Below, piece by piece: positions 1-64,000 of a stretch of 64,000 nt of DNA. Origin of the DNA: an uncultured bacterium. Lineage in GTDB: Bacteria > Oederibacteriota > PGYV01 > CAWJRG01. The notes beneath the pieces were generated by a model. That model made no database searches. It had not been told where the DNA came from and saw only the letters and a program-made list of their open reading frames with translations. How positions within the stretch are numbered: position 1 is the first letter of the stretch; each line of letters opens with the position of its first letter. The DNA is taken from NCBI GenBank assembly GCA_963845185.1, contig CAWJRG010000005.1:128001-192000 (forward strand), in the 5' to 3' direction. The position numbers and the translations under genes were made by a program.

Positions 1-1951
1 TCACTTTTGGCGCTGACAAAAGATTCGCTTCGTTGTTTGTCTGTAATGCCTGTAAAGATGCCTGTATATTAAACCCGTTCATAATTGTTCCAAAAGTAAG
101 AGTTCCCGTTGGGTTTATTACCGGTGCGTTTACCAAACCCTGTATAAAAGGTTCAGTGCCTTGGGATGTAATATTAGCATTGCCTTGTGTTGTATTTTGA
201 GATGTAATATTACCAGCACTACCTCCTTGAGGCCCCCATGAAACCCCAAGCTGTTTTAGCGCGTCCAAATCTACTTCATAAATTTTTGACTCTATTGTAA
301 CCTGCGGCACTCTCACGTCAAGCTGTTCCACAACTTTTTGCACTTTTTTGAGAACTCTCACGTTATCTGTAACTATTAAACTTGAAGTTCTTCTGTCAAT
401 ATCCAGTTTCCCATCTGCACTTAATAAATCGGTAAGTGTCTGTTTGATTTCCTGCTCAAAGTCTGTTTCGTATGAATCCCCCATTACTTGTTGTAACCTT
501 ATATTCTTCAGTTTGAATATTTTTGTCTTTATTCCTCCCCCTTCATCGGTATTCCCTTCGCCACCTGCATCAATGCTTGCAATCATTTCCATTACTTTTG
601 AGACATCATCCGGCGTCCCGACAATCATTAATCTATCCTGTCCCGCGCCGGTATCTACTTTTGCCGTCGCATTAAGGAGAGGGTCATTAGTCATCCGCAC
701 ATTAAGCAAATTATAAAGGTCAGCCGCTTTCATGCTTCTGGAATAATAAAACTTTGTAATCTGTGGCATAAGCGCTTTTTCAGCCTTCAACTCGGCGACC
801 GTGCCTACTTTAACAATACCGTTCCTGACATCATAGTAAAAATTCAGCGGAACCAAAATATCACGCAACACTGTTATAACAGGCTGGTCTTCTTCTTTAA
901 TTGTCACGCCCGTTGCAACACCGGCCACACTTGGAGATGTAGAAAATTCAAAACCTGTTTGCGCCGCTATCAGCCTTAATACCGCAGGCAAAGAAGCATT
1001 TTGAACGTTTATTGAAATCTTTTGGTATAAATCCAGTTCCTTTTTAGCCTTTTTACCAGTAAGCATTGGGTGGTCGATATTTATAACTATCTGATTTTGG
1101 TCACGTGTCACTGTATACGGTGTGTTGGTATTTAAATTCAGGTTTATATCGGCTGTTTTATCATTCGGATTTTCTTTTAAAGAAACATTATTCACCGAAC
1201 CTTTATTTACGTTAATTTTATTTTCTTTCCATATGGAAACAGCTTCTATCACATTAAGCTTAATCAGATTATTAGCCGAATCCTTCATTACCCTGTACTT
1301 CACTGGTCCGTCGGTTGTTATTATAACCCTTGTTGTCTTATCCAGGTCTTTTGCGGCAATATCCACAATCCTGTATATTATCCTTCCTATTTTGTGCGTA
1401 GGTGCTGCAGGCTCAGCTTGCTTTACGCCTGCTCCTTTCATAATATCTATGATAATTTTATTGCCGTCGGTATTTACCTGCCATTTTTGTTTGGCGTTCA
1501 TATCTATGACAACCCACGCTGTCGCGTTGTGCGGCGCTGTCCTTATTTTTTCAATATTGCCTTTTTTAACTTCGATTGTACCTGCTTTAACATCACATCC
1601 CGGAAGCTGCAAAAGTATTCTTATATTAGGTGGCGGGGCAAGTTCCGATATATTATATTTTACTTTTTCGGAAGTGACGACAAGTACTTTAATCTTATCC
1701 TTTAATTCCGTCGCCAGTATTTTATCTATGGTTATCTTTCCTTTTTCAGCGGAAACCGTAGCGGCGGCAGGTGTGGGAGCGGGTTTTTCTGCCTTTTCTA
1801 CCGTACCGTTTTCAAGTGTTTTTTCATTATTTTGTTTTTCAACAGGAGCAACACTGATAAAATCTTCATCCTGGGAATATAAAAACGGAATAAGAAAAAA
1901 CCCTGCGAATATTGTCAAAAGCGCAACAGTTTTTCTTTTAGGTATTTTCAT
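1..1951 (-). CDS. pilQ: Type IV pilus secretin PilQ, partial (runs off the window)
   Basis: Not in the ORF track; translated by hand from ATG at 1951 (GGAGG RBS, ATGA overlap with the pilP stop). Signal peptide, AMIN-like N-terminus, N0 domain (ISINVQNASLPAVLRLIA) and secretin motifs (LIVTDN..LDVRVPQVTIESKI, ANLLSAPKV). Last gene of pilMNOP. Confidence 0.93.
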   Translation of the reverse strand, partial: MKIPKRKTVALLTIFAGFFLIPFLYSQDEDFISVAPVEKQNNEKTLENGTVEKAEKPAPTPAAATVSAEKGKITIDKILATELKDKIKVLVVTSEKVKYNISELAPPPNIRILLQLPGCDVKAGTIEVKKGNIEKIRTAPHNATAWVVIDMNAKQKWQVNTDGNKIIIDIMKGAGVKQAEPAAPTHKIGRIIYRIVDIAAKDLDKTTRVIITTDGPVKYRVMKDSANNLIKLNVIEAVSIWKENKINVNKGSVNNVSLKENPNDKTADINLNLNTNTPYTVTRDQNQIVINIDHPMLTGKKAKKELDLYQKISINVQNASLPAVLRLIAAQTGFEFSTSPSVAGVATGVTIKEEDQPVITVLRDILVPLNFYYDVRNGIVKVGTVAELKAEKALMPQITKFYYSRSMKAADLYNLLNVRMTNDPLLNATAKVDTGAGQDRLMIVGTPDDVSKVMEMIASIDAGGEGNTDEGGGIKTKIFKLKNIRLQQVMGDSYETDFEQEIKQTLTDLLSADGKLDIDRRTSSLIVTDNVRVLKKVQKVVEQLDVRVPQVTIESKIYEVDLDALKQLGVSWGPQGGSAGNITSQNTTQGNANITSQGTEPFIQGLVNAPVINPTGTLTFGTIMNGFNIQASLQALQTNNEANLLSAPKV

Positions 1952-2427
1952 TTTGCCTCCTGCTCTTGTTCCTTGTCCGTGTCTTGTAATTTAAACAGTA
2001 TCTCTTTGTCCCCCTGAATCAGTAACACTTCCTTGTCGCTTTTAATATCGCCTTTGACATCGGGGACAATATTGTTATTTTCCTCATAAAATTCGCCGTC
2101 TTTTAAAATGTATCCAAAACTATTTCCGCTTTTATTACCAAACAATGCACTCCTTCTGCCTTCGCTTTCCATTATACCATAAAGCTTAAGGGCTGATATA
2201 TCAAGGATCTTCAGCTGCGGGAAAACCTGCTGGTTTGCCCTTGATATAAAAGGATCTCTATTTCCCTTGTTTTCAAATACATAAAGCGGTTTTATAACAA
2301 TATCATTTTCATTTGTCGATACAGGTACATTACCAGTATCCGATGCCATAATTTGGCACGTAAAAAAAAGTATTGCTACGGTAACTATTTTTTCTATTAT
2401 ATATCTTTTAAAGCTTTTTTTCAACAT
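1948..2427 (-). CDS. pilP: PilP-like pilus assembly protein
   Basis: RDPF motif and LKLYGIM; lies between pilO and pilQ. No clear lipobox. Confidence 0.75.
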   Translation of the reverse strand: MLKKSFKRYIIEKIVTVAILFFTCQIMASDTGNVPVSTNENDIVIKPLYVFENKGNRDPFISRANQQVFPQLKILDISALKLYGIMESEGRRSALFGNKSGNSFGYILKDGEFYEENNNIVPDVKGDIKSDKEVLLIQGDKEILFKLQDTDKEQEQEAK

Positions 2428-2437
2428 AAAAAACCCT

Positions 2438-3010
2438 CTAATCCTTGGATGAATATATCATTATTGCCATTAATACCCTTATCTGGCCTGCTCCACCAGC
2501 CGAACTGCCTTCGATAGAGATATTCGTAGGAACGGTCATCCTCTCTATATATCCTAACCCTGTTAAAAAATTGCCGAGATCGATGTAATTTGTTAAAAAA
2601 GAAACGCTTATCGAATATTCCTTATAATCACCTTTGTCCTTTTCTGATCCGGTTGGCACAAAATCTATCATTTTGATATTATTTTCAGCCCCGACTTTTG
2701 TTATCTCGGTTATTGTATCTCCTATGCTTATAGTTTTTGGCAGCCGTTTGTTAATAAAATCAAATTTTTTATTTATATCGGCGGCTTTTTGTAGAAATTC
2801 AGGATACTTCATAACCATTTCTTTTGCATCCTTTAATTCTTTTTGTTTTTGTTCAAGAATCGCGGCTTTCTCTTTTGCCTGTTTCAGAAGCGGGCTGTAA
2901 ATATAATTCCAGTAAGCATAACCTACGGCAATAGTAATCAAACCGGCAACAATAAGTGTTTGCTGCTGCTTGGGCGTAAGTTTTAAATTTAATTTAAAAT
3001 TCATTGCCAT
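2438..3010 (-). CDS. pilO: Type IV pilus assembly protein PilO
   Basis: N-terminal TM helix, coiled coil, RLP motif, Y..LGNFL..L...ER; synteny. Confidence 0.9.
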   Translation of the reverse strand: MAMNFKLNLKLTPKQQQTLIVAGLITIAVGYAYWNYIYSPLLKQAKEKAAILEQKQKELKDAKEMVMKYPEFLQKAADINKKFDFINKRLPKTISIGDTITEITKVGAENNIKMIDFVPTGSEKDKGDYKEYSISVSFLTNYIDLGNFLTGLGYIERMTVPTNISIEGSSAGGAGQIRVLMAIMIYSSKD

Positions 3011-3025
3011 TAAATAAAATCTCCC

Positions 3026-3580
3026 TTAATTTGTCTTATAAAACACGCTTACCTCAAAAGCTAATCCTGTGCTCTGATTGTTTGTGTCTCTCATCGATCC
3101 AGTAGTAACTTCCGTCAGGTATTGGCTCTGTTCCAGTTTTTTGATGAATTCACCGATAATTACCTCGGATAAGGCATTCCCCACCATGCTTATTGTAAAT
3201 CCATTTTCTTTTTCCCTTACATACCTTATGGCGGTAAGCCACATATCCGGCAATACCAGCATGCTTATCCTGTCAAGTAATTCCGGCCATATTGCCTGTT
3301 TTATTAAAAGTCTGTCAATTATTGATTTCTTTTTATTATAACTTTCCTCAAGGGCATTAAATTTTTTTACTTCTTCTATTTTATCCTTTAATGAGTCGGA
3401 CTCGGCCTGAACTTTTGCTATTTCCGCATCTATCCTTGTGATTTTTTGCTGCTCATTAAAAACAAGCAGGATAAGCACGGCTGCAATCAATATCGCAACC
3501 CCTATCATATATGTATATGCCATTTTAACAGTCTTTTCTTTCTTTACTTTGTCAGGAAGTAGATTTATTTCCAGTGCCAT
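3026..3580 (-). CDS. pilN: Type IV pilus assembly protein PilN
   Basis: EINLLP motif, TM helix, coiled coil, LPDMWLT. Confidence 0.92.
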   Translation of the reverse strand: MALEINLLPDKVKKEKTVKMAYTYMIGVAILIAAVLILLVFNEQQKITRIDAEIAKVQAESDSLKDKIEEVKKFNALEESYNKKKSIIDRLLIKQAIWPELLDRISMLVLPDMWLTAIRYVREKENGFTISMVGNALSEVIIGEFIKKLEQSQYLTEVTTGSMRDTNNQSTGLAFEVSVFYKTN

Positions 3581-4707
3581 TATTTTTCACCTTTTCTTAA
3601 CGCCAGTCCTAATGCCACGTTGAAATGCACTGCGTTTGCCCTTAAATAATCAAGATCAAAGCTTTTTGCGTTTATATTAATATTTTTAAAAGGATAGTTT
3701 ATCTCAACAGGGATTCCAAGCCTTTCGGATAAAAATCTGTCTATATTTTTTATTTTTGAGCTCCCCCCTGAAAGCAGTATCTTTTGAACCGGTTTTCTTT
3801 TTACGGTGCTTTCATAATAATCAAATGACCTTTTAATATCATTTAATAGTTTGTTTAAAACTGGCGTAATAGCCTCAAAAATCCTGGACGATTTGTCATC
3901 CGCCGCCGAATGCATTGTTGTAAGCAGCATTTCCTCGCTTTCCACCATTATTACGGCATTCTGTCTTTTCAATTCCTCAGACTGTGCGAAACTTAAATTA
4001 AACTCCCTTTGAATTTCTTTTGTAAAATTATTACCGCCTATATTTACATCCCTTGTCAAATGTGGTATTCCTTTTTCAACAATAGTTATCGTTGTGAGTT
4101 TAGCTCCCATGTTTATGAGGGCTACGGTTTCGGTTTTAGCCCCACCCTCGGTTTCACTGTCTGTGTTTAAAACATATGCGTTGCATAAAGCAAATGAGTC
4201 AACATCAATGACGACCGGCGAAACCCCGGCATCTTTAAATATTCCTAATTGCTGGTTCATTGTCTCATTTTTTACCGCCACCAACAGGACCTCCATTTTC
4301 TTCTGGTTTTCCTCTTCGATTTCCTCAAGTACCTGATAATCAAAAACAACCTGGTCCATGCTCAGTGGTATATACTGCTCGGCATCATATGGTATCATCT
4401 TCTTTAATTCATCATCGGTCATGTAAGGGACTTTAATGTATCTGATAATAGCCGAATCCCCCGGTATGGAAGTTATTATTTTTGAAGCCCCTATGCTTTT
4501 TTGTTTCAGGATTTTTTTTATGGAATTTACATAAAGAGAATGCCTGGCCTCGGGTTCTATTTCGTCTACAGAATCTGCTGCAATACTGATAATTTCGGCG
4601 CCTATAAGCTCATAGCCATCTTTAAGTTTTTTTAATTTTATGGCTTTAATCGTGGAACTGCCTACATCCAATCCTACTATTCCTTTTGAAAAAAGTTCAA
4701 GCGCCAT
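3580..4707 (-). CDS. pilM: Type IV pilus assembly protein PilM
   Basis: VGLDVGSSTIK, EQYIP, LSGGSS, ALGLALR; FtsA/actin-like fold motifs. Confidence 0.95.
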   Translation of the reverse strand: MALELFSKGIVGLDVGSSTIKAIKLKKLKDGYELIGAEIISIAADSVDEIEPEARHSLYVNSIKKILKQKSIGASKIITSIPGDSAIIRYIKVPYMTDDELKKMIPYDAEQYIPLSMDQVVFDYQVLEEIEEENQKKMEVLLVAVKNETMNQQLGIFKDAGVSPVVIDVDSFALCNAYVLNTDSETEGGAKTETVALINMGAKLTTITIVEKGIPHLTRDVNIGGNNFTKEIQREFNLSFAQSEELKRQNAVIMVESEEMLLTTMHSAADDKSSRIFEAITPVLNKLLNDIKRSFDYYESTVKRKPVQKILLSGGSSKIKNIDRFLSERLGIPVEINYPFKNININAKSFDLDYLRANAVHFNVALGLALRKGEK

Positions 4708-4720
4708 GGCATCTCCCCGT

Positions 4721-5446
4721 TTAAGTTAATAATCCCTTTATCAGAACTGTAATAAAAATAAAAGGTACAAAAGCAATTTCATTTTTTCTCTTGTATATTT
4801 TAAAAACGCGTAAAATTACGGAAATAAACCCGCCCAAAATACAGGAATAAAATATTATTGCCACAATATCCTTCGGTCCCATACACAAGCCCAGCGCCAT
4901 TAGCAGTTTTACATCTCCTTCGCCAAAATTTTCATTACTAAAAAAATTCATAAAATATGATAAAAGCCCTGCTGTAATAGCTCCTACAATTCCATCAAAA
5001 ATAGTTACAAATCCCTTTATTTCTATAATATTAAAGAACACACCTGTCATAAGCAAAAAAACAATTATTTCATCCGGAACTATTTTTTTACTTAAGTCAA
5101 TAGCTGTTAAAATTATTAAATATCCTGTTATTATTATATAAAAAAAATAGATTTTTTCAAGTCCAAATTTAAGGAAAAAAATAATAAATAAAATTCCAGT
5201 AATAGCCTCAATAATCGGGTAAAAAATCGGGATTTTCTTGTGGCAATGCCTGCATTTTCCGCCTAAAAAAAAATAACTTAATATTGGTACATTATCATGC
5301 CATTTTATTGGTTTTTTACATTTTGGGCAATAGGAGGCAGGTAAAAAAATAGACTTATTCTTTGGTATACGAAAAATGCATACATTTAAAAAACTTCCAA
5401 TTATTAAACCATATATTAGAATAATTATTAACTCAATTATAAAGAT
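4721..5446 (-). CDS. pilD: Prepilin peptidase/N-methyltransferase PilD (probable ATC start)
   Basis: The frame is open from 5446, well upstream of the track's start at 5056. It encodes GSFLNVCIFRIP, SYCPKC, GKCRHC, AID..IVPD and GEGDVKL. An AGGAGGT RBS lies 5 nt before ATC, and there is an in-frame TAG just upstream. Confidence 0.9.
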   Translation of the reverse strand: MFIIELIIILIYGLIIGSFLNVCIFRIPKNKSIFLPASYCPKCKKPIKWHDNVPILSYFFLGGKCRHCHKKIPIFYPIIEAITGILFIIFFLKFGLEKIYFFYIIITGYLIILTAIDLSKKIVPDEIIVFLLMTGVFFNIIEIKGFVTIFDGIVGAITAGLLSYFMNFFSNENFGEGDVKLLMALGLCMGPKDIVAIIFYSCILGGFISVILRVFKIYKRKNEIAFVPFIFITVLIKGLLT

Positions 5447-5508
5447 TTTCTACCTCCTTGATATTATTTAATCCTCAATAGGTATTTTATCGATTTTTCA
5501 AAAAATTA

Positions 5509-5979
5509 TTAATACCCATACAATGTATAAGGATTTCCACCTGAATCTGTTTGCGCGTTATTTACAAACACATCGCCGGTTTGCTGATTATACATCCAGC
5601 CGTCGCCGGTGGTTGTGGTTGGCCCCTCGGTGCTGGCCGCCACAGCTTCAGTCGCAACTGTATTTACCGTTCCTGCAAGTGCATATCCGCTCAAAAATAT
5701 GCTAACGGGATGTGTAACCTTTACAGCCGGTAACACTGTCATGTAATTCTGGAAAAGTACATCAGTTAGGCAAGTCGGCCAATTGCCTTGCTGATTTCCA
5801 TAATAAATGGAAATTGCCGATCTTATTGAGCCAATATTGCCTTTCGTGGCTCCTTCCCTTGCCTTTTCCATCATCTGGTTGAATTTTGTCATGACAACAG
5901 CCGCAAGTATGCCAATGATAGCAACAACAATCATCAGCTCTATCAGGGTAAATCCTCTTTTTGCTTTAAAAATTTTCAT
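5509..5979 (-). CDS. Type IV pilin, second copy
   Basis: G|FTLIELMIVVAIIGILAAV cleavage/methylation motif; close paralogue of 6167-6640. ATG at 5979 chosen by alignment with the paralogue. Confidence 0.88.
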   Translation of the reverse strand: MKIFKAKRGFTLIELMIVVAIIGILAAVVMTKFNQMMEKAREGATKGNIGSIRSAISIYYGNQQGNWPTCLTDVLFQNYMTVLPAVKVTHPVSIFLSGYALAGTVNTVATEAVAASTEGPTTTTGDGWMYNQQTGDVFVNNAQTDSGGNPYTLYGY

Positions 5980-6119
5980 ATACCCCAAATTTTTACCAAG
6001 TCTCAATTTCATATTATCACTTAAGCTTTATTGCAATTCGGTTAATTAATCCTTAAAACTAAAACATATTATTCTTTTAAGGCTGAATTTTTTAATTTTC
6101 TGAAATTTGTGCATCGGCA

Positions 6120-6166
6120 TTTTAAACAGCCTTCGGGGAATTTCCCCGAAGGCTGTTTAAAAAAAA
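6120..6166 (-). terminator. Strong intrinsic terminator-like hairpin after the first pilin
   Basis: Long perfect inverted repeat TTTAAACAGCCTTCGGGGAA / TTCCCCGAAGGCTGTTTAAA immediately after the stop codon. Confidence 0.75.
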
Positions 6167-6640
6167 TCATTGATAACCATACTGCGTATAATAGAATCCG
6201 CCTGAATCTGTTTGCGCGTTGTTTACAAATACATTGCCTGTGTTCAGATTATACTTCCAACCGTCACCAGTGAGTGTGGTTGGCCCCTCGGTGGTGGCTG
6301 CCACAGCTTCAGTAGCAACTGTATTACACGTCCCTGAAAGCGTATTCTGACTCGAAAACATGTTTAAAGGATGTGTAACCTTTACAGCCGGTAACGTTGT
6401 CATGTAATTCTGGAAAAGTACATCAGTTAGACAAGTCGGCCAATTGCCCTGCTGATCGCCATAATATATGGAAATTGCTGACTTTATTGAGCCAATGTTG
6501 CCTTTTGTGGCTCCTTCCCTTGCCTTTTCCATCATCTGCGCGAATTTTGGTATTGCCACTGCCGCTAGTATGCCGATGATAGCAACAACAATCATCAGCT
6601 CTATTAGTGTAAATCCTCTTTTTGCTTTAAAAATTTTCAT
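6167..6640 (-). CDS. pilA: Major type IV pilin
   Basis: KRG|FTLIELMIVVAIIGILAAVAIPKF; AGGAGGT RBS; own consensus promoter and terminator. Confidence 0.9.
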   Translation of the reverse strand: MKIFKAKRGFTLIELMIVVAIIGILAAVAIPKFAQMMEKAREGATKGNIGSIKSAISIYYGDQQGNWPTCLTDVLFQNYMTTLPAVKVTHPLNMFSSQNTLSGTCNTVATEAVAATTEGPTTLTGDGWKYNLNTGNVFVNNAQTDSGGFYYTQYGYQ

Positions 6641-6685
6641 ACTCTCACCTCCTTTCATACTTTTTTAATTTCATTTTCTAATAAC

Positions 6686-6714
6686 ATTATATACTATTTT
6701 AGTATTTTTGTCAA
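6686..6714 (-). promoter_or_regulatory. Sigma70 promoter of pilA
   Basis: Exact TTGACA-N17-TATAAT on the minus strand. Confidence 0.85.
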
Positions 6715-6740
6715 GTATTTTTGTATTTTTTCTGCCAACT

Positions 6741-7943
6741 TCAGCTAACCAATGTACCAAGCATAAACATTGGTAAATACATTCCTATAACAACTGCCCC
6801 TATAACAACTCCAAGCACTGACATTATCAATGGCTCCATCATTGCCATAATTGCATCTACTGCTACATCAACTTCAGCATCATAAAAATCAGACATTTTC
6901 AAAAGCATGTCATCAAGTTTGCCTGTTTCTTCTCCCACTGAAACCATCTGTATGACCATTGTAGGAAACAGCTTTGTACTTTTTAACGGTTCCGTTAGAT
7001 TCTGCCCCTCTCTCACCGCACTGCGTGTATCAAGAAGAGCTTTTTCAATAACCCTGTTGCCCGATGAAAGCGCAACTGTCTCAAGCGCGTCAAGTATCTG
7101 CACGCCGCTTTTAAGCAAGGTTCCCAAAGTCCTTGCAAACCTGGCTACGGTCTGTTTTTTAATTAAGGTCCCGAAGATTGGCAACATCAACATATATTTA
7201 TCAATTACAAAACCGCCTCTCTTTGTCCTTTTTGTTATGTTAAATAAAAAAATAACGCCGACTATGGCAACAACTTGAAAAAGAACGTATTTCTGTTCAA
7301 ATTCACTTGTATCAACAAGAAACTGTGTCAAAGCCGGTAACTTATGGCCGAAACCTTCAAATACAGTTTTAAACGTCGGTATGACTTTCACCATCAGCAA
7401 TATGACAATTGACAGGGCGATTACGATAATAGTAATAGGATATGTCATGGCTCCTTTGACTTTGTTTTTCAAAGCTTCTGCTTTTTCCAGGTAAGTGGAA
7501 AGCCTGTCAAGTATCTGGTCCAGTGCCCCGGACAGTTCGCCTGCTTTTATCATATTGCAGTAAAGCGGACTGAAAACCGATGGAAATTTTGACATGGAAT
7601 CCGAAAGATTTGCCCCGCTTCCTATATCATCCCTGACTTTTATAAGGACTTTTTTGAATACTTTGTTTTCTATTTGTTCGACAAGAATATTAAGCGCCTG
7701 CAATACAGGAAGTCCCGCCGCGATCATTGTCGAGAATTGCCTAGAAAATATAGAAACTTCGGAGGTTTTAACCTGCGGGCCGGTTTGAAATATGTATTTA
7801 AAACCGCCCTGCTTTGTTGACGAAACCAAAGAAAGCTTCTGCGATTTTAATTTACTCGCAAGACCTTCCTCATTGTCGGCATCAATTGTCCCGTCTATCA
7901 CTCTTCCGTCAGGAGTCCTGGCTTTATAAGAAAACGTCGCCAT
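6741..7943 (-). CDS. pilC: Type IV pilus platform protein PilC (T2SS F family)
   Basis: FSRQFSTMIAAGLP, AGELSGALD, VGEETGKLD, MYLPMF. Confidence 0.96.
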   Translation of the reverse strand: MATFSYKARTPDGRVIDGTIDADNEEGLASKLKSQKLSLVSSTKQGGFKYIFQTGPQVKTSEVSIFSRQFSTMIAAGLPVLQALNILVEQIENKVFKKVLIKVRDDIGSGANLSDSMSKFPSVFSPLYCNMIKAGELSGALDQILDRLSTYLEKAEALKNKVKGAMTYPITIIVIALSIVILLMVKVIPTFKTVFEGFGHKLPALTQFLVDTSEFEQKYVLFQVVAIVGVIFLFNITKRTKRGGFVIDKYMLMLPIFGTLIKKQTVARFARTLGTLLKSGVQILDALETVALSSGNRVIEKALLDTRSAVREGQNLTEPLKSTKLFPTMVIQMVSVGEETGKLDDMLLKMSDFYDAEVDVAVDAIMAMMEPLIMSVLGVVIGAVVIGMYLPMFMLGTLVS

Positions 7944-8012
7944 TTTTGATTTCTCCGCAATTATATTTGATGCTACATTCTGTCTTTCTAATTAACATTA
8001 ATCAACTAAAAT

Positions 8013-9083
8013 TTAACCCGAACCTGATGTCTGCAATATTCTTTGCAAATCTTTGGGGTCGGTTGTTCTTGAAAATATTTCATTGTATGTTACAAGTTGT
8101 TTTTGATAAAGATCGGCCAGCGACTGATTCATTGTTTTCATGCCGATATCAGTGCCGGTCTGCATTATCGAATATATCTGATGGACTTTTTCTTCCCTTA
8201 TTAAATTCCTTACAGCTGAGTTCGACATCAATACCTCCACGGCTATGACTCTGCCTGCAGAATATGCTTTTGGCAGCAATTGCTGGGCAAGGACAGACTG
8301 CAGTACAAATGATATCTGCGCCCTTGTCTGCTGTTGCTGATGTGCCGGAAAAACGTCTATTATCCTGTTTATTGCCTGCACCGCATCCGGCGTATGCAGT
8401 GTGGCAAAAACAAGGTGCCCCGTTTCCGCTATTGTCAATGCGGCAGAAATTGTTTCCAGGTCCCTCATTTCACCCACAAGTATTACGTCCGGGTCTTCCC
8501 TTAATACATATTTTAAAGCTTCAGCAAAAGTTTTTGTATCGGTTCCGACCTCCCTCTGGTTCACGATGCAATTTTTATGCGAATGGATGTATTCAATAGG
8601 GTCTTCTATGGTTATTATATGCCCTGAAGTATGCGAATTAATCCAGTCAATCATTGCGGCGAGCGTTGTTGATTTTCCTGAGCCGGTAGGACCGGTTACA
8701 AGTATAAGCCCTTTGGGAATTTTTACTATGTCATTGACTACCTGCGGTAATCCCAGCTCGTCAAAACTTAAAATATGCATGGGTATGTTGCGCAAAGCGG
8801 CTGCCACTGCGCCTCTCTGTTTGAACACATTCATCCTGACTCTTCCTATGCCTTCCACTCCAAATGAAATATCAAGCTCATTTTCTCTTTCAAATTTTTC
8901 TTTTTGCTCGTCGGTAAGAATACTGTAAATTATTTGCTGGCACTCATCCGGCCTTAGTTTTTCGAATTCTGTAGGTGCTATTTCTCCGTCTATTCTGAGC
9001 ATCGGTGGTGCACCCACGGTCAGATGCAAATCTGAGGCGCCTTTTTCAAACATTATGCGTAATAATGTATCTATATTAACCAT
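8013..9083 (-). CDS. pilT: Retraction ATPase PilT
   Basis: GPTGSGKST, TIEDPIE, LREDPDVILVGEMRD, AETGHLVFATLHT, AVRNLIRE. Confidence 0.97.
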   Translation of the reverse strand: MVNIDTLLRIMFEKGASDLHLTVGAPPMLRIDGEIAPTEFEKLRPDECQQIIYSILTDEQKEKFERENELDISFGVEGIGRVRMNVFKQRGAVAAALRNIPMHILSFDELGLPQVVNDIVKIPKGLILVTGPTGSGKSTTLAAMIDWINSHTSGHIITIEDPIEYIHSHKNCIVNQREVGTDTKTFAEALKYVLREDPDVILVGEMRDLETISAALTIAETGHLVFATLHTPDAVQAINRIIDVFPAHQQQQTRAQISFVLQSVLAQQLLPKAYSAGRVIAVEVLMSNSAVRNLIREEKVHQIYSIMQTGTDIGMKTMNQSLADLYQKQLVTYNEIFSRTTDPKDLQRILQTSGSG

Positions 9084-9133
9084 AACAACCTCCTGTTTAT
9101 TCTTAAAACAGCAATATAATCTAATCTTTTATA

Positions 9134-9162
9134 ATTATATTCAATATTTTTAGTATTGTCAA
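9134..9162 (-). promoter_or_regulatory. Sigma70 promoter of pilT-pilC
   Basis: Exact TTGACA-N17-TATAAT. Confidence 0.8.
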
Positions 9163-9419
9163 TCCGTTTTCTTACAAAAAATTGACAAAACAATCATAAC
9201 TATTTCTGCATATATTCCGCAGAATAAAAAATATAATTGTCGGCTGGACATTTGACACTTAAAAACATTTAATACACATATGTAATAATGTGCTTAACGA
9301 ACTATCCAATAACTGCTAAATCTAATGCTTTCCAATTATATTTTAAACCCTTATATTTATATTTCTTGAGCCCTACATAACCTGTATCAGCTGCCGCGGC
9401 GGCTGCCGGATAAAAAAAA

Positions 9420-9776
9420 TTATGTTTCGTTATTAATTATATTTTCGATGATTTTTTTGTCTGCATCCTGCAAGGCAAGAAATTCAAGCCCAAATTGAGT
9501 CGCGCCTTTTTCTCTTATTACCCACTTTACTTCGGCAAATGCCACAACAGGCATGGTTTTCTCAGGTATGGTAAATTCCACCCTTACTACATCGCCTACG
9601 TCTCCGTCGAGTGTGCCTTCCAGCTTTATTCCGCCGATGCTTATATCATGGCTGCTGCCTTCTTTTCTTATGGCTTCGATGTTATTCTCTTTGGGCATTA
9701 TTTTATACCTGACATTGAAATTTTTTTGGACTCTTTTGTATCTTCTTTTTTCTATAAACATTTTGCCTTCAGCCAT
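9420..9776 (-). CDS. PilZ-domain protein (c-di-GMP receptor-like)
   Basis: EKRRYKR (RxxxR) and DISIGG (DxSxxG) motifs; FGLEF. Confidence 0.9.
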   Translation of the reverse strand: MAEGKMFIEKRRYKRVQKNFNVRYKIMPKENNIEAIRKEGSSHDISIGGIKLEGTLDGDVGDVVRVEFTIPEKTMPVVAFAEVKWVIREKGATQFGLEFLALQDADKKIIENIINNET

Positions 9777-9951
9777 TTAGTCCTCCTGTTTTAATTGCAG
9801 ATTTCACGCTAAACTTGCTTTCGCAAAATATTGCTACTAACAAACTGCTTAAAGCTTATAAATTATCTGTGTTTTAACAATTATAGCACATTGCAGTGCT
9901 CGCGCAATAGTATTTTCCCTGATAATCAAGTCTTAAAACCATAAAAACTGC

Positions 9952-11379
9952 TTATCCTTTAACTACTGCCAGTGGTTTTAACCTGGCTACTCTTCGGGCA
10001 AGGCCCGCCGCCTCGACAATATTTGTTATATCTTCAACGTCTTTATAGGCAAAAGGCGCTTCCTCGGACAAAAGCTTTTTACTCCTTACCTTGACTGTAA
10101 TTCCCTGTTTTGATAATTCGTCAAGTATATCCCTGCCTTTTCCCTGTTTTAAAGCTGCGTGCCTGCTGAGCAGCCTTCCTGCTCCGTGGGCGCAAGAATA
10201 AAAAGTATCTTTTGCCTCTTTATCCCCTATCAATATGAACGACGCCCTGCCCATGTCTCCCGGCACCAAAACTGGCTGGCCAGTTTCTTTTATATCTTTG
10301 CCGAGCATTTTATGGCCCTGGGGCAAAGCCCTTGTGGCGCCTTTCCTGTGCACGCACAGCAATTTTATATTCCCGTCAATTTCATGCTCTTCCATCTTCG
10401 CGATATTGTGGGACACGTCGTAAATAAGCTTCATTCCCAATTTCCGGGCGGTTGATTTAAATACCTGCTCAAAAGCGCCTCGTATTTTATCCGTTATTAC
10501 CTCCCTGTTTGCCCATGCAAAATTTGCCGCCCCGCTCATGGCGTTAAAATAACCTCTGCCTTCGCTTGATTTTAACGGCGCGCATACAAGCTGAGGGTCC
10601 TTTATCGCAATACTGTATTTATTAACTGCATTCCTGAACTCGTGCAAATAATCATCGCACACCTGGTATCCCAGCCCGCGCGAGCCTGTATGGAACATTA
10701 TGACCACAGAATCCCTGTATATCCCGAATTTTTGCGCAATTTCAGGCATAAATATTTTATCAACTTTCTGCACTTCAAGAAAATGATTCCCCGCGCCTAA
10801 AGTACCCAGCTGGTCCTGCCCCCTTTCGTAAGCTCGTTCTGAAATTTCATCAGCCCCGCCGTGAAATTTCAATTGCCCCCTGTCTTCTGTCCTGTCCAAG
10901 TCCTCGGGCCAGCCGATTCCGTTCTCAAGCGGCCATTCAGCGCCGCGCTCCAGGACCTTCTTTACCTCGTTTTTTTTAAGTATTATTTCACCGCTTGAAC
11001 CCACTCCTGAAGGCACTGCCTTGAATAAAGCCACGGCAATATCGTCAATCTTATCCCTTATATCATCATATATTATATTGGTGCTTATCATCCTGACCCC
11101 GCAGTTAATGTCGTAGCCCACTCCGCCCGGAGAGATAATCCCGTCTTCATTGTCAAAAGCGGCGACACCGCCTATGGGAAAACCGTATCCCCAGTGTATA
11201 TCCGGCATTGCAAGCGAGTATTTTTGAATGCCGGGCAAAGACGCGACATTCTTTACCTGATTAAGCGGCTCTTCCCCCGTGTCTTTCAGTATTTTTTCAT
11301 TCGCGTAAATTATGCCCGGCACGTTCATGCCGCTTTCCTGTTCTATCAAATACTTAAAATCCGATAGTCTTTTCAGCAT
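9952..11379 (-). CDS. rtcB: RNA repair/splicing ligase RtcB
   Basis: MPDIHWGYGFPIG, GYDINCG, GTLGAGNHF, HTGSRG, HRKGAT, HGAGR. Start moved to ATG 11379 because the track's longer start runs through the tRNA. Confidence 0.96.
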   Translation of the reverse strand: MLKRLSDFKYLIEQESGMNVPGIIYANEKILKDTGEEPLNQVKNVASLPGIQKYSLAMPDIHWGYGFPIGGVAAFDNEDGIISPGGVGYDINCGVRMISTNIIYDDIRDKIDDIAVALFKAVPSGVGSSGEIILKKNEVKKVLERGAEWPLENGIGWPEDLDRTEDRGQLKFHGGADEISERAYERGQDQLGTLGAGNHFLEVQKVDKIFMPEIAQKFGIYRDSVVIMFHTGSRGLGYQVCDDYLHEFRNAVNKYSIAIKDPQLVCAPLKSSEGRGYFNAMSGAANFAWANREVITDKIRGAFEQVFKSTARKLGMKLIYDVSHNIAKMEEHEIDGNIKLLCVHRKGATRALPQGHKMLGKDIKETGQPVLVPGDMGRASFILIGDKEAKDTFYSCAHGAGRLLSRHAALKQGKGRDILDELSKQGITVKVRSKKLLSEEAPFAYKDVEDITNIVEAAGLARRVARLKPLAVVKG

Positions 11380-11396
11380 ATTTTCCCCTAAAAAAA

Positions 11397-11471
11397 TGGC
11401 GTCCCCAGGGAGAATTGAACTCCCGATACCGCCTTGAAAGGGCGATGTCTTAACCACTTGACCATGGGGAC
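11397..11471 (-). tRNA. tRNA-Glu (anticodon UUC)
   Basis: GTCCCCA...TGGGGAC-G-CCA acceptor stem, D-loop AAGTGGTTAA, anticodon loop CT-TTC-AA, T-loop GTTCAA; CCA is encoded. Confidence 0.96.
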
Positions 11472-11513
11472 GCATATGAATCTTAAACCTGATGAAACCG
11501 CTGTCAGTAAATA

Positions 11514-13010
11514 TTATACAACTTTATTTGCTTTTTGCAGCGCTATATTATAAATTTCCTCGTATTTTTCAGCCGATATTTCCCACGAAAAATTTTCCTT
11601 CATTCCGTTTAACTGCAGCCGTCTCCAAACAGTCTTGTTTTTATAAGTGTCCACGGCAATCCTTATTGCCTGCAGGAGCTGAAATGCGTTGTTCCCGGAA
11701 AACACAAAACCGTTGCCGTGCTTGGTCTTGAAATTAAACTGTTTCACTGTATCTGCCAGTCCCCCTGTTTCCCTTACTACCGGCACGGTGCCGTATTTCA
11801 GGCTTATGAGCTGGCCAAGGCCGCATGGCTCAAAGTGCGAAGGCATCAGGAACATGTCTGAAGCCCCGTATATATTATGCGCAAGCTTGTTATTAAATTC
11901 CGTCTTGACTATCAACTTCTCCGGGTATTTCCGTTTCAGGCTGTTAAACATATCTTCATACTTTTTCTCGCCCGTTCCGAGCACGATGAACTGCAGGTTC
12001 ATTTTCATCATCTCATCAATTATCGCCGCTATAAAATCAAGCCCTTTCTGGGTGTCAAGCCTTGATACAAGCCCTATCAAAGGGACATTTTCATAATAAC
12101 TCAGCCCGTTTGCCTCTATAATGGCTTTTTTTACTTCTGCCTTTTTATCCACAGTGTCAATATCGTAATTTACAGGCAAAAGCTTGTCAACGGCAGGGTT
12201 CCATATGGAGTAATCAATACCGTTTGTTATGCCGAAAATTTCATCTTTTCTCGTGTGCAGTACGCCGTCAAGCCCGAAACCGAATTCAGGAGTCTGGATT
12301 TCTTCCTTATACCGGTTGCTTACTGTATTTATAACATCGGAAAAAATTATTCCGCCTTTCATGAAACTCATTTTTCCGTAAAACTCCAGTCCTCCGATAT
12401 TAAACAGGCTCATGGGCAGCCCGGCATTGCTTATCTTTTCCGGGGCAAACGCGCCCTGATATTCGAGGTTGTGTATCGAATAAACCGTGGCTATGCCGCC
12501 GTACACATTTTTATCCCAAGCATAAATGGTTTTCAGGTAAACCGGCACCAGGCCTGTGTGCCAGTCATTGCAGTTGATAATGTCCGGCTTAAAGTCGATT
12601 ACCTTGAGCATTTCCACAATCGCCCTGGAAAAAAACATGAACCGCTCCGCATTGTCCCAGTAATCGCCGTGCTCCTTTGTCCTGTAAAGTTCGTCCCTGT
12701 TGAAAAATTCCGGGTTATCTATAAAGTACACAGGCACGTCGGTGTCGGGCAAAACGGATTCCATTATTTTTGCCTTATGATTAAAAAGGGCAATATCAAT
12801 GTTCACTTCTTTTCCGGTATCTTTTATCTTATAGGCCGAGTCGCTGATTTTCTTGTATTTCGGCAAAACAATCCTGACGTCATGCCCTGCATTGCGCAGC
12901 TCTTTCGGCAGCGCTCCTGCCACGTCTGCTAAACCGCCGGTTTTGGCAAAAGGCACGCATTCAGACGCGGCAATAAGAATTTTCAGCTTTTTTTGCTTAG
13001 GTTTTATCAA
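11514..13010 (-). CDS. glgA: Glycogen synthase (GT5)
   Basis: PFAKTGGLADV, NDWHT, SRLDTQKG, MPSHFEPCGLGQ; TTG start with AGGAG RBS. Confidence 0.96.
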   Translation of the reverse strand: MIKPKQKKLKILIAASECVPFAKTGGLADVAGALPKELRNAGHDVRIVLPKYKKISDSAYKIKDTGKEVNIDIALFNHKAKIMESVLPDTDVPVYFIDNPEFFNRDELYRTKEHGDYWDNAERFMFFSRAIVEMLKVIDFKPDIINCNDWHTGLVPVYLKTIYAWDKNVYGGIATVYSIHNLEYQGAFAPEKISNAGLPMSLFNIGGLEFYGKMSFMKGGIIFSDVINTVSNRYKEEIQTPEFGFGLDGVLHTRKDEIFGITNGIDYSIWNPAVDKLLPVNYDIDTVDKKAEVKKAIIEANGLSYYENVPLIGLVSRLDTQKGLDFIAAIIDEMMKMNLQFIVLGTGEKKYEDMFNSLKRKYPEKLIVKTEFNNKLAHNIYGASDMFLMPSHFEPCGLGQLISLKYGTVPVVRETGGLADTVKQFNFKTKHGNGFVFSGNNAFQLLQAIRIAVDTYKNKTVWRRLQLNGMKENFSWEISAEKYEEIYNIALQKANKVV

Positions 13011-13157
13011 GTTTTCTCCTGAACACGGAAATAAAGAATGCTTAAAAAATATCAGATAGAGGGTGTAAAGTCAAGGAGTTTTTAAATCCAGATTTGGAAA
13101 GTTCTATTTGCATTTTTCACTTACCCCATCCCCTGTCACTTAACCCTTACCACTTGA

Positions 13158-13985
13158 CTAGTAGTATCTCCTTACCATTTTCTTTATGGCGTCAACGGCA
13201 ATAGGCACAAATATATCCTCATTATCCGCCTTGTCTTTCTTTTCGCCCTTTATGAATTCCTGGCCTTCATATTCCAGTGCCAGGAACCCCCTGTAATTGT
13301 TCCTGCTCAGTATCTTGAAAATTTTATCCATGTCAAACTGCGCTATTTTGCCTGATTTTGATATTGTGTGCACTTTGACATGGCAGGATGCGGCGTATTC
13401 AACTGTCCGCTCTATGGCCGCGTACATATCCTTATCCTGGTAATTGCCTGTATCAATGTTTAACTTCACGTAAGGCGAGTTGACGTCTTTAAGCATCCTT
13501 AAGGTCGTGCCCGAATCAGGCAAAAAACCGCCGTTGTTGTGCGGTTCCACAGCCAGCGTAATCCCCTTTTTTGAAGCGTAATTGGCAGCTTCCTTCATTG
13601 ACTCTATCATTTTTCCCCACAGCGCTTCCTTCTTATCCTGCGGCGGCCAGCCGGCAAATACCCTCACTATATTTGTCCCGAGTATTTCTGCCGTATCTAC
13701 TGATTTTTTTACATAGTCCAGCTGTTTGCGCCTGTCGCTGTCTTTCTCCGCGCCAAAGTTGTTTCCCGGAGAAACTGCGGATATTATAAGTCCTTTGTCT
13801 GTGGCGTATTTCTTCAGTTTCAGCAAATGCTCTTTTTTGCTGCTTTTCAGGTGTTCCACTATGAATTCAATGGCGCCGATTTTTAGTTTATTGCTGTAAA
13901 TATCAATTAAAGCCATGTCGTCGTATTTCCCGAGTTCCACGGAAAAATGATAAGACCATGTTATAGCGCTGATTTTGTAGGACAT
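13158..13985 (-). CDS. Sugar phosphate isomerase/epimerase (xylose isomerase-like TIM barrel)
   Basis: LAVEPH, NIDTGN, HVK and LEYEG metal-ligand pattern. Confidence 0.85.
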   Translation of the reverse strand: MSYKISAITWSYHFSVELGKYDDMALIDIYSNKLKIGAIEFIVEHLKSSKKEHLLKLKKYATDKGLIISAVSPGNNFGAEKDSDRRKQLDYVKKSVDTAEILGTNIVRVFAGWPPQDKKEALWGKMIESMKEAANYASKKGITLAVEPHNNGGFLPDSGTTLRMLKDVNSPYVKLNIDTGNYQDKDMYAAIERTVEYAASCHVKVHTISKSGKIAQFDMDKIFKILSRNNYRGFLALEYEGQEFIKGEKKDKADNEDIFVPIAVDAIKKMVRRYY

Positions 13986-14019
13986 CTTTGTTCTCCCGTT
14001 TAAAATGTTGTATGTGCCA

Positions 14020-14096
14020 AAACCCCCTATTATCCCCCTTTATTAAAGGGGGATGTAAATCGTTCCCCCTTAACAAGGGGGAATCGAAGAGGGTTT
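14020..14096. repeat. Palindromic CCCCCTT-N-AAGGGGG element (REP/MITE-like)
   Basis: Two TCCCCCTT...AAGGGGGA hairpins inside an outer AAACCC/GGGTTT pair; an inverted partial copy is at 17204-17238. Confidence 0.7.
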
Positions 14097-14163
14097 GCCC
14101 ATCCTATGACATTGCTTGCGTTGCTAAACATTAAATAGGTTTAACAAAAAATATTACTATTAT

Positions 14164-15183
14164 TTACACCCTTACTTTAACGAACTTTTTCGTCCTTTCC
14201 GATTCCAGAGCCGCCAATATTACAGCCATTGACTTCATTCCCTCAACGCCGTCAATCAAAGGCTTTTTCTTATTTATAACGCATGATAAAAAGTATTCAC
14301 ACGGGCTTGTATGCCTGCTTTTTTTCGGTATTGCAGGCTTAATTATTTTCGGTTTCGCGTACGGATTCCCGGGGTTTGAAACGCTTATTATCACCCTGTC
14401 TTTTGCCTGCTGGACCATTGCCTTGCCCTTTGTGCCGTATAAAAACACAACAACTTCATAAGGCTTCGTAGTCCACGAGGCCTCAAATACGCCCAGCGTT
14501 TTGTCTTTAAATTTAATTGTAGCCACTATATTGTCTTCCACAGGCACTTTCTTGTCGAGTATGCCTGTCTGGCCGGAAACTTCAATTATGTCCTTGCCTG
14601 TCACAAACCTGATAAGGTCGAGTATATGTATTCCGACATCCACTGACACGCCGCCGCCGGATTTTTGTTTCTGGAAAAACCACGGCGAGTCAGTGCTCCA
14701 GTATTCCGGCCCCGCGTGGCCCAGTTTTCCCCTGACGTTTAATATTTTTCCTATCGTGCCTCTGTCTATGTAATCCTTTAAAACTTCATGTGCAGGGTCG
14801 AACCTGTGGGATTGCTCGACCATAAGCGTTACTTTGTTATTCCTGCATGCCTTTATCATTGCCTTCATGTCCTTTACCGATATGGACATCGGCTTTTCAA
14901 CCAGCACGTGCTTTTTGTTTTTGGCCGCGTATATGGTCATGGGTGCGTGCAGATAATTCGGCGTGCATACCGAAACAGCGTCAATGCCAGCCTCTTTTAT
15001 CATTTTTTTATAATCGGTATATACTTTCGGTACCTTGAACATTCCTGCAAGCCTTGTTGCTTTTTTCTTTATTATGTCGCATATTGCCACAACTTCAGCT
15101 TTGTTTGAAGCCGTATATTGAGGCAGGTGCGTCCTTTCCGCTATTTTACCTGCGCCTATTATTCCTATGCGTACTTTTTTCAT
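14164..15183 (-). CDS. Gfo/Idh/MocA family NAD(P)-dependent oxidoreductase
   Basis: IGIIGAG, CTPNYLH, HVLVEKPM, GGGVSVDVGIH. Confidence 0.92.
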   Translation of the reverse strand: MKKVRIGIIGAGKIAERTHLPQYTASNKAEVVAICDIIKKKATRLAGMFKVPKVYTDYKKMIKEAGIDAVSVCTPNYLHAPMTIYAAKNKKHVLVEKPMSISVKDMKAMIKACRNNKVTLMVEQSHRFDPAHEVLKDYIDRGTIGKILNVRGKLGHAGPEYWSTDSPWFFQKQKSGGGVSVDVGIHILDLIRFVTGKDIIEVSGQTGILDKKVPVEDNIVATIKFKDKTLGVFEASWTTKPYEVVVFLYGTKGKAMVQQAKDRVIISVSNPGNPYAKPKIIKPAIPKKSRHTSPCEYFLSCVINKKKPLIDGVEGMKSMAVILAALESERTKKFVKVRV

Positions 15184-15380
15184 TTAATTCCTCCTTGATA
15201 TCGTTTGTTTTGCCAAGCCGTCAACAGGCGCAGGCAAAACATTACGAGATCAAGCACCCGTTCCAGTGCTGGTCTTATCAGCACAAGCGGTGCCATGATA
15301 TTTTGATCTTTTATAACAGTCAGCAAACCGTTTGAAACTATTCTACTTCTTGTCAGGGAGTATTCGGGATTCTAAAAAAA

Positions 15381-15408
15381 CAGGGGCAGGAAATAAATCC
15401 CGCCCCTG
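15381..15408 (-). terminator. Intrinsic terminator
   Basis: CAGGGGC...GCCCCTG hairpin followed by a T-tract on the minus strand. Confidence 0.7.
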
Positions 15409-15421
15409 TATAATTCAAAAA

Positions 15422-16123
15422 TTATTGGACAACAATATTATCAACGAAAATAACATCACTATTGCCCGATGTAGGAAGGGCAGGCCCTCCGTTTTGCAGT
15501 AATTCAAATCCATACGCTTGCACCGTGGCAGCGTCTGTATATGCTGCACCTGACGCCGGTATAGCATACGTAAAAGTGTTCCATTTAAATCCAATGGCTG
15601 TACTCAGTAATACCGGATTGCTGTAATATGTGGTAGGACCGGTTCCACCTGTAAAATAAATTTCAAACTCATAACCCGTTGCTGTCGCCGTCAAAGAAGC
15701 CGGTATCCACACAGGCACGCTAATTGACTTGCCTTGAAAATTCGGCAGGGGCGTGACCGTCTCGCTTTTTGCGAAAGAGCATATTGCGCTTCCTCCGGCA
15801 TTACTGAAGCTAAATGGTAATTCGACCATTAATATGCCCACCGGTACTATAAGGTGACTGCCATCGACATTGTTCTGTGCATTCACAATATTTCCGCCAT
15901 TATCGAAGCCTCCACCATTCCAGCCTGAAGTGACACTCCACCCGCCCATTGTGTTGTCTTCAAAACCAGTTACCTCTAATGGCACGGGCGTGTTTGTGGG
16001 AGTTAATGAAGGAATTACCGTGGCAGTCGCTGCTGTAGGTGACTTGGCCTTAGTGCATGACACCAGGGATAACAAATTTAAAGCCGTGATAACGCAAATT
16101 GCAATTACTAAAAATTTTTTCAT
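15422..16123 (-). CDS. Lipoprotein with probable carbohydrate-binding beta-sandwich
   Basis: Lipobox LVSC, Thr/Pro tether, GFED..., KSISVPVWIP, WNTF, IFVDNI: a galactose-binding-domain-like pattern. Confidence 0.65.
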   Translation of the reverse strand: MKKFLVIAICVITALNLLSLVSCTKAKSPTAATATVIPSLTPTNTPVPLEVTGFEDNTMGGWSVTSGWNGGGFDNGGNIVNAQNNVDGSHLIVPVGILMVELPFSFSNAGGSAICSFAKSETVTPLPNFQGKSISVPVWIPASLTATATGYEFEIYFTGGTGPTTYYSNPVLLSTAIGFKWNTFTYAIPASGAAYTDAATVQAYGFELLQNGGPALPTSGNSDVIFVDNIVVQ

Positions 16124-16172
16124 GCTTTTCGCCTCCTTTTTCCTTTATTTTTGAATTTTTTCTTACCTATAA

Positions 16173-16201
16173 ATAATATCAACGAAACCGTTTTTAGTCA
16201 A
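16173..16201 (-). promoter_or_regulatory. Promoter TTGACT-N17-TATTAT with LacI-like operator in the spacer
   Basis: Spacer contains CGAAACCGTTTTTA; near-identical arrangement at 17069-17097. Confidence 0.6.
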
Positions 16202-16235
16202 GATGAAAAAATCTGGATTCATGTGTTGTTTTATC

Positions 16236-16264
16236 GTAAAGACGACCCGTTGGATCGTCTCTAC
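16236..16264. repeat. GTAG-type REP palindrome
   Basis: GTAAAGACGACCCGTTGGATCGTCTCTAC; relative at 18716-18744. Confidence 0.75.
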
Positions 16265-16294
16265 ATTTTAAAATGATTTAATTATTATACAAAT

Positions 16295-16328
16295 AAAAAA
16301 GGGGCGGTTGTTACACCGTCCCTTTTTT
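16295..16328 (-). terminator. Intrinsic terminator (bidirectional-looking)
   Basis: AAAAAAGGGGCGGT...ACCGTCCCTTTTTT. Confidence 0.7.
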
Positions 16329-16344
16329 GTTGAGCTTAAAACAA

Positions 16345-16986
16345 TTACCAGTTTATGTTGTCAAATAAAATTGTTACTCCTGAAATATCTGGCGAACCAG
16401 CTCCTTCTCCTACCTGGATACCTATCTGTTTGATTGCGGTAATATTTGCACTTCCTCCGCAACCACCTGTTGTAACAGCCATGCTATATTGCTGCCACCC
16501 AGCTGCTGTTATATTGTTCCAGCAGTAATTACCTGCGTACGTAGTGTCTTGAACAAAAATTTGAACTCCATAAGGATTCGTTGTGTTTACCAGTGATGCC
16601 GGACAATTTATCCACACCGATATGGTTTTTCCTGTAAAATCCGTTCCTGCAGTAAGAACATCCTGGATCAGGCCGTTCGCGTTTCCAGCGGCAGCAAAAG
16701 TACCGGTAACCTGCAAGCAACCAGTGCCTCCAGAAGCATCCACAGATGTGTTATTCCAAACTTCACCGGAAAAACCACCTGTAGCAGGCCACGAAGTTAA
16801 GTCAGCTGCTGTCGTGAAACAAAACAGCGAATTACACACAATTGTCGTTGCTGTAGCTGTTGGAGCCACTACAACTGCCGTGTTTGTCGCTGACGGTCCC
16901 GTAGCGCTCTTTTTCTTGCTGCATGCCACCGATAATAAAGATAGAGCTAAAATAATACAAAGTATTGAAATTAAAGTTTTTTTCAT
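16345..16986 (-). CDS. Lipoprotein with probable carbohydrate-binding beta-sandwich, paralogue of 15422-16123
   Basis: Lipobox SVAC, Thr/Ala tether, DFTGKTISVWI, GWQQY, ILFDNINW; ATG 16986 with GGAGGT RBS. Confidence 0.68.
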   Translation of the reverse strand: MKKTLISILCIILALSLLSVACSKKKSATGPSATNTAVVVAPTATATTIVCNSLFCFTTAADLTSWPATGGFSGEVWNNTSVDASGGTGCLQVTGTFAAAGNANGLIQDVLTAGTDFTGKTISVWINCPASLVNTTNPYGVQIFVQDTTYAGNYCWNNITAAGWQQYSMAVTTGGCGGSANITAIKQIGIQVGEGAGSPDISGVTILFDNINW

Positions 16987-17068
16987 TGTTTCACCTCCTT
17001 CCCGTATTGGATTTTTAAATTTCAAATTTGAAAAAGCTTATAGTTGTTTTTAATTTTAAAGCATTACA

Positions 17069-17097
17069 ATAATATCAGTGAAACCGTATTTAGTCAA
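17069..17097 (-). promoter_or_regulatory. Promoter TTGACT-N17-TATTAT with LacI-like operator
   Basis: Spacer contains TGAAACCGTATTTA. Confidence 0.6.
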
Positions 17098-17203
17098 GAC
17101 AAAAAATTTATACACAGGGGGAAGTTAAACCCCATCTGGTTTGGGTAGAAAAGGCTTTGAAGTATCATTATGACTTCTACCCGTTAATGGGAAGAATTTT
17201 AAA

Positions 17204-17238
17204 TTCCCCTTTAATAAAAGGGGATGATAGGAGGTTTT
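17204..17238. repeat. Inverted partial copy of the 14020-14096 element
   Basis: Its reverse complement AAAACCTCCTATCATCCCCTTTTATTAAAGGGGAA matches the left half of the 14020 element. Confidence 0.65.
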
Positions 17239-17255
17239 TATGGTAGCTAATAGAG

Positions 17256-18549
17256 CTACAGATAATACACTGGCGCAAATAAAATTGTTGTTTTACCCCG
17301 TTTTTCAATGCCCCAATAATTTTTCGTTAAGATAACCCCTCTTTCTGGGTTGAATGCCTCTATATAATTACCAAAACTTCTTGTTATATCATGGTGCGAA
17401 AATGGAGAAAACTTGACTTCCACCGGTACTTCTTTGCCTTTGATTTTAATAAGAAAATCAACCTCAGAACCGGCTTTTGTCCTCCAAAAATTTACAGGGT
17501 TTAATCCTCCCGAAAGTTCTTTAAGCCTTATTAAAACCGTATTTTCCGCCAGTGCCCCGGCATCGGTTCTCTTGTCCGGCAGCCGCATATCTTCTATTAA
17601 CGAATTCCTGAAGCCGTTATCAGTGAAATATATTTTGGGATTCTTGGAAAGTTCCTTCATTTTATTGACAAAAAACGGTTTTACCTCCTGGATAACGAAG
17701 GTTTCTTCGAGTATATTGAGATTTTTCTTGAGATTGCGGTAATTCAACCCTGACAAAGCCGCAATATTATTGTAGTTGATGATACCGCTCGACTGGGCTG
17801 CCAGGCGCACGGCAAGCGACAAAATTTCGTCCTCTGTAACCATTTCCAGGAAGCCTTTTATGTCTTTTAAGATATAATTTGTTTGGATGTCGGCCAGTAT
17901 TTTTTCTCTGGCCCGGGCCGGCCAGCGTGACAGCCGGGTACCCTCCCCATACCGCATAATCATTAAAATGTTTTATCATATCGTCAAAATAAGCGTCATT
18001 GCCGCCGGCAAATCCCGTTGCTTTACCGTCAAAAATAAAGCCGCGTATATCCCCTGATTTTTTTGAATATATTTTTTCCATTCGAATGTCTTTAGCCCTC
18101 AGGTATTCTCCAAAACTAAAAGGATAAAGATAGAATGTAAGTATCCTGCCGACCATGTACTTCCCTATCTGTGCCCTTATATCAAGCGATGACGACCCCG
18201 TGATAAATATTTTTACGTTTTGAACTGTATCGTAAACAAGTTTTAATTTTTGTCCGCCGTCTTTTGCGTATTGGAATTCGTCTATAAGGAAATAAGTCCT
18301 GCTGTTATCCCCGAGCATAAAAGATGAGATAAAACCAGCCGGGTCAAAAGTAAATTGTTTTAATAATTTCCTGTCTTCAAAAGTTATGTTTACAATATTT
18401 TTCCTGTTTATTCCCTGTCCGGAAATAAGATACTCGGTCAGGAGCTTAAAAAGCACGGTCTTCCCTGCCTGTCTCGGTCCTACAACGGCAATATATTCAT
18501 TCCTGTCCAAAAAACCTTTTATTTGTTCCAAAATATCTCTTTTTATCAT
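17256..18549 (-). pseudogene. AAA+ ATPase with DUF4143 domain, split by a frameshift near 17915 (pseudogene or sequencing error)
   Basis: 5' part has GPRQAGKT, IDEFQ, TGSSS, GGYP; 3' part has NPKIYFTDNG, ENTV, FWRT...EVDF, PVEVK. The two parts are in different frames. Confidence 0.8.
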
Positions 18550-18715
18550 GTAATTTTAACCTCACTATTATTGCAAATGCTGCAATAATAGTGATACCAA
18601 AAATGCATCAAATTGTCAAGAAAAAATCATTAACATGATGGATATATTAGGACCATAGATAGGATTCCAAACTCCTCTGCCTCCCGGATTGTAATTTGTT
18701 ATTTAATATTTTATC

Positions 18716-18744
18716 GTAGAGACGACCCGCCGGGTCGTCTCTAC
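18716..18744. repeat. GTAG-type REP palindrome
   Basis: GTAGAGACGACCCG-C-CGGGTCGTCTCTAC, a perfect inverted repeat. Confidence 0.8.
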
Positions 18745-18757
18745 ATTCAGCATTGAT

Positions 18758-20491
18758 TTATTTTCTTATTTTTATTGCTTTTTGGGGGCACAGCACAACG
18801 CACATTGCGCAGCCAGTACACAGGCCCGCGTTTATAGTATGAGCTCCCTTTTCCTTTTCAATTGCCGGACATCCAAGCTCCATGCACTTTCCGCATTCAT
18901 CACATATTTGCCTGTCAATGTAGAAAACCTGCTGTTTTCTTTTGTCTATCAGCACGCACTCCCGCCGCGCGATTATCACTTTTGGCCCTGTTTTTCCTAT
19001 AAAATCCTTTATTACGTTCTCGGTTAACTTTAAATTATATGGGTCTATCACTGCCACTTGTTTCACGCCGAGCGCAATCACGAGCTTTTCCATGTCAATA
19101 TTGGTTGTTTCAACGCCTTGTAACGTCGGCCCCGCGCCCGGATGCGGCTGTGTGCCTGTCATTGCAGTTGTCCTGTTATCCAGTATTATGACCAGCGTGT
19201 TTCCTTTATTGTAAACAAGATTCACTATGCCTGTTATGCCGGAATGGATGAAAGTTGAGTCCCCTATGACTGCCGCAACCTTATCATAAGGCTCGCCTGC
19301 TTTTTCAATGCCAAAAGCATGGTTTATGGCCGCGCCCATGTCAATGCATGTATTCATGGCTGATAAAGGCGGCAACGCACCCAAAGTGTAGCACCCTATG
19401 TCTCCGGTTACAATTACGCCCAGTTTTGACAGCGCGTAAAAAACTCCCCTATGCGGGCAGCCCGGGCACAATACCGGCGGCCTGGAAGGGATGTTTGTCT
19501 CTTCAATATCCTTGATTTTGTGCTTTGGCTTAAAAGCCTCGCTGACTATATCAGGGTTGAGCTCGCCAAACACCGGGATAATATCCTTGCCCCGTACTTT
19601 AATTCCTGCGGCTTTTAACTGATCCTCTATAAAAGGCTCGAGTTCCTCCACCACATATAATTTTTTTACTTTTTTGGCGAATTTTTTTATCCTGCCAATA
19701 GCCAGCGGGTTTAAAAGGCCGAGTTTGAATATTGATTTATCCGGAAATATCTCCTTTACATACTGGTATGCTATTCCTGAAGTTATGATTCCCATGTCCT
19801 TTGACCCTGGTTCTATTGTGTTAAGCGCGGCCTTTTCCGCGAATCCGGCAAGCAAAGCCTGTTTTTTTAAAAGCTCCTGCCTCCTTTTCCTCGCGTTCAT
19901 GGGCATCATTACGTATTTTTCCCACGGTATGTCCAGCGGCTTTTTTATTTTGGCAGGCGTACATTCGCTTTCAACCTCAACCACGCTTTTTGAATGCGCA
20001 GTCCTTGTTGTAATCCCGAAAAGCACAGGCAGGCCGAATTTCTCGCTGATGTCAAATGCCTGGATAATGAAATCCTTTGCTTCCTGCGAAGAGGCAGGCT
20101 CTATCATCGGCACGCCGGCGAACCTGCCCAGCACCCTGTTGTCCTGCTCGTTCTGCGAGCTGTGCATGTCCGGGTCGTCTGCAGACACCACGACAAGGCC
20201 CGCGTTAATACCTGTGTATGCCAGCGTCATAAAAGCGTCAAGCGCCACGTTAAGGCCCACGTGCTTCATTGTGACAAGCGCCCTGGCTCCCGCGAGCGAA
20301 ACGCCTGTCGCGGCCTCGAGCGCAACCTTCTCATTGGTGGACCATTCAGCGTAAACACCGGGGTATTTTACGAAATTCTCGAGTATCTCTGTGGACGGCG
20401 TGCCCGGATAACCCATGCCGCAGGAAACTCCTGCCTCGTATGCGCCCCTGGCTATAGCCTCATTGCCTGACATTAAAAGCCTTTCTTTCAC
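18758..20491 (-). CDS. iorA: Indolepyruvate:ferredoxin oxidoreductase alpha subunit
   Basis: GNEAIARGA, YPGTPSTE, MKHVGLNVA, LCPGCPHR, GDIGCY, GDSTFIHSG and C-terminal 2x[4Fe-4S] motifs. Confidence 0.95.
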   Translation of the reverse strand: MKERLLMSGNEAIARGAYEAGVSCGMGYPGTPSTEILENFVKYPGVYAEWSTNEKVALEAATGVSLAGARALVTMKHVGLNVALDAFMTLAYTGINAGLVVVSADDPDMHSSQNEQDNRVLGRFAGVPMIEPASSQEAKDFIIQAFDISEKFGLPVLFGITTRTAHSKSVVEVESECTPAKIKKPLDIPWEKYVMMPMNARKRRQELLKKQALLAGFAEKAALNTIEPGSKDMGIITSGIAYQYVKEIFPDKSIFKLGLLNPLAIGRIKKFAKKVKKLYVVEELEPFIEDQLKAAGIKVRGKDIIPVFGELNPDIVSEAFKPKHKIKDIEETNIPSRPPVLCPGCPHRGVFYALSKLGVIVTGDIGCYTLGALPPLSAMNTCIDMGAAINHAFGIEKAGEPYDKVAAVIGDSTFIHSGITGIVNLVYNKGNTLVIILDNRTTAMTGTQPHPGAGPTLQGVETTNIDMEKLVIALGVKQVAVIDPYNLKLTENVIKDFIGKTGPKVIIARRECVLIDKRKQQVFYIDRQICDECGKCMELGCPAIEKEKGAHTINAGLCTGCAMCVVLCPQKAIKIRK

Positions 20492-20541
20492 GCAAACACC
20501 TCAAAGCAAATCCATTTTGCATTTGCTAAATAGAAAATAAA

Positions 20542-20569
20542 GTAGAAACACGCCATGGCGTGTCTCTAC
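20542..20569. repeat. GTAG-type REP palindrome
   Basis: GTAGAAACACGCCATGGCGTGTCTCTAC; one mismatch to 32040-32067. Confidence 0.8.
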
Positions 20570-20597
20570 AATTAAATTTGTATACGACAATTTTAAT

Positions 20598-21029
20598 TTA
20601 TATCTTATATACTTCCTCTGCCTTTAAAATCTTCACGTTTTTTTTCGTCAATACCTTTATTGCCTCGTCCGTGTTCTCGACCCTGAACACAAGCACGGCA
20701 TTTTCATTGTTCTTTTCCACAAAAGCGTACATATACTCTATGTTTATGCCTGAATCCTTGAACGTATTCAACACCTTGTTCAGGCCGCCCGGCTTGTCCT
20801 CGACCTCGACCGCTATTATGTCGGTTGTCTTTACGACCATAGAAGCTTTTTTCAGGGCCTTTATCGCCTTTTCCGGCTCGTCCACTATGATGCGCAATAC
20901 CCCGAACTCGGCCGTGTCGGCAAGCGACAGTGCCCTTATGTTGATTTTTTCCTTTGCCAGCACTTCTATTGCGTCTGCCAGCCTGCCTTTTTTGTTTTCA
21001 AGAAACACCGAAAGCTGCGCTACTTTCAT
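20598..21029 (-). CDS. ACT-domain amino-acid-binding protein
   Basis: QLSVFLENKKGRL, DKPGGL, INIEYMYAF; the usual neighbour of paaK/ior. Confidence 0.9.
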   Translation of the reverse strand: MKVAQLSVFLENKKGRLADAIEVLAKEKINIRALSLADTAEFGVLRIIVDEPEKAIKALKKASMVVKTTDIIAVEVEDKPGGLNKVLNTFKDSGINIEYMYAFVEKNNENAVLVFRVENTDEAIKVLTKKNVKILKAEEVYKI

Positions 21030-21100
21030 GCCAATCACCTCTTATAATGTTTAGTTTTCGCCTTTCAATTTAAAATCTGAAATCTGAATTTTGAAATTAA

Positions 21101-22402
21101 TTATATTACCCTTTTGTCTATTACCCTCTTTGCCTTTCCTTCACTTCTTGCTATTGTCTTCGGCTCCACGAGCGTCACCTTTACGTTTATGCCGAGCACG
21201 CTGTAGATTTCATGCGCTATTTTCTTTTCGAGCTGTTCCAGCGCCTTGATTTCGTCTGAAAATATTTCCTCGTTCACCTCGACCTGCACTTCCAGCTCGT
21301 CGAGCCCGTGCTCCGGCCTTGTCACGATTATCTGGTAATGCGGCTCGACCTGCTCTATTTTCATGATAACCATTTCGATTTCCGACGGGAAAACGTTTAC
21401 TCCTCTTATTATGAGCATGTCGTCTGTCCTGCCGCTTAACCGCTCTATCTTCTTAAATACCCTGCCGCATTCGCAGGCTACCGGGATTATCCGTGTTATG
21501 TCCTTTGTCCTGTACCTTAAAAGCGGTATTGCCTCTTTTGTGACGGTCGTTATTACAAGCTCTCCTTTTTGCCCGTCAGGCAGCGCCTTTCCCGTCTTCG
21601 GGTCAATGATCTCCGGAATGAAGTGGTCCTCGAACACGTGAAGCCCGTGCTTTTGCATGCACTCTGCCGCCACTCCCGGCCCTATTATTTCGCTCATGCC
21701 GTATATGTCCAGGGCGTCTATGCCCCATGCTTTTTCAATTTCGTTCCTCATGGTTTCTGACCACGGCTCTGCCCCGAAAATTCCGGCCTTTAATTTTATA
21801 AGCTTGCGGTCGGCCTTTTCTTCCATTAATGTTTCCGCCAGGCTCAGAGCATACGACGGCGTGCACGCCAGTATGGTCGCGCCGAAATCCTGCATTATTT
21901 TTATCTGCCTTTTTGAGTTGCCTCCCGAGACAGGTATTACCGTGGCTCCGATTTTCTCAGTGCCGTAATGTATGCCGAGGCCTCCTGTAAAAAGCCCGTA
22001 GCCATAGGCGTTGTGCACTATGTCCTCTGCCGTGCCTCCCGCCATTGATATTGTCCGTGCCATTACCTCGGACCATATGTCCAGGTCGTGCCTCGTGTAG
22101 CCCACGACTGTCATTTTGCCAGTGGTCCCTGAAGACGCGTGGATACGTATCACGTCTTTCATCGGCACGGCAAAAAGCCCGTACGGGTAGTTGTCGCGCA
22201 AATCGTCTTTAGCCGTGAACGGCAGTTTGGCAAGGTCTTCAATGCCTTTTATGTCCGCGGGCTTTACTCCTGCCGCGTCAAGCTTCATTTTGTAAAAAGG
22301 CACCCTTTCATAAACATATTTAACTATGTTTTTCAGCCTTTCGTTCTGGAGTTTTGTCAGTTCTTCCCTGCTAATTCCTTCTTCCCTGGAGTAAAACGTC
22401 AT
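21101..22402 (-). CDS. paaK: Phenylacetate-CoA ligase family protein
   Basis: [45 protein letters not shown]. Confidence 0.93.
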
Positions 22403-22970
22403 TTTTCACCAGCTCCTTTCCTTTGTTAAAAGCCTGCAAGTTTTTTTCAGTATTTCTGTTTACATGCCTGCCGAAAGCCTCTCCGAACTCAATGCCGGAA
22501 AAGCCCGTAAAATAAGATAAAGCGCCTATCATGATGCTGTTTAAAACCCTCGGGTCGCCTGTTTTAGCGGCCTCCTCCACGCCGTTGATGTAATAAACCC
22601 TGTTTTGCTTTAATTCTTTTTTGACATCCGGGTATACCTGACCTGTATAATGCATGGATACAGGGGTTATTTTTTGCGTGTTGACTATGAGGGTTGTTTC
22701 CTTGCTCGTATATCCGCGCCAGCGCAGGGCTTCCATCTGCTCCATGGCAACTATCAAACCGACTGAATCTTTCGGCGGCAGCGGCGAATATACTTTTTCG
22801 CCCGCCCTGATAAAGCTGTGCACCACCCCGCCGCGCTGCGACATGCCGTGAATTTCGGATTTTTTCACGTCAAGCCCCCGGCTTAAAAAAATTTCGGCTA
22901 TGATATCCGAGGCGCTTACTATTCCCTGCCCTCCGACGCCTGCAAGGAGGATATTAATGCTATTTTTCAT
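22371..22970 (-). CDS. iorB: Indolepyruvate:ferredoxin oxidoreductase beta subunit
   Basis: [21 protein letters not shown]. Confidence 0.93.
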
Positions 22971-23095
22971 TTAGTCTCCGTTATTGCAATTTGGGCTTTA
23001 TATAATGATTTTCTGGTGGAAGATGGTATGTGGTATGTGGTGCGTAATACGTGAATACAACATCTTTTTGCACTTACCACATATCATTGAATTTA

Positions 23096-24001
23096 TTATT
23101 TAAACTTAAAACTCATCTGGATTTTTAATGTGTTGTCAAGCTGTTCAAACAGGTACGCCACGTCGAAATCCGTCGAAAATTCCTTGTTCCTGCCGAACTG
23201 AAAATGCCCTATCCCTATGCCGGTCATGTATTGCTTGGTTGACGCCACGTCAAGGGTCTGCGTGTACCCAACCCGCAAATCAATATATGTAAAAATATTT
23301 TTCTCCACCCCGATGTGCAGCATGTCAAGGTCGGTAATGTCAGATGATATAAGGAAAAACGGTATCCTGTAAGAAACTCCAAAGTCTGATGTCAGGGGCA
23401 CGCCCTCCTCGTAATCAGTGAACTGCGTATTCCATCTTACGTCTGAAAACGCGTTCTTTATCATGGCTCCCACCTGCACCTGCTCGTTTACGTGCCATAA
23501 CAATCCAAGGTCAAATCCTGCCCCGAAAGCGTTGCCCTGCATCCTGTCCGGCCCGCCTGTGGTGTCGCTTCCGAAACCTGCGGCCTGCAGTTTCAAATTC
23601 ACGCCTATATACATGTTCTTGACTACCCTTAGCAGCCAGTCGAGTTTTTCATCGTATGACAGGATAAAAGTTTTTTCATCTTCAAGGGCATCCCCCGACA
23701 CTATAAGGCCAAACCCCGCGGCCCTCTGGCCTTCAAAATTATATATGCCCGCTATGTAGTTATACGGCACAAGGCTCTTTACGTTGCCGTACATGAAGGC
23801 AACGTCGTTGTATTTTGAGGTTGCCATTCCGGCCGGGTTGTAAAATACGGAGTTCGCGTCATCGGCCACGGCAACAAACGCGTCGCCCAAAGCCGACGGC
23901 CTGGCTCCGCCGCCTATGTCCACAAAAGCAGACGGTTGCAGCCCAAATACACTGCCACATAACGCAAGGATTATTATCGTTAATACTGTTATTCTTTTCA
24001 T
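23096..24001 (-). CDS. PorV/UPF0164-like outer-membrane beta-barrel
   Basis: Signal peptide; GARPSALGDAFVAVADDANSVFYNPAG hatch motif; amphipathic strands; aromatic residue near the C-terminus. Confidence 0.82.
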   Translation of the reverse strand: MKRITVLTIIILALCGSVFGLQPSAFVDIGGGARPSALGDAFVAVADDANSVFYNPAGMATSKYNDVAFMYGNVKSLVPYNYIAGIYNFEGQRAAGFGLIVSGDALEDEKTFILSYDEKLDWLLRVVKNMYIGVNLKLQAAGFGSDTTGGPDRMQGNAFGAGFDLGLLWHVNEQVQVGAMIKNAFSDVRWNTQFTDYEEGVPLTSDFGVSYRIPFFLISSDITDLDMLHIGVEKNIFTYIDLRVGYTQTLDVASTKQYMTGIGIGHFQFGRNKEFSTDFDVAYLFEQLDNTLKIQMSFKFK

Positions 24002-24063
24002 TGCAAACCTCCGTTTATATAATTTAAAATCTTAATTGAAAATTGACAATTTTTAATTAATAA

Positions 24064-27000
24064 TTATTTAATAAGCACTATTGAATAAAGAGCCTGTTTA
24101 GTCCCTGAAGCGTCTTCTATTTGAAGCTGCAGTATATACCTTCCGTTGACGCCGACTTTTCCATCCTTGTCTTTTCCGTCCCAGGTCAGCGTATTTATGA
24201 CGCCCGCCCCACGCTGCTGCCTGTCAACAAGCGTCCTTATAAGCTTGCCGGCCATGTTATATATTTTAATGGTTGTTATTATGCTGCTGCCTTCCTTGGA
24301 TTCAAGCACATAATTTATCGTGAGCCCTCCCCTGTATGGAGAAAACGGGTTTGGAAGCATTGTAACGTTTGCAAAGCCAAGCGGCTGCAGCGGAATAATC
24401 ACGGCGTACTGGCAGAGGCTGCCTATGCCTGATGTGATTTCATTGTTTGAAGTGCTGCTTCCTGTAACAGTCTGCCATTTAAGGTTTACCGTGTCCCAAG
24501 CGCCTATCTGCGCCGAGCTGGTATCATAACCGGAAGGCAAAGGCAGGGTCATTGTCACGGGGTTGGTGAACTTAAACCCGTTTGTCAGGTCATAAATATC
24601 TCCTATAACCATGCCGTTCTTTGTCATGGTCCTCTGGCTCGACGGCACTACTTTATTCAGCGTAATCCTGTCTATTGTGTTTGACGGGTCAGCGCAGCCT
24701 GCCGGAAGCACAAGCGAGAATCCCTGGTAATCACGCACGGTTTTGTCTGCAGCAGGCCACGACGGCGTGAGTTTCTGCCATACCAGCGCGGTCGTGCCGC
24801 TCGATTGCCCGAGCGCTGTAGCTATCACAGTCACCTGTCCGATATAATCAACCGTCGGCAAATAAACCCCTGTAGCATCTATTGTTCCGGCGGCTGACGG
24901 AGTCACGCTCCAGGCAAAAGTTACAGGTACCACGGCTCCGCTTCCGTCAACGTAAGTAGCTGAGAATTTATATGGCCCGGTAAGGTTTTCGTTGTAAATT
25001 ATGTCCGACGCCCCGGACGGCGCAGAGATTGTAATACCCCCGCCCTGCGGCTGTGCCATTGTAAAATTTGCCGTGGCCGCCCCTAAAGGAGTTACATCTG
25101 CATACGCCTGGGCCGGTGAAGACACAAAGTTATTTTTCATCGCTGTAACCACATAATTTCCCTCGTCTGCAGTTAATGAATATGTCCCGCCTGCCGCAGT
25201 TGTCGCGGTATACGCAGGGTAAGTCACGGACTGCGCGTATATGCTTATGGTTACACCGGATAGCGGGTTGCCGCTGCTTGTCACCATGCCTGATATGGTT
25301 CCCTGCTGCGCAGCAGTAACAGCTGTCATTACAAATCCCAGCGAATTAGGCGCGGTTGTTGTGGTATTAATAAGCTGATAACCAAAGGCTGTAAGGTTAA
25401 TATTATAGCCGCCTGCAGGTATTCCAGTTATAGTTACTCCTCCATTTGCGTCTGTTACAGCAGAAGCCGTATATCCAGTGGTTGTTGCGTCATTACCCTC
25501 AATATTAATGTTCGCTCCATGGAGTAAGGTCGAAGCAGTTCCGCTTACCAGGACATATAAAGAGGCACTTGTACTTGTTGTATTTGGGTAAAGTGTAAAA
25601 TTAACATTTGAAATTTGCTGCCCTCCTGCAATGGGGCTGAAAGTTACTCCCTGCGGGCCGCCTGTACCGCCGGTCATATACCCTTGTTTCACTGCATTAA
25701 CGACAAAATACCCCGGGCCTACGCTCAAAGAGTAATTGCCGTAAGCGTCTGTGTACGCGTTTATTGCACTACCCGACACAGACACTGCGCTCACAAGTAC
25801 GCCCTGCATTGCTGTGCTGCTGCTGTCCGTGACCTTTCCTGATATTCTGGTTTGCCGCAAGCTGCATGGTGAAATTTATTGTGCCCTGCGAGCCCCCTGC
25901 CAATGTCACGCTGGAAGACCCTGGCGATACAAAGCCCAGATCTGCTACGCTTGCAATCCATGTCCCGTCAGGCAATTTTAAAGTATAATATCCGTTGATA
26001 TCCGTCCAAACCGAATATGAATTTCCAGGATTCCCGCTTTGATATACCGTTACCTGCGCGCCGTATATGCCGTTGCCGGACGGGTTTGTCACGTTGCCTG
26101 AAAGAATATTCGGATTTTTTACAAGAATCATAGGCGCTGCCAGTGCGCTCAATGTATTGCCGAACGCTATATTTGCCGTTGTCGTGGCTGACGTATAACC
26201 GGAATCTGCCGCCTGTATATTCCACGCCCCTGAGCCGCTTAAATAAAGCACAAAAGACCCGTCGTTTGCCGTGTTTGCATGGAAAGGCGTCCCGCCGCCC
26301 TGCGACGCTGTCACTTGCGCGCCCTGCACAGGCTGGCTGGGCAAAGAATTGTCAAATACATACCCTGTCAGCGTATATGCGCATGGCGTAAGGTAAACAA
26401 TGCCAAGGTCTATAACGTTTCCTGGCACAATGGTTATCAGCCCTGAAAAAGTGTCGGGCTCATAGCCCTGTTTTGAAATAGTGCACTGATAATTGCCCGG
26501 GGGCAAATCGTATGAAATAAATCCTGAATTGTCTGTTATCATTGGGTAAATATCGACATTCCCGCTTCCCGTAAGCGCCTGCAGGCTCACTACTGCCTCA
26601 GGCACGGTAGTTAATGCGTTTGGCAGGGTATTTATGGTTTCAACAGTCAATTCCACGCTGGTCACGGTTATATCGTAATAAAAACCCTGTGCCAGGCTTT
26701 TTGCGCCCCTTCCCTGAGAATCCACTGCAATCACGTACCACGAGTACCACCTGTCGTTAAGCCCAATATCCGAAGGAATGGTTGTATAGCTGACAGATGA
26801 CGGCACTGTGACTTCCCATCTCGGCACCCTGCTTAATCCCCCAACTTCCTGGGAATCTGTCTCATTGCTTGACAAATATACCTGGTATTTGTTGGCGTTC
26901 GGGACTGTATCCCAGCTTAAATTGATGGACGGCTGGGTCGCGGCCGAGACTGTCACCCCGTCCATAGGCGATGTCAGGACAGGCGCGGGGCATGAAGCAG

Positions 27001-27745
27001 TAAGGTTTGCGCCGTTTACCGTGAACTGGGAAGCGCCTGCAAAGGCGCCTGATATAAGCGAAGGCGAGTCTGTATAATTATTTAATATATCCCATGAATA
27101 AGTGACTCCCTGGATTAAAGGTGGCGGCTGCATTTGATTATTTGGATTATAATAGCCTGAAGGGTCTGCAGTCGGGTAATTTATGTCTGTCTGGTTCGTG
27201 GTAACAAGCCAGATAGGGTCAGCAGTAATTGTAACATAGCTGCCGCTGTTGCCCGAAGTTGGGGCCTGTATGGATATAGGCACATCTGAAAGCAAGAGCG
27301 TATAAAACGGCACGCCGTTGCGGGCCTGCCACTGAAAATCCGGCGTCAGCGTGCTTATCTGCGAGCCGGTTGGCGGCTGTGTCATCACTGCCGCGACCGG
27401 GACCTCAACATAAAGCGAAAACTCGGATGAGTAGGCAGTAGTGCTATTTAGTGTTTCAGCAACTATGCAGTAATAAATGCCTCCTGTCATGCCGTATGTC
27501 GATGGCATGAACGAAACTTTGCCTGCTGCCGACTGGGGAATCGTTATGGTCGGGGACGTGAAAAGAGAATAAGATGTCCCGCAAATAAGCTCGCACTGGT
27601 TGGTTGGTTCGCCCTGCCATGTCACGGTTATTGTGTCCGATAATGCCTCGAGCGTCATCGGGAACGAGACAAGCTGCGGCTGCGCGTGGATAACCGCTGT
27701 TGCCGCGAGTATTGAAAAAACTGTTATTAAAAATATCTTTTTCAT
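24064..27745 (-). CDS. Large secreted protein with carboxypeptidase-regulatory-like repeats and a FlgD-Ig/T9SS-like CTD; +1 frameshift near 25845 (1226 aa if repaired)
   Basis: Track ORFs 25769-27745 and 24064-25860 join as ...MQLAANQ|ISGKVTD... if one A is removed. Repeated (I/L)SG.V....G.....GA units. C-terminus PNPFSP...IKIYNMAGKLIRTL...WDGKD...NGRY. Confidence 0.8.
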
Positions 27746-27812
27746 GTATTCACCTCAGTAAATAATTTTCAGGCAGGGACGTTTTGTAAAACATCCTTGC
27801 GATATAATATCA

Positions 27813-29225
27813 TTAAAAATTGAAAGTTATGGTTGATTTTAAGAACGGAGTAGGCACTCCCGCGAGCTCTATTTCCGTGTTTATATACCTGCCCATAGGT
27901 ATGTCAATGCCGGTGGATAACAGAGGCACGGGTATCCACTGGTGGCTTTCCTTGACGCCCGTAGGCTGCGTAGCATCTTTCATTATTGCCTGTTCCTCAG
28001 CGAGTATTACGCCGAATCCGAGCTGGAACTTTTCAAAATTAAATCCCAGCCTGACCGAATCAAGCATTCTCAAATACGCCTGGTAATCAGGGTACCTGAA
28101 TGTCATGGAGAAACCGTCGAAATAATGTATGTAATTGATATCGAGAGCCATTCCCGGCCTCCACGCGAAACTGAACCTGATGAATGAAGGCAGTTTCATT
28201 GTAAGCTGGCCGGATGTGTCAATGCTGTTCAGCTGGGTGGCGGTAAAATCCGCGAGGTTAATGGTTTTCGGCAGCCAGTGCCCCTGCGCGTCAATGGAGC
28301 CGTTATATTTTAACTCGGGTTCTATGGCTACATCGCCTCCGAGCTCGAGCAGCCCGTTTAAAAAATGATAAGCTGTCCCGAGCCGCAGTCCCCATGCCTC
28401 GGTATAAAGGTTTGCGGCAGCCTGCTGCGCGAGGGTGTTATGGCTGTCCGTGTTGAATTCCTGCGTAACACCGCAGATAGTGCCCATGGCGTCTATCTGC
28501 GCGTTGCCGTTGCCCTGCACTGTGGACTCAAAGTGCTCTACGACTGCTCCTACGCCCCATTCAGGCGTCACGCGCCTGCCCAGGCCTACGGATGTGACTA
28601 TGGTCCTTATGTCAAGGTTTAAAAGTGCGTTGACCTGCGCCCTCATGCTCATGTCGTAAAGCGGGTTCTGGTTATTGACTGCAACCAGGGCCTCTACCCC
28701 GCTTAAAAGCATGTTGAGCTCAAAGTCAAATTTTTCTTCCCTTGATACTGCTATGGAAATATTGCTCTTTGCAAACGGGTGCACCAGCTCAAAATCCATA
28801 ATACCCGATGCCTGTCCCGCGCTTTGATATTCCAGATTGGAATCCTGCTGTATTCCGCCGGGCGCAAGGTTGTTTTTCAACGCGCTGTTTTCCGCCTTGC
28901 TCACTGCGTCGTTAATCTGGTTGCCGTACGCGGTGGAAATAGGCAAAGCAGCCGGTATCAGGGACATTGACGCGTAAGGTGTGTCCTGGTACGCAAGGCA
29001 GGACGGGTTGTAAGAGGAAAAACTCGGATGGAAATCAAGCGTGGACATTGCCCCTGCCATGCGCAGCGCGTCGCCGCGCGAGCCGTAAAATGAATCAGTG
29101 TAAAACGAAAATTTCAGGTTTAAATATCCCCCGTAAAATTCCTGCAATAAAGTGCTGTTATCTGAAAAAACAAGGGAAGTTGAGAAAATCGATAAGATTA
29201 TGGACAGACAAAGTATTTTTTTCAT
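27813..29225 (-). CDS. FadL/PorV-superfamily outer-membrane barrel, divergent
   Basis: Signal peptide, degenerate hatch motif GDALRMAGA...SYNPSCLA, beta-strand pattern, terminal TITFNF. Confidence 0.6.
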   Translation of the reverse strand: MKKILCLSIILSIFSTSLVFSDNSTLLQEFYGGYLNLKFSFYTDSFYGSRGDALRMAGAMSTLDFHPSFSSYNPSCLAYQDTPYASMSLIPAALPISTAYGNQINDAVSKAENSALKNNLAPGGIQQDSNLEYQSAGQASGIMDFELVHPFAKSNISIAVSREEKFDFELNMLLSGVEALVAVNNQNPLYDMSMRAQVNALLNLDIRTIVTSVGLGRRVTPEWGVGAVVEHFESTVQGNGNAQIDAMGTICGVTQEFNTDSHNTLAQQAAANLYTEAWGLRLGTAYHFLNGLLELGGDVAIEPELKYNGSIDAQGHWLPKTINLADFTATQLNSIDTSGQLTMKLPSFIRFSFAWRPGMALDINYIHYFDGFSMTFRYPDYQAYLRMLDSVRLGFNFEKFQLGFGVILAEEQAIMKDATQPTGVKESHQWIPVPLLSTGIDIPMGRYINTEIELAGVPTPFLKSTITFNF

Positions 29226-29435
29226 AATACCTCCAAAAAATATTTTGTTTTTAACACTCTATGATAAATTATACCTTATATTTCTTTAATGTCAACGGGG
29301 ATTTATTGCCTTAGAACCGCCATATATAAATAGAAAAGGCTGTTTTCCCATGTCCTTTAAGTGCATCCACCCATTGGGTGAAAAGGAAAAACAGCCTTAA
29401 AAACAAACACGAATATATATTTCGCAAAAAAATAA

Positions 29436-29466
29436 AAAAACCCCCAAACGAAGTTGAGGGTTTTTA
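29436..29466 (-). terminator. Intrinsic terminator
   Basis: AAAAAACCCCCAA...TTGAGGGTTTTT hairpin after 29481. Confidence 0.65.
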
Positions 29467-29480
29467 TTTATATTATATGT

Positions 29481-30140
29481 TTACTTAAACCATATATCGT
29501 CTACATAAAAATCACCCTTGCCGACAGCTCCATCTATCTGGAACCCGACTGTTGCTATGCCCGACGCGTCAAGCTGGTTGTTTCCGTTCTGGTTTCCCGA
29601 ATAAATATCCTTTGCGAAATCTTCCAGATCTATTACGTATTCAGCCCACTTGCCTGCACCTGTGAGGCTGTACGACCTCCAGTGCTCGCCGTCAGCGCCA
29701 TTTGCCGAAGCCTCGGCAAGCATCATTATGAACCCAGTGCCTTCCGGGCAGTTAACCCATGCGCTTACTGAGCTCCTGCCTGACGCGTCTATGTAGCCTC
29801 CGCCGTAAGGAGTGGATGATGCAAAACCGCAGCCCCAGTCAGAGTTTGTGCCTGAGTCGTATATTGCTTTTGCGCAGTATTTCCCGCTGTGCGGGTTTTG
29901 GTCTGTTATAATATATTTTACAGAAGCACCGCCTGCGGTATTGGCAAAACCGTAACCGCCTATGATAGCGCCTGTCTCAAAGTCGTCAAAAAGTATGGGC
30001 GGTTTTTTAGCCATTGGCTTTTTTTCCTCTATTTTTCCGCCTGTGAGCTTCGGATTCTTGAAAGTAATCAAACCCGCGCACGACATGAGCAAAAATATCG
30101 CGCCTAACGACAGAACAAACAAAACTATTGATTTTTTCAT
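29481..30140 (-). CDS. Lipoprotein with CBM11/CIA30-like domain
   Basis: Lipobox LMSC; LFDDFE, WGCGF, W.EYVIDLEDF, FYVDDI. Confidence 0.72.
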   Translation of the reverse strand: MKKSIVLFVLSLGAIFLLMSCAGLITFKNPKLTGGKIEEKKPMAKKPPILFDDFETGAIIGGYGFANTAGGASVKYIITDQNPHSGKYCAKAIYDSGTNSDWGCGFASSTPYGGGYIDASGRSSVSAWVNCPEGTGFIMMLAEASANGADGEHWRSYSLTGAGKWAEYVIDLEDFAKDIYSGNQNGNNQLDASGIATVGFQIDGAVGKGDFYVDDIWFK

Positions 30141-30256
30141 CTTTCTTCCTCCTGTGTTAATAATTTTCAATTCTCAATTACCAATTTTCAACAAAAACAC
30201 AACTTCTTTCCTTATTTTCAACATTTAACTTTCAACAATATCTAAATTATAAGTCC

Positions 30257-30298
30257 TTTAAAGAGAGGCCGTTACCGGCCCCTCTTTAACAAAAAAAA
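30257..30298 (-). terminator. Intrinsic terminator-like hairpin
   Basis: TTAAAGAGAGGCCG...CGGCCCCTCTTTAA. Confidence 0.6.
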
Positions 30299-30304
30299 GG
30301 TCAA

Positions 30305-31213
30305 TTACTTATACAAAATTATCTCATCAACCCATAAATCTACGTTAAATGGATAGGTACGGCCTATTGTCTGCCATTGTAACTGTTTCACATCGTATAT
30401 CCCGTGCTTTGGTACATCTGTACTGGGACCAAGCAATGCAATGTAATTACCCCATGCGCCCTGAGTCCCGAAATCCGTGAAAGGTATTGTATATTGCGTC
30501 CATGTTGAATTCGGAGGAAAGATGTTTGAAACCCATGGGTCATTGTATGCTGTGGTCGACGCACATGACGAGGCTGCTGCTGCGTCTGTGCATATGTTTC
30601 CGCTAACCGCATTTGACAGGCTGGCTACTCCGTCTCCGGTATTCGGTATTATCACGCTATACCCTTCCTGGCTGTCGGTAGGCCCGGTTTTTGCGTAAAA
30701 TTGAATACCTGTATATGGGGACCAATCCATTCCCTGGCATATTGACCCTGCCAAGGAACTTGTCTGGCAGGCCATGCCGATAAACCCGTAAGTATATCCA
30801 CCTTGAGCCGCGCCATTCACTGTACCTGTTATGCGCGCCGCATATCCGCAACCACCCGCGCCGGGATAGGACATCATAAATGGCCCTCCTCCCATTGAGC
30901 CTGCTACAGGCCATACAGTCGAGTTTCCAGCTCCATTTGGGGCTGGTGGAGTACCGGCAGCGCAGTCACAAATTGTGAACCAGTAACCGCCAAGCGCGTC
31001 CGAGTTGCTTCCTTGGTCGCAGTTATCTATCAGCAACCAAGTTCCAGGAACCGGCGTCTTTGCTGGGCTGCATGCTACAGGCCCTGTAGGAGTTGTTGGC
31101 GTTGCCGTAGAACCCGATTGTACCGGGTTTTGCGTCTTTTTGCAGGTGCAACCATTGACAACCAACGCTGCCAATGAAAATAATGCAAGAAGAATTATTA
31201 AATATTTTTTCAT
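30305..31213 (-). CDS. Lipoprotein with CBM11-like domain homologous to the GH8-appended modules
   Basis: Lipobox-like VNGC; GGYWFT, STVWP, AARITG, WTQYTIPFTDF, QLQWQT, DLWVDEI, all matching modules in 39317-52729. Confidence 0.75.
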   Translation of the reverse strand: MKKYLIILLALFSLAALVVNGCTCKKTQNPVQSGSTATPTTPTGPVACSPAKTPVPGTWLLIDNCDQGSNSDALGGYWFTICDCAAGTPPAPNGAGNSTVWPVAGSMGGGPFMMSYPGAGGCGYAARITGTVNGAAQGGYTYGFIGMACQTSSLAGSICQGMDWSPYTGIQFYAKTGPTDSQEGYSVIIPNTGDGVASLSNAVSGNICTDAAAASSCASTTAYNDPWVSNIFPPNSTWTQYTIPFTDFGTQGAWGNYIALLGPSTDVPKHGIYDVKQLQWQTIGRTYPFNVDLWVDEIILYK

Positions 31214-31274
31214 CTTATTCACCTCCTTTCTCTAATAATTTAAAATTTCATATTTTCCAAGTCAAATACTGTAT

Positions 31275-32015
31275 TTACTTGCAAACTGCTTTCTTTACGG
31301 CTGCCTTGCCCCATCCTGCAGGGTTCTGCCAGCCGTCCTTATCGCCCGACCATGTCATCTGTATTTCCCTGTCTTTTGTCTTGCCTGAGCCGTTATCGTC
31401 AAATCCAATGTCAAAGCCTATTTCTTTTCCCTCGGACATGTCCCATCCGCTGAAGGCTGAAACCGGTATTGCGGCCTCCAGTATGTAACCGCCTGATTTC
31501 GGCTTAACCATGATCTTCGCTTCTATTGATTGATTCAGGTTAAAACAGTATGCTTCGGGTTTTGTCTTTGTCTTGCCTCCTGATACAAGGCCGGTGCTAA
31601 CGCCTATCTGGTAATCGGTCTCGAGATAGCTCTGCCTGTCCGGGTCGCTGTTGTTAAAACCGAGGAATACCTCTATATTGTCGCCGTTGTAAATATCCTT
31701 GCCTGTTTTATAGTTTTTGAGCGGCGAAGGCGTTTTTACGTCTGCAAGAACATACAGGTTTTTGTCGTCATAACCTATGTACATCTGCGCAGTCTGTTTT
31801 TTCCATTTTTCCTTGCCCACTGCCACCTGGTTGACGGTGTTAAGTTCTATCGGCTTAATTCCGCAGGCTTTCCATGCCGCCGTGTTGCAGTCCAGTGGCA
31901 TGGCTTTTGAAAGCAGCCATATCGTTGTCTCTGGTTTTTCGCCTTTTCCTGCTGCAAAAACAAAAATTGCCATAAATACAAGTAAAGTCGCTACTGCAAT
32001 TGCCGTTCTCTTCAT
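31275..32015 (-). CDS. Secreted CBM9-like sugar-binding protein
   Basis: YDDKNLYV, GDNIEVFL, YILEAAIP, IGFDIGFDD; signal peptide. Confidence 0.8.
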   Translation of the reverse strand: MKRTAIAVATLLVFMAIFVFAAGKGEKPETTIWLLSKAMPLDCNTAAWKACGIKPIELNTVNQVAVGKEKWKKQTAQMYIGYDDKNLYVLADVKTPSPLKNYKTGKDIYNGDNIEVFLGFNNSDPDRQSYLETDYQIGVSTGLVSGGKTKTKPEAYCFNLNQSIEAKIMVKPKSGGYILEAAIPVSAFSGWDMSEGKEIGFDIGFDDNGSGKTKDREIQMTWSGDKDGWQNPAGWGKAAVKKAVCK

Positions 32016-32039
32016 AATAAACCTCCTTTTTCATTTATC

Positions 32040-32067
32040 GTAGAGACACGCCATGGCGTGTCTCTAC
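32040..32067. repeat. GTAG-type REP palindrome
   Basis: GTAGAGACACGCCATGGCGTGTCTCTAC, a perfect palindrome. Confidence 0.82.
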
Positions 32068-32085
32068 CTTAATTGTCTTGCTATA

Positions 32086-34341
32086 CTAGAACTTAACTAC
32101 TACTTTCGCGTCGACTTCCTGCACTCCGTAACTGTTCGCGCTGTCCGTATGGTCTGTGATTTTGCTGAGCGTATAGGACAATCCTAATGTGGCCGGTTTG
32201 GCTATTTTATATTCTACGCCGGCGCCGTAACTCAGGATGTCCATATTGAAGTCATTCAGGACCATTGGGACTGTGACATTCTGGCTCGTAAAGCAGTTAT
32301 AGTATATCTGGCCGCCGTAAGCCCCTGTACCCAAATCAAAATACTCATGCCCGCTGAAAGCTATGTTCCTGAGGCCTATCGAGAGTGTAATTTTTCTCAT
32401 CATAACATAATTCAATCCCAAATCAAATATGTTTGACGTAAGCAGAACATTTGAGCTGTTGTCCGTCTCCTCATTTTTATAGCCTGTCAGCAGGGATAAA
32501 TCGTCGCCCAAATTGATTTTCACTCCTCCTTCGGTAACCGCGAAATTCCTCGGCTGTTCCTGGTTGTTTACTATTATATCAGTAACTATTTCCGACAGCA
32601 TCTGGTATTTCACGTAAGGCTGGATAAAATCATCGAGGTAATCGCCGCTTAATTTTATAGTAATACCCTGCCTGTTTGGCGTGGCGTCGCCGTAAGGGGT
32701 CGAGTTATTTTCAAAGAAAGGATACGCCATCAGGTTTGAACCTATCGGGTTATAATTCGTGTATATCAGGTTGTTGTATCTTGTAAGCGGGTATATTTTT
32801 CCTTTATTATCCTCGGTTGAGCCTCCGATTATGTAGGCGGCTTCAGGCATGGAAACGTTCCATGTATTGTTCTGCGTAAGGTAATACTGCCACGGGTTGT
32901 TTATCTCGTCGTATATTCTCGACTGCGCTGCGTAAGCCGTGAAACTGTTGCCCACTTCCCTATAGCTTATATCAAGTTTCGTGCCGAAATAATCCGCTTC
33001 TATCCCTGCCTTAAGGGCGCTGTCTGTTAAATATGTATTCATCCAGACTTGCGCCGGGTTAAAATTTGCGTTTGCCAAGGGATTTGCAACGCAATAATTC
33101 GAAATTGCGTATTCGGCCTTAAGCTTTGCAATATTAAAAATATTTATCGAGCCGTCGGCCGATGTCACATAGTTATCGAGCGTCTGCGTGTTATAATCCG
33201 GACCTGTGTCCCTCGCGTCCTTGATTTCCACAAAATTCAGGCCTATGTTAAGCAAGTCCTTAAGTGTGCAGTCTGACGAAAGCCGCGCGGCTCCCATGTA
33301 CTGGTCGTGCGCGTATATATCGCCCGACGGCAGCACCCCACCCAGGTCCTCGCCAAACGGCAAATTGAGATATCCGCCGAAAAAGTTTTGCCCGAGCCTT
33401 GCGAACATTGCGTCAACTCCGACGTCAAGCGAACTAAAAAAATTGACTATTGTGCTGATTTTACCGCCTCCGACCGGCCACGAATTATCAATAAGATAAA
33501 GTTCTTTTTCGTTCATCGCCCTTTTATCGCTGAATATTTTTGCCTCAAAAGGCCTCTCGTCGTCCACTGCCCATATAGTAAAAGGCGTCAACTTTGCCTG
33601 GTAATCTCCCACTATGAACGATACCGGGTATTCGCCCTGTATAAAAAATCTCTTCAGGCCCACGATATCCTCCGAGCCCCAGAACCCGCCGAACATGTTC
33701 TCCATTCTGAAAGTCGCCTCAGAGTATAATTCCTTATTGGCGTGCAGGGAAAACATAAGGTCAATGTACTGGTTTATCGGCCTGTACCTGAGTGCGGCCA
33801 CGCTCGGCGTCGAGGTTGTGCCCAATGGTATTTTTTCAGCGTTCAAAAGCTGATTATCCAGGCCGTTTTTGCTGCCGAAAATCAGGGCGTCGGTCATGTA
33901 AGCCGCTGTTTCGCCGTTTATCCGCATGCCCATTGAGTTAAGCAGCTTGTCCTGCTTTGCCTCGAGCGCCTGCTTTTTTGCCTTAAGGTCGCCCAGCTCC
34001 TCTTCTATGGAGTCAAGCTTTTGCCCGACTGCCATCATGTCCGTCTGGTACGCCTTCACAAGGTTGTAAAGTTTGTCTATATATTCCTTGAGGCTTGCGT
34101 TTGACTCCGGGAATTTTTTCTCCTTTGCGGCAAGCATATTGTCGACGCCGTTGTTGATATAACCCACCATTTCTTCCCGCGTGAGCTGATCCTTATCCAG
34201 CGGCATCGTAATGACCTTCGCGTCCACCAGGGATTTTATGTCCTTATATGCCCAGTGGTCCTTGTCAATGACCTCGTCCGCGGCAAGTATAAAAACAGGC
34301 AAAAGCACAACCACCAAAGCGATAATAATTTTTTTCGACAT
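32086..34341 (-). CDS. Outer-membrane protein: SLH-like domain, coiled coil, beta-barrel
   Basis: HWAYKDI..LV...TREEM (SLH-like), heptad-rich segment, strand-rich body, terminal VDAKVVVKF. Confidence 0.72.
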   Translation of the reverse strand: MSKKIIIALVVVLLPVFILAADEVIDKDHWAYKDIKSLVDAKVITMPLDKDQLTREEMVGYINNGVDNMLAAKEKKFPESNASLKEYIDKLYNLVKAYQTDMMAVGQKLDSIEEELGDLKAKKQALEAKQDKLLNSMGMRINGETAAYMTDALIFGSKNGLDNQLLNAEKIPLGTTSTPSVAALRYRPINQYIDLMFSLHANKELYSEATFRMENMFGGFWGSEDIVGLKRFFIQGEYPVSFIVGDYQAKLTPFTIWAVDDERPFEAKIFSDKRAMNEKELYLIDNSWPVGGGKISTIVNFFSSLDVGVDAMFARLGQNFFGGYLNLPFGEDLGGVLPSGDIYAHDQYMGAARLSSDCTLKDLLNIGLNFVEIKDARDTGPDYNTQTLDNYVTSADGSINIFNIAKLKAEYAISNYCVANPLANANFNPAQVWMNTYLTDSALKAGIEADYFGTKLDISYREVGNSFTAYAAQSRIYDEINNPWQYYLTQNNTWNVSMPEAAYIIGGSTEDNKGKIYPLTRYNNLIYTNYNPIGSNLMAYPFFENNSTPYGDATPNRQGITIKLSGDYLDDFIQPYVKYQMLSEIVTDIIVNNQEQPRNFAVTEGGVKINLGDDLSLLTGYKNEETDNSSNVLLTSNIFDLGLNYVMMRKITLSIGLRNIAFSGHEYFDLGTGAYGGQIYYNCFTSQNVTVPMVLNDFNMDILSYGAGVEYKIAKPATLGLSYTLSKITDHTDSANSYGVQEVDAKVVVKF

Positions 34342-34363
34342 TTAAATTACCTCCTGTATTATT

Positions 34364-36928
34364 TTAAAAAAAGTTTTTTAATTCCAGGTAAAGCTGCAGA
34401 CCGCTGAAATCATTCGCCGGCACTTCCCTGTCAAAATGCGCGAAATTTTTTACCCTCAAAAACACGGAAGTCCTCGGCGCAAAATCATAATCTATTCCCA
34501 CACCGTAAGCCTGGTCTGCGTAATCCAAGCCGTAATAGGGTCCATTCCAACTTAAGGCGGGGGTCGCTTGAGCTAAGTCCCACCTTTCCACATTGTTTGA
34601 AGTCCACCTTTCAAGGCCACCAAAAACCATTAAATTGATTTTTTTTGTAATATTATATACAAGGAACGACTGCACTATGCTCTGGCAAAAAATATTATTC
34701 GGGTCATAATCCACCATCAGATCTGCCCCGTTATAAAGTGTCGTTAGCTCCCCGTAAAGCTCAAAAAAAAGGTCATTTGGAATGCCTACAAGTTTGTTTA
34801 CAGCGTATCTTAATTCTGCCGAAGCGTTATTGTAATATTTCCTTGTCAGGGAGTCCGGATCAACGAGTTTCGTGACCATGTATTCCCTGTTTGTGAGCCA
34901 GGCATCCGTGACAAGCCCGCCCCTGCCTCCTGCGATTACACTGTTGACATTTGCTCCCGCACCGGAGGAATCAATACCATACCTGTTACCATTATACTCG
35001 TCATACCCGTAGTATGTGTCGTTATATCCCGGCGGTATCGCCGCTGCACCATAATTGCTGTAAAATTCGTGCCAGTATATGCCGCCGTTTAACCTGTTGC
35101 CCATGAGGAAATGCTCTCCATAAAACATGTTGCCTGTTTCCCTGATCTGCGCCGACGAGCCATAATTCAGAAGTAAAAAGCCGTTCGGCACGCTTATATT
35201 CGCGAATACATCAACCTTGTTCATATTATTATATAGTAAAGTCGGGTCTGCTGCGTATGTAATGCTGCTTATTTTCGGGGCAAAAGTCGGCGTCGTGTAA
35301 GTCCTGTAATTGGTGTCAATTACAGCAGCTGCTGTCGCCACATAGTCAGGGTCTATCCTTGTATATTTTATGGTTATTTTCACCTGTCTTGGCAAAAATG
35401 ACGGCGCAATTGACGCATACATCGCGTCTCCGACCTGCGTGAAAGCAGGCGGGTCTCCGTTTGGGAACACTGCATAAGAGTTGCCCGGCTCAGGTATCGG
35501 CAGCCTGCCGTTAAAATTGGATCTCTCAAACTCGCCTTTTATATCAAGGATATCAGTTATGCTCGTCTTCAAATCGCCTCCCATAATAGTTGCTGATTGT
35601 ATGTATCCATACGGCGTCGCAGGGAAACTGGAAGGGGCGTAAATCGGCAGACCATTATATACACCGGTATTTCCAACATTGATGTCCCCAGGCCCCGGAG
35701 CCATGGTCTGTACTTCACCCAGTTCGTTTGATGTGTTAAAAGCGTTCAATGATAATGCCGTGTTGCTGAGGAAAGGGAAATCCTGGAAGTGCGTGAACCT
35801 GCCGGCGAATTCATACAAATAGTGCTTGTCCCATCTCTCGTCGAATTTCTCCGCCTTGCCTCCCATGATTTTAAACTGGTCATTTCCGAAAAGGTTGAGG
35901 TTCACTATGTCAAGCCCGTAAAAACCGTGCTTTGACCATATATCCCCCCTTTTCTGGAACGAGTGCTCGAATATGTTTTCATAATGGCCCCTTGTGCTTT
36001 CTTCCGTGGTCGCGTAAACATCGCGGTCAAACGGCACAGGCCGCTCGGTCAGTATCTGTTTCATGACAAAAGGCGTCAGGTCTTCCCAGAAAAAACCGGT
36101 TGTTAACTGCCATTTATAAACGTTAAGGTTGATTGTATATGTGTCGAGAAACCTCGCGCCCGTGCCCCAGAACTCCGGCAAGGCAAAAGGTTTTGATGTG
36201 CCCTTTTCCTCCTCGTCACCCGGCTTTATAAAGTTAATATTCAACTTGAAATTGACGTCGTTCGAAATAAGCCCACCTGTCCACAGGGACATCATGGTGC
36301 CTCCAAGCGAGCCATGATTTATATCGCCGAGTGATGCACCATTGTTATGCTTGTCAGCTATGCCATAAGGACTGTAGTTATAGTTTGGCCCGTTGGATGA
36401 AATATCCTGCCATCTCGACTGCAGCATGCCCTGTATCTGGAAAGGCGGCATGCCGTGGAAAGTCGTCTTTTTATATTCCTGCTCTATATCATTAATTTCG
36501 TCGCTTAAGTCATTTATTGTTTGTTTATAGCTTGTAAGCTCAGGTGATTTTAATGCCGCCTCAAGCTTGTCTACGTCCTTATGCATCCCTGTAAGTTCGC
36601 TGTAAAACTTTGTTACGTATTTTTTAAGCATGTCAACATACGCGTAAATTTTGCCGCTGTCCATGCCTTCCTCAGGCGCTGCTACTTCTTCTGCCTGGGC
36701 AGTCACATTTGCCGCCGCTTCAACAATATACATGGCAGCCTCATATTTTGTAATAGCTCCGAACTTAAAATGGTCAGGGCTCACTGACTTTATAAGCCCG
36801 GAATTGGCCATGAAATACAGGTCTTGATAAATCTTGTCGTTTTGGGGGATTATTAACTGGTATTCGGATGCGATTGCCGCGGATGAGATTAGAGCAAACA
36901 TAACCATAAGGATAATATTTTTCTTCAT
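34364..36928 (-). CDS. Outer-membrane protein: degenerate SLH-like domain, coiled coil, beta-barrel
   Basis: IYQDL...GLI...ITKYEAA, coiled coil, terminal LYLELKNFF; shares LTPF..../FWG motifs with 32086-34341. Confidence 0.68.
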   Translation of the reverse strand: MKKNIILMVMFALISSAAIASEYQLIIPQNDKIYQDLYFMANSGLIKSVSPDHFKFGAITKYEAAMYIVEAAANVTAQAEEVAAPEEGMDSGKIYAYVDMLKKYVTKFYSELTGMHKDVDKLEAALKSPELTSYKQTINDLSDEINDIEQEYKKTTFHGMPPFQIQGMLQSRWQDISSNGPNYNYSPYGIADKHNNGASLGDINHGSLGGTMMSLWTGGLISNDVNFKLNINFIKPGDEEEKGTSKPFALPEFWGTGARFLDTYTINLNVYKWQLTTGFFWEDLTPFVMKQILTERPVPFDRDVYATTEESTRGHYENIFEHSFQKRGDIWSKHGFYGLDIVNLNLFGNDQFKIMGGKAEKFDERWDKHYLYEFAGRFTHFQDFPFLSNTALSLNAFNTSNELGEVQTMAPGPGDINVGNTGVYNGLPIYAPSSFPATPYGYIQSATIMGGDLKTSITDILDIKGEFERSNFNGRLPIPEPGNSYAVFPNGDPPAFTQVGDAMYASIAPSFLPRQVKITIKYTRIDPDYVATAAAVIDTNYRTYTTPTFAPKISSITYAADPTLLYNNMNKVDVFANISVPNGFLLLNYGSSAQIRETGNMFYGEHFLMGNRLNGGIYWHEFYSNYGAAAIPPGYNDTYYGYDEYNGNRYGIDSSGAGANVNSVIAGGRGGLVTDAWLTNREYMVTKLVDPDSLTRKYYNNASAELRYAVNKLVGIPNDLFFELYGELTTLYNGADLMVDYDPNNIFCQSIVQSFLVYNITKKINLMVFGGLERWTSNNVERWDLAQATPALSWNGPYYGLDYADQAYGVGIDYDFAPRTSVFLRVKNFAHFDREVPANDFSGLQLYLELKNFF

Positions 36929-36997
36929 CAGGACCTCTCCTTGGTGTTTGTTATTTTATTTTTGTTGCGATTTTCCCTAACTTATTAAAGCGAAAGT

Positions 36998-37025
36998 ATT
37001 ATAGCAAACGACTTTCGTTTGTCAA
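36998..37025 (-). promoter_or_regulatory. Sigma70 promoter of the barrel/CBM operon
   Basis: TTGACA-N16-TATAAT with a TG extension; spacer GCAAACGACTTTCG is LacI-operator-like. Confidence 0.65.
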
Positions 37026-37077
37026 TACTTTTTTCCGGAAAAATTTAAAACAATTTTGTTGATAGGTTTTTCTTTAA

Positions 37078-39159
37078 CTATCGTAACAGCATAAATTCAT
37101 TTATATCGCAAACTGTTTCTATCCTGCCGTTTCTTTCGCGGTTTACAGTATAAAAATAGGTGCCGTTGCCTAAATCCTGCAAGTATTCTTTTACGTTTAT
37201 TTCCCTTGAGTTCCATCCCGCTTTAAAATCACCATTCCAGTAAAATTCACGGATTTTCCTAAAGGCAAAAGTATAAATATATATCCAGACTTTGCTCTCG
37301 TCCTCTTTGAGGTTGAATTTCACGGTCATATATGCGTCTTTGTTATAATTCACAGGGTTTGGGTAAACTGTTGTGTTTTTATTCGGTGGGCCCGGCGTGG
37401 GCGTTGGTGGGGGAATCGGCGTGGGAGTAGGAGGTATGGTGTTTGTCGCCGTAGGAATAAAATCCGGGGCTGCTGCCGCAAGCACAAAAACAAGCGGTGC
37501 CTCGTAGTTAATCGCGACTTCATTTGATGCCCACGAATCCTGCGAATCAATGTAACACTTGGCTGGTTTTGTGCCCTCATTTATAATAGTTTGAAGGGTC
37601 GGATCCCCTCCGCCCGAATTCGGCCCGCCTACAATTAATCCAGGGTATGGTGCTGTAATGCCGTCTGATGCGGATGCCCTGTGGTGCGGGTGCATAACGC
37701 AGTTTTCTCCTATCCCGGTAACATAACTTATGTCCATAGGGTTCCTTCCAAGCAAATAATGCGCGACTTCAATAGCCGCGCTCATATAGCCTGTATTGCC
37801 TGATACGTCCGCCTCGCATGCCAGTACAAGCGCTCTGTTTCCTGAAACTGCGTTCGACCCCCAATAAAATCCCCCAACCACTAAGGGATATTTATATCCG
37901 CTTGAATTTATATAATATACAACGCTGTCAGCGAAGTTCTTTAAATTTGTTTTTATCGCGTTTACTGTCGCAGTATCTTTTGCCGTCTGGGTGGTAAAAA
38001 TATATGAAAGCATACCCATCATCTGCACGTTGGGCCAACCCGGCTCGCTTATGCTGAAATTTGTATAATTGGACATCACGTAATTGTTGTACACTGCCCC
38101 GCCTGTCGTGGAAAAAAGTTCTGCTGCTGCCCATAAACGCTCGTCGGAATCGTTTGTATCGCCGTAGCCGCCTGTGCCGGTGTCTGGAGGGTTTGTGAAT
38201 CCGCCCGGCGGGACTATTGAAGGGTTGTTTGTTAAGTACTGCCACGCGCTTTCCGCTGCCGCAAGGCATTGCTGTGAAAAAGCCGCGTCATACGGCGCGT
38301 AAATCCTGGCTGCCATGGCCATTACTGCTGCGAAGTCGCCTGTGGCGCATGAAGATTCCTGGTATATGTAAAGCTGCGAATTATCCTGGTTCGGCATTTC
38401 AAAAGGAGCGAATTGCAGGCTTGTTTCCTTGAAATAAACCCCTCCGTCATTGGGATTCTGCATTTTTAAAAGCCAGCCAAGCTCCCATCTGATTTCATTA
38501 AGCACGTCGGGTGTGGAATTCCCGCTTTCAGGTATTAACGGAAGCTTATATAATGAAAGCTTTGAAGCGTACCTTTCATACATTAAAAGAAGTTCGCCTG
38601 CGGAAAAAGCGCCGTTTACCACGTATTTCCCGAAATCACCAGCGTCATGCCAACCGCCTGTTGCGCTTATAGTACCTGACTGGCCTGTGGACTGGTGAAA
38701 ATCCGCATCACTCAGATGGCATGCGGGATACCCCCATCCGCCGTCAGGGTCTGATACCGTTATGCCGCAGCGCTGTAAATAATAACTTTCCATTGTTTTA
38801 ATAAATGCGCCGTAAAAAATTGTGTCGTTCACGTTAAATTCGTATGACTGCCCCACGCCCGGGACATCAATATAGTAATATCCCTGTATTGTCAGGGATG
38901 AAAAATCAGCCGTATAGCAATTGTCACCTGCCGTAAGGTCATATATTGGCCCTGTCGCGCTGCCTGAAAAAACCGTGCTTTTATCCGAAACATTTCTTAC
39001 GTAAAATGACGTGCATGGTGTTGTTATAATCACGTATTTGTTGTCAGTTGCCCTGTAGCCAGCCATGTCGACTTTTATGCTGTTTGAGGCTGCATACGCA
39101 AAACCTGCTGATAAAAGAATAATGCTGCTCAGTAAAATTATTTTTCCGTAATTTTTCAC
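37078..39159 (-). CDS. GH9 endoglucanase with N-terminal Ig domain and T9SS-like CTD
   Basis: GGWHDAGDFGKY, HPHHR, D...SWASNEVAINY catalytic motifs; PT linker; YPNPV...IYTFAFR...LGNGTYFY. Confidence 0.92.
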   Translation of the reverse strand: MKNYGKIILLSSIILLSAGFAYAASNSIKVDMAGYRATDNKYVIITTPCTSFYVRNVSDKSTVFSGSATGPIYDLTAGDNCYTADFSSLTIQGYYYIDVPGVGQSYEFNVNDTIFYGAFIKTMESYYLQRCGITVSDPDGGWGYPACHLSDADFHQSTGQSGTISATGGWHDAGDFGKYVVNGAFSAGELLLMYERYASKLSLYKLPLIPESGNSTPDVLNEIRWELGWLLKMQNPNDGGVYFKETSLQFAPFEMPNQDNSQLYIYQESSCATGDFAAVMAMAARIYAPYDAAFSQQCLAAAESAWQYLTNNPSIVPPGGFTNPPDTGTGGYGDTNDSDERLWAAAELFSTTGGAVYNNYVMSNYTNFSISEPGWPNVQMMGMLSYIFTTQTAKDTATVNAIKTNLKNFADSVVYYINSSGYKYPLVVGGFYWGSNAVSGNRALVLACEADVSGNTGYMSAAIEVAHYLLGRNPMDISYVTGIGENCVMHPHHRASASDGITAPYPGLIVGGPNSGGGDPTLQTIINEGTKPAKCYIDSQDSWASNEVAINYEAPLVFVLAAAAPDFIPTATNTIPPTPTPIPPPTPTPGPPNKNTTVYPNPVNYNKDAYMTVKFNLKEDESKVWIYIYTFAFRKIREFYWNGDFKAGWNSREINVKEYLQDLGNGTYFYTVNRERNGRIETVCDINEFMLLR

Positions 39160-39261
39160 TTGTTTCTCCTGTATTTTTAAAAAAGCGGGGTTAAAACTGT
39201 ATTTGATTAAAATATCGCAATTTTATTGATGTAAGATTATCGCTTAAAAGGTTTATATAAT

Positions 39262-39302
39262 AAAAGGCAGGAGCTGCATTTTCTGCTCGCTCCTGCCTTT
39301 TA
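39262..39302 (-). terminator. Intrinsic terminator
   Basis: AAAAGGCAGGAGC...GCTCCTGCCTTTT. Confidence 0.75.
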
Positions 39303-39316
39303 TGCTTCTTGTAGTT

Positions 39317-42300
39317 TTATTTCAATATAATAATCTTGTCCACTTTAGATCTTACCGTCACTCCGCCTTTTTCCGCAATTACCACATAGTAATATGCTCC
39401 CTCGCTGAGGTTGTAAAGATCCTTAATGTCAAATGTCAAAGTCGCTACTCCATTTTCTACTGACGGTCCATCGAATTCTTTTTGCATTATCAGCCTGTAC
39501 GCAGTTGTATATATTTTCACTTTCATGCTGTCTATATTATCCGTTGTTACGTTAACTCGGATATTTAACGGCCACACTGTAGGATTAATCGGGTTCGGAT
39601 ACGGCAGTACCGTCCCTACTGTAAGGACACCTGTAGGCACAGCTATCGGCGTCATTGTCGCTGTTGATAACGCAGGGGTCGGTGTCTTGGTAGCTGACGA
39701 ACATGAGCATGCGTTACTCATTGCCGATGCACTTGTCACTGTCACTCCATCAACCGAGTCCGTACCGCTTACCGTCGCGTTGAATGTTACGGTGCCTGTC
39801 GTAGATGACACTGTATATACCCACGTAAACGACGCTTGTGCATTTTTCGCCATTGTCGCATTTGCAGGGCTTGGCCCGCTTACCAGCGTAGCTGAACCGC
39901 CGCCGCCGGACGTCAATACCAGCGATGACGGCGCTACGTTATTTGCTGTGTTCGCTCCTGTGTTCTGAACCTGCATAACTATTGTTATATTCTGGCCGTT
40001 TACAGCGCTTGATGGCGATATTGTTAAACTGTTTATCACAAGGTTTATAGCCACTGTAGGTGTGGCTGTAAGCGTATTTGTAATCGCCGGCGTTACTGTC
40101 ACTGTCGCTGTAGCGCATGTGAACAGGTTGCTCGCCGCTGATGCGACTATCTCAGTCACTCCGTCAACCGCGTCTGTGCCGCTTACTGTCCCGTTAAATG
40201 TTATATTGTTGGCTATAACAACCGCATATACCCAAGTGAATGAGTCTGATGAATTCCCGTTTATTGTCGCATTTGCAGGGCTTGGCCCGCTTACCAGCGT
40301 GGCTGCTCCTCCGCCGGATTGCGATAACACTGACGGCGCCACATTATCCGCTGTGTTCGCGCCTGTATTTGCAACAAGCATCACTACCGTTATGTACTGC
40401 CCGGTTGCAGCGCTTCCCGGCGATACAGTCAAACTTGCCGCAAGGTTTATGGCTATTGTCGGCGTTATTGTCGGAGTGTTTGTCATTGTCGAACCAGGCG
40501 GCACTGTCATTGTAATGGTATAAGTCGGCGTTGCTGTTATTGTCGGTGTTGCTGTCTGTGTCCCTGTTGATGTTGACGTGCTTGTCAATGTCGGCGGAAC
40601 CGTCGTATTCGTGCCTGTCGCGCTGGGTGTTACTGTATATGTTGCTGTGTTTACTACCTGCGTTGTAACTGTCACTGTCGGAACATTGCAGTATATTTCA
40701 AAGTTGTCTATCCATAGAGTTACGCTTGCCTGCGGCGCTGCTGTCGTCTGGAATTGCACCTCTTTCGCGTTTTGCAATACTGTGTTCAGCGGCTCTGCTG
40801 TTCCCCATCCTGCCTGTTTAAACGACGTGAATGGTATTGTTATAAGCGTCCATCCTGCCGGCGCTGTAAACGTATATGCGTAACTATCGTACCCGTCAAG
40901 CTCGGTACCGCTTGAGTTCGTGTACGGTATCTTTATTTCATATGTTGCTCCGTCTCCCTTTGTTTCAAACCTTATCCCTATTGCTCCGCTTATGTCGGTT
41001 GTCTGATATGTCGGCGAACCTGCTTTCCCATTCAACTGCGTCCCCATGCCTATGTACCCGCCTGCTGCCGCTACAGACCCGGTCATAAGCGCTGCGCAGT
41101 CCGCTCCAGTGCTAAACCCGGGCGAACTCATTACAAACGGACCTGATGCTGTCGAAGGCCATACTGTAGATGCTGCGTCGTTATATGTGTACCAGTATCC
41201 GCCCCACGCGTTCTGATTACTGCAACTTGCCATTGTATCCAACTGGCATACGGGTTGAGGTGTATTTGTCGCTGTCGGCCCTGGCGGCGGCGTATTCGTC
41301 GCTGTTGCTCCGCAGCCGTATATCTCAAAGTTATCTACCCATAAATCTACGCTCGCCAGAGGCGCTGCCGTTGTCTGGAACTGCACCTCTTTTGCGTTTT
41401 GCAAAACTGTAAGCAGTGCAACTGCTGTTCCCCATCCTGCCTGTTTCAACGATGAGAACGGCACTGTTACCAAAGTCCAGCCTGCTGGCGCTGTAAACGT
41501 ATACGCGTAACTGTCGTACCCGTCAAGCTCGGTACCGCTTGAGTTCGTGTACGGTATCTTTATTTCATATGTTGCTCCGTCTCCCTTTACATAAAACCTT
41601 ATACCTATTGCTCCGCTTAAATCTGTCACCTGGTATGTCGGCGACCCTGCGTTCGCGTTCAGCTGCATTCCCATGCCTATCTGTCCGCCTGCATCCACTG
41701 TACCTGTCAGCTGTGCAGCGCAGTCCGTGCCATTGTCATACCCGGGCGAACTCATTACAAAAGCTCCTGCTCCTGACGGCCATACTGTAGATCCTGCGTC
41801 GTTATATGTGTACCAGTATCCGCCCCATGCGTCCTGATTACTGCAATTTGCTATTTTATCAACCTGGCAAAGGGAAGATGGCACTGTTGGTGTGAATGTC
41901 GCTGTCGGTGCAGTCGGCAAAGTTGGTGTATATGTAGGTGTCGCGCATGTGAAAGCATTGCTGGCGGCCGATGTACTTGTCATAACAACTCCGTCACCCG
42001 CGTCTGTGCCGCTTGCCGTCCCGTTGAATGTTATATTACTGCATATTACAATATTATATACCCATGTGAATGATGCTGACGCATTTGAGCCTATTGTCGC
42101 GCTTGCAGGGCTTGGCCCGCTTACCAGCGTGGCCGCTCCTCCGCCGGATTGCGACAATGCTGACGGCGCTACGTTATTAGCCGTGCCTGTGCCTGTGTTT
42201 TGCACCTGCATCACTACCGTTATATCCTGACCTGTTCCAACGCTTGCAGGCGATACTGTTATATTTGCCACAAGGTCTATCGCTATTGTCGGGGTTGCTG

Positions 42301-45016
42301 TTGGAACAGTCGGCGTGTCTGTCCTTGTCGCCGTAGGTGTTATGGTATTTGTCAATGGCATGTTTATGGTATATGTCGCCGTAATTGTATATGTCCTTGT
42401 AGGCGATGGTGTATTTGTCTTTGTTGCTGTTATTGTTGGCGTTACCGAGTATGTAGGCGTAAATGTCGCTGATACTATTATTTGAGTAAATGTCATTGTT
42501 ATTGTGTACGAAGGTGTCTGCGTGCCTGTCGATGTATTTGTCGGTGTATTTGTTCTTGTTCCTGTAGATGACGGTGTGTTTGTCACTGTATTTATCGGCG
42601 TATTTGAAGGCGTATATGTATATGTGTATGTCGGCGTTATTGTTTTCGTTATGGTGAATGTCGGGGTAATCGTCGCCGATACTATTATTTGTGTAAATGT
42701 CATTGTTATTGTGTATGACGGCGTTTGTGTGCCTGTCGGCGTATTTGTAGCTGTGTTTGTCCTTGTCGCCGTAAACGAAGGCGTTCCTGTACTTGTGCCC
42801 GTAGGTGTATTTGTTTGAGTATCCGTTCTTGTCCCTGTCGCCGTTGGCGTGTCTGTGCTTGTATTAGGTAATGGCGTGTTTGTCCCCGTAGGTGTATTTG
42901 TTGGTGTATTAGTCAACGTATCTGTCCTTGTCCATGAAGGTGTAGGCGTATTTGTGTTTGTATTGGGCAACGGCGTACTTGTATCTGTCAAAGTAGGCGT
43001 AGGCGTTGACGTATATGTGTTCGTACTCGGTGGAGATGTGGGTGTCGCTGACCTTGTGTCCGTCGGCGTTACTGTCATTGTGTTTATTGCAGGCGGCGGC
43101 GTCAATGTCGGCGTTACTGTCTTTGTATTTATCGGCGTAGGCGTCCATCCTAGGCTTGGATAGAATCCTACATCGTCTATTGATAAATCTACTGCATGCC
43201 CGTAGTCATACGTCTGCCAGTTTATCTGCAGCAGGTGCTGCAATACCAGCGTTAAGCTTACTTTTGTGCCCCAGCCTGTTTCCTGCGTCAGGTCTGAAAA
43301 TGGTATCTGCATCTGTGTCCACGTGGTCGGCGGTATAAATGTATATTTGAAGTCGTTATACCCTGTGTTTGTTACTGAGTTTGGCATAAACCTCAGGCTG
43401 TACTGGTGCGTCCCGTCTCCTTTTATCGCCATGACAAATCCGCTGAATGCGCTTACATCCCTTGTCGTGGATGTTACCCTGTCCACGTTTGTCCCCAATC
43501 CAACGCACGGGTAATATATAGTCCCTGTACATGCAGAATTGTTGCAGCCGGTCGAACAGTATGTCGTGTACACATATCCCGTTATCCTGGCGCAATATGC
43601 CGAACCGTACGGGCTGCCTGGCCAACCTGGCGCTGTCATTACAAACGTTGTCTGTGCCTTCGGCCACACTGTCGTTGTGTCATTCGCGCATCCTGTCGTA
43701 CCATAATACGAGTACCATGCGCCTCCCCAGTTATTTATTGCATCCCCGTCTTCAAATGTATCCAGCAATGCCGCTGACGGCGTCTGCGTTATTGTCGGCG
43801 TAAATGTCGGCGTTCCTCCCTGTAAATTTAATAAGTTCCAATAATTCCCTGTCATCAACAGAAGCGATAATATCTGCCATGAGTCGTTATAATATGAATT
43901 CGGCGCAAAACTCCCTGTCTCTGTGCAGTAATTATTTAATGTTGTCTGGTATCCGTTATAATTCCTCATAAACGAACATCCTATCGGGCCGGTGAAGCAT
44001 GCGTTGTGATTGGTTCCTGTCACGGCCCCGCTTGATACTACATAGCCGTCCTCTATTGCCGTGGCTGCTATTGTGTTAAAGTGTACGGATATATACTGCA
44101 GCTCTGTCGCTGAGTCTACTCCATTCCATGTATAATATAACTCGAACCTCCATGGCACCCTGCATGAATTATATAAATAATCCAGCCCATTGCATGAGCC
44201 GTTTCCTCCGCTGTTGCACGGGTCTCCGTTCTCAACTGCTCCGTTTGCCAGGCATGAATCTCCTATTAGCCCGTTTGCCGTGCTACGGCATCCTCCTCCT
44301 GCCCATGTCGTCATTGCTGTTAACACAGCGTTCCATTTTGCAGAATTTGTCGTGTCTATGTTTGCCCATTCTGCGTAATATGCCGGATCCCAGTATGACG
44401 GATAATACCATGTGTTCCATTGGTCCCCCGGATTTACTGCCGACGTGCTTGAATCTATGTCGTGTGACAATACATACCCTTCCTCTGTCATTGCCGTCGC
44501 TCTTATGTTTGTATCATCTACTCCAGGTGTCGGGCCAAACTGCCGCGCCGCCATCAAAACTGAAAACGCTATGTCTTCGTCCGCGTCTGTCGCTGAATCT
44601 GCCGGGCTTGCTTTATTGCTTCCATCTGAATTCAGGTTCCATACCATTAGAGTGTTTGAGTCCAGATGCAACTGCATATAACTCCATAAATTGTTGTATA
44701 ATGCCGCGTCATTAAAATATACCGCCATCAACATACCGTATCCCATTCCTTCTGATACCGTGTCATTGCTCTGGTCCGGCCTCTCTACTCTATCGTATCC
44801 GGATGCCGCCACAACGTAATGCGTCTTCCACGTGTTGTACAGATTCAGCAGGTTTGAGTTGCTGTAACTTGTCGAGTATATGCCGTATGTATATGCCTTG
44901 CTTAATGGAAATGGAAAGTTGGCGTTTGTCTGTGTGATTATGTTTGCGCCAAATACCCCGCTGCTCAGAATGATTATAAAAAGGATCGCAATTGCCGTTA
45001 TTTTTCTTATTTTCAT
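39317..45016 (-). CDS. Multidomain GH8 (1899 aa): GH8, 3 CBM11-like domains, Thr-rich linkers, 3 Ig-like domains, T9SS-like CTD
   Basis: [30 protein letters not shown]; three GG(A/Y)WY...IPF...D(D/N) modules; PYPNP...IYT..YRLI...LSEGAYYY...KIIILK. Confidence 0.9.
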
Positions 45017-45077
45017 AACTTTGCCTCCTGCTTTCTATGTTTTTATATATATCTGTATTCCTGTTTCTTCCTTCTTT

Positions 45078-45105
45078 TTAGACAACTTTAAACCAAAAAA
45101 GTTCC
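45078..45105 (-). promoter_or_regulatory. ECF sigma-type promoter
   Basis: GGAACTT-N15-GTCTAA on the minus strand, upstream of GH8 45016. Confidence 0.72.
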
Positions 45106-45121
45106 AATAATCTTATTAACA

Positions 45122-45150
45122 ATTTTATTCAGTAAATACTGATTTGTCAA
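45122..45150 (-). promoter_or_regulatory. Sigma70 promoter with a palindrome in the spacer
   Basis: TTGACA-N17-TAAAAT; TCAGTA-N2-TACTGA at 45129-45142. Confidence 0.6.
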
Positions 45151-45374
45151 GGTGTTTTTGTACGATTAAATAATGCCTTTGCTGTGCAATGGCAAATATT
45201 GTTTTTTGGATAATATCCATCAATAACTGATGGGTTTACAATATGATTGCGTCCCAAATAGCAGCCGCTTCCCTGTTATATTGTCAATATATTTTAAAAA
45301 AATTTCGGCTTTGTCCGTATGCAGCACAAACAAAAAGGTTTATGTCCGGGCGATACATCAAGCCCGGCATAATA

Positions 45375-45412
45375 AAAAAAACAGGAGCGGATTAAAGTAC
45401 CGCTCCTGTTTT
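45375..45412 (-). terminator. Intrinsic terminator
   Basis: AAAACAGGAGCGG...CCGCTCCTGTTTT. Confidence 0.78.
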
Positions 45413-45436
45413 AAATCTCTTAAGTATTTTAAAAAA

Positions 45437-48400
45437 TTACTTTAATATAATAATCTTGTCTATCTTGGACCTTACCTTTACTCCGCCTTTTTCCGCAATT
45501 ACCACGTAGTAATATGAGCCTTCGCTGAGGTCTTTAAGGTTATCATCGCTGTCGTCGCATTGCAAAACACCGCTGCTTGCTACTAGCTGCGCTGCTTTTC
45601 CATCAAATGTATGCTGCTTTATCAGCCTGTAAGATGCTGTATATATCTTAAGCGTTATTTTCTCTACGTCGCTTGGCGTTATGTTAACCTTAATTTTCAA
45701 AGGCTGTATTACCGGATTAATTGGGTTCGGATAAGGCAAAGGCGGTCCTACTGTCACTCCTGTTGCCAGCGGTGTCGCCGTATATGTCGGTGTCGCTGTA
45801 ATCGTAGGTGTCTGTGTCATAGTCGCTGGCGAGCATGAGAATGTGTTGCTCGTTGCCGGCGCGCTTGTATCGGTCACTCCGTCAACCGCATCCGTGCCGC
45901 TTGCCGTATCGTTAAATGTTACAGTTGTGCCTGGCCCGGATGTCACTTGGTATACCCATGTAAATGACGCTTGTGCACCTGCGCCTATCGCAGTTGCAGC
46001 CGGCGCGCTTCCCTGCAGAGTAACTGACCCTGTGCTGCCTGCCGTTAATGCCGGCGCTGACGGCACCACGTTATTTGCTGTGTTTGTACCGTTATTTTTC
46101 ACCTGTATCACTACCGTTATAATCTGGCCTTGTCCGCCGCTTGAAGGCGATATCGTTATGTTGTTTATTACAAGGTTTATCGCTATGGTCGGCGTTACTG
46201 TCGGCGTATTTGTCGCTGTATTAACTGGCGTGTTCGTCGCTGTCGCGCATGTGAATGTGTTGCTGGATATTGATCCGGTTGTCAAAACCACCCCGTCAAC
46301 CGCGTCTGTGCCGCTTACTGTCCCGCTGAATGTTATATTGCTGCATATTACAACATTATACACCCATGTAAACGAGGTTTGTGAATTCCCGTTTATTGTC
46401 GTATTTGCAGGGATTGGCCCGCTTACCAGCGTGGCTGCTCCTCCGCCGGATTGCGACAATGCTGACGGTGCCACGTTATTAGCAGCGTTACCGCCTGTGT
46501 TTACAACCAGCATAACTACAGTTATGTTCTGGCCGCTCGCAGCGCTTGCCGGTGATATTGTCAAACTTGTTATAAAGTTAATAGCTATTGTCGGTGTTGC
46601 TGTCGGCGTGTTTGTCGGCGTGCTTGTCACTGTCGCTGTCGCGCACGTGAATGTGTTGCTCGATGATGAGCCGCTGGTCATGCCGACTCCGTCCACAGCG
46701 TCGGTACCGCTTACAGTCCCGCTGAATGTTATATTGCCGCATGTTATTACAGTATATACCCATGTGAAAGATGTTTGCGCACCACTTCCGCCTAATGTCG
46801 CGCTTGCAGGGCTTGGCCCGCTTACCAGCGTAGTTGCTCCTGCGCCTGATTGCGACAACACTGACGGCGCTACGTTATCCGCTGTGTTTGCGTCTGTATT
46901 TTGCACCTGCATCACAACTGTAATATTCTGTCCAACAGCAACGCTTGCCGGCGATATCGTTATGCTGTTTATTACAAGGTTTATATCTATCGTCGGCGTT
47001 ACTGTCGGCGTGTCTGTCTTTGTAGAACCAAGCGGCACCGGTGTATCTGTTATGGTAATTGTATAAGTCGGCGTCCATGTTGGTGTCACTGTCAATGTCC
47101 GCGTTTCTGTCAATGTTGATGTTTCTGTTACACTAGGCGTCCCTGTAGGTGTAGCTGTCAATGTCCGTGTATCTGTTGATGTCGGCGTTGATGTTTCTGT
47201 TGACGTTGGCGTCCTCGTCGGCGTATTAGTACCTGTTGCGGTCAGTGTCGGTGTATTTGTCGCTGTATTTGCCAGCGTGCTTGTCGCTGAAACCACAGGC
47301 GTGAATGTCACAGTAGGAACGATGCAGTATATCTCAAAGTTGTCTATCCATAGTGTTACGCTTGCCTGCGGCGCTGCTGTCGTCTGGAATTGTATATCTT
47401 TTGCGTTTTGCAATACTGTGTTCAATGGCACTGCTGTTCCCCATCCTGCCTGTTTGAAAGACGTGAATGGTATTGTTATAAGCGTCCATCCTGCCGGCGC
47501 TGTAAACGTTGCTGCGTAACTATCGTACCCGTCAAGCTCGGTACCGCTTGAGTTCGTGTACGGTATCTTTATTTCATATGTCGCTCCGTCTCCCTTTGTT
47601 TCGAACCTTATACCTACCGCTCCGCTTATATCGGTTACCTGATATGTCGGTGACCCTGCTTTTCCGTTTAACTGCATTCCCATTCCTATGTATCCGCCTG
47701 CTGCCGCTACAGACCCTGTCATAAGAGCCGCGCAGTCCGCTCCTCCGCTAAACCCGGGCGAACTCATTGCAAACGCAGTCCCTGTCACTGGCCATTCTGT
47801 CGATGCTGCGTCATCAAATGTGTACCAGTAACCGCCCCATGCGTCCTGATTGCTGCAACTTGCCATTGTATCAACCTGGCATACGGGTTGAGGCGTATTT
47901 GTTGGTGTAGGCCCTGTAGTAGGCGTATCCGTCGCTGTTGCCCCGCAGCCGTATATAGTAAAGTTGTCTATCCATAAATCTACGCTCGCCTGCGGCGATG
48001 CTACTGTCTGGAATTGTACCTCTTTCGCGTTTTGTAATACTGTAAGCAACGCTACCGCTGTTCCCCATCCTGCCTGTTTCAATGATGAGAACGGCACTGT
48101 TACCAAAGTCCAGCCTGCCGGCGCTGTAAACGTTGCTGCGTAACTATCGTATCCGTCAAGCTCGGTACCGCTTGAGTTCGTGTACGGTATTTTTATTTCA
48201 TATGTCCCTCCGTCTCCCTTTGTATAGAAGCTTATCCCTATTGCTCCGCTCAAGTCTGTTACCTGATATGTCGGGGACCCTGCGTTCGCGTTCAGCTGCA
48301 TCCCCATTCCTATCTGGCCGCCTGCATCAACTGTACCAGTTATTTGCGCCGCGCAGTCCGCGCCTCCGTCATATCCGCCCGTACTCATTACAAACGCACC

Positions 48401-51400
48401 TGCTCCTGATGGCCATACCGTCGATCCAGCGTCGTTATACGTGTACCAGTAACCGCCCCATGCGTCCTGGTTACTGCAATTTACCATTTTATCCGTCTGG
48501 CACAGGGAGGTTGGCACTATTGACGTGTATGTCGCTGTCGGCACGAATACAGTTGATGTAAATGTCGCTGTATTGACCGGCGTGTCTGTATATGTAATAG
48601 GCGCCGTATTTGTAAGCGTCGCTGTATCGGACGGTGTATCTGTCTTTGTATTCACCGGCGTAGCCGTATACGTAAATGTCGATGTATTGGTTGACGTTAC
48701 AGTTCTGGAAGGAGTTCCTGTGTATGTTGGCGTAATCGTAGCTGATATTATCACTACAGTATAAGTCATAGTTATTGTGTATGTCGGCGTATTTGTTCCT
48801 GTATATGTAGCTGTAATTGTCCTTGTTCCTGTCGGTGTTGCTGTAATTGATGGTGTAGTTGTCTGGGTGAAAGACGACGTTGCCACGGGCGTGTTTGTCG
48901 ATGTATTCACCGGCGTGTTTGTCCACGTCAAAGTAACTGTGTATGTTGGCGTGTTTGTCGCTGTATTTGTCCTTGTTACTGTCGGCGATACTGTATATGT
49001 TGGAGTAATTGTTGCTGATACTATTATTGTTGTAAATGTCATTGTTATTGTGTATGTAGGTGTCGGCGTATTTGTCGGCGTATTTGTCAGCGTATTTGTC
49101 GGCGTATTTGTGCCTGTGTTTGTCCTTGTCACCGTAAGCGAAGGCGTCCCTGTGTTTGTAAATGTAGGCGCAGTCGTGTTTGTTCCTGTCGCTGTTAAAG
49201 TTGCAGTGTTCTGTTGCGTGCTTGTCCACGTAAGAGTTACTGTGTATGTAGGAGTATTTGTTGCCGTATTTGTCCTCGTTGCTGTTGATGACGGCGTGTT
49301 TGTCGGCGATATGGTGTATGTAGGAGTAATCGTCGCTGAAATTATCACTACTGTAAAAGTCATTGTTATTGTGTATGTCGGAGTCTGCGTGCCTGTCGGT
49401 GTATTTGTCGGTGTATTTGTGCCTGTATTTGTCCTTGTCGCCGTAAGCGAAGGCGTCCCCGTCGACGTTAAAGTTGCAGTGTTCTGTAATGTATTTGTCC
49501 ACGTTAAAGTAACTGTATATGTCGGCGTGTTTGTCGCTGTGTTTGTCCTTGTTCCTGTAGACGTCGGCGTGCTTGTCCCTGTCGATGTTAAAGTCACTGT
49601 GTTCTGAGGTGTGCTTGTCCACGTAAGAGTTACTGTATATGTAGGAGTATTTGTTGCCGTATTTGTCCTCGTTCCCGTAAATGTCGGTGTGTTTGTTACT
49701 GTAATTGTCGGCGATACCGTGTATGTAGGAGTAATAGTAGCTGATATTATCACTACTGTAAAAGTCATCGTTATCGTGTATGTTGGCGTCTGCGTGCCTG
49801 TCGGTGAGTTTGTCGGCGTATTTGTGCCTGTGTTTGTCCTTGTAGCCGTAAACGTAGGCGTACCTGTAGGTGTGCCCGTAGGTGTACTTGTCGGCGTATC
49901 TGAGACTGTATTCACCGGTGTGTTTGTCAATGTCAGGGTATATGTATATGTATACGTAAATGTCCTTGTAAAAGTGAACGAAGGAGTAATTGATGGGGTG
50001 TTTGTAGCTGTATTCACCGGCGTGTTTGTCCACGTCAAAGTTACTGTATATGTGTATGTAGACGTATATGTAGGCGTATTTGTTCCTGTATTTGTCCTTG
50101 TTGCTGTAAGCGTTGGCGTATTTGTAACCGTATTTGCCGGCGTGTTTGTCCACGTCAGAGTTACTGTATATGTATATGTCGGCGTATCTGTAGGCGTATT
50201 TGTCCCTGTATTTGTCCTTGTCGCTGTACTTGACATCGATGGTGATTGCGTAGGCGTGTTTGTTAATGTATTCGCCGGCGTGTTTGTCCACGTCAAAGTT
50301 ACTGTATATGTATATGTAAACGTATCTGTAGGCGTATTTATCCCTGTGTTTGTCCTTGTTGCTGTAAGCGTAGACGTATTTGTAGGTGTATTTGTCGAAG
50401 TATATGTCGCTGTATTTACCGGCGTATTTGTGGCTGTATTCACCGGTGTATTTGTCCACGTCAAAGTTAATGTATATGTAGACGTGCGTGTACTTGTTAT
50501 CGTAGGCGTAACCGTCACTGATGGCGTACTTGTCACTGTAGATGTTAAAGTTATTGTGTTCTGTGGCGTGTTTGTCCATGTTAGAGTTACTGTATATGTA
50601 GACGTATTTGTACCTGTATTTGTCCTTGTCGCTGTAGACGTAGGTGTGGCCGTGCTTGTATATGTAGGCGTATTTGTACCTGTGTTTGTCCTTGTCGCCG
50701 TAAACGTAGACGTAGGCGTTGACGTATATGTGCTCGTACTGGGTAACGGCGTATTTGTTATTGTCGGTGAAGGTGTTGGAGTTATTGTCATTGTAGGTAT
50801 TGCAGGCGGCGGCGTCAGTGTCGGCGTTACTGTCTTCGTATTTATCGGCGTAGGCGTCCATCCCAGGCTTGGATAGAATCCTACATCGTCTATTGATAAA
50901 TCTACTGCATGCCCGTAATCATACGTCTGCCAGTTTATCTGCAGCAGATGCTGCAATACCAGCGTCAAACTTACTTTTGTACCCCACCCTGTTTCCTGCG
51001 TCAGGTCTGAAAATGGTATCTGCATCTGCGTCCACGTGGTCGGCGGTATAAATGTATATTTGAAGTCGTTATACCCTGTGTTTGTTACTGAGTTCGGCAT
51101 AAACCTCAGGCTGTACTGGTGCGTCCCGTCTCCTTTTATCGCCATTACAAATCCGCTGAATGCGCTTACATCCCTTGTCGTGGATGTTACCCTGTCTACG
51201 TTTGTCCCTAATCCAACGCACGGATAATATATAGTCCCTGTACATGCAGAATTGTTGCAACTGGTCGAACAGTATGTCGTGTATACATATCCCGTTATCC
51301 TGGCGCAATATGCCGTACCATACGGGCTGCCTGGCCAACCTGGCGCTGTCATTACAAACGTTGTCTGTGCCTTCGGCCACACTGTCGTTGTATCATTCGC

Positions 51401-52729
51401 GCATCCTGTCGTACCATAATACGAGTACCATGCGCCTCCCCAGTTATTTATTGCATCCCCGTCTTCAAATGTATCCAGCAATGCCGCCGACGGCGTCTGC
51501 GTTATTGTCGGCGTAAATGTCGGCGTTCCTCCCTGTAAATTTAATAAGTTCCAATAATTCCCTGTCATCAACAGAAGCGATAATATCTGCCATGAGTCGT
51601 TATAATATGAATTCGGCGCAAAACTCCCTGTCTCTGTGCAGTAATTATTTAACGTTGTCTGGTAACCATTATAATTCCTCATAAACGAACATCCTATCGG
51701 GCCGGTGAAGCATGCGTTGTGATTGGTTCCTGTCACGGCCCCGCTTGATACTACATAGCCGTCCTCTATTGCCGTGGCTGCTATTGTGTTAAAGTGTACG
51801 GATATATACTGCAGCTCTGTCGCTGAGTCTACTCCATTCCATGTATAATATAACTCGAACCTCCATGGCACCCTGCATGAATTATATAAATAATCCAGCC
51901 CATTGCATGAGCCGTTTCCTCCGCTGTTGCACGGGTCTCCGTTCTCAACTGCTCCGTTTGCCAGGCATGAATCTCCTATTAGCCCGTTTGCCGTGCTACG
52001 GCATCCTCCTCCTGCCCATGTCGTCATTGCTGTTAACACAGCGTTCCATTTTGCAGAATTTGTCGTGTCTATGTTTGCCCATTCTGCGTAATATGCCGGA
52101 TCCCAGTATGACGGATAATACCATGTGTTCCATTGGTCCCCCGGATTTACTGCCGACGTGCTTGAATCTATGTCGTGTGACAATACATACCCTTCCTCTG
52201 TCATTGCCGTCGCTCTTATGTTTGTATCATCTACTCCAGGTGTCGGGCCAAACTGCCGCGCCGCCATCAAAACTGAAAACGCTATGTCTTCGTCCGCGTC
52301 TGTCGCTGAATCTGCAGGGCTTGCTTTATTGCTTCCATCTGAATTCAGGTTCCATACCATTAGAGTGTTTGAGTCCAGATGCAACTGCATATAACTCCAT
52401 AAATTGTTGTATAATGCCGCGTCATTAAAATATACCGCCATCAACATACCGTATCCCATTCCTTCTGATACCGTGTCATTGCTCTGGTCCGGCCTCTCTA
52501 CTCTATCGTATCCGGATGCCGCCACAACGTAATGCGTCTTCCACGTGTTGTACAGATTCAGCAGGTTTGAGTTGCTGTAACTTGTCGAGTATATGCCGTA
52601 TGTATATGCCTTGCTTAATGGAAATGGAAAGTTGGCGTTTGTCTGTGTGATTATGTTTGCGCCAAATACCCCGCTGCTCAGAATGATTATAAAAAGGATC
52701 GCAATTGCCGTTATTTTTCTTATTTTCAT
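45437..52729 (-). CDS. Multidomain GH8 (2430 aa): GH8, 3 CBM11-like domains, very long Thr-rich linker, 3 Ig-like domains, T9SS-like CTD
   Basis: First ~640 aa nearly identical to 39317-45016; same catalytic motifs and same CTD class. Confidence 0.9.
48510..50860 (-). repeat. Intragenic (Thr-X)n degenerate tandem repeats, about 780 aa
   Basis: Recurring [25 protein letters not shown] and [20 protein letters not shown] units. Confidence 0.9.
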
Positions 52730-52790
52730 AACTTTGCCTCCCGCTTTCTATGTTTTTATATATATCGATATTCCTATTTCTTCCTTCTTT

Positions 52791-52818
52791 TTAGACAACT
52801 TCTCCCCAAAAAAGTTCC
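52791..52818 (-). promoter_or_regulatory. ECF sigma-type promoter
   Basis: GGAACTT-N15-GTCTAA upstream of GH8 52729. The boxes are conserved while the spacer differs from the 45078 copy. Confidence 0.72.
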
Positions 52819-53184
52819 GTTTATTTTCTTGTATATAAATATATATTATTTTTGGCTTCTTGTCAAGGTATTTTATTATCTTGTATATGCTATAAATAAG
52901 CAGAAAAAGGCTGTTTTTCTTTGTATAATAACATTATCAACAATTTAAATAAATTTACCTATAAGATAGTTAATGAGAATTAAAATCCGGAATAATTTTA
53001 CCCTTATTCGCGCTCACAAACAGATTTTCGATTCATATTCCCTTTTTTGTCTTCCAGCATCTTTCCTGTCTTTCGTATCACTTTTAAATCACAAATTTTA
53101 AATTGTCAATGCAATCTCAGAAACTGTTTTTTGCTGGGTAAAATAGGATAATTTTCGGCGTGATAAATGCATTATAAAAAAAAT

Positions 53185-54158
53185 TTATCTTTTTACTACT
53201 ATATAACCTTTAACAACCCTGCTCCCTATCTGCATATATACAAAATATACATCATTTGCAACTGCTGCATTACTGTCATTTCTTCCGTACCAATAAGCTT
53301 CATAATATCCCGGGTCTCATCCTGGTCCATCAATACACTTACTGGCCTCATTGCTTTGTCATATATAATCACTTTAACCCTTGCATTTTCCTCAACCTTA
53401 ACCCTGATTATTGCCGCATCCATTTTCGACGGATTAATAACATTGTTTCCCACTATTGCTTTTTGCTGCTCAAGCAAACAACCATACGGGCAATTTTTGC
53501 CCTTGTCATTGTTATCGGCGGCTGTCACTTTTGAATCTGTTGACGAAACACTGCCTTGCATCCGGTTTACCGCATAAGCCTGTTGCGCAGGTTTATTAAC
53601 TGCCTGGCTGTTAACTGCAATATTATCACCGCCGCTGTTATTATTTATCGCTGCTGCCTGGACTTCCTTTTTTTCCGCAACAACTTTATTGTTTATTTCC
53701 TGCTTAATTTCCTGTTTTGCCGGTTCTTTCATCATTGCCTGCACAACAGGTTTTATTTTTTTGTTGTTAACAGCCGTAACTGATTTATGCTCCACCTTCT
53801 TTTCAACAAAATTAATCTTTTCATTTATATTATTTAAAGGCATCTGCATAATGAATACTGCGATTATTAGAATTACTGCAAAACTGACCGCGTAATTAAA
53901 TACAGGGAAAATGCTTAAGCCGGGTTTTTCTATTCCTGTAATATTGGCCATTATTTTGCCCTCTATATAATAGGGCACATCCACTGGCAAAGAATTCATT
54001 AGTTTCCTGTATTTCTGCATATCGGAGTAGTAATTTCGGCATTCGGAACATTCAGCTTTATGCTTATTTAATACTCCGTAATCTTCAATTTCTGCTCCGT
54101 TTTCCAGGTCTTTCATTATCATCTCTCGGTACTTTTTGCATTCCTTCCTGACTTTCAT
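53185..54158 (-). CDS. Zinc-binding anti-sigma factor (ZAS) with TM helix and FlgD-Ig/T9SS-like CTD; -1 frameshift near 53310 (324 aa if repaired)
   Basis: C...HKAECSEC (HxxxCxxC); TM FNYAVSFAVILIIAVFI; NVINP...VIIYDKAMRPV. The alternative frame continues PGYYEAYWYGRNDSNAAVANDVYFVYMQIGSRVVKGYIVVKR to TAA at 53185-53187. Confidence 0.8.
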
Positions 54159-54189
54159 TTAATTTCACCTTCCTTATTCTTACAAATTA

Positions 54190-54217
54190 TATGACAAACC
54201 AAACTGAAAAAAGTTTC
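54190..54217 (-). promoter_or_regulatory. ECF sigma-type promoter before the anti-sigma gene
   Basis: GAAACTT-N15-GTCATA between the sigma and anti-sigma genes. Confidence 0.65.
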
Positions 54218-54225
54218 GCTATATT

Positions 54226-54801
54226 TTAAAAAATTTCATCTTTTTTTAACATATCCCTAAGATTATCTCTGGCCCTGAATAATTTGCTTTTTACAGCTGA
54301 TACTGATAATTTCATTATTTTTGAGATATCCTCGTAAGAAAGAGCATTTATATCCCGCATTATTAAAATGTTTTTCTGCTCGCTTGTAAGTTCGCTTATT
54401 CTTTTATATATCATCTTTCTCTTTTCGTTGGTGATTAAAATCGAATCGGGCTTTTTCTCTTCCTTGTCTTTTATTTCTAACTGTTTATTTATCTCTTCAT
54501 CGCCAGGGTAAATGTCGTCCATTATAGGCGCGCGTTGCCTTTGAAGCTGTTTTATTTTATTTTTGCATACATTTACAGTTATCCGGTAAATCCATGTGCT
54601 GATTTTGGATTCGCCCCTGAAACTTTTTATATTGTTATATACATTTAAGAATATTTCCTGGGTTGCGTCCTCTGCGTCCTGCTGATTTCTAAGGTATGTA
54701 TAAGAGTGATTATATACCACCCTCTTATAAGTTTGGATTATTTCCCTGAAAGCATTCGTGTCTCCTTTTTTAATTTTTTTAATTATTTCTTTCTCATCCA
54801 T
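54226..54801 (-). CDS. ECF RNA polymerase sigma factor
   Basis: DAEDATQEIFL, SFRGESKISTWIYRITVN, LSYEDIS, AVKSKLFRAR. Confidence 0.95.
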   Translation of the reverse strand: MDEKEIIKKIKKGDTNAFREIIQTYKRVVYNHSYTYLRNQQDAEDATQEIFLNVYNNIKSFRGESKISTWIYRITVNVCKNKIKQLQRQRAPIMDDIYPGDEEINKQLEIKDKEEKKPDSILITNEKRKMIYKRISELTSEQKNILIMRDINALSYEDISKIMKLSVSAVKSKLFRARDNLRDMLKKDEIF

Positions 54802-54879
54802 TTATACTCTCCGTTTTTACCATGCTGTTATAATATATAGAAAATATGCCCTAAAAATGTTTCTAAACTATATGCATCT

Positions 54880-55806
54880 TTAAAATTCCGCCTTGATTGT
54901 AATCCTATGTTCATTATCCGATATAAAAAACGGCTTATAAGCGTAATCAAGCGTAAAATACTGCCAGTTAATTCCTAAGCCTACGGCCAAATTTCCTTCA
55001 TCCCCGCCCAGAACATAACCATACCTGAATGTAAGAAAGTTTAAATATTTTACTTCCAACCCCAGGGCCGTTTCCGCGCTTTCAGCCTCATTAAGATAAA
55101 ATCTTTCTTCGATATAAAGTGAAGCACTGTATTGATCCCTGTTGCTGTATATCAGCATGCCGTAACCGCCCCTTGCCAAAATCGGTAAAAGTATCTTATC
55201 CTGCCAGTACTCGCTTGTTATCCCTATATTTTCAAGCAAAAGTCCCAGGTTGTAATTCCTTTCCTGATTTTTGTATAATAAACCTATATTACAGCTTGCT
55301 CCTAAAGTTTGATTAGTATAAAGCATGCTGCGCAGTAATTTAAGATTTATCCCGGCGGATATATTGCCTGTCAGGTCATTCGCGTACATTGCGCCTAAGA
55401 CCATATCTGAATTATCAATGTTTCCAATGGGATTGCCAAATTGATCCGTCTTTGCCAGCTGGTCGTTCGCGTCATACATGAATGAAAACCCGATTGCGCC
55501 GTAATTTTCCTGCGGCTGGAGATACATTATCTGCTCGTAATGCGTGCTGAAAACAGAAACATAATTGGAAAAAATTGCGTATTTGTTTTTTATACCAGCG
55601 AGCGCAGCCGGGTCGACATCAGCTGCCCCAGGCTCCGCGTAATAAGGCGTATATATCCCTCCCAATGCCGTTTCCCTTGCAGGAATATCCACAAGTAAAA
55701 ATGACGATGCTGTTTCCCCTGCGGCATATAACTTATAATACATTGCTAAAGAAAAAAAAATAAAAAAGCAAAATATATATATGTTTTTCCCGTTTACCTT
55801 TTGCAT
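54880..55806 (-). CDS. PorV/UPF0164-like outer-membrane barrel
   Basis: SFLLVDIPARETALGG...DPAAL, LDYAY, HRITIKAEF. Confidence 0.78.
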   Translation of the reverse strand: MQKVNGKNIYIFCFFIFFSLAMYYKLYAAGETASSFLLVDIPARETALGGIYTPYYAEPGAADVDPAALAGIKNKYAIFSNYVSVFSTHYEQIMYLQPQENYGAIGFSFMYDANDQLAKTDQFGNPIGNIDNSDMVLGAMYANDLTGNISAGINLKLLRSMLYTNQTLGASCNIGLLYKNQERNYNLGLLLENIGITSEYWQDKILLPILARGGYGMLIYSNRDQYSASLYIEERFYLNEAESAETALGLEVKYLNFLTFRYGYVLGGDEGNLAVGLGINWQYFTLDYAYKPFFISDNEHRITIKAEF

Positions 55807-55815
55807 TTTACATCT

Positions 55816-56814
55816 TTATGCAGAGTCTCTTATAATCAAAGTGGGTTCAAATGTAATTACCCTGCTAGTGTCGCTGGATTTTTTTTCAATGATATTTAAT
55901 AGCATATCCAACGCCTGCATTCCCATTTCCGCTATAGGCTGTTTTATTGTAGTTAAAGCCGGTGTTGTAAGGGTTGCCATGTATAAATCATCGAAACCCA
56001 CAAGCGACATGTCATCGGGTATCCTGATATTATGCGCCTTGGCTTCGGCCATTATACCCATAGCGCAAACATCTCCTGCAGCAGAAAAAACCGCATCAAT
56101 TTTCCTTCCGTCATTAACAATCTTTCGCATTACTTCCTTGCCTTCCTCAAAAGAATAATGAATAATTCTAATTATATTATCCTCATTTACCTGCATGCCG
56201 TTATCACGAAGCGCTTTTTCATATCCTGCCTGCCTCTCGTAGGCATTGGCAGCGACTTTTTGGCCTAAAACTATCGCTATATTTTTACGGCCTTTCTTAA
56301 TAAGATAATCTGTCGCGATATATCCGCCCTTTTCATTATCAACTTTAACGCAAGGCGCTCCTTCAGTCACCTGCTCGATAAGCACAACAGGCATTTCCTG
56401 ATTTTTAAACTCATCAATAAGATGTTTGTCAAAAGTGGCAGTCATGCTTAAGACCCCGTCTACCCTTCTCTCATAGAATATCTTTTTCAAAATTTCCCTT
56501 TCATTTTCAGCCGAACCGCGAGTGGAATACAGGCTCAAATTATATTTTGTATCGCTAAGCCGCTGTTCCACGCCTTTTACAAGTTCAAGCGAAAAGACAG
56601 ATGCAAAAGAGGTTGCTACCAGGCATATATTTTCCGTCTTGCCCATAACCAGGCTTCTTCCTATATAATTAGGATGATAGTTCATTTCCTGTATGGCTTT
56701 TAGAACTTTTTCCCTGGTTGCTTCGCTTATCTTTTTATTGTTATTTATTACCATGGAAACAGTGGCAGCCGTAACCCCTACTTTGCTCGCTATGTCTTTG
56801 ATTGTTACCCTCAT
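55816..56814 (-). CDS. LacI family transcriptional regulator
   Basis: TIKDIASKVGVTAATVSMVIN HTH, YHPN, IPDDMSLVGFDD, LTTIKQP. Confidence 0.96.
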   Translation of the reverse strand: MRVTIKDIASKVGVTAATVSMVINNNKKISEATREKVLKAIQEMNYHPNYIGRSLVMGKTENICLVATSFASVFSLELVKGVEQRLSDTKYNLSLYSTRGSAENEREILKKIFYERRVDGVLSMTATFDKHLIDEFKNQEMPVVLIEQVTEGAPCVKVDNEKGGYIATDYLIKKGRKNIAIVLGQKVAANAYERQAGYEKALRDNGMQVNEDNIIRIIHYSFEEGKEVMRKIVNDGRKIDAVFSAAGDVCAMGIMAEAKAHNIRIPDDMSLVGFDDLYMATLTTPALTTIKQPIAEMGMQALDMLLNIIEKKSSDTSRVITFEPTLIIRDSA

Positions 56815-56836
56815 TTGTTCGCTCCTTTTATTTAGT

Positions 56837-56867
56837 GTAAGGGGAACGGCCTTGTTCCGTTCCCCGC
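56837..56867. repeat. REP-like hairpin before lacI
   Basis: GTAAGGGGAACGG...CCGTTCCCC. Confidence 0.5.
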
Positions 56868-56930
56868 ATTGTTGTTTTAATCGTCTGTATATGGTTTATT
56901 TCGTAAAAAATTATAATAAATCTATAAAAA

Positions 56931-58340
56931 CTATTTTTGCTGTTGCTGTTGTCCGGCTGCAGGCGTCTGTTGCTGCTGTTGCCCTGCTGCAGGAACTTGT
57001 TGTTGCTGTTCCTGTCCCTGTTGCACCCCTAAATCCGCGCCCGATTTAATACGGTCAATAAAATTCTTGAGCTGCAGATTTGTCGGATCGCATTCCAGTG
57101 CTTTGTTATATGCCTGCATGGCAAGGTCATTTTTCCCGGTATTTAAAAAACACGCGCCAATGCCTATATAAGCCGATGAGTAATTCCTGTTTCTTTTCAA
57201 GCACTCCTTGAATTGATCCATGGCCTCAGAATACTTTCTATCAGAGAGAAACGTGTATCCTTTTTTGTAATATTCTTTTGCCAGGGCAACATCCTCTTGC
57301 TGAGTTCCTTGAAAAATTCCGAACATCATTCCCGAGACTGATATTCTGTGTGCCAGGCCCAAATCGCCGTAAGGTGTTAATGAGTAATCTACATCAAAGC
57401 TCATATCCTTGATTGCAGTCAGTTTATATCCCACCCCGCCGGTAAAACCGTTCAGTCCGCCAAGGTCGTAGCCGAATTTATACCCACCCCTTAAGGCTAC
57501 CGTATGGTATTTGTTCAATACCCAGTATTTTTCAACTCCGACATTCAGCCTTGCAAGCTCTTCCTCCGGATAATAAATCACGTCAATATCCGCGGCTGCA
57601 TTGTTGTCTAATAATTTAAAATATCCTTCGTCTGTAAACGGCAACATAATATTTTCAAGCGCAAATCTGTAACCAATGCCAAACCTTATGGTAAGCGGAA
57701 GATCAGGCCTGTTGGTAGACACCCCGAAATTTTGCACGCTTATACCCAAAGAATAATTTTCATATTTCGGCTTGTAATAGGCATCCAGGCTTACGGCAAA
57801 CCCGCCTCCCTGGTCCGTGTATATCTGGTCGTTTAATATGCTTGTGCTTATTCCAAGTGATAAATCCGACAAAAATGAGTTATCACCCAAAAAATCCGAC
57901 AACTTTTTTGCAAAAGCTAAATCAATGTCCATATCCGACGCATTTGCTTTTTCGTTGGTCGCTACATAATTTCCCTTAGAGTCTTCGCTTGTCACGTCGA
58001 CACTGCCGTATAAAAAAATTCCGGATAACTCCACTGTTCCAATACCTGTAATAGGCAAGGCATAAGCTCCGTACTCATCGTTTACATCCAGCAGCCATGC
58101 CGTGTGCATAAGGCAAAAATTATTCTGCGTGAGCTGGGTCAGTCCTGCTGCGTTCCAGTATATGGCGTTTACGTCATCCGCAATTCCTGTAAATGCTTCG
58201 CCCATGCCGCACTGTCTCGCGCCTTCAGGAATTTTTGTGAAATTCTCGCTTGTTACTCCTGCGCCTTCAGGGAAAATTGAGGAGGTAAAGAAAAAAGATA
58301 TTAACAACGTTGGTAAAATAAATAAAATAATTTTTTTCAT
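56931..58340 (-). CDS. PorV/UPF0164-like barrel fused to C-terminal TPRs and a Gln-rich tail
   Basis: GARQCGMGEAFTGIADDVNAIYWNAAGL; barrel end DYS.TPYGDLG..HRIS; TPR YYKKG...AYIGIG...A..AYNKAL..DP; tail QQQQ-PAAG repeats. Confidence 0.82.
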   Translation of the reverse strand: MKKIILFILPTLLISFFFTSSIFPEGAGVTSENFTKIPEGARQCGMGEAFTGIADDVNAIYWNAAGLTQLTQNNFCLMHTAWLLDVNDEYGAYALPITGIGTVELSGIFLYGSVDVTSEDSKGNYVATNEKANASDMDIDLAFAKKLSDFLGDNSFLSDLSLGISTSILNDQIYTDQGGGFAVSLDAYYKPKYENYSLGISVQNFGVSTNRPDLPLTIRFGIGYRFALENIMLPFTDEGYFKLLDNNAAADIDVIYYPEEELARLNVGVEKYWVLNKYHTVALRGGYKFGYDLGGLNGFTGGVGYKLTAIKDMSFDVDYSLTPYGDLGLAHRISVSGMMFGIFQGTQQEDVALAKEYYKKGYTFLSDRKYSEAMDQFKECLKRNRNYSSAYIGIGACFLNTGKNDLAMQAYNKALECDPTNLQLKNFIDRIKSGADLGVQQGQEQQQQVPAAGQQQQQTPAAGQQQQQK

Positions 58341-58380
58341 ATTTTTCAATCTCCCTTCGTTAATAAATATTCTTATTTAA

Positions 58381-58409
58381 ATTTTATCAAATTAATCGAT
58401 TAAAATCAA
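58381..58409 (-). promoter_or_regulatory. Promoter with a perfect palindromic operator
   Basis: TTGATT-N17-TAAAAT containing TTAATCGATTAA at 58392-58403. Confidence 0.6.
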
Positions 58410-58484
58410 GTTCTGTTTGTTTATTTTTTTTAACTATATTTTATCCCTAATAATCAACAAATAATATAAATCCTCTTCCACGAA

Positions 58485-60041
58485 TCAATGACGGAAATGC
58501 CGTATCCCTGTAAACACCATGGCTATTCCGTGCTCATCAGCGGCTTTTATCACTTCATCATCTCTTACCGAACCACCTGGTTGTATTATAGAACTTATAC
58601 CGAATTGGGCTACCAGGTCAACAGAATCCCTGAATGGGAAAAAAGCTTCTGATGCTAATACTGCGCCTCGTGCAGCTTCTTTTGCGTTATTTGCCGCTAT
58701 GTGCGCCGAACCCACCCTGTTTGTTTGTCCGGGTCCTATGCCTATTGCCACTTTATCTTTCGCTATAACAATGGCGTTTGATTTAACAAATTTAACAACT
58801 TTCCACGCAAACAGCATGTCTTCAATTTCTTTTTGCGTTGGTTCTTTTTTCGTCACGACTTTTAAGTCATTAATCCCTGTTTGTTTTGTATCAGCTTCCT
58901 GTATAAGCAGGCCGCCAACCACCTTTCTTATATCCATGTACTGAATAGTGTTGTCACTATATTTGTTAAAAGGCCCGGTTTTTATCAGCCTTATATTCTT
59001 TTTTTGTTTCAATATATCCAGCGCCTCTGTCTCGTATTCAGGAGCTATGACAACCTCCATAAACATCTTGTTTATTTCTTCGGCTATGCCCTTTGTCAGT
59101 TTCCTGTTTACAGCAGCTATGCCACCATAGGCTGAAACAGTATCCACATTAAGAGCCTTGACATAAGCCTTTGTTATGTCCGGATCGCAGGCAACTCCGC
59201 ATGGGTTTGCATGTTTGAGTACAACTGCGGCAGGCTCTTCAAATTCTTTTACAATATTCAAAGCCGCATCAGTATCGTAAATATTATTGAACGAAAGCTC
59301 TTTTCCGTGCAGTTGTTCCGAGCTGCCCAGGTTTGTTTCCCTGCATCCGTCAAACACATAAAAAGAAGCTTTCTGGTGCGGATTCTCGCCGTACCTCATG
59401 TTCTGCTTTTTATCGACGCTTATTAAAATTTTTTCCGGAAGGTCCTCGCTTTTTATAAGTTTTTGCTCTAGGTAGTTGGAAATATAAGTGTCGTAATCAG
59501 CCGTGGTCTTATATGCTTTTACGCGCAGATAGTTAAGTGTTTCGTCTTTTATACCACCGTCTTTTAATTCTGCCAGGACTTTGGAGTAGTCTTTCTTGTC
59601 GGTTAAAACAGCTACTGACTGGGCATTCTTTGCAGCCGAGCGTATCATTGACGGCCCGCCTATGTCTATGTTTTCAATTACTTCATCAAGCGGTATATTG
59701 TCTTTTTTTATTACCTGTTTAAAAGGGTAAAGATTTACAACTACCATATCAATGGGTTTAATACCGTGTTTTTCCAAAGTATCCATGTGCTCTTTTTTAT
59801 TTCGCAGCGCAAGCAGCCCGCCGTGCACTTTCGGGTGCAAAGTCTTTACTCTGCCGTCAAGCATCTCGGGGAAACCTGTCACTTCGGAAATATCCATGCA
59901 CGCAACACCTGCTTCTTTCAAGGCCTTAGCCGTCCCGCCCGTGGATATGATTTCCGCTCCCAGATTTTTCAGTTCTTTCGCGAGTTCAACAATTCCTTCC
60001 TTGTCCGATACACTGATTAAAGCGCGCTTTACCTTTAACAT
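58485..60041 (-). CDS. purH: Bifunctional AICAR transformylase/IMP cyclohydrolase
   Basis: RALISVSDK, GRVKTLHP, IDIGGP, RYGENPHQ, KSNAIV, GIRHFRH. Confidence 0.98.
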   Translation of the reverse strand: MLKVKRALISVSDKEGIVELAKELKNLGAEIISTGGTAKALKEAGVACMDISEVTGFPEMLDGRVKTLHPKVHGGLLALRNKKEHMDTLEKHGIKPIDMVVVNLYPFKQVIKKDNIPLDEVIENIDIGGPSMIRSAAKNAQSVAVLTDKKDYSKVLAELKDGGIKDETLNYLRVKAYKTTADYDTYISNYLEQKLIKSEDLPEKILISVDKKQNMRYGENPHQKASFYVFDGCRETNLGSSEQLHGKELSFNNIYDTDAALNIVKEFEEPAAVVLKHANPCGVACDPDITKAYVKALNVDTVSAYGGIAAVNRKLTKGIAEEINKMFMEVVIAPEYETEALDILKQKKNIRLIKTGPFNKYSDNTIQYMDIRKVVGGLLIQEADTKQTGINDLKVVTKKEPTQKEIEDMLFAWKVVKFVKSNAIVIAKDKVAIGIGPGQTNRVGSAHIAANNAKEAARGAVLASEAFFPFRDSVDLVAQFGISSIIQPGGSVRDDEVIKAADEHGIAMVFTGIRHFRH

Positions 60042-60208
60042 TTATTTTCCTCCTGAATTTTGGTGCAACCCCGCCGGCAGTAGTCGGCGGCTCCTTTAAA
60101 ACCCACCGGAGGTTATAATGAGTTCCCTTCGGAAAGGCAATAGTCCCGAGCGTAGCCGAGCGGATATAATTCATCCCCCAAATTAAGTTGGGGGAATTTC
60201 TTTCTGGA

Positions 60209-60541
60209 TTAAATACTCTTTTTGAAATCCTCAAGTATCTCTTTTGCTTCCGTCAGTTTCTTTTTGTTTACAAAAACAGTGGCAAAGGATGCTTTTGAAT
60301 TTGAACGCAGGACTGTCCTTGAATGAGGCAGTAAATTATTCCTTAAAAAACATTCTATGTCGTTTTCTTCAAGCATGGATATAAGAGTCATGCCCTCAAC
60401 TTCATTGTTAACATCTGCCAGCTCAATGCTGTCAAACTCCGGGTGTTTTTCTTCTTCCAGCTTTTCAACCAGTTTTTCGCCGCAATCAGGACAGGTTGTA
60501 ACTCCTTTTTCGTATTCATATTTGCAGTTGGGGCAAAACAT
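60209..60541 (-). CDS. Zinc-ribbon plus DUF2007-like small protein
   Basis: MFCPNC...CPDCG; S.LEENDI.C; V.V......EAKEIL. Confidence 0.75.
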   Translation of the reverse strand: MFCPNCKYEYEKGVTTCPDCGEKLVEKLEEEKHPEFDSIELADVNNEVEGMTLISMLEENDIECFLRNNLLPHSRTVLRSNSKASFATVFVNKKKLTEAKEILEDFKKSI

Positions 60542-60596
60542 TTTGATTAAAGTCTCCAATCTCAAAAAGAAAGGTTTTTTGTTGACTGGTGGAGCT

Positions 60597-60714
60597 CCCC
60601 GCCTTCATAGGCGGGACACCTTTAATAAATTCTTTAATATGCTCCCTCCCCGCAGCGCTATAAAATCCCGCCTCTACGAAGGCGGGGTTTTTCGCGGAGC
60701 GGGATTTAAATATA
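60597..60714. repeat. Paired CCCGCC-N-GGCGGG hairpins resembling IS200/IS605-type ends
   Basis: CCCGCCTTCATAGGCGGG and AATCCCGCCTCTACGAAGGCGGGGTT; no transposase nearby. Confidence 0.4.
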
Positions 60715-60981
60715 CAATTTTTTTTTATTTTTTTCAATATCCTTCTTGCACAATTTTTCACTTATAATATTTTTCAATTGACTAAAAGTTAGTCTTACTA
60801 TATAATTTTTTGCAGTAATTTTAGAACAAATATTTTGGCTTATGTTTTCTTTCTTGCTGTATAAAAACAAAAAACCATAAGATAAATTGCGCTGTTTAAA
60901 GCGCCACATCAAGCGCAAAGGCCTGATGTGGCATTTATTTTAGGCCGATTGTGTCAAAAGTTTGAACCAGGAGGTTTTATC

Positions 60982-62379
60982 ATGCTTATTTTTGATAAAA
61001 AAACAAATCTTTTCGCGGAAGAATTTTACTATTACGAGTTGCAGGACGTTAAAGAGCCTCAGCTTTTCAGGGACATGTTCCCTTACGACGACGTCCCCAG
61101 GGTTATTTTCAACCAGAGGCTCGTGCCGATGAATGTCGTGGACAGCGCCTGGATAACCGACACAACCTTCAGGGACGGGCAGCAGTCGCTACCGCCTTTT
61201 AAGGTTGAAGACATCGTGCATCTTTATGATTTGATGCACAAACTGGACAACGACACCGGCCTCATCAAACAGACAGAATTTTTTCTTTATACGAAAAGGG
61301 ACCGTGAAGCTGTTGAAAAATGCCTTTCACGCGGTTACAAATACCCTGTTGTAACAGGCTGGATAAGGGCTGTCGAGTCTGATTTCAAGCTTGTAAAGGA
61401 AATAGGCCTCAAAGAAACAGGGATATTGACGTCAGTTTCCGATTATCACATATTCCTTAAGCTGAAATGGACACGCAAACAGGCTTTGGATAATTATTTA
61501 AAAATAGCGCGGGCTGCCCTTGATAACGGCATAATACCGCGCTGCCATTTTGAGGATATAACGCGCGCTGATATTTACGGTTTTGTAATACCTTTTGCCC
61601 GTGAACTGATGAAGCTTTCCAAAGAATATAAAATGCCGGTAAAAATAAGGGCCTGCGACACCATGGGTTACGGAGTCGCGATAGCAGGCGCAGCTCTTCC
61701 AAGGAACACCCATGGCATACTGTACGGCCTGAACAAGCATGCCGATGTGCCTTCAGAATGGCTTGAGTGGCACGGGCACAACGACTTTTACCGCGGCCTT
61801 ACAAACGCGGCGCATGCCTGGCTTTACGGATGTTGCGCCGCGAACGGCGCATGGCTGGGCATAGGCGAGCGCACGGGCAACACTCCCATAGAAGCGCTTA
61901 TTATGGAATACCTTTCATTCAGGGGCAGGGCCGCTGTTGAAAAAATAGACACCACGGTCATAACAGAAATAGCCGATTACATGCAGAATGCAATGGGCGT
62001 CGAAGTCCCAGCCAAACAGCCTTTTGTAGGCAAAAATTTCAACGTGACAAAAGCCGGCATACACGCTGACGGAATATCAAAAAACGAGGAAATATACAAC
62101 ATATTCGACACTGAAAAAATCCTGAACAGGCCGCCTGCCGTGAGCATTACGGACAAATCAGGCACTTCCGGAATAGCTTACTGGGTAAATAATTATTTCA
62201 AAATCCCGGCCGCTGAGAAAATATCTAAAGATGTGGAAGGCGTAAAAACCATAAAAACTCTTGTTGACAAGGAATACGAAAGTAACAGGATACTCGGCAT
62301 CTCAGACGAGGAAATGATTGAATATGTAAAAAAGCACCTGCCTGAAATTTACGCCAAGTATTCAAAAAACCTCGGATAA
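60982..62379 (+). CDS. DRE-TIM acyltransferase, probably Re-citrate synthase
   Basis: [47 protein letters not shown]; first gene before icd and mdh. ATG 60982 with GGAGG RBS. Confidence 0.8.
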
Positions 62380-62383
62380 AAAC

Positions 62384-63589
62384 ATGCCTGAAAAAATACG
62401 TATTTCCGGTGACGGCCCGCTTCTTGTCCCGGATAACCCCATAATTTGTTTTATTGAGGGTGACGGCATAGGACCTGACATCTGGAAGGCCGCAAAAAAT
62501 GCCGTTGATAAATCCGTCGAGCTTGCTTTTTCAGGAAAGAAAAAAATAGAATGGAAGGAAATCCTTGCCGGCGAAAAAGCAAATAAAAAAACAGGCAGTT
62601 ACCTTCCACAGGAAACAATTGACGCGATAAAAGAATATGTTGTCGCCATAAAAGGCCCGCTTACCACCCCGATAGGCGGGGGCATCAGGAGCTTAAACGT
62701 CACGCTGCGCCAGGAACTCGACCTCTTTGCCTGCGTAAGGCCTGTGAAGTATTTTTCAGGCGTCCCCTCTCCTGTCGTCCATCCCGAAAAACTTAATATA
62801 ATAATCTTCAGGGAAAATACCGAGGATGTTTACGCCGGTATTGAATGGGAAGCAGGAACGGAAGATGCGAAAAAAGTGATTTCTTTCATAAACAGCACTT
62901 TCAATAAAAAAATAATCCCGGAAAGCGGCATCGGCATAAAGCCCATGAGCGAGTTCGGCACGAGGCGCCTCATGAAAATGGCATTGAACTACGCCATGAA
63001 AAATAAAAAGAAAAAAGTAACCATAATGCATAAGGGCAACATCATGAAATATACCGAGGGCGCGTTTGCAAAATGGGCATACAAGGAAGCCTCTGAGAAT
63101 TATAGCAACGTAACAATAAAAGAAGCTGACATCAAGGAAGGCGTTGATATAGCCGGAAAAATCATCGTTAATGACCGCATAGCTGATTCAATGTTCCAGC
63201 AGATACTGTTAAGGCCTGACGAATACGAGGTGATTGTCACGCCAAATTTAAACGGTGATTATATATCAGACGCAGCAGCAGCGCAGGTAGGCGGCCTTGG
63301 CATGGCTCCGGGCGCGAACATAGGCAAGTACGCCATGTTCGAGGCTACCCACGGCACAGCGCCAAAATACGCTGGCCAGGACAAGGTAAACCCCGGCTCC
63401 CTGATACTTTCCGCTGTCATGATGCTTGAGCATATCGGCTGGGAAAAAGCCGCAAATCTGGTTGTAAAAGGCATTGAAAATACCATTAAACAAAAATATG
63501 TAACTTATGACCTTGCCCGGCAGATGCAGGGCGCGCATGAAGTTAAATGCTCGGAATTTGCCGGCAAGATTATTGAAAACATGAAATAG
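62384..63589 (+). CDS. icd: NADP-dependent isocitrate dehydrogenase
   Basis: [46 protein letters not shown]. Confidence 0.97.
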
Positions 63590-63599
63590 CAGGCTTCTA

Positions 63600-64000
63600 A
63601 TGAAAAACAAAATAGGCATAATAGGCGCGGGAAATGTCGGCGCCACTATAGCTCATCTCTGCCTTATGAAAGACCTCGGCGATATTTATCTCCTCGACAT
63701 CAACCGTGACATGGCCGAAGGCAAGGCCATTGACTTGAACCAGTCAAAATATTTATTCAATTCAGACGCTGAAATAATCGGCGGCGACGATTACGACAAA
63801 CTTTTTGCATGTGATTATGTGGTTATAACAGCCGGATTTCCCAGGAAACCGGGCATGAGCAGGGATGACCTTCTTTTCAAGAACTTCGAAATCATCAAGG
63901 ACATTTCCCTTAAAATCAAGGAATCCAAAAAAGCGCCTATGATAATAGTCGTGACAAACCCGCTGGATATAATGACTTACGCGGTTTACAAAATAACAGG
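63600..64000 (+). CDS. mdh: Malate dehydrogenase (LDH-like), partial
   Basis: Hand translation from ATG 63600: IGIIGAGNVG, GKAIDL, TAGFPRKPGMSRDDL (Arg specificity loop), VVTNPLD. Confidence 0.92.
   Translation, partial: MKNKIGIIGAGNVGATIAHLCLMKDLGDIYLLDINRDMAEGKAIDLNQSKYLFNSDAEIIGGDDYDKLFACDYVVITAGFPRKPGMSRDDLLFKNFEIIKDISLKIKESKKAPMIIVVTNPLDIMTYAVYKIT

Follow-up and report, generated by a model that had tools for sequence, protein, structure and literature searches.

We suggest, with moderate confidence, that an ECF sigma/anti-sigma pair encoded in the window (the whole 64,000 nt stretch of DNA analysed here) forms a switch in which a domain of the secretion-tag (CTD) type serves as sensor. 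The suggestion builds on what we observed of the architecture, the homology of the anti-sigma tail, the gene order, the co-duplication of the module, and a promoter motif with its genomic distribution. An anti-sigma factor that ends in a secreted-protein tag, encoded beside a barrel predicted to hold such tags, suggests that expression is directly tied to protein export, and in the literature searched we found no description of a tag-bearing anti-sigma switch. The host of the locus is an uncultured cellulose-degrading bacterium (Goldbacteria), and the features of the locus are given in Table 1.

Table 1. Features of the locus, with positions in the window and the basis of each assignment.
Feature	Positions	Strand	Basis
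GH8 giant 2 (1899 aa), recent duplicate of giant 1	39317-45016	-	first 40 residues identical
Tandem promoter ahead of GH8 giant 2: sigma-70-like; ECF-type GGAAC-N17-GTCTAA	45122-45150; 45078-45105	-	
GH8 giant 1 (2430 aa): signal peptide, GH8, CBM11/CIA30-like modules, divergent C-terminal sorting-type domain	45437-52729	-	domain searches
ECF-type motif GGAAC-N17-GTCTAA ahead of GH8 giant 1	52791-52818	-	pattern search
Sigma-70-like promoter candidate TTGACA-17-TATATT ahead of GH8 giant 1	52838-52866	-	11/12 matches
Second half of anti-sigma C-terminal domain, other frame, with stop codon	53185-53316	-	60.9 bits, HMM positions 55-97
One-base frame change (ACCCGGG; intact homologue has one C more)	53310-53316	-	frame comparison with P0002
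Anti-sigma, first reading frame (zinc-motif N-domain, membrane helix, linker, first half of Ig-like domain)	53310-54158	-	72.6 bits, HMM positions 1-55
ECF (group IV) sigma factor	54226-54801	-	Sigma70_r2 64 bits, Sigma70_r4_2 53.9 bits, both above cut-offs
PorV/PorQ-family barrel PorV1, predicted docking partner of the anti-sigma tail	54880-55806	-	NF033709 111.1 bits (cut-off 90)
LacI-family transcription regulator	55816-56814	-	Pfam LacI, Peripla_BP_1 and Peripla_BP_3 above cut-offs
PorV/PorQ-family outer-membrane barrel with C-terminal TPR repeats and Q-rich tail; first operon gene	56931-58349	-	NF033709 129.1 bits (cut-off 90); Pfam TPR_1, UPF0164
Candidate sigma-70-like promoter of the operon, TTGATT-17-TAAAAT	58381-58409	-	9/12 matches, TG ahead of second hexamer

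The first-pass annotation had named an ECF sigma factor followed by a zinc-binding (ZAS) anti-sigma factor with one membrane helix, and both calls were borne out, the sigma factor by its two domain matches. The anti-sigma ORF (53226-54158, minus strand) lies directly after the sigma gene and carries a zinc motif (C7 and H33-x3-C37-x2-C40) and a single hydrophobic helix near residue 81. Its own zf-HC2 match is weak (E 0.13); 16 of 20 orthologues match at E <= 0.01, and the motif residues (C7, H30, C34 and C37 in P0002 numbering) are invariant in all 20 intact orthologues. A disordered, low-complexity linker of about 110-120 residues or more separates the helix from the tail. The AlphaFold model of the P0002 orthologue has helices at 5-53, the membrane helix at 81-102, disorder at 107-220 and a confident beta-sandwich at 222-322 (pLDDT 95-98), which agrees with the Ig-like fold that had been claimed for the C-terminus.

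By its profile matches the tail genuinely belongs to the FlgD_ig/T9SS-type CTD superfamily, as had been proposed; all 20 intact orthologues match FlgD_ig, seven match CHU_C, three TIGR04183 and one Por_Secre_tail. An HMM of the anti-sigma tail matched 62 ORFs of the genome, and the best 51 domain matches all end within 26 residues of the ORF C-terminus. Alignment of the tail by hhalign with 33 of the matched C-terminal tails gave a probability of 99.65% (E 4.9e-25). About 50 large proteins of this genome, which are presumably secreted, end in domains homologous to the anti-sigma tail. The GH8 giants had been described as CTD-bearing. A sorting-type domain is present in them, but it is of a divergent subtype: among the genome ORFs searched their C-termini gave no match with the tail HMM, and hhalign related them at profile level alone (probability 89%). 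Since the GH8 tails are of a different subtype, the anti-sigma tail of the window is no mimic of its neighbouring cargo. It also counts against our proposal that the domain is, from its occurrence, a general Ig-like module too; 58 of the best 149 library matches are to large proteins that contain it at least three times internally, and a fold search with the tail returned generic Ig-like matches, including PorZ, FlgD and the RgpB CTD (E 2e-4 to 2e-3).

The barrel PorV1 is encoded immediately upstream of the sigma gene, in line with the earlier reading, and passes the broad PorV/PorQ model; with the PorV equivalog model it scores just 41.8 bits against a cut-off of 250. Complex prediction with an orthologous pair, PorV1 and the tail of one relative, docked the tail against the barrel's loop face with an ipSAE of 0.87 in each of three runs, against 0.00 for the best of three controls; when the tool was calibrated, 116 of 157 solved complexes but just 2 of 215 mismatched pairs attained this mark. 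Between runs at least 97% of the contacts were the same, partner pLDDT was at least 90, and the predicted contacts involve all seven PorV1 loops opposite the barrel termini, as seen in the barrel's own model. The prediction supports binding of the anti-sigma tail to the neighbouring barrel, while the score may reflect likeness to solved PorV-tag complexes rather than specific binding. Invariant positions are not enriched at the interface, neither on PorV1 (7 of 44 invariant positions, with 45 of 279 residues in the interface) nor on the tail (6 of 13, with 36 of 101). Further, we count it against the proposal that the predicted contacts lie on loops facing outward, which a protein anchored in the inner membrane could reach only with difficulty. 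A canonical T9SS is not evident: the PorU body was not found in the genome, GldM gave no match there in a search whose control was also silent, and the GldK matches were weak and generic. The genome encodes a distant SprA-like protein of 2145 aa, which is matched in 41/41 genomes of the phylum sample.

An intact anti-sigma orthologue was present in all 23 same-order genomes searched, and each of the 20 loci retrieved has an intact homologue with zinc motif and CTD, syntenic with sigma and barrel genes. As far as the contigs reach, the genes run in the order PorV-TPR barrel, LacI, PorV-like barrel, sigma, anti-sigma and GH8 giant, except that LacI is missing in one locus. The PorV-TPR barrel orthologue was found in 19 loci (the 20th contig is too short) and LacI in 18 (missing in L025, contig too short in L028). 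In 20/20 loci the gene next upstream of sigma is PorV1, and the anti-sigma gene adjoins the sigma gene in 20/20 and, where the contig continues, a GH8-related giant in 18/18. A second intact module at C10:219000-235697 consists of sigma, anti-sigma with CTD and PorV-like barrel, followed by CTD cargo genes, among them a GH8. The sigma, anti-sigma and barrel of the two modules are mutual closest paralogues in the genome (sigma 138.2 bits, next best 96.2; barrel 112.8 bits, next best 61.4), and from this pattern the three genes have been co-duplicated as a unit. In the paralogous module the barrel lies between anti-sigma and cargo, whose tails are of one subclass, and its order is kept in 5/5 further paralogous loci, from five relatives. 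Taken over all loci, a PorV-like barrel adjoins 26 of 27 tail-bearing anti-sigma genes versus neither of two zinc-motif anti-sigmas without tail.

The first-pass annotation had also placed ECF promoters on the GH8 giants. The motif GGAAC-N17-GTCTAA does stand ahead of both in the window (two matches, one per giant, against 0.03 expected), but most relatives' cassettes have a sigma-70-like promoter, TTGACA-N17-TAtAAT, ahead of the GH8 gene instead, and the ECF motif was found there only in L026 and L021, with L018 similar by eye. The -35 element of the sigma-70-like promoter of giant 1 is kept in the otherwise diverged DNA upstream of giant 2. Genome-wide the ECF motif occurs 20 times against about 1.7 expected, each copy lying 5-274 bases ahead of an ORF of 100 aa or more; judged by eye, most such ORFs have signal-peptide-like starts. 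Upstream of the sigma gene and operon of the window no such motif was found. In the paralogous module it precedes the sigma gene in 5/7 loci (by pattern) and the cargo gene in 5/7; because it precedes the sigma gene itself, the motif is tied to this sigma family, and a motif shared by sigma gene and cargo is what ECF sigma factors under autoregulation usually show. As the window's own operon lacks the motif and the genome holds nine ECF-like sigma factors, we assign the motif by way of the paralogue, and the window's sigma would be the one of the nine that reads it.

We picture the switch as follows. The cytoplasmic zinc-motif domain would hold the sigma factor, the anti-sigma factor would span the inner membrane once, and the disordered linker would extend the Ig-like tail from the membrane helix. 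The tail would dock on PorV1 by the same loop face that PorV uses for cargo tags in type IX secretion. As the tail comes from the secretion-tag family and is predicted to dock on PorV1, sigma activity would be tied to the state of tag-dependent export or anchoring. The direction of the signal and the route of inactivation we infer: a working carrier and translocon might capture the tail and so inactivate the anti-sigma factor, or cargo and tail might compete for the barrel. The tail may thus act as a decoy substrate, with cleavage of the anti-sigma factor to follow, and the freed sigma factor would transcribe from GGAAC-N17-GTCTAA promoters, including those of both GH8 giants.

It is rather improbable, in our view, that the tail instead docks the anti-sigma factor permanently to the barrel in a FecA/FecR-like manner, where PorV1 or the TPR-fused barrel senses an outside cue (polysaccharide or surface-bound GH8) and relays it inward with cargo tags uninvolved. 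The conserved and co-duplicated barrel-sigma-anti-sigma triad and the predicted tail-barrel binding are compatible with such signalling, P. gingivalis has stable barrel-tag pairs (PorQ-PorZ and PorV-PorU), and an own barrel with a tail subtype unlike that of GH8 is more in keeping with a private sensor pair than with competition. On the other hand we know of no ligand-binding feature of the barrel, the anti-sigma factor has no FecR domain, no TonB-dependent transducer is present, and the paralogous module, with its barrel between anti-sigma and cargo of the same tail subclass, fits shared use. Less probable still is an ordinary anti-sigma factor with a generic periplasmic Ig-like sensor, binding for instance an oligosaccharide or envelope component and acting independently of the PorV-like barrels, whose presence nearby would be explained by their service to GH8 cargo alone. 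The fold is a generic beta-sandwich, many large proteins contain the domain repeated internally in tandem, and RsgI is an example of a carbohydrate-sensing anti-sigma factor; further, proximity of a barrel is by itself weak evidence in a genome with about 40 matches to the PorV family. Many of these matches adjoin tag-bearing genes. Such a sensor is at odds with the duplication of barrel, sigma and anti-sigma as a unit, with the adjacency of barrels to tail-bearing anti-sigma genes only, with the position of the domain at the extreme C-terminus and its closest kinship to terminal cargo tails, and with a complex prediction that passes against its controls.

A further question concerns the window's copy of the anti-sigma gene and not the anti-sigma family. 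The reading frame switches within GAGACCCGGGAT at 53310-53316, and the other frame runs to a stop at 53185-53187. P0002, an intact homologue of 53% identity, reads ...DETPGYYE... through the site, hence the C run of the window lacks one base. The two halves together match the HMM of orthologous tails end to end, and the 1-nt frameshift suspected of hiding the C-terminal domain near 53310 is borne out at the level of the assembly. A genuine loss would leave this copy with only half its tail, which would count against the switch operating here; the truncated protein would bind sigma without sensing, or be degraded, and the switch would be locked off or constitutive. The assembled sequence does contain the frame change, and none of the public contigs compared covers its site. 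Inspection of a small part of the genome turned up three further apparent frame breaks, so that such breaks, whatever their kind, are frequent in this assembly. Several breaks in one assembly also suggest consensus errors; as both halves are otherwise undamaged and the gene is intact in 20/20 orthologues, we find a truly broken gene unlikely.

Several known systems resemble the proposed switch in part. In the FlgM/sigma-28 checkpoint and with ExsE of type III secretion a transcription inhibitor is itself exported, so that expression awaits a working machine. The likeness is in logic alone: those inhibitors are soluble, exported whole and unrelated in sequence, whereas here the inhibitor is a membrane protein of which only the tail could be engaged. 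FecA-FecR-FecI likewise has an outer-membrane barrel, a periplasm-spanning inner-membrane anti-sigma factor and an ECF sigma factor encoded together; our locus has no signalling domain of that system, and the contact would be a secretion tag on a PorV-type barrel. The SigI/RsgI pair of Clostridium thermocellum, an alternative sigma/anti-sigma pair, governs polysaccharide-degrading enzymes, with RsgI using carbohydrate-binding modules in a Gram-positive envelope. Both systems borrow the outer domain of the anti-sigma factor from the enzymes' own module repertoire, but the borrowed module here is a sorting tag and the sigma factor is ECF-type rather than SigI-type. In P. gingivalis, PorA is a T9SS-type CTD protein that contacts PorV and signals the condition of the secretion route to the ECF sigma factor SigP, which controls secretion-related genes; PorA is a free exported surface protein and acts via the two-component PorY/PorX, which activates SigP (PMC7712824). 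Both link CTD/PorV contact to an ECF sigma factor, but here the tag is fused to a membrane anti-sigma factor, a dedicated barrel gene adjoins, and the cassette has no two-component step. In the T9SS translocon (PMC10994853) the PorV carrier and its type A cargo also pair a PorV-family 14-strand barrel with an Ig-like C-terminal tag, and the solved complexes have contacts on the loop face as predicted here. Our "cargo" differs in being tethered to the inner membrane without a cleavable signal peptide, and our barrel in passing the broad PorV/PorQ model alone, in a genome where PorU and GldM were not found.

The operon itself is seemingly under a sigma-70-type promoter with a LacI-family repressor. 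Given LacI control of the operon and a sigma factor tied to export, GH8 expression would depend on a sugar signal as well as on a competent export route. Taken together, promoter-like sites are no more numerous in this region than chance predicts (38 against 34.7 expected). Inside the spacer of the operon promoter candidate, at 58392-58403, lies the exact palindrome TTAATCGATTAA, which occurs once in the window and may be a LacI-type operator. Several relatives have a similar promoter with a CG-centred palindrome, as judged by eye, upstream of the orthologous first operon gene.

The anti-sigma gene belongs to an operon of tightly spaced genes with short gaps, followed by two GH8 giants and, downstream of both, a GH9 gene. 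The sigma factor upstream of it matched Sigma70_r2 (64 bits) and Sigma70_r4_2 (53.9 bits), each over its cut-off, and scored 93.2 bits with TIGR02937 against a cut-off of 42.9, as an ECF (group IV) member. Lying directly 3' of the sigma gene and having an N-terminal H-x3-C-x2-C with an upstream Cys, the anti-sigma can by its sequence be classed as a probable class I ZAS protein; its zf-HC2 score was 12.8 bits, under the cut-off of 22.2. It gave no match to the RsgI family, and its partner sigma is ECF-type, not SigI-type. Both barrels of the cassette passed the NF033709 model and are members of the PorV/PorQ family, and the model of a PorV1 orthologue has 14 strands; the cut-offs of the equivalog models were not reached (PorV, 41.8 vs 250; PorQ, 83.4 vs 220).

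Coordinates of the cassette genes, the paralogous module and related features; plain numbers are window positions, C numbers are contigs of the window's own genome (G000)
Feature	Position	Strand	Remarks
PorV/PorQ-family barrel fused to TPR repeats	56931-58349	-	NF033709 129.1 bits, cut-off 90
LacI-family regulator	55816-56814	-	2nd gene in transcription order
PorV/PorQ-family barrel PorV1	54880-55806	-	NF033709 111.1 bits, cut-off 90
ECF sigma factor	54226-54801	-	191 aa, regions 2 and 4 only
Anti-sigma gene	53185-54158	-	zinc-motif N-domain, membrane helix, linker, tail
GH8 giants, with their upstream promoter DNA	45437-52866, 39317-45150	-	2430 and 1899 residues, CBM11/CIA30-like modules; after a 455-base spacer beyond the anti-sigma gene
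Palindrome in promoter spacer of the operon	58392-58403
Second-module sigma	C10:235116-235697
Second-module anti-sigma	C10:234130-235119		intact, 329 residues, same architecture
Second-module PorV-like barrel	C10:233121-234026
Apparent frame break	17767-17963		ATPase-like gene
Apparent frame break	25769-25860		tag-bearing surface protein
Apparent frame break	C10:230883-231063		cargo gene of second module
Motif sites, examples	C5:334883-334910, C5:434763-434790, C5:603602-603629, C6:83959-83986, C9:213623-213650
Motif site before GH9-like gene	C5:735794-735821
SprA-like protein	C9:181574-188011		L049:3575-10012 in the fetched locus
Barrel next to tag-bearing gene	23096-24001, 24064-27745
Further barrel/tag-gene regions	C5:271598-274315, C10:690167-692865, C5:793312-801776
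Type IV pilus gene set	2-9083

In the window the anti-sigma is read in two frames. The first encodes 310 residues, among them C7 and the H33-x3-C37-x2-C40 motif; past a single hydrophobic helix near residue 81 and a low-complexity stretch it enters the Ig-like domain (...VKVIIYDKAMRPVSVLMDQDETR) and then goes on with residues unrelated to it. The other frame continues from 53316 as DPGYYEAYWYGRNDSNAAVANDVYFVYMQIGSRVVKGYIVVKR and then stops. P0002 (322 aa, 53% identity), the one close relative found in the databases, is unbroken and reads ...DETPGYYEFDWYGKND... across the site, so that the C run of ACCCGGG is a base short in the window. Against an HMM of the orthologous tails the two halves scored separately, 72.6 bits for positions 1-55 and 60.9 bits for positions 55-97; the tail domain is complete save one base. 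Taken alone, the pieces were too short for Pfam, where neither matched, and for NCBIfam, where a T9SS-dependent protease model gave the sole match (12.6 bits), its tail region aligning with the first half. Contigs from three public runs, each with a small part of the stretch, cover 52903-53144, 54214-54383 and 54544-54694, and none spans the site; no RNA run was listed. A programmed -1 frameshift is unlikely, as the CCCGGGA heptamer shares its phase with the downstream and not the upstream frame, and as all 20 orthologues are single-frame. A frame-break signature was found at 7 of 1442 CCCGGG sites vs 142 of 40000 random positions, which is no enrichment by a measure that is blind to short downstream frames such as that of the anti-sigma. 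In the small part of the assembly inspected, three further overlapping ORF pairs resembled single broken genes, and frame breaks seem to be common in this assembly.

An unbroken homologue was present in 23/23 genomes of the same order, and the 17 genomes from other orders of the phylum gave three weak matches. In a full-length alignment of 20 orthologues the zinc-motif residues are invariant, the membrane helix is common to all, the linker is poorly conserved and the last ~95 residues are well conserved. FlgD_ig was matched by all 20 at E <= 0.01 (best 2.3e-6; P0002 reached 22.8 bits, under the cut-off of 27) and zf-HC2 by 16, whereas few matched the T9SS-type models (Por_Secre_tail 1/20, TIGR04183 3/20, CHU_C 7/20). 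In the AlphaFold model of P0002, residues 5-53 are helical, 81-102 form a membrane helix, 107-220 lack confident structure and 222-322 fold into a seven-strand sandwich (pLDDT 95-98); the linker is 110 and 122 residues long in the two members measured. The tail lies at the extreme C-terminus with a predicted Ig-like beta-sandwich fold, as expected of a candidate sorting domain. The first-pass annotation would have been refuted by a C-terminus that does not fold as an Ig-like CTD, and the sandwich in the P0002 model does not refute it.

Foldseek returned generic Ig-like folds for the tail (E 2e-4 to 2e-3), among them PorZ (5m11), FlgD (3osv, 7eh9) and the RgpB CTD (7pq4), and judged from such models the Ig-like fold by itself does not discriminate. 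In a wider library of 1.8 billion proteins, 60 of the 149 best representatives were proteins of 283-372 residues with zinc motif and terminal tail, and 58 of the 149 best matches were large proteins with at least three internal copies of the domain. Since such proteins carry internal copies, the Ig-like module appears to serve both as terminal tag and as repeat unit. Several of them (P0014, P0017, P0024 and others) are up to 5312 aa long, with 5-15 internal copies of the domain core. A protein atlas gave sub-threshold clusters only (scores 0.82-0.86), annotated as CHU_C, zf-HC2 or Por_Secre_tail and from Bacteroidota and Ignavibacteriota.

To compare gene order, ORFs of 20 loci fetched from genomes of the same order were matched with the window proteins. 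Sigma, anti-sigma and PorV1 were adjacent in all 20, LacI was found in 18, the TPR-fused barrel in 19 (the remaining contig was too short), and a giant related to the window GH8 proteins came next in all 18 loci where the contig extends. The GH8 domain was the best match in 16 of these giants; it was the non-catalytic part in L014 and L021, with a GH8 gene next in L021. The linkage of intact anti-sigma homologues of the ZAS-TM-CTD type with an ECF sigma and PorV-like genes, which the first-pass annotation proposed to look for, was hence seen at all 20 loci. The TPR-fused barrel, with its fusion kept in these 19 loci, has TPR repeats on the periplasmic side and a tail rich in glutamine; the Flavobacterium translocon includes a separate TPR lipoprotein, SprE (PMC10994853).

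The genome holds a second such module on contig C10, which also contains tag-bearing cargo including a GH8 enzyme. Among the PorV-family proteins of the genome the best paralogue of PorV1 is the C10 barrel (112.8 bits; next best 61.4), and the best paralogue of the window sigma is the C10 sigma (138.2 bits; next best 96.2). As the best paralogue of each sits in the C10 module, it follows that barrel, sigma and anti-sigma duplicated together. In five second-type loci of relatives (L041-L045) sigma and tail-bearing anti-sigma are followed by a PorV-like barrel, and in four of them tag-bearing cargo follows the barrel. L047, from another order, has sigma, tail-bearing anti-sigma and a giant protein, with the barrel absent from the 16 kb fetched; L046 and L048 have zinc-motif anti-sigmas without the tail and no barrel nearby.

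The anti-sigma tail HMM matched 62 ORFs of the genome, and the 51 best domain matches all end at most 26 residues from the C-terminus, in host proteins of up to 4197 residues. In a profile comparison with 33 of the terminal tails of the genome the tail matched with a probability of 99.65% (E 4.9e-25, 90 columns). The GH8 giants were not matched by the tail HMM; their C-termini are conserved in 12 full-length orthologues (...KIYT.a.RLI...G.YYYV...KIIILK) and are related at profile level only, the probability being 89% with the anti-sigma tail and 97.4% with those of the cargo. When 76 tails were placed in a quick tree, one subclade of 42 rows took in all 27 anti-sigma tails together with 7/7 cargo tails encoded beside the paralogous modules (support 85, unstarred, only 93 columns), which is at most suggestive of a grouping of anti-sigma tails with neighbouring cargo tails. 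The anti-sigma itself is not built as T9SS cargo: in place of a signal peptide it is anchored in the membrane, and its N-domain is cytoplasmic.

Further we predicted the complex that PorV1 (29-307) of one relative forms with the tail (222-322) of its anti-sigma, from alignments of 20 rows for each. The tail is predicted to bind the barrel: all three runs gave an ipSAE of 0.87, the highest of three controls was 0.00, the runs share at least 97% of contacts and the partner pLDDT is at least 90. In the calibration of the tool 116 of 157 solved complexes came up to the ipSAE mark, as did 2 of 215 mismatched pairs; these counts are a rough guide here, where our own alignments were used. Because PorV-tag complexes have already been solved, the score may show likeness and not specificity. 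The predicted contact residues on PorV1 (83-87, 111-124, 161-166, 198-204, 240, 267-270 and 292-296) lie in seven loops opposite both barrel termini in the 14-strand model, which by the usual topology of outer-membrane barrels would be the outward face. Invariant residues were not enriched at this predicted interface. In the Flavobacterium translocon, the PorV loops to which cargo tags bind are extracellular and project into the cavity of SprA, whose periplasmic end is where substrates come in (PMC10994853). A membrane-tethered tail on a linker of ~110-120 residues could in principle reach such a site.

Of the type IX machinery, the SprA model gave four collinear partial matches (69.2, 55.8, 43.4 and 29.3 bits, each under the cut-off of 200) within one frame of 2148 aa, which encodes a 2145-aa protein and is followed by the gene of a tag-bearing protein of 1136 aa; this SprA-like protein was matched in 41/41 genomes of the phylum sample. 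Pfam SprA_N and GldM had no match in the genome, but the controls were equally silent, so that a missing match does not mean absence, and the GldK matches were weak and generic, with matches in unrelated control genomes too. The PorU model matched 51 places, 50 of them via the tail of PorU itself (positions >=956) and none over the cut-off, and the search with this model found no PorU body (sortase) in the genome. Of 40 places matching the PorV/PorQ model, 29 passed the cut-off; the tag domain lies at the end of about 50 ORFs, and many barrels directly adjoin a tag-bearing gene. The pattern suggests large-scale use of private barrel-cargo pairs, without the PorU sortase.

The best-supported reading of the observed architecture, homology, synteny, co-duplication and motif is an ECF switch in which the anti-sigma has its tag-type tail docked, as predicted, on a PorV-family barrel dedicated to it and so senses the state of the tag-dependent export or anchoring route; what triggers this switch, in which direction it acts and what becomes of the anti-sigma are what we infer. 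The main rival keeps the docking and lets the barrel sense an outside cue as in FecA/FecR. It shares the predicted complex with the preferred reading, and no FecR domain or TonB-dependent receptor was found among the Pfam matches of the cassette proteins. A weaker rival takes the tail as a generic Ig-like sensor unconnected with the barrels: the generic Foldseek matches sit easily with it, and the 20/20 adjacency with PorV1, the duplication as a unit and the predicted docking speak for a tie between tail and barrel.

We also speculate on a bolder form of the export-sensing switch, a tethered pseudo-substrate, which we regard as unlikely. Here the anti-sigma would span the whole envelope, its tail would enter the SprA-like translocon from the periplasm, the outward loops of a private PorV-type carrier would catch it there, and energy-driven extraction of the carrier would pull the linker and free the sigma; this would be a mechanical, phylum-wide read-out of secretion competence that times the giant cellulolytic surface enzymes. 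Such a scheme would be a checkpoint like that of FlgM, with a membrane anti-sigma and a sorting tag as its parts. For the tag-bearing anti-sigma as such, the closest case on record is PorA of P. gingivalis, a small CTD protein that binds PorV and is required for PorXY-SigP signalling (PMC7712824); there, the tag is on a free exported protein and acts via a two-component system. The full-text literature searched, with most subscription journals outside its scope, held no description of an anti-sigma factor with such a tag, and a term search of the text of the Goldbacteria single-cell paper (PMC7031533) gave no GH8, sigma-factor, T9SS or PorV content.

As to the promoters, GGAAC-N17-GTCTAA lies 61 bases 5' of the start codon of each GH8 giant, twice in the window vs 0.03 expected. 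The giants arose by a recent tandem duplication, and their first 40 residues are nearly identical, as is their DNA from this motif onward; farther upstream the two have nothing in common but the -35 box of a sigma-70-like promoter. Genome-wide the strict motif has 20 sites vs ~1.7 expected, all 5-274 bases 5' of an ORF of at least 100 residues, including the GH8 gene of the C10 module, its neighbour and one PorV-like gene, and most of these ORFs start like signal peptides or lipoproteins. Several sites precede paralogous lipoproteins, and one a GH9-like gene. From sequence the motif defines at least 20 genes as a candidate secretome regulon of an ECF sigma. The switch would drive this regulon, including the GH8 giants, with the other ORFs mostly having signal-peptide-like starts.

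The motif of an ECF sigma is usually recognised from an autoregulated promoter shared with a neighbouring target. GGAAC-N17-GTCTAA was not found upstream of the window's own operon, which has a sigma-70-like start site. In second-type modules it occurs, with small -10 variations, before the sigma gene (L041, L042, L045, L047 and C10) and before the cargo gene (L041, L042, L044, L045 and C10), and because it precedes both we assign it to the family of the window sigma; the genome has nine ECF-like sigmas. Within the cassettes of relatives the motif precedes the GH8 gene only in L026 and L021, and TTGACA-N17-TAtAAT is found in most. A perfect palindrome, TTAATCGATTAA, lies inside the spacer of the operon's sigma-70-like promoter and may be an operator of its LacI-family repressor; relatives have similar CG-centred palindromes at the same place, e.g. 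TTAACGTTAA in L019. A sugar-responsive LacI layer would then form a second condition for expression. Another palindrome, ATATCGATAT, downstream of the GH8-1 promoter, was rejected as a LacI operator as it is not conserved before GH8-2.

To our knowledge, how Gram-negative bacteria match the expression of giant secreted enzymes to outer-membrane export capacity is poorly understood outside flagella and injectisomes. The module suggests a direct wiring, where the inhibitor of the sigma itself bears the export tag and comes with a barrel of its own as carrier. Uncultured cellulose degraders share the module throughout an order, at least 60 more public sequence clusters have zinc motif and terminal tag, and the wiring may account for the dozens of PorV-like barrels beside tag-bearing genes outside Bacteroidota. 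The promoter motif should be useful for annotating related genomes, and the switch is open to standard tools such as reporter assays, pull-downs and tag swaps. Elsewhere in the window we noted what are, going by their N- and C-terminal sequences only, the genes of a type IV pilus, with secretin-like, PilM/N/O-like, two pilin-like (FTLIELMIV motif), PilC-like and PilT-like genes.
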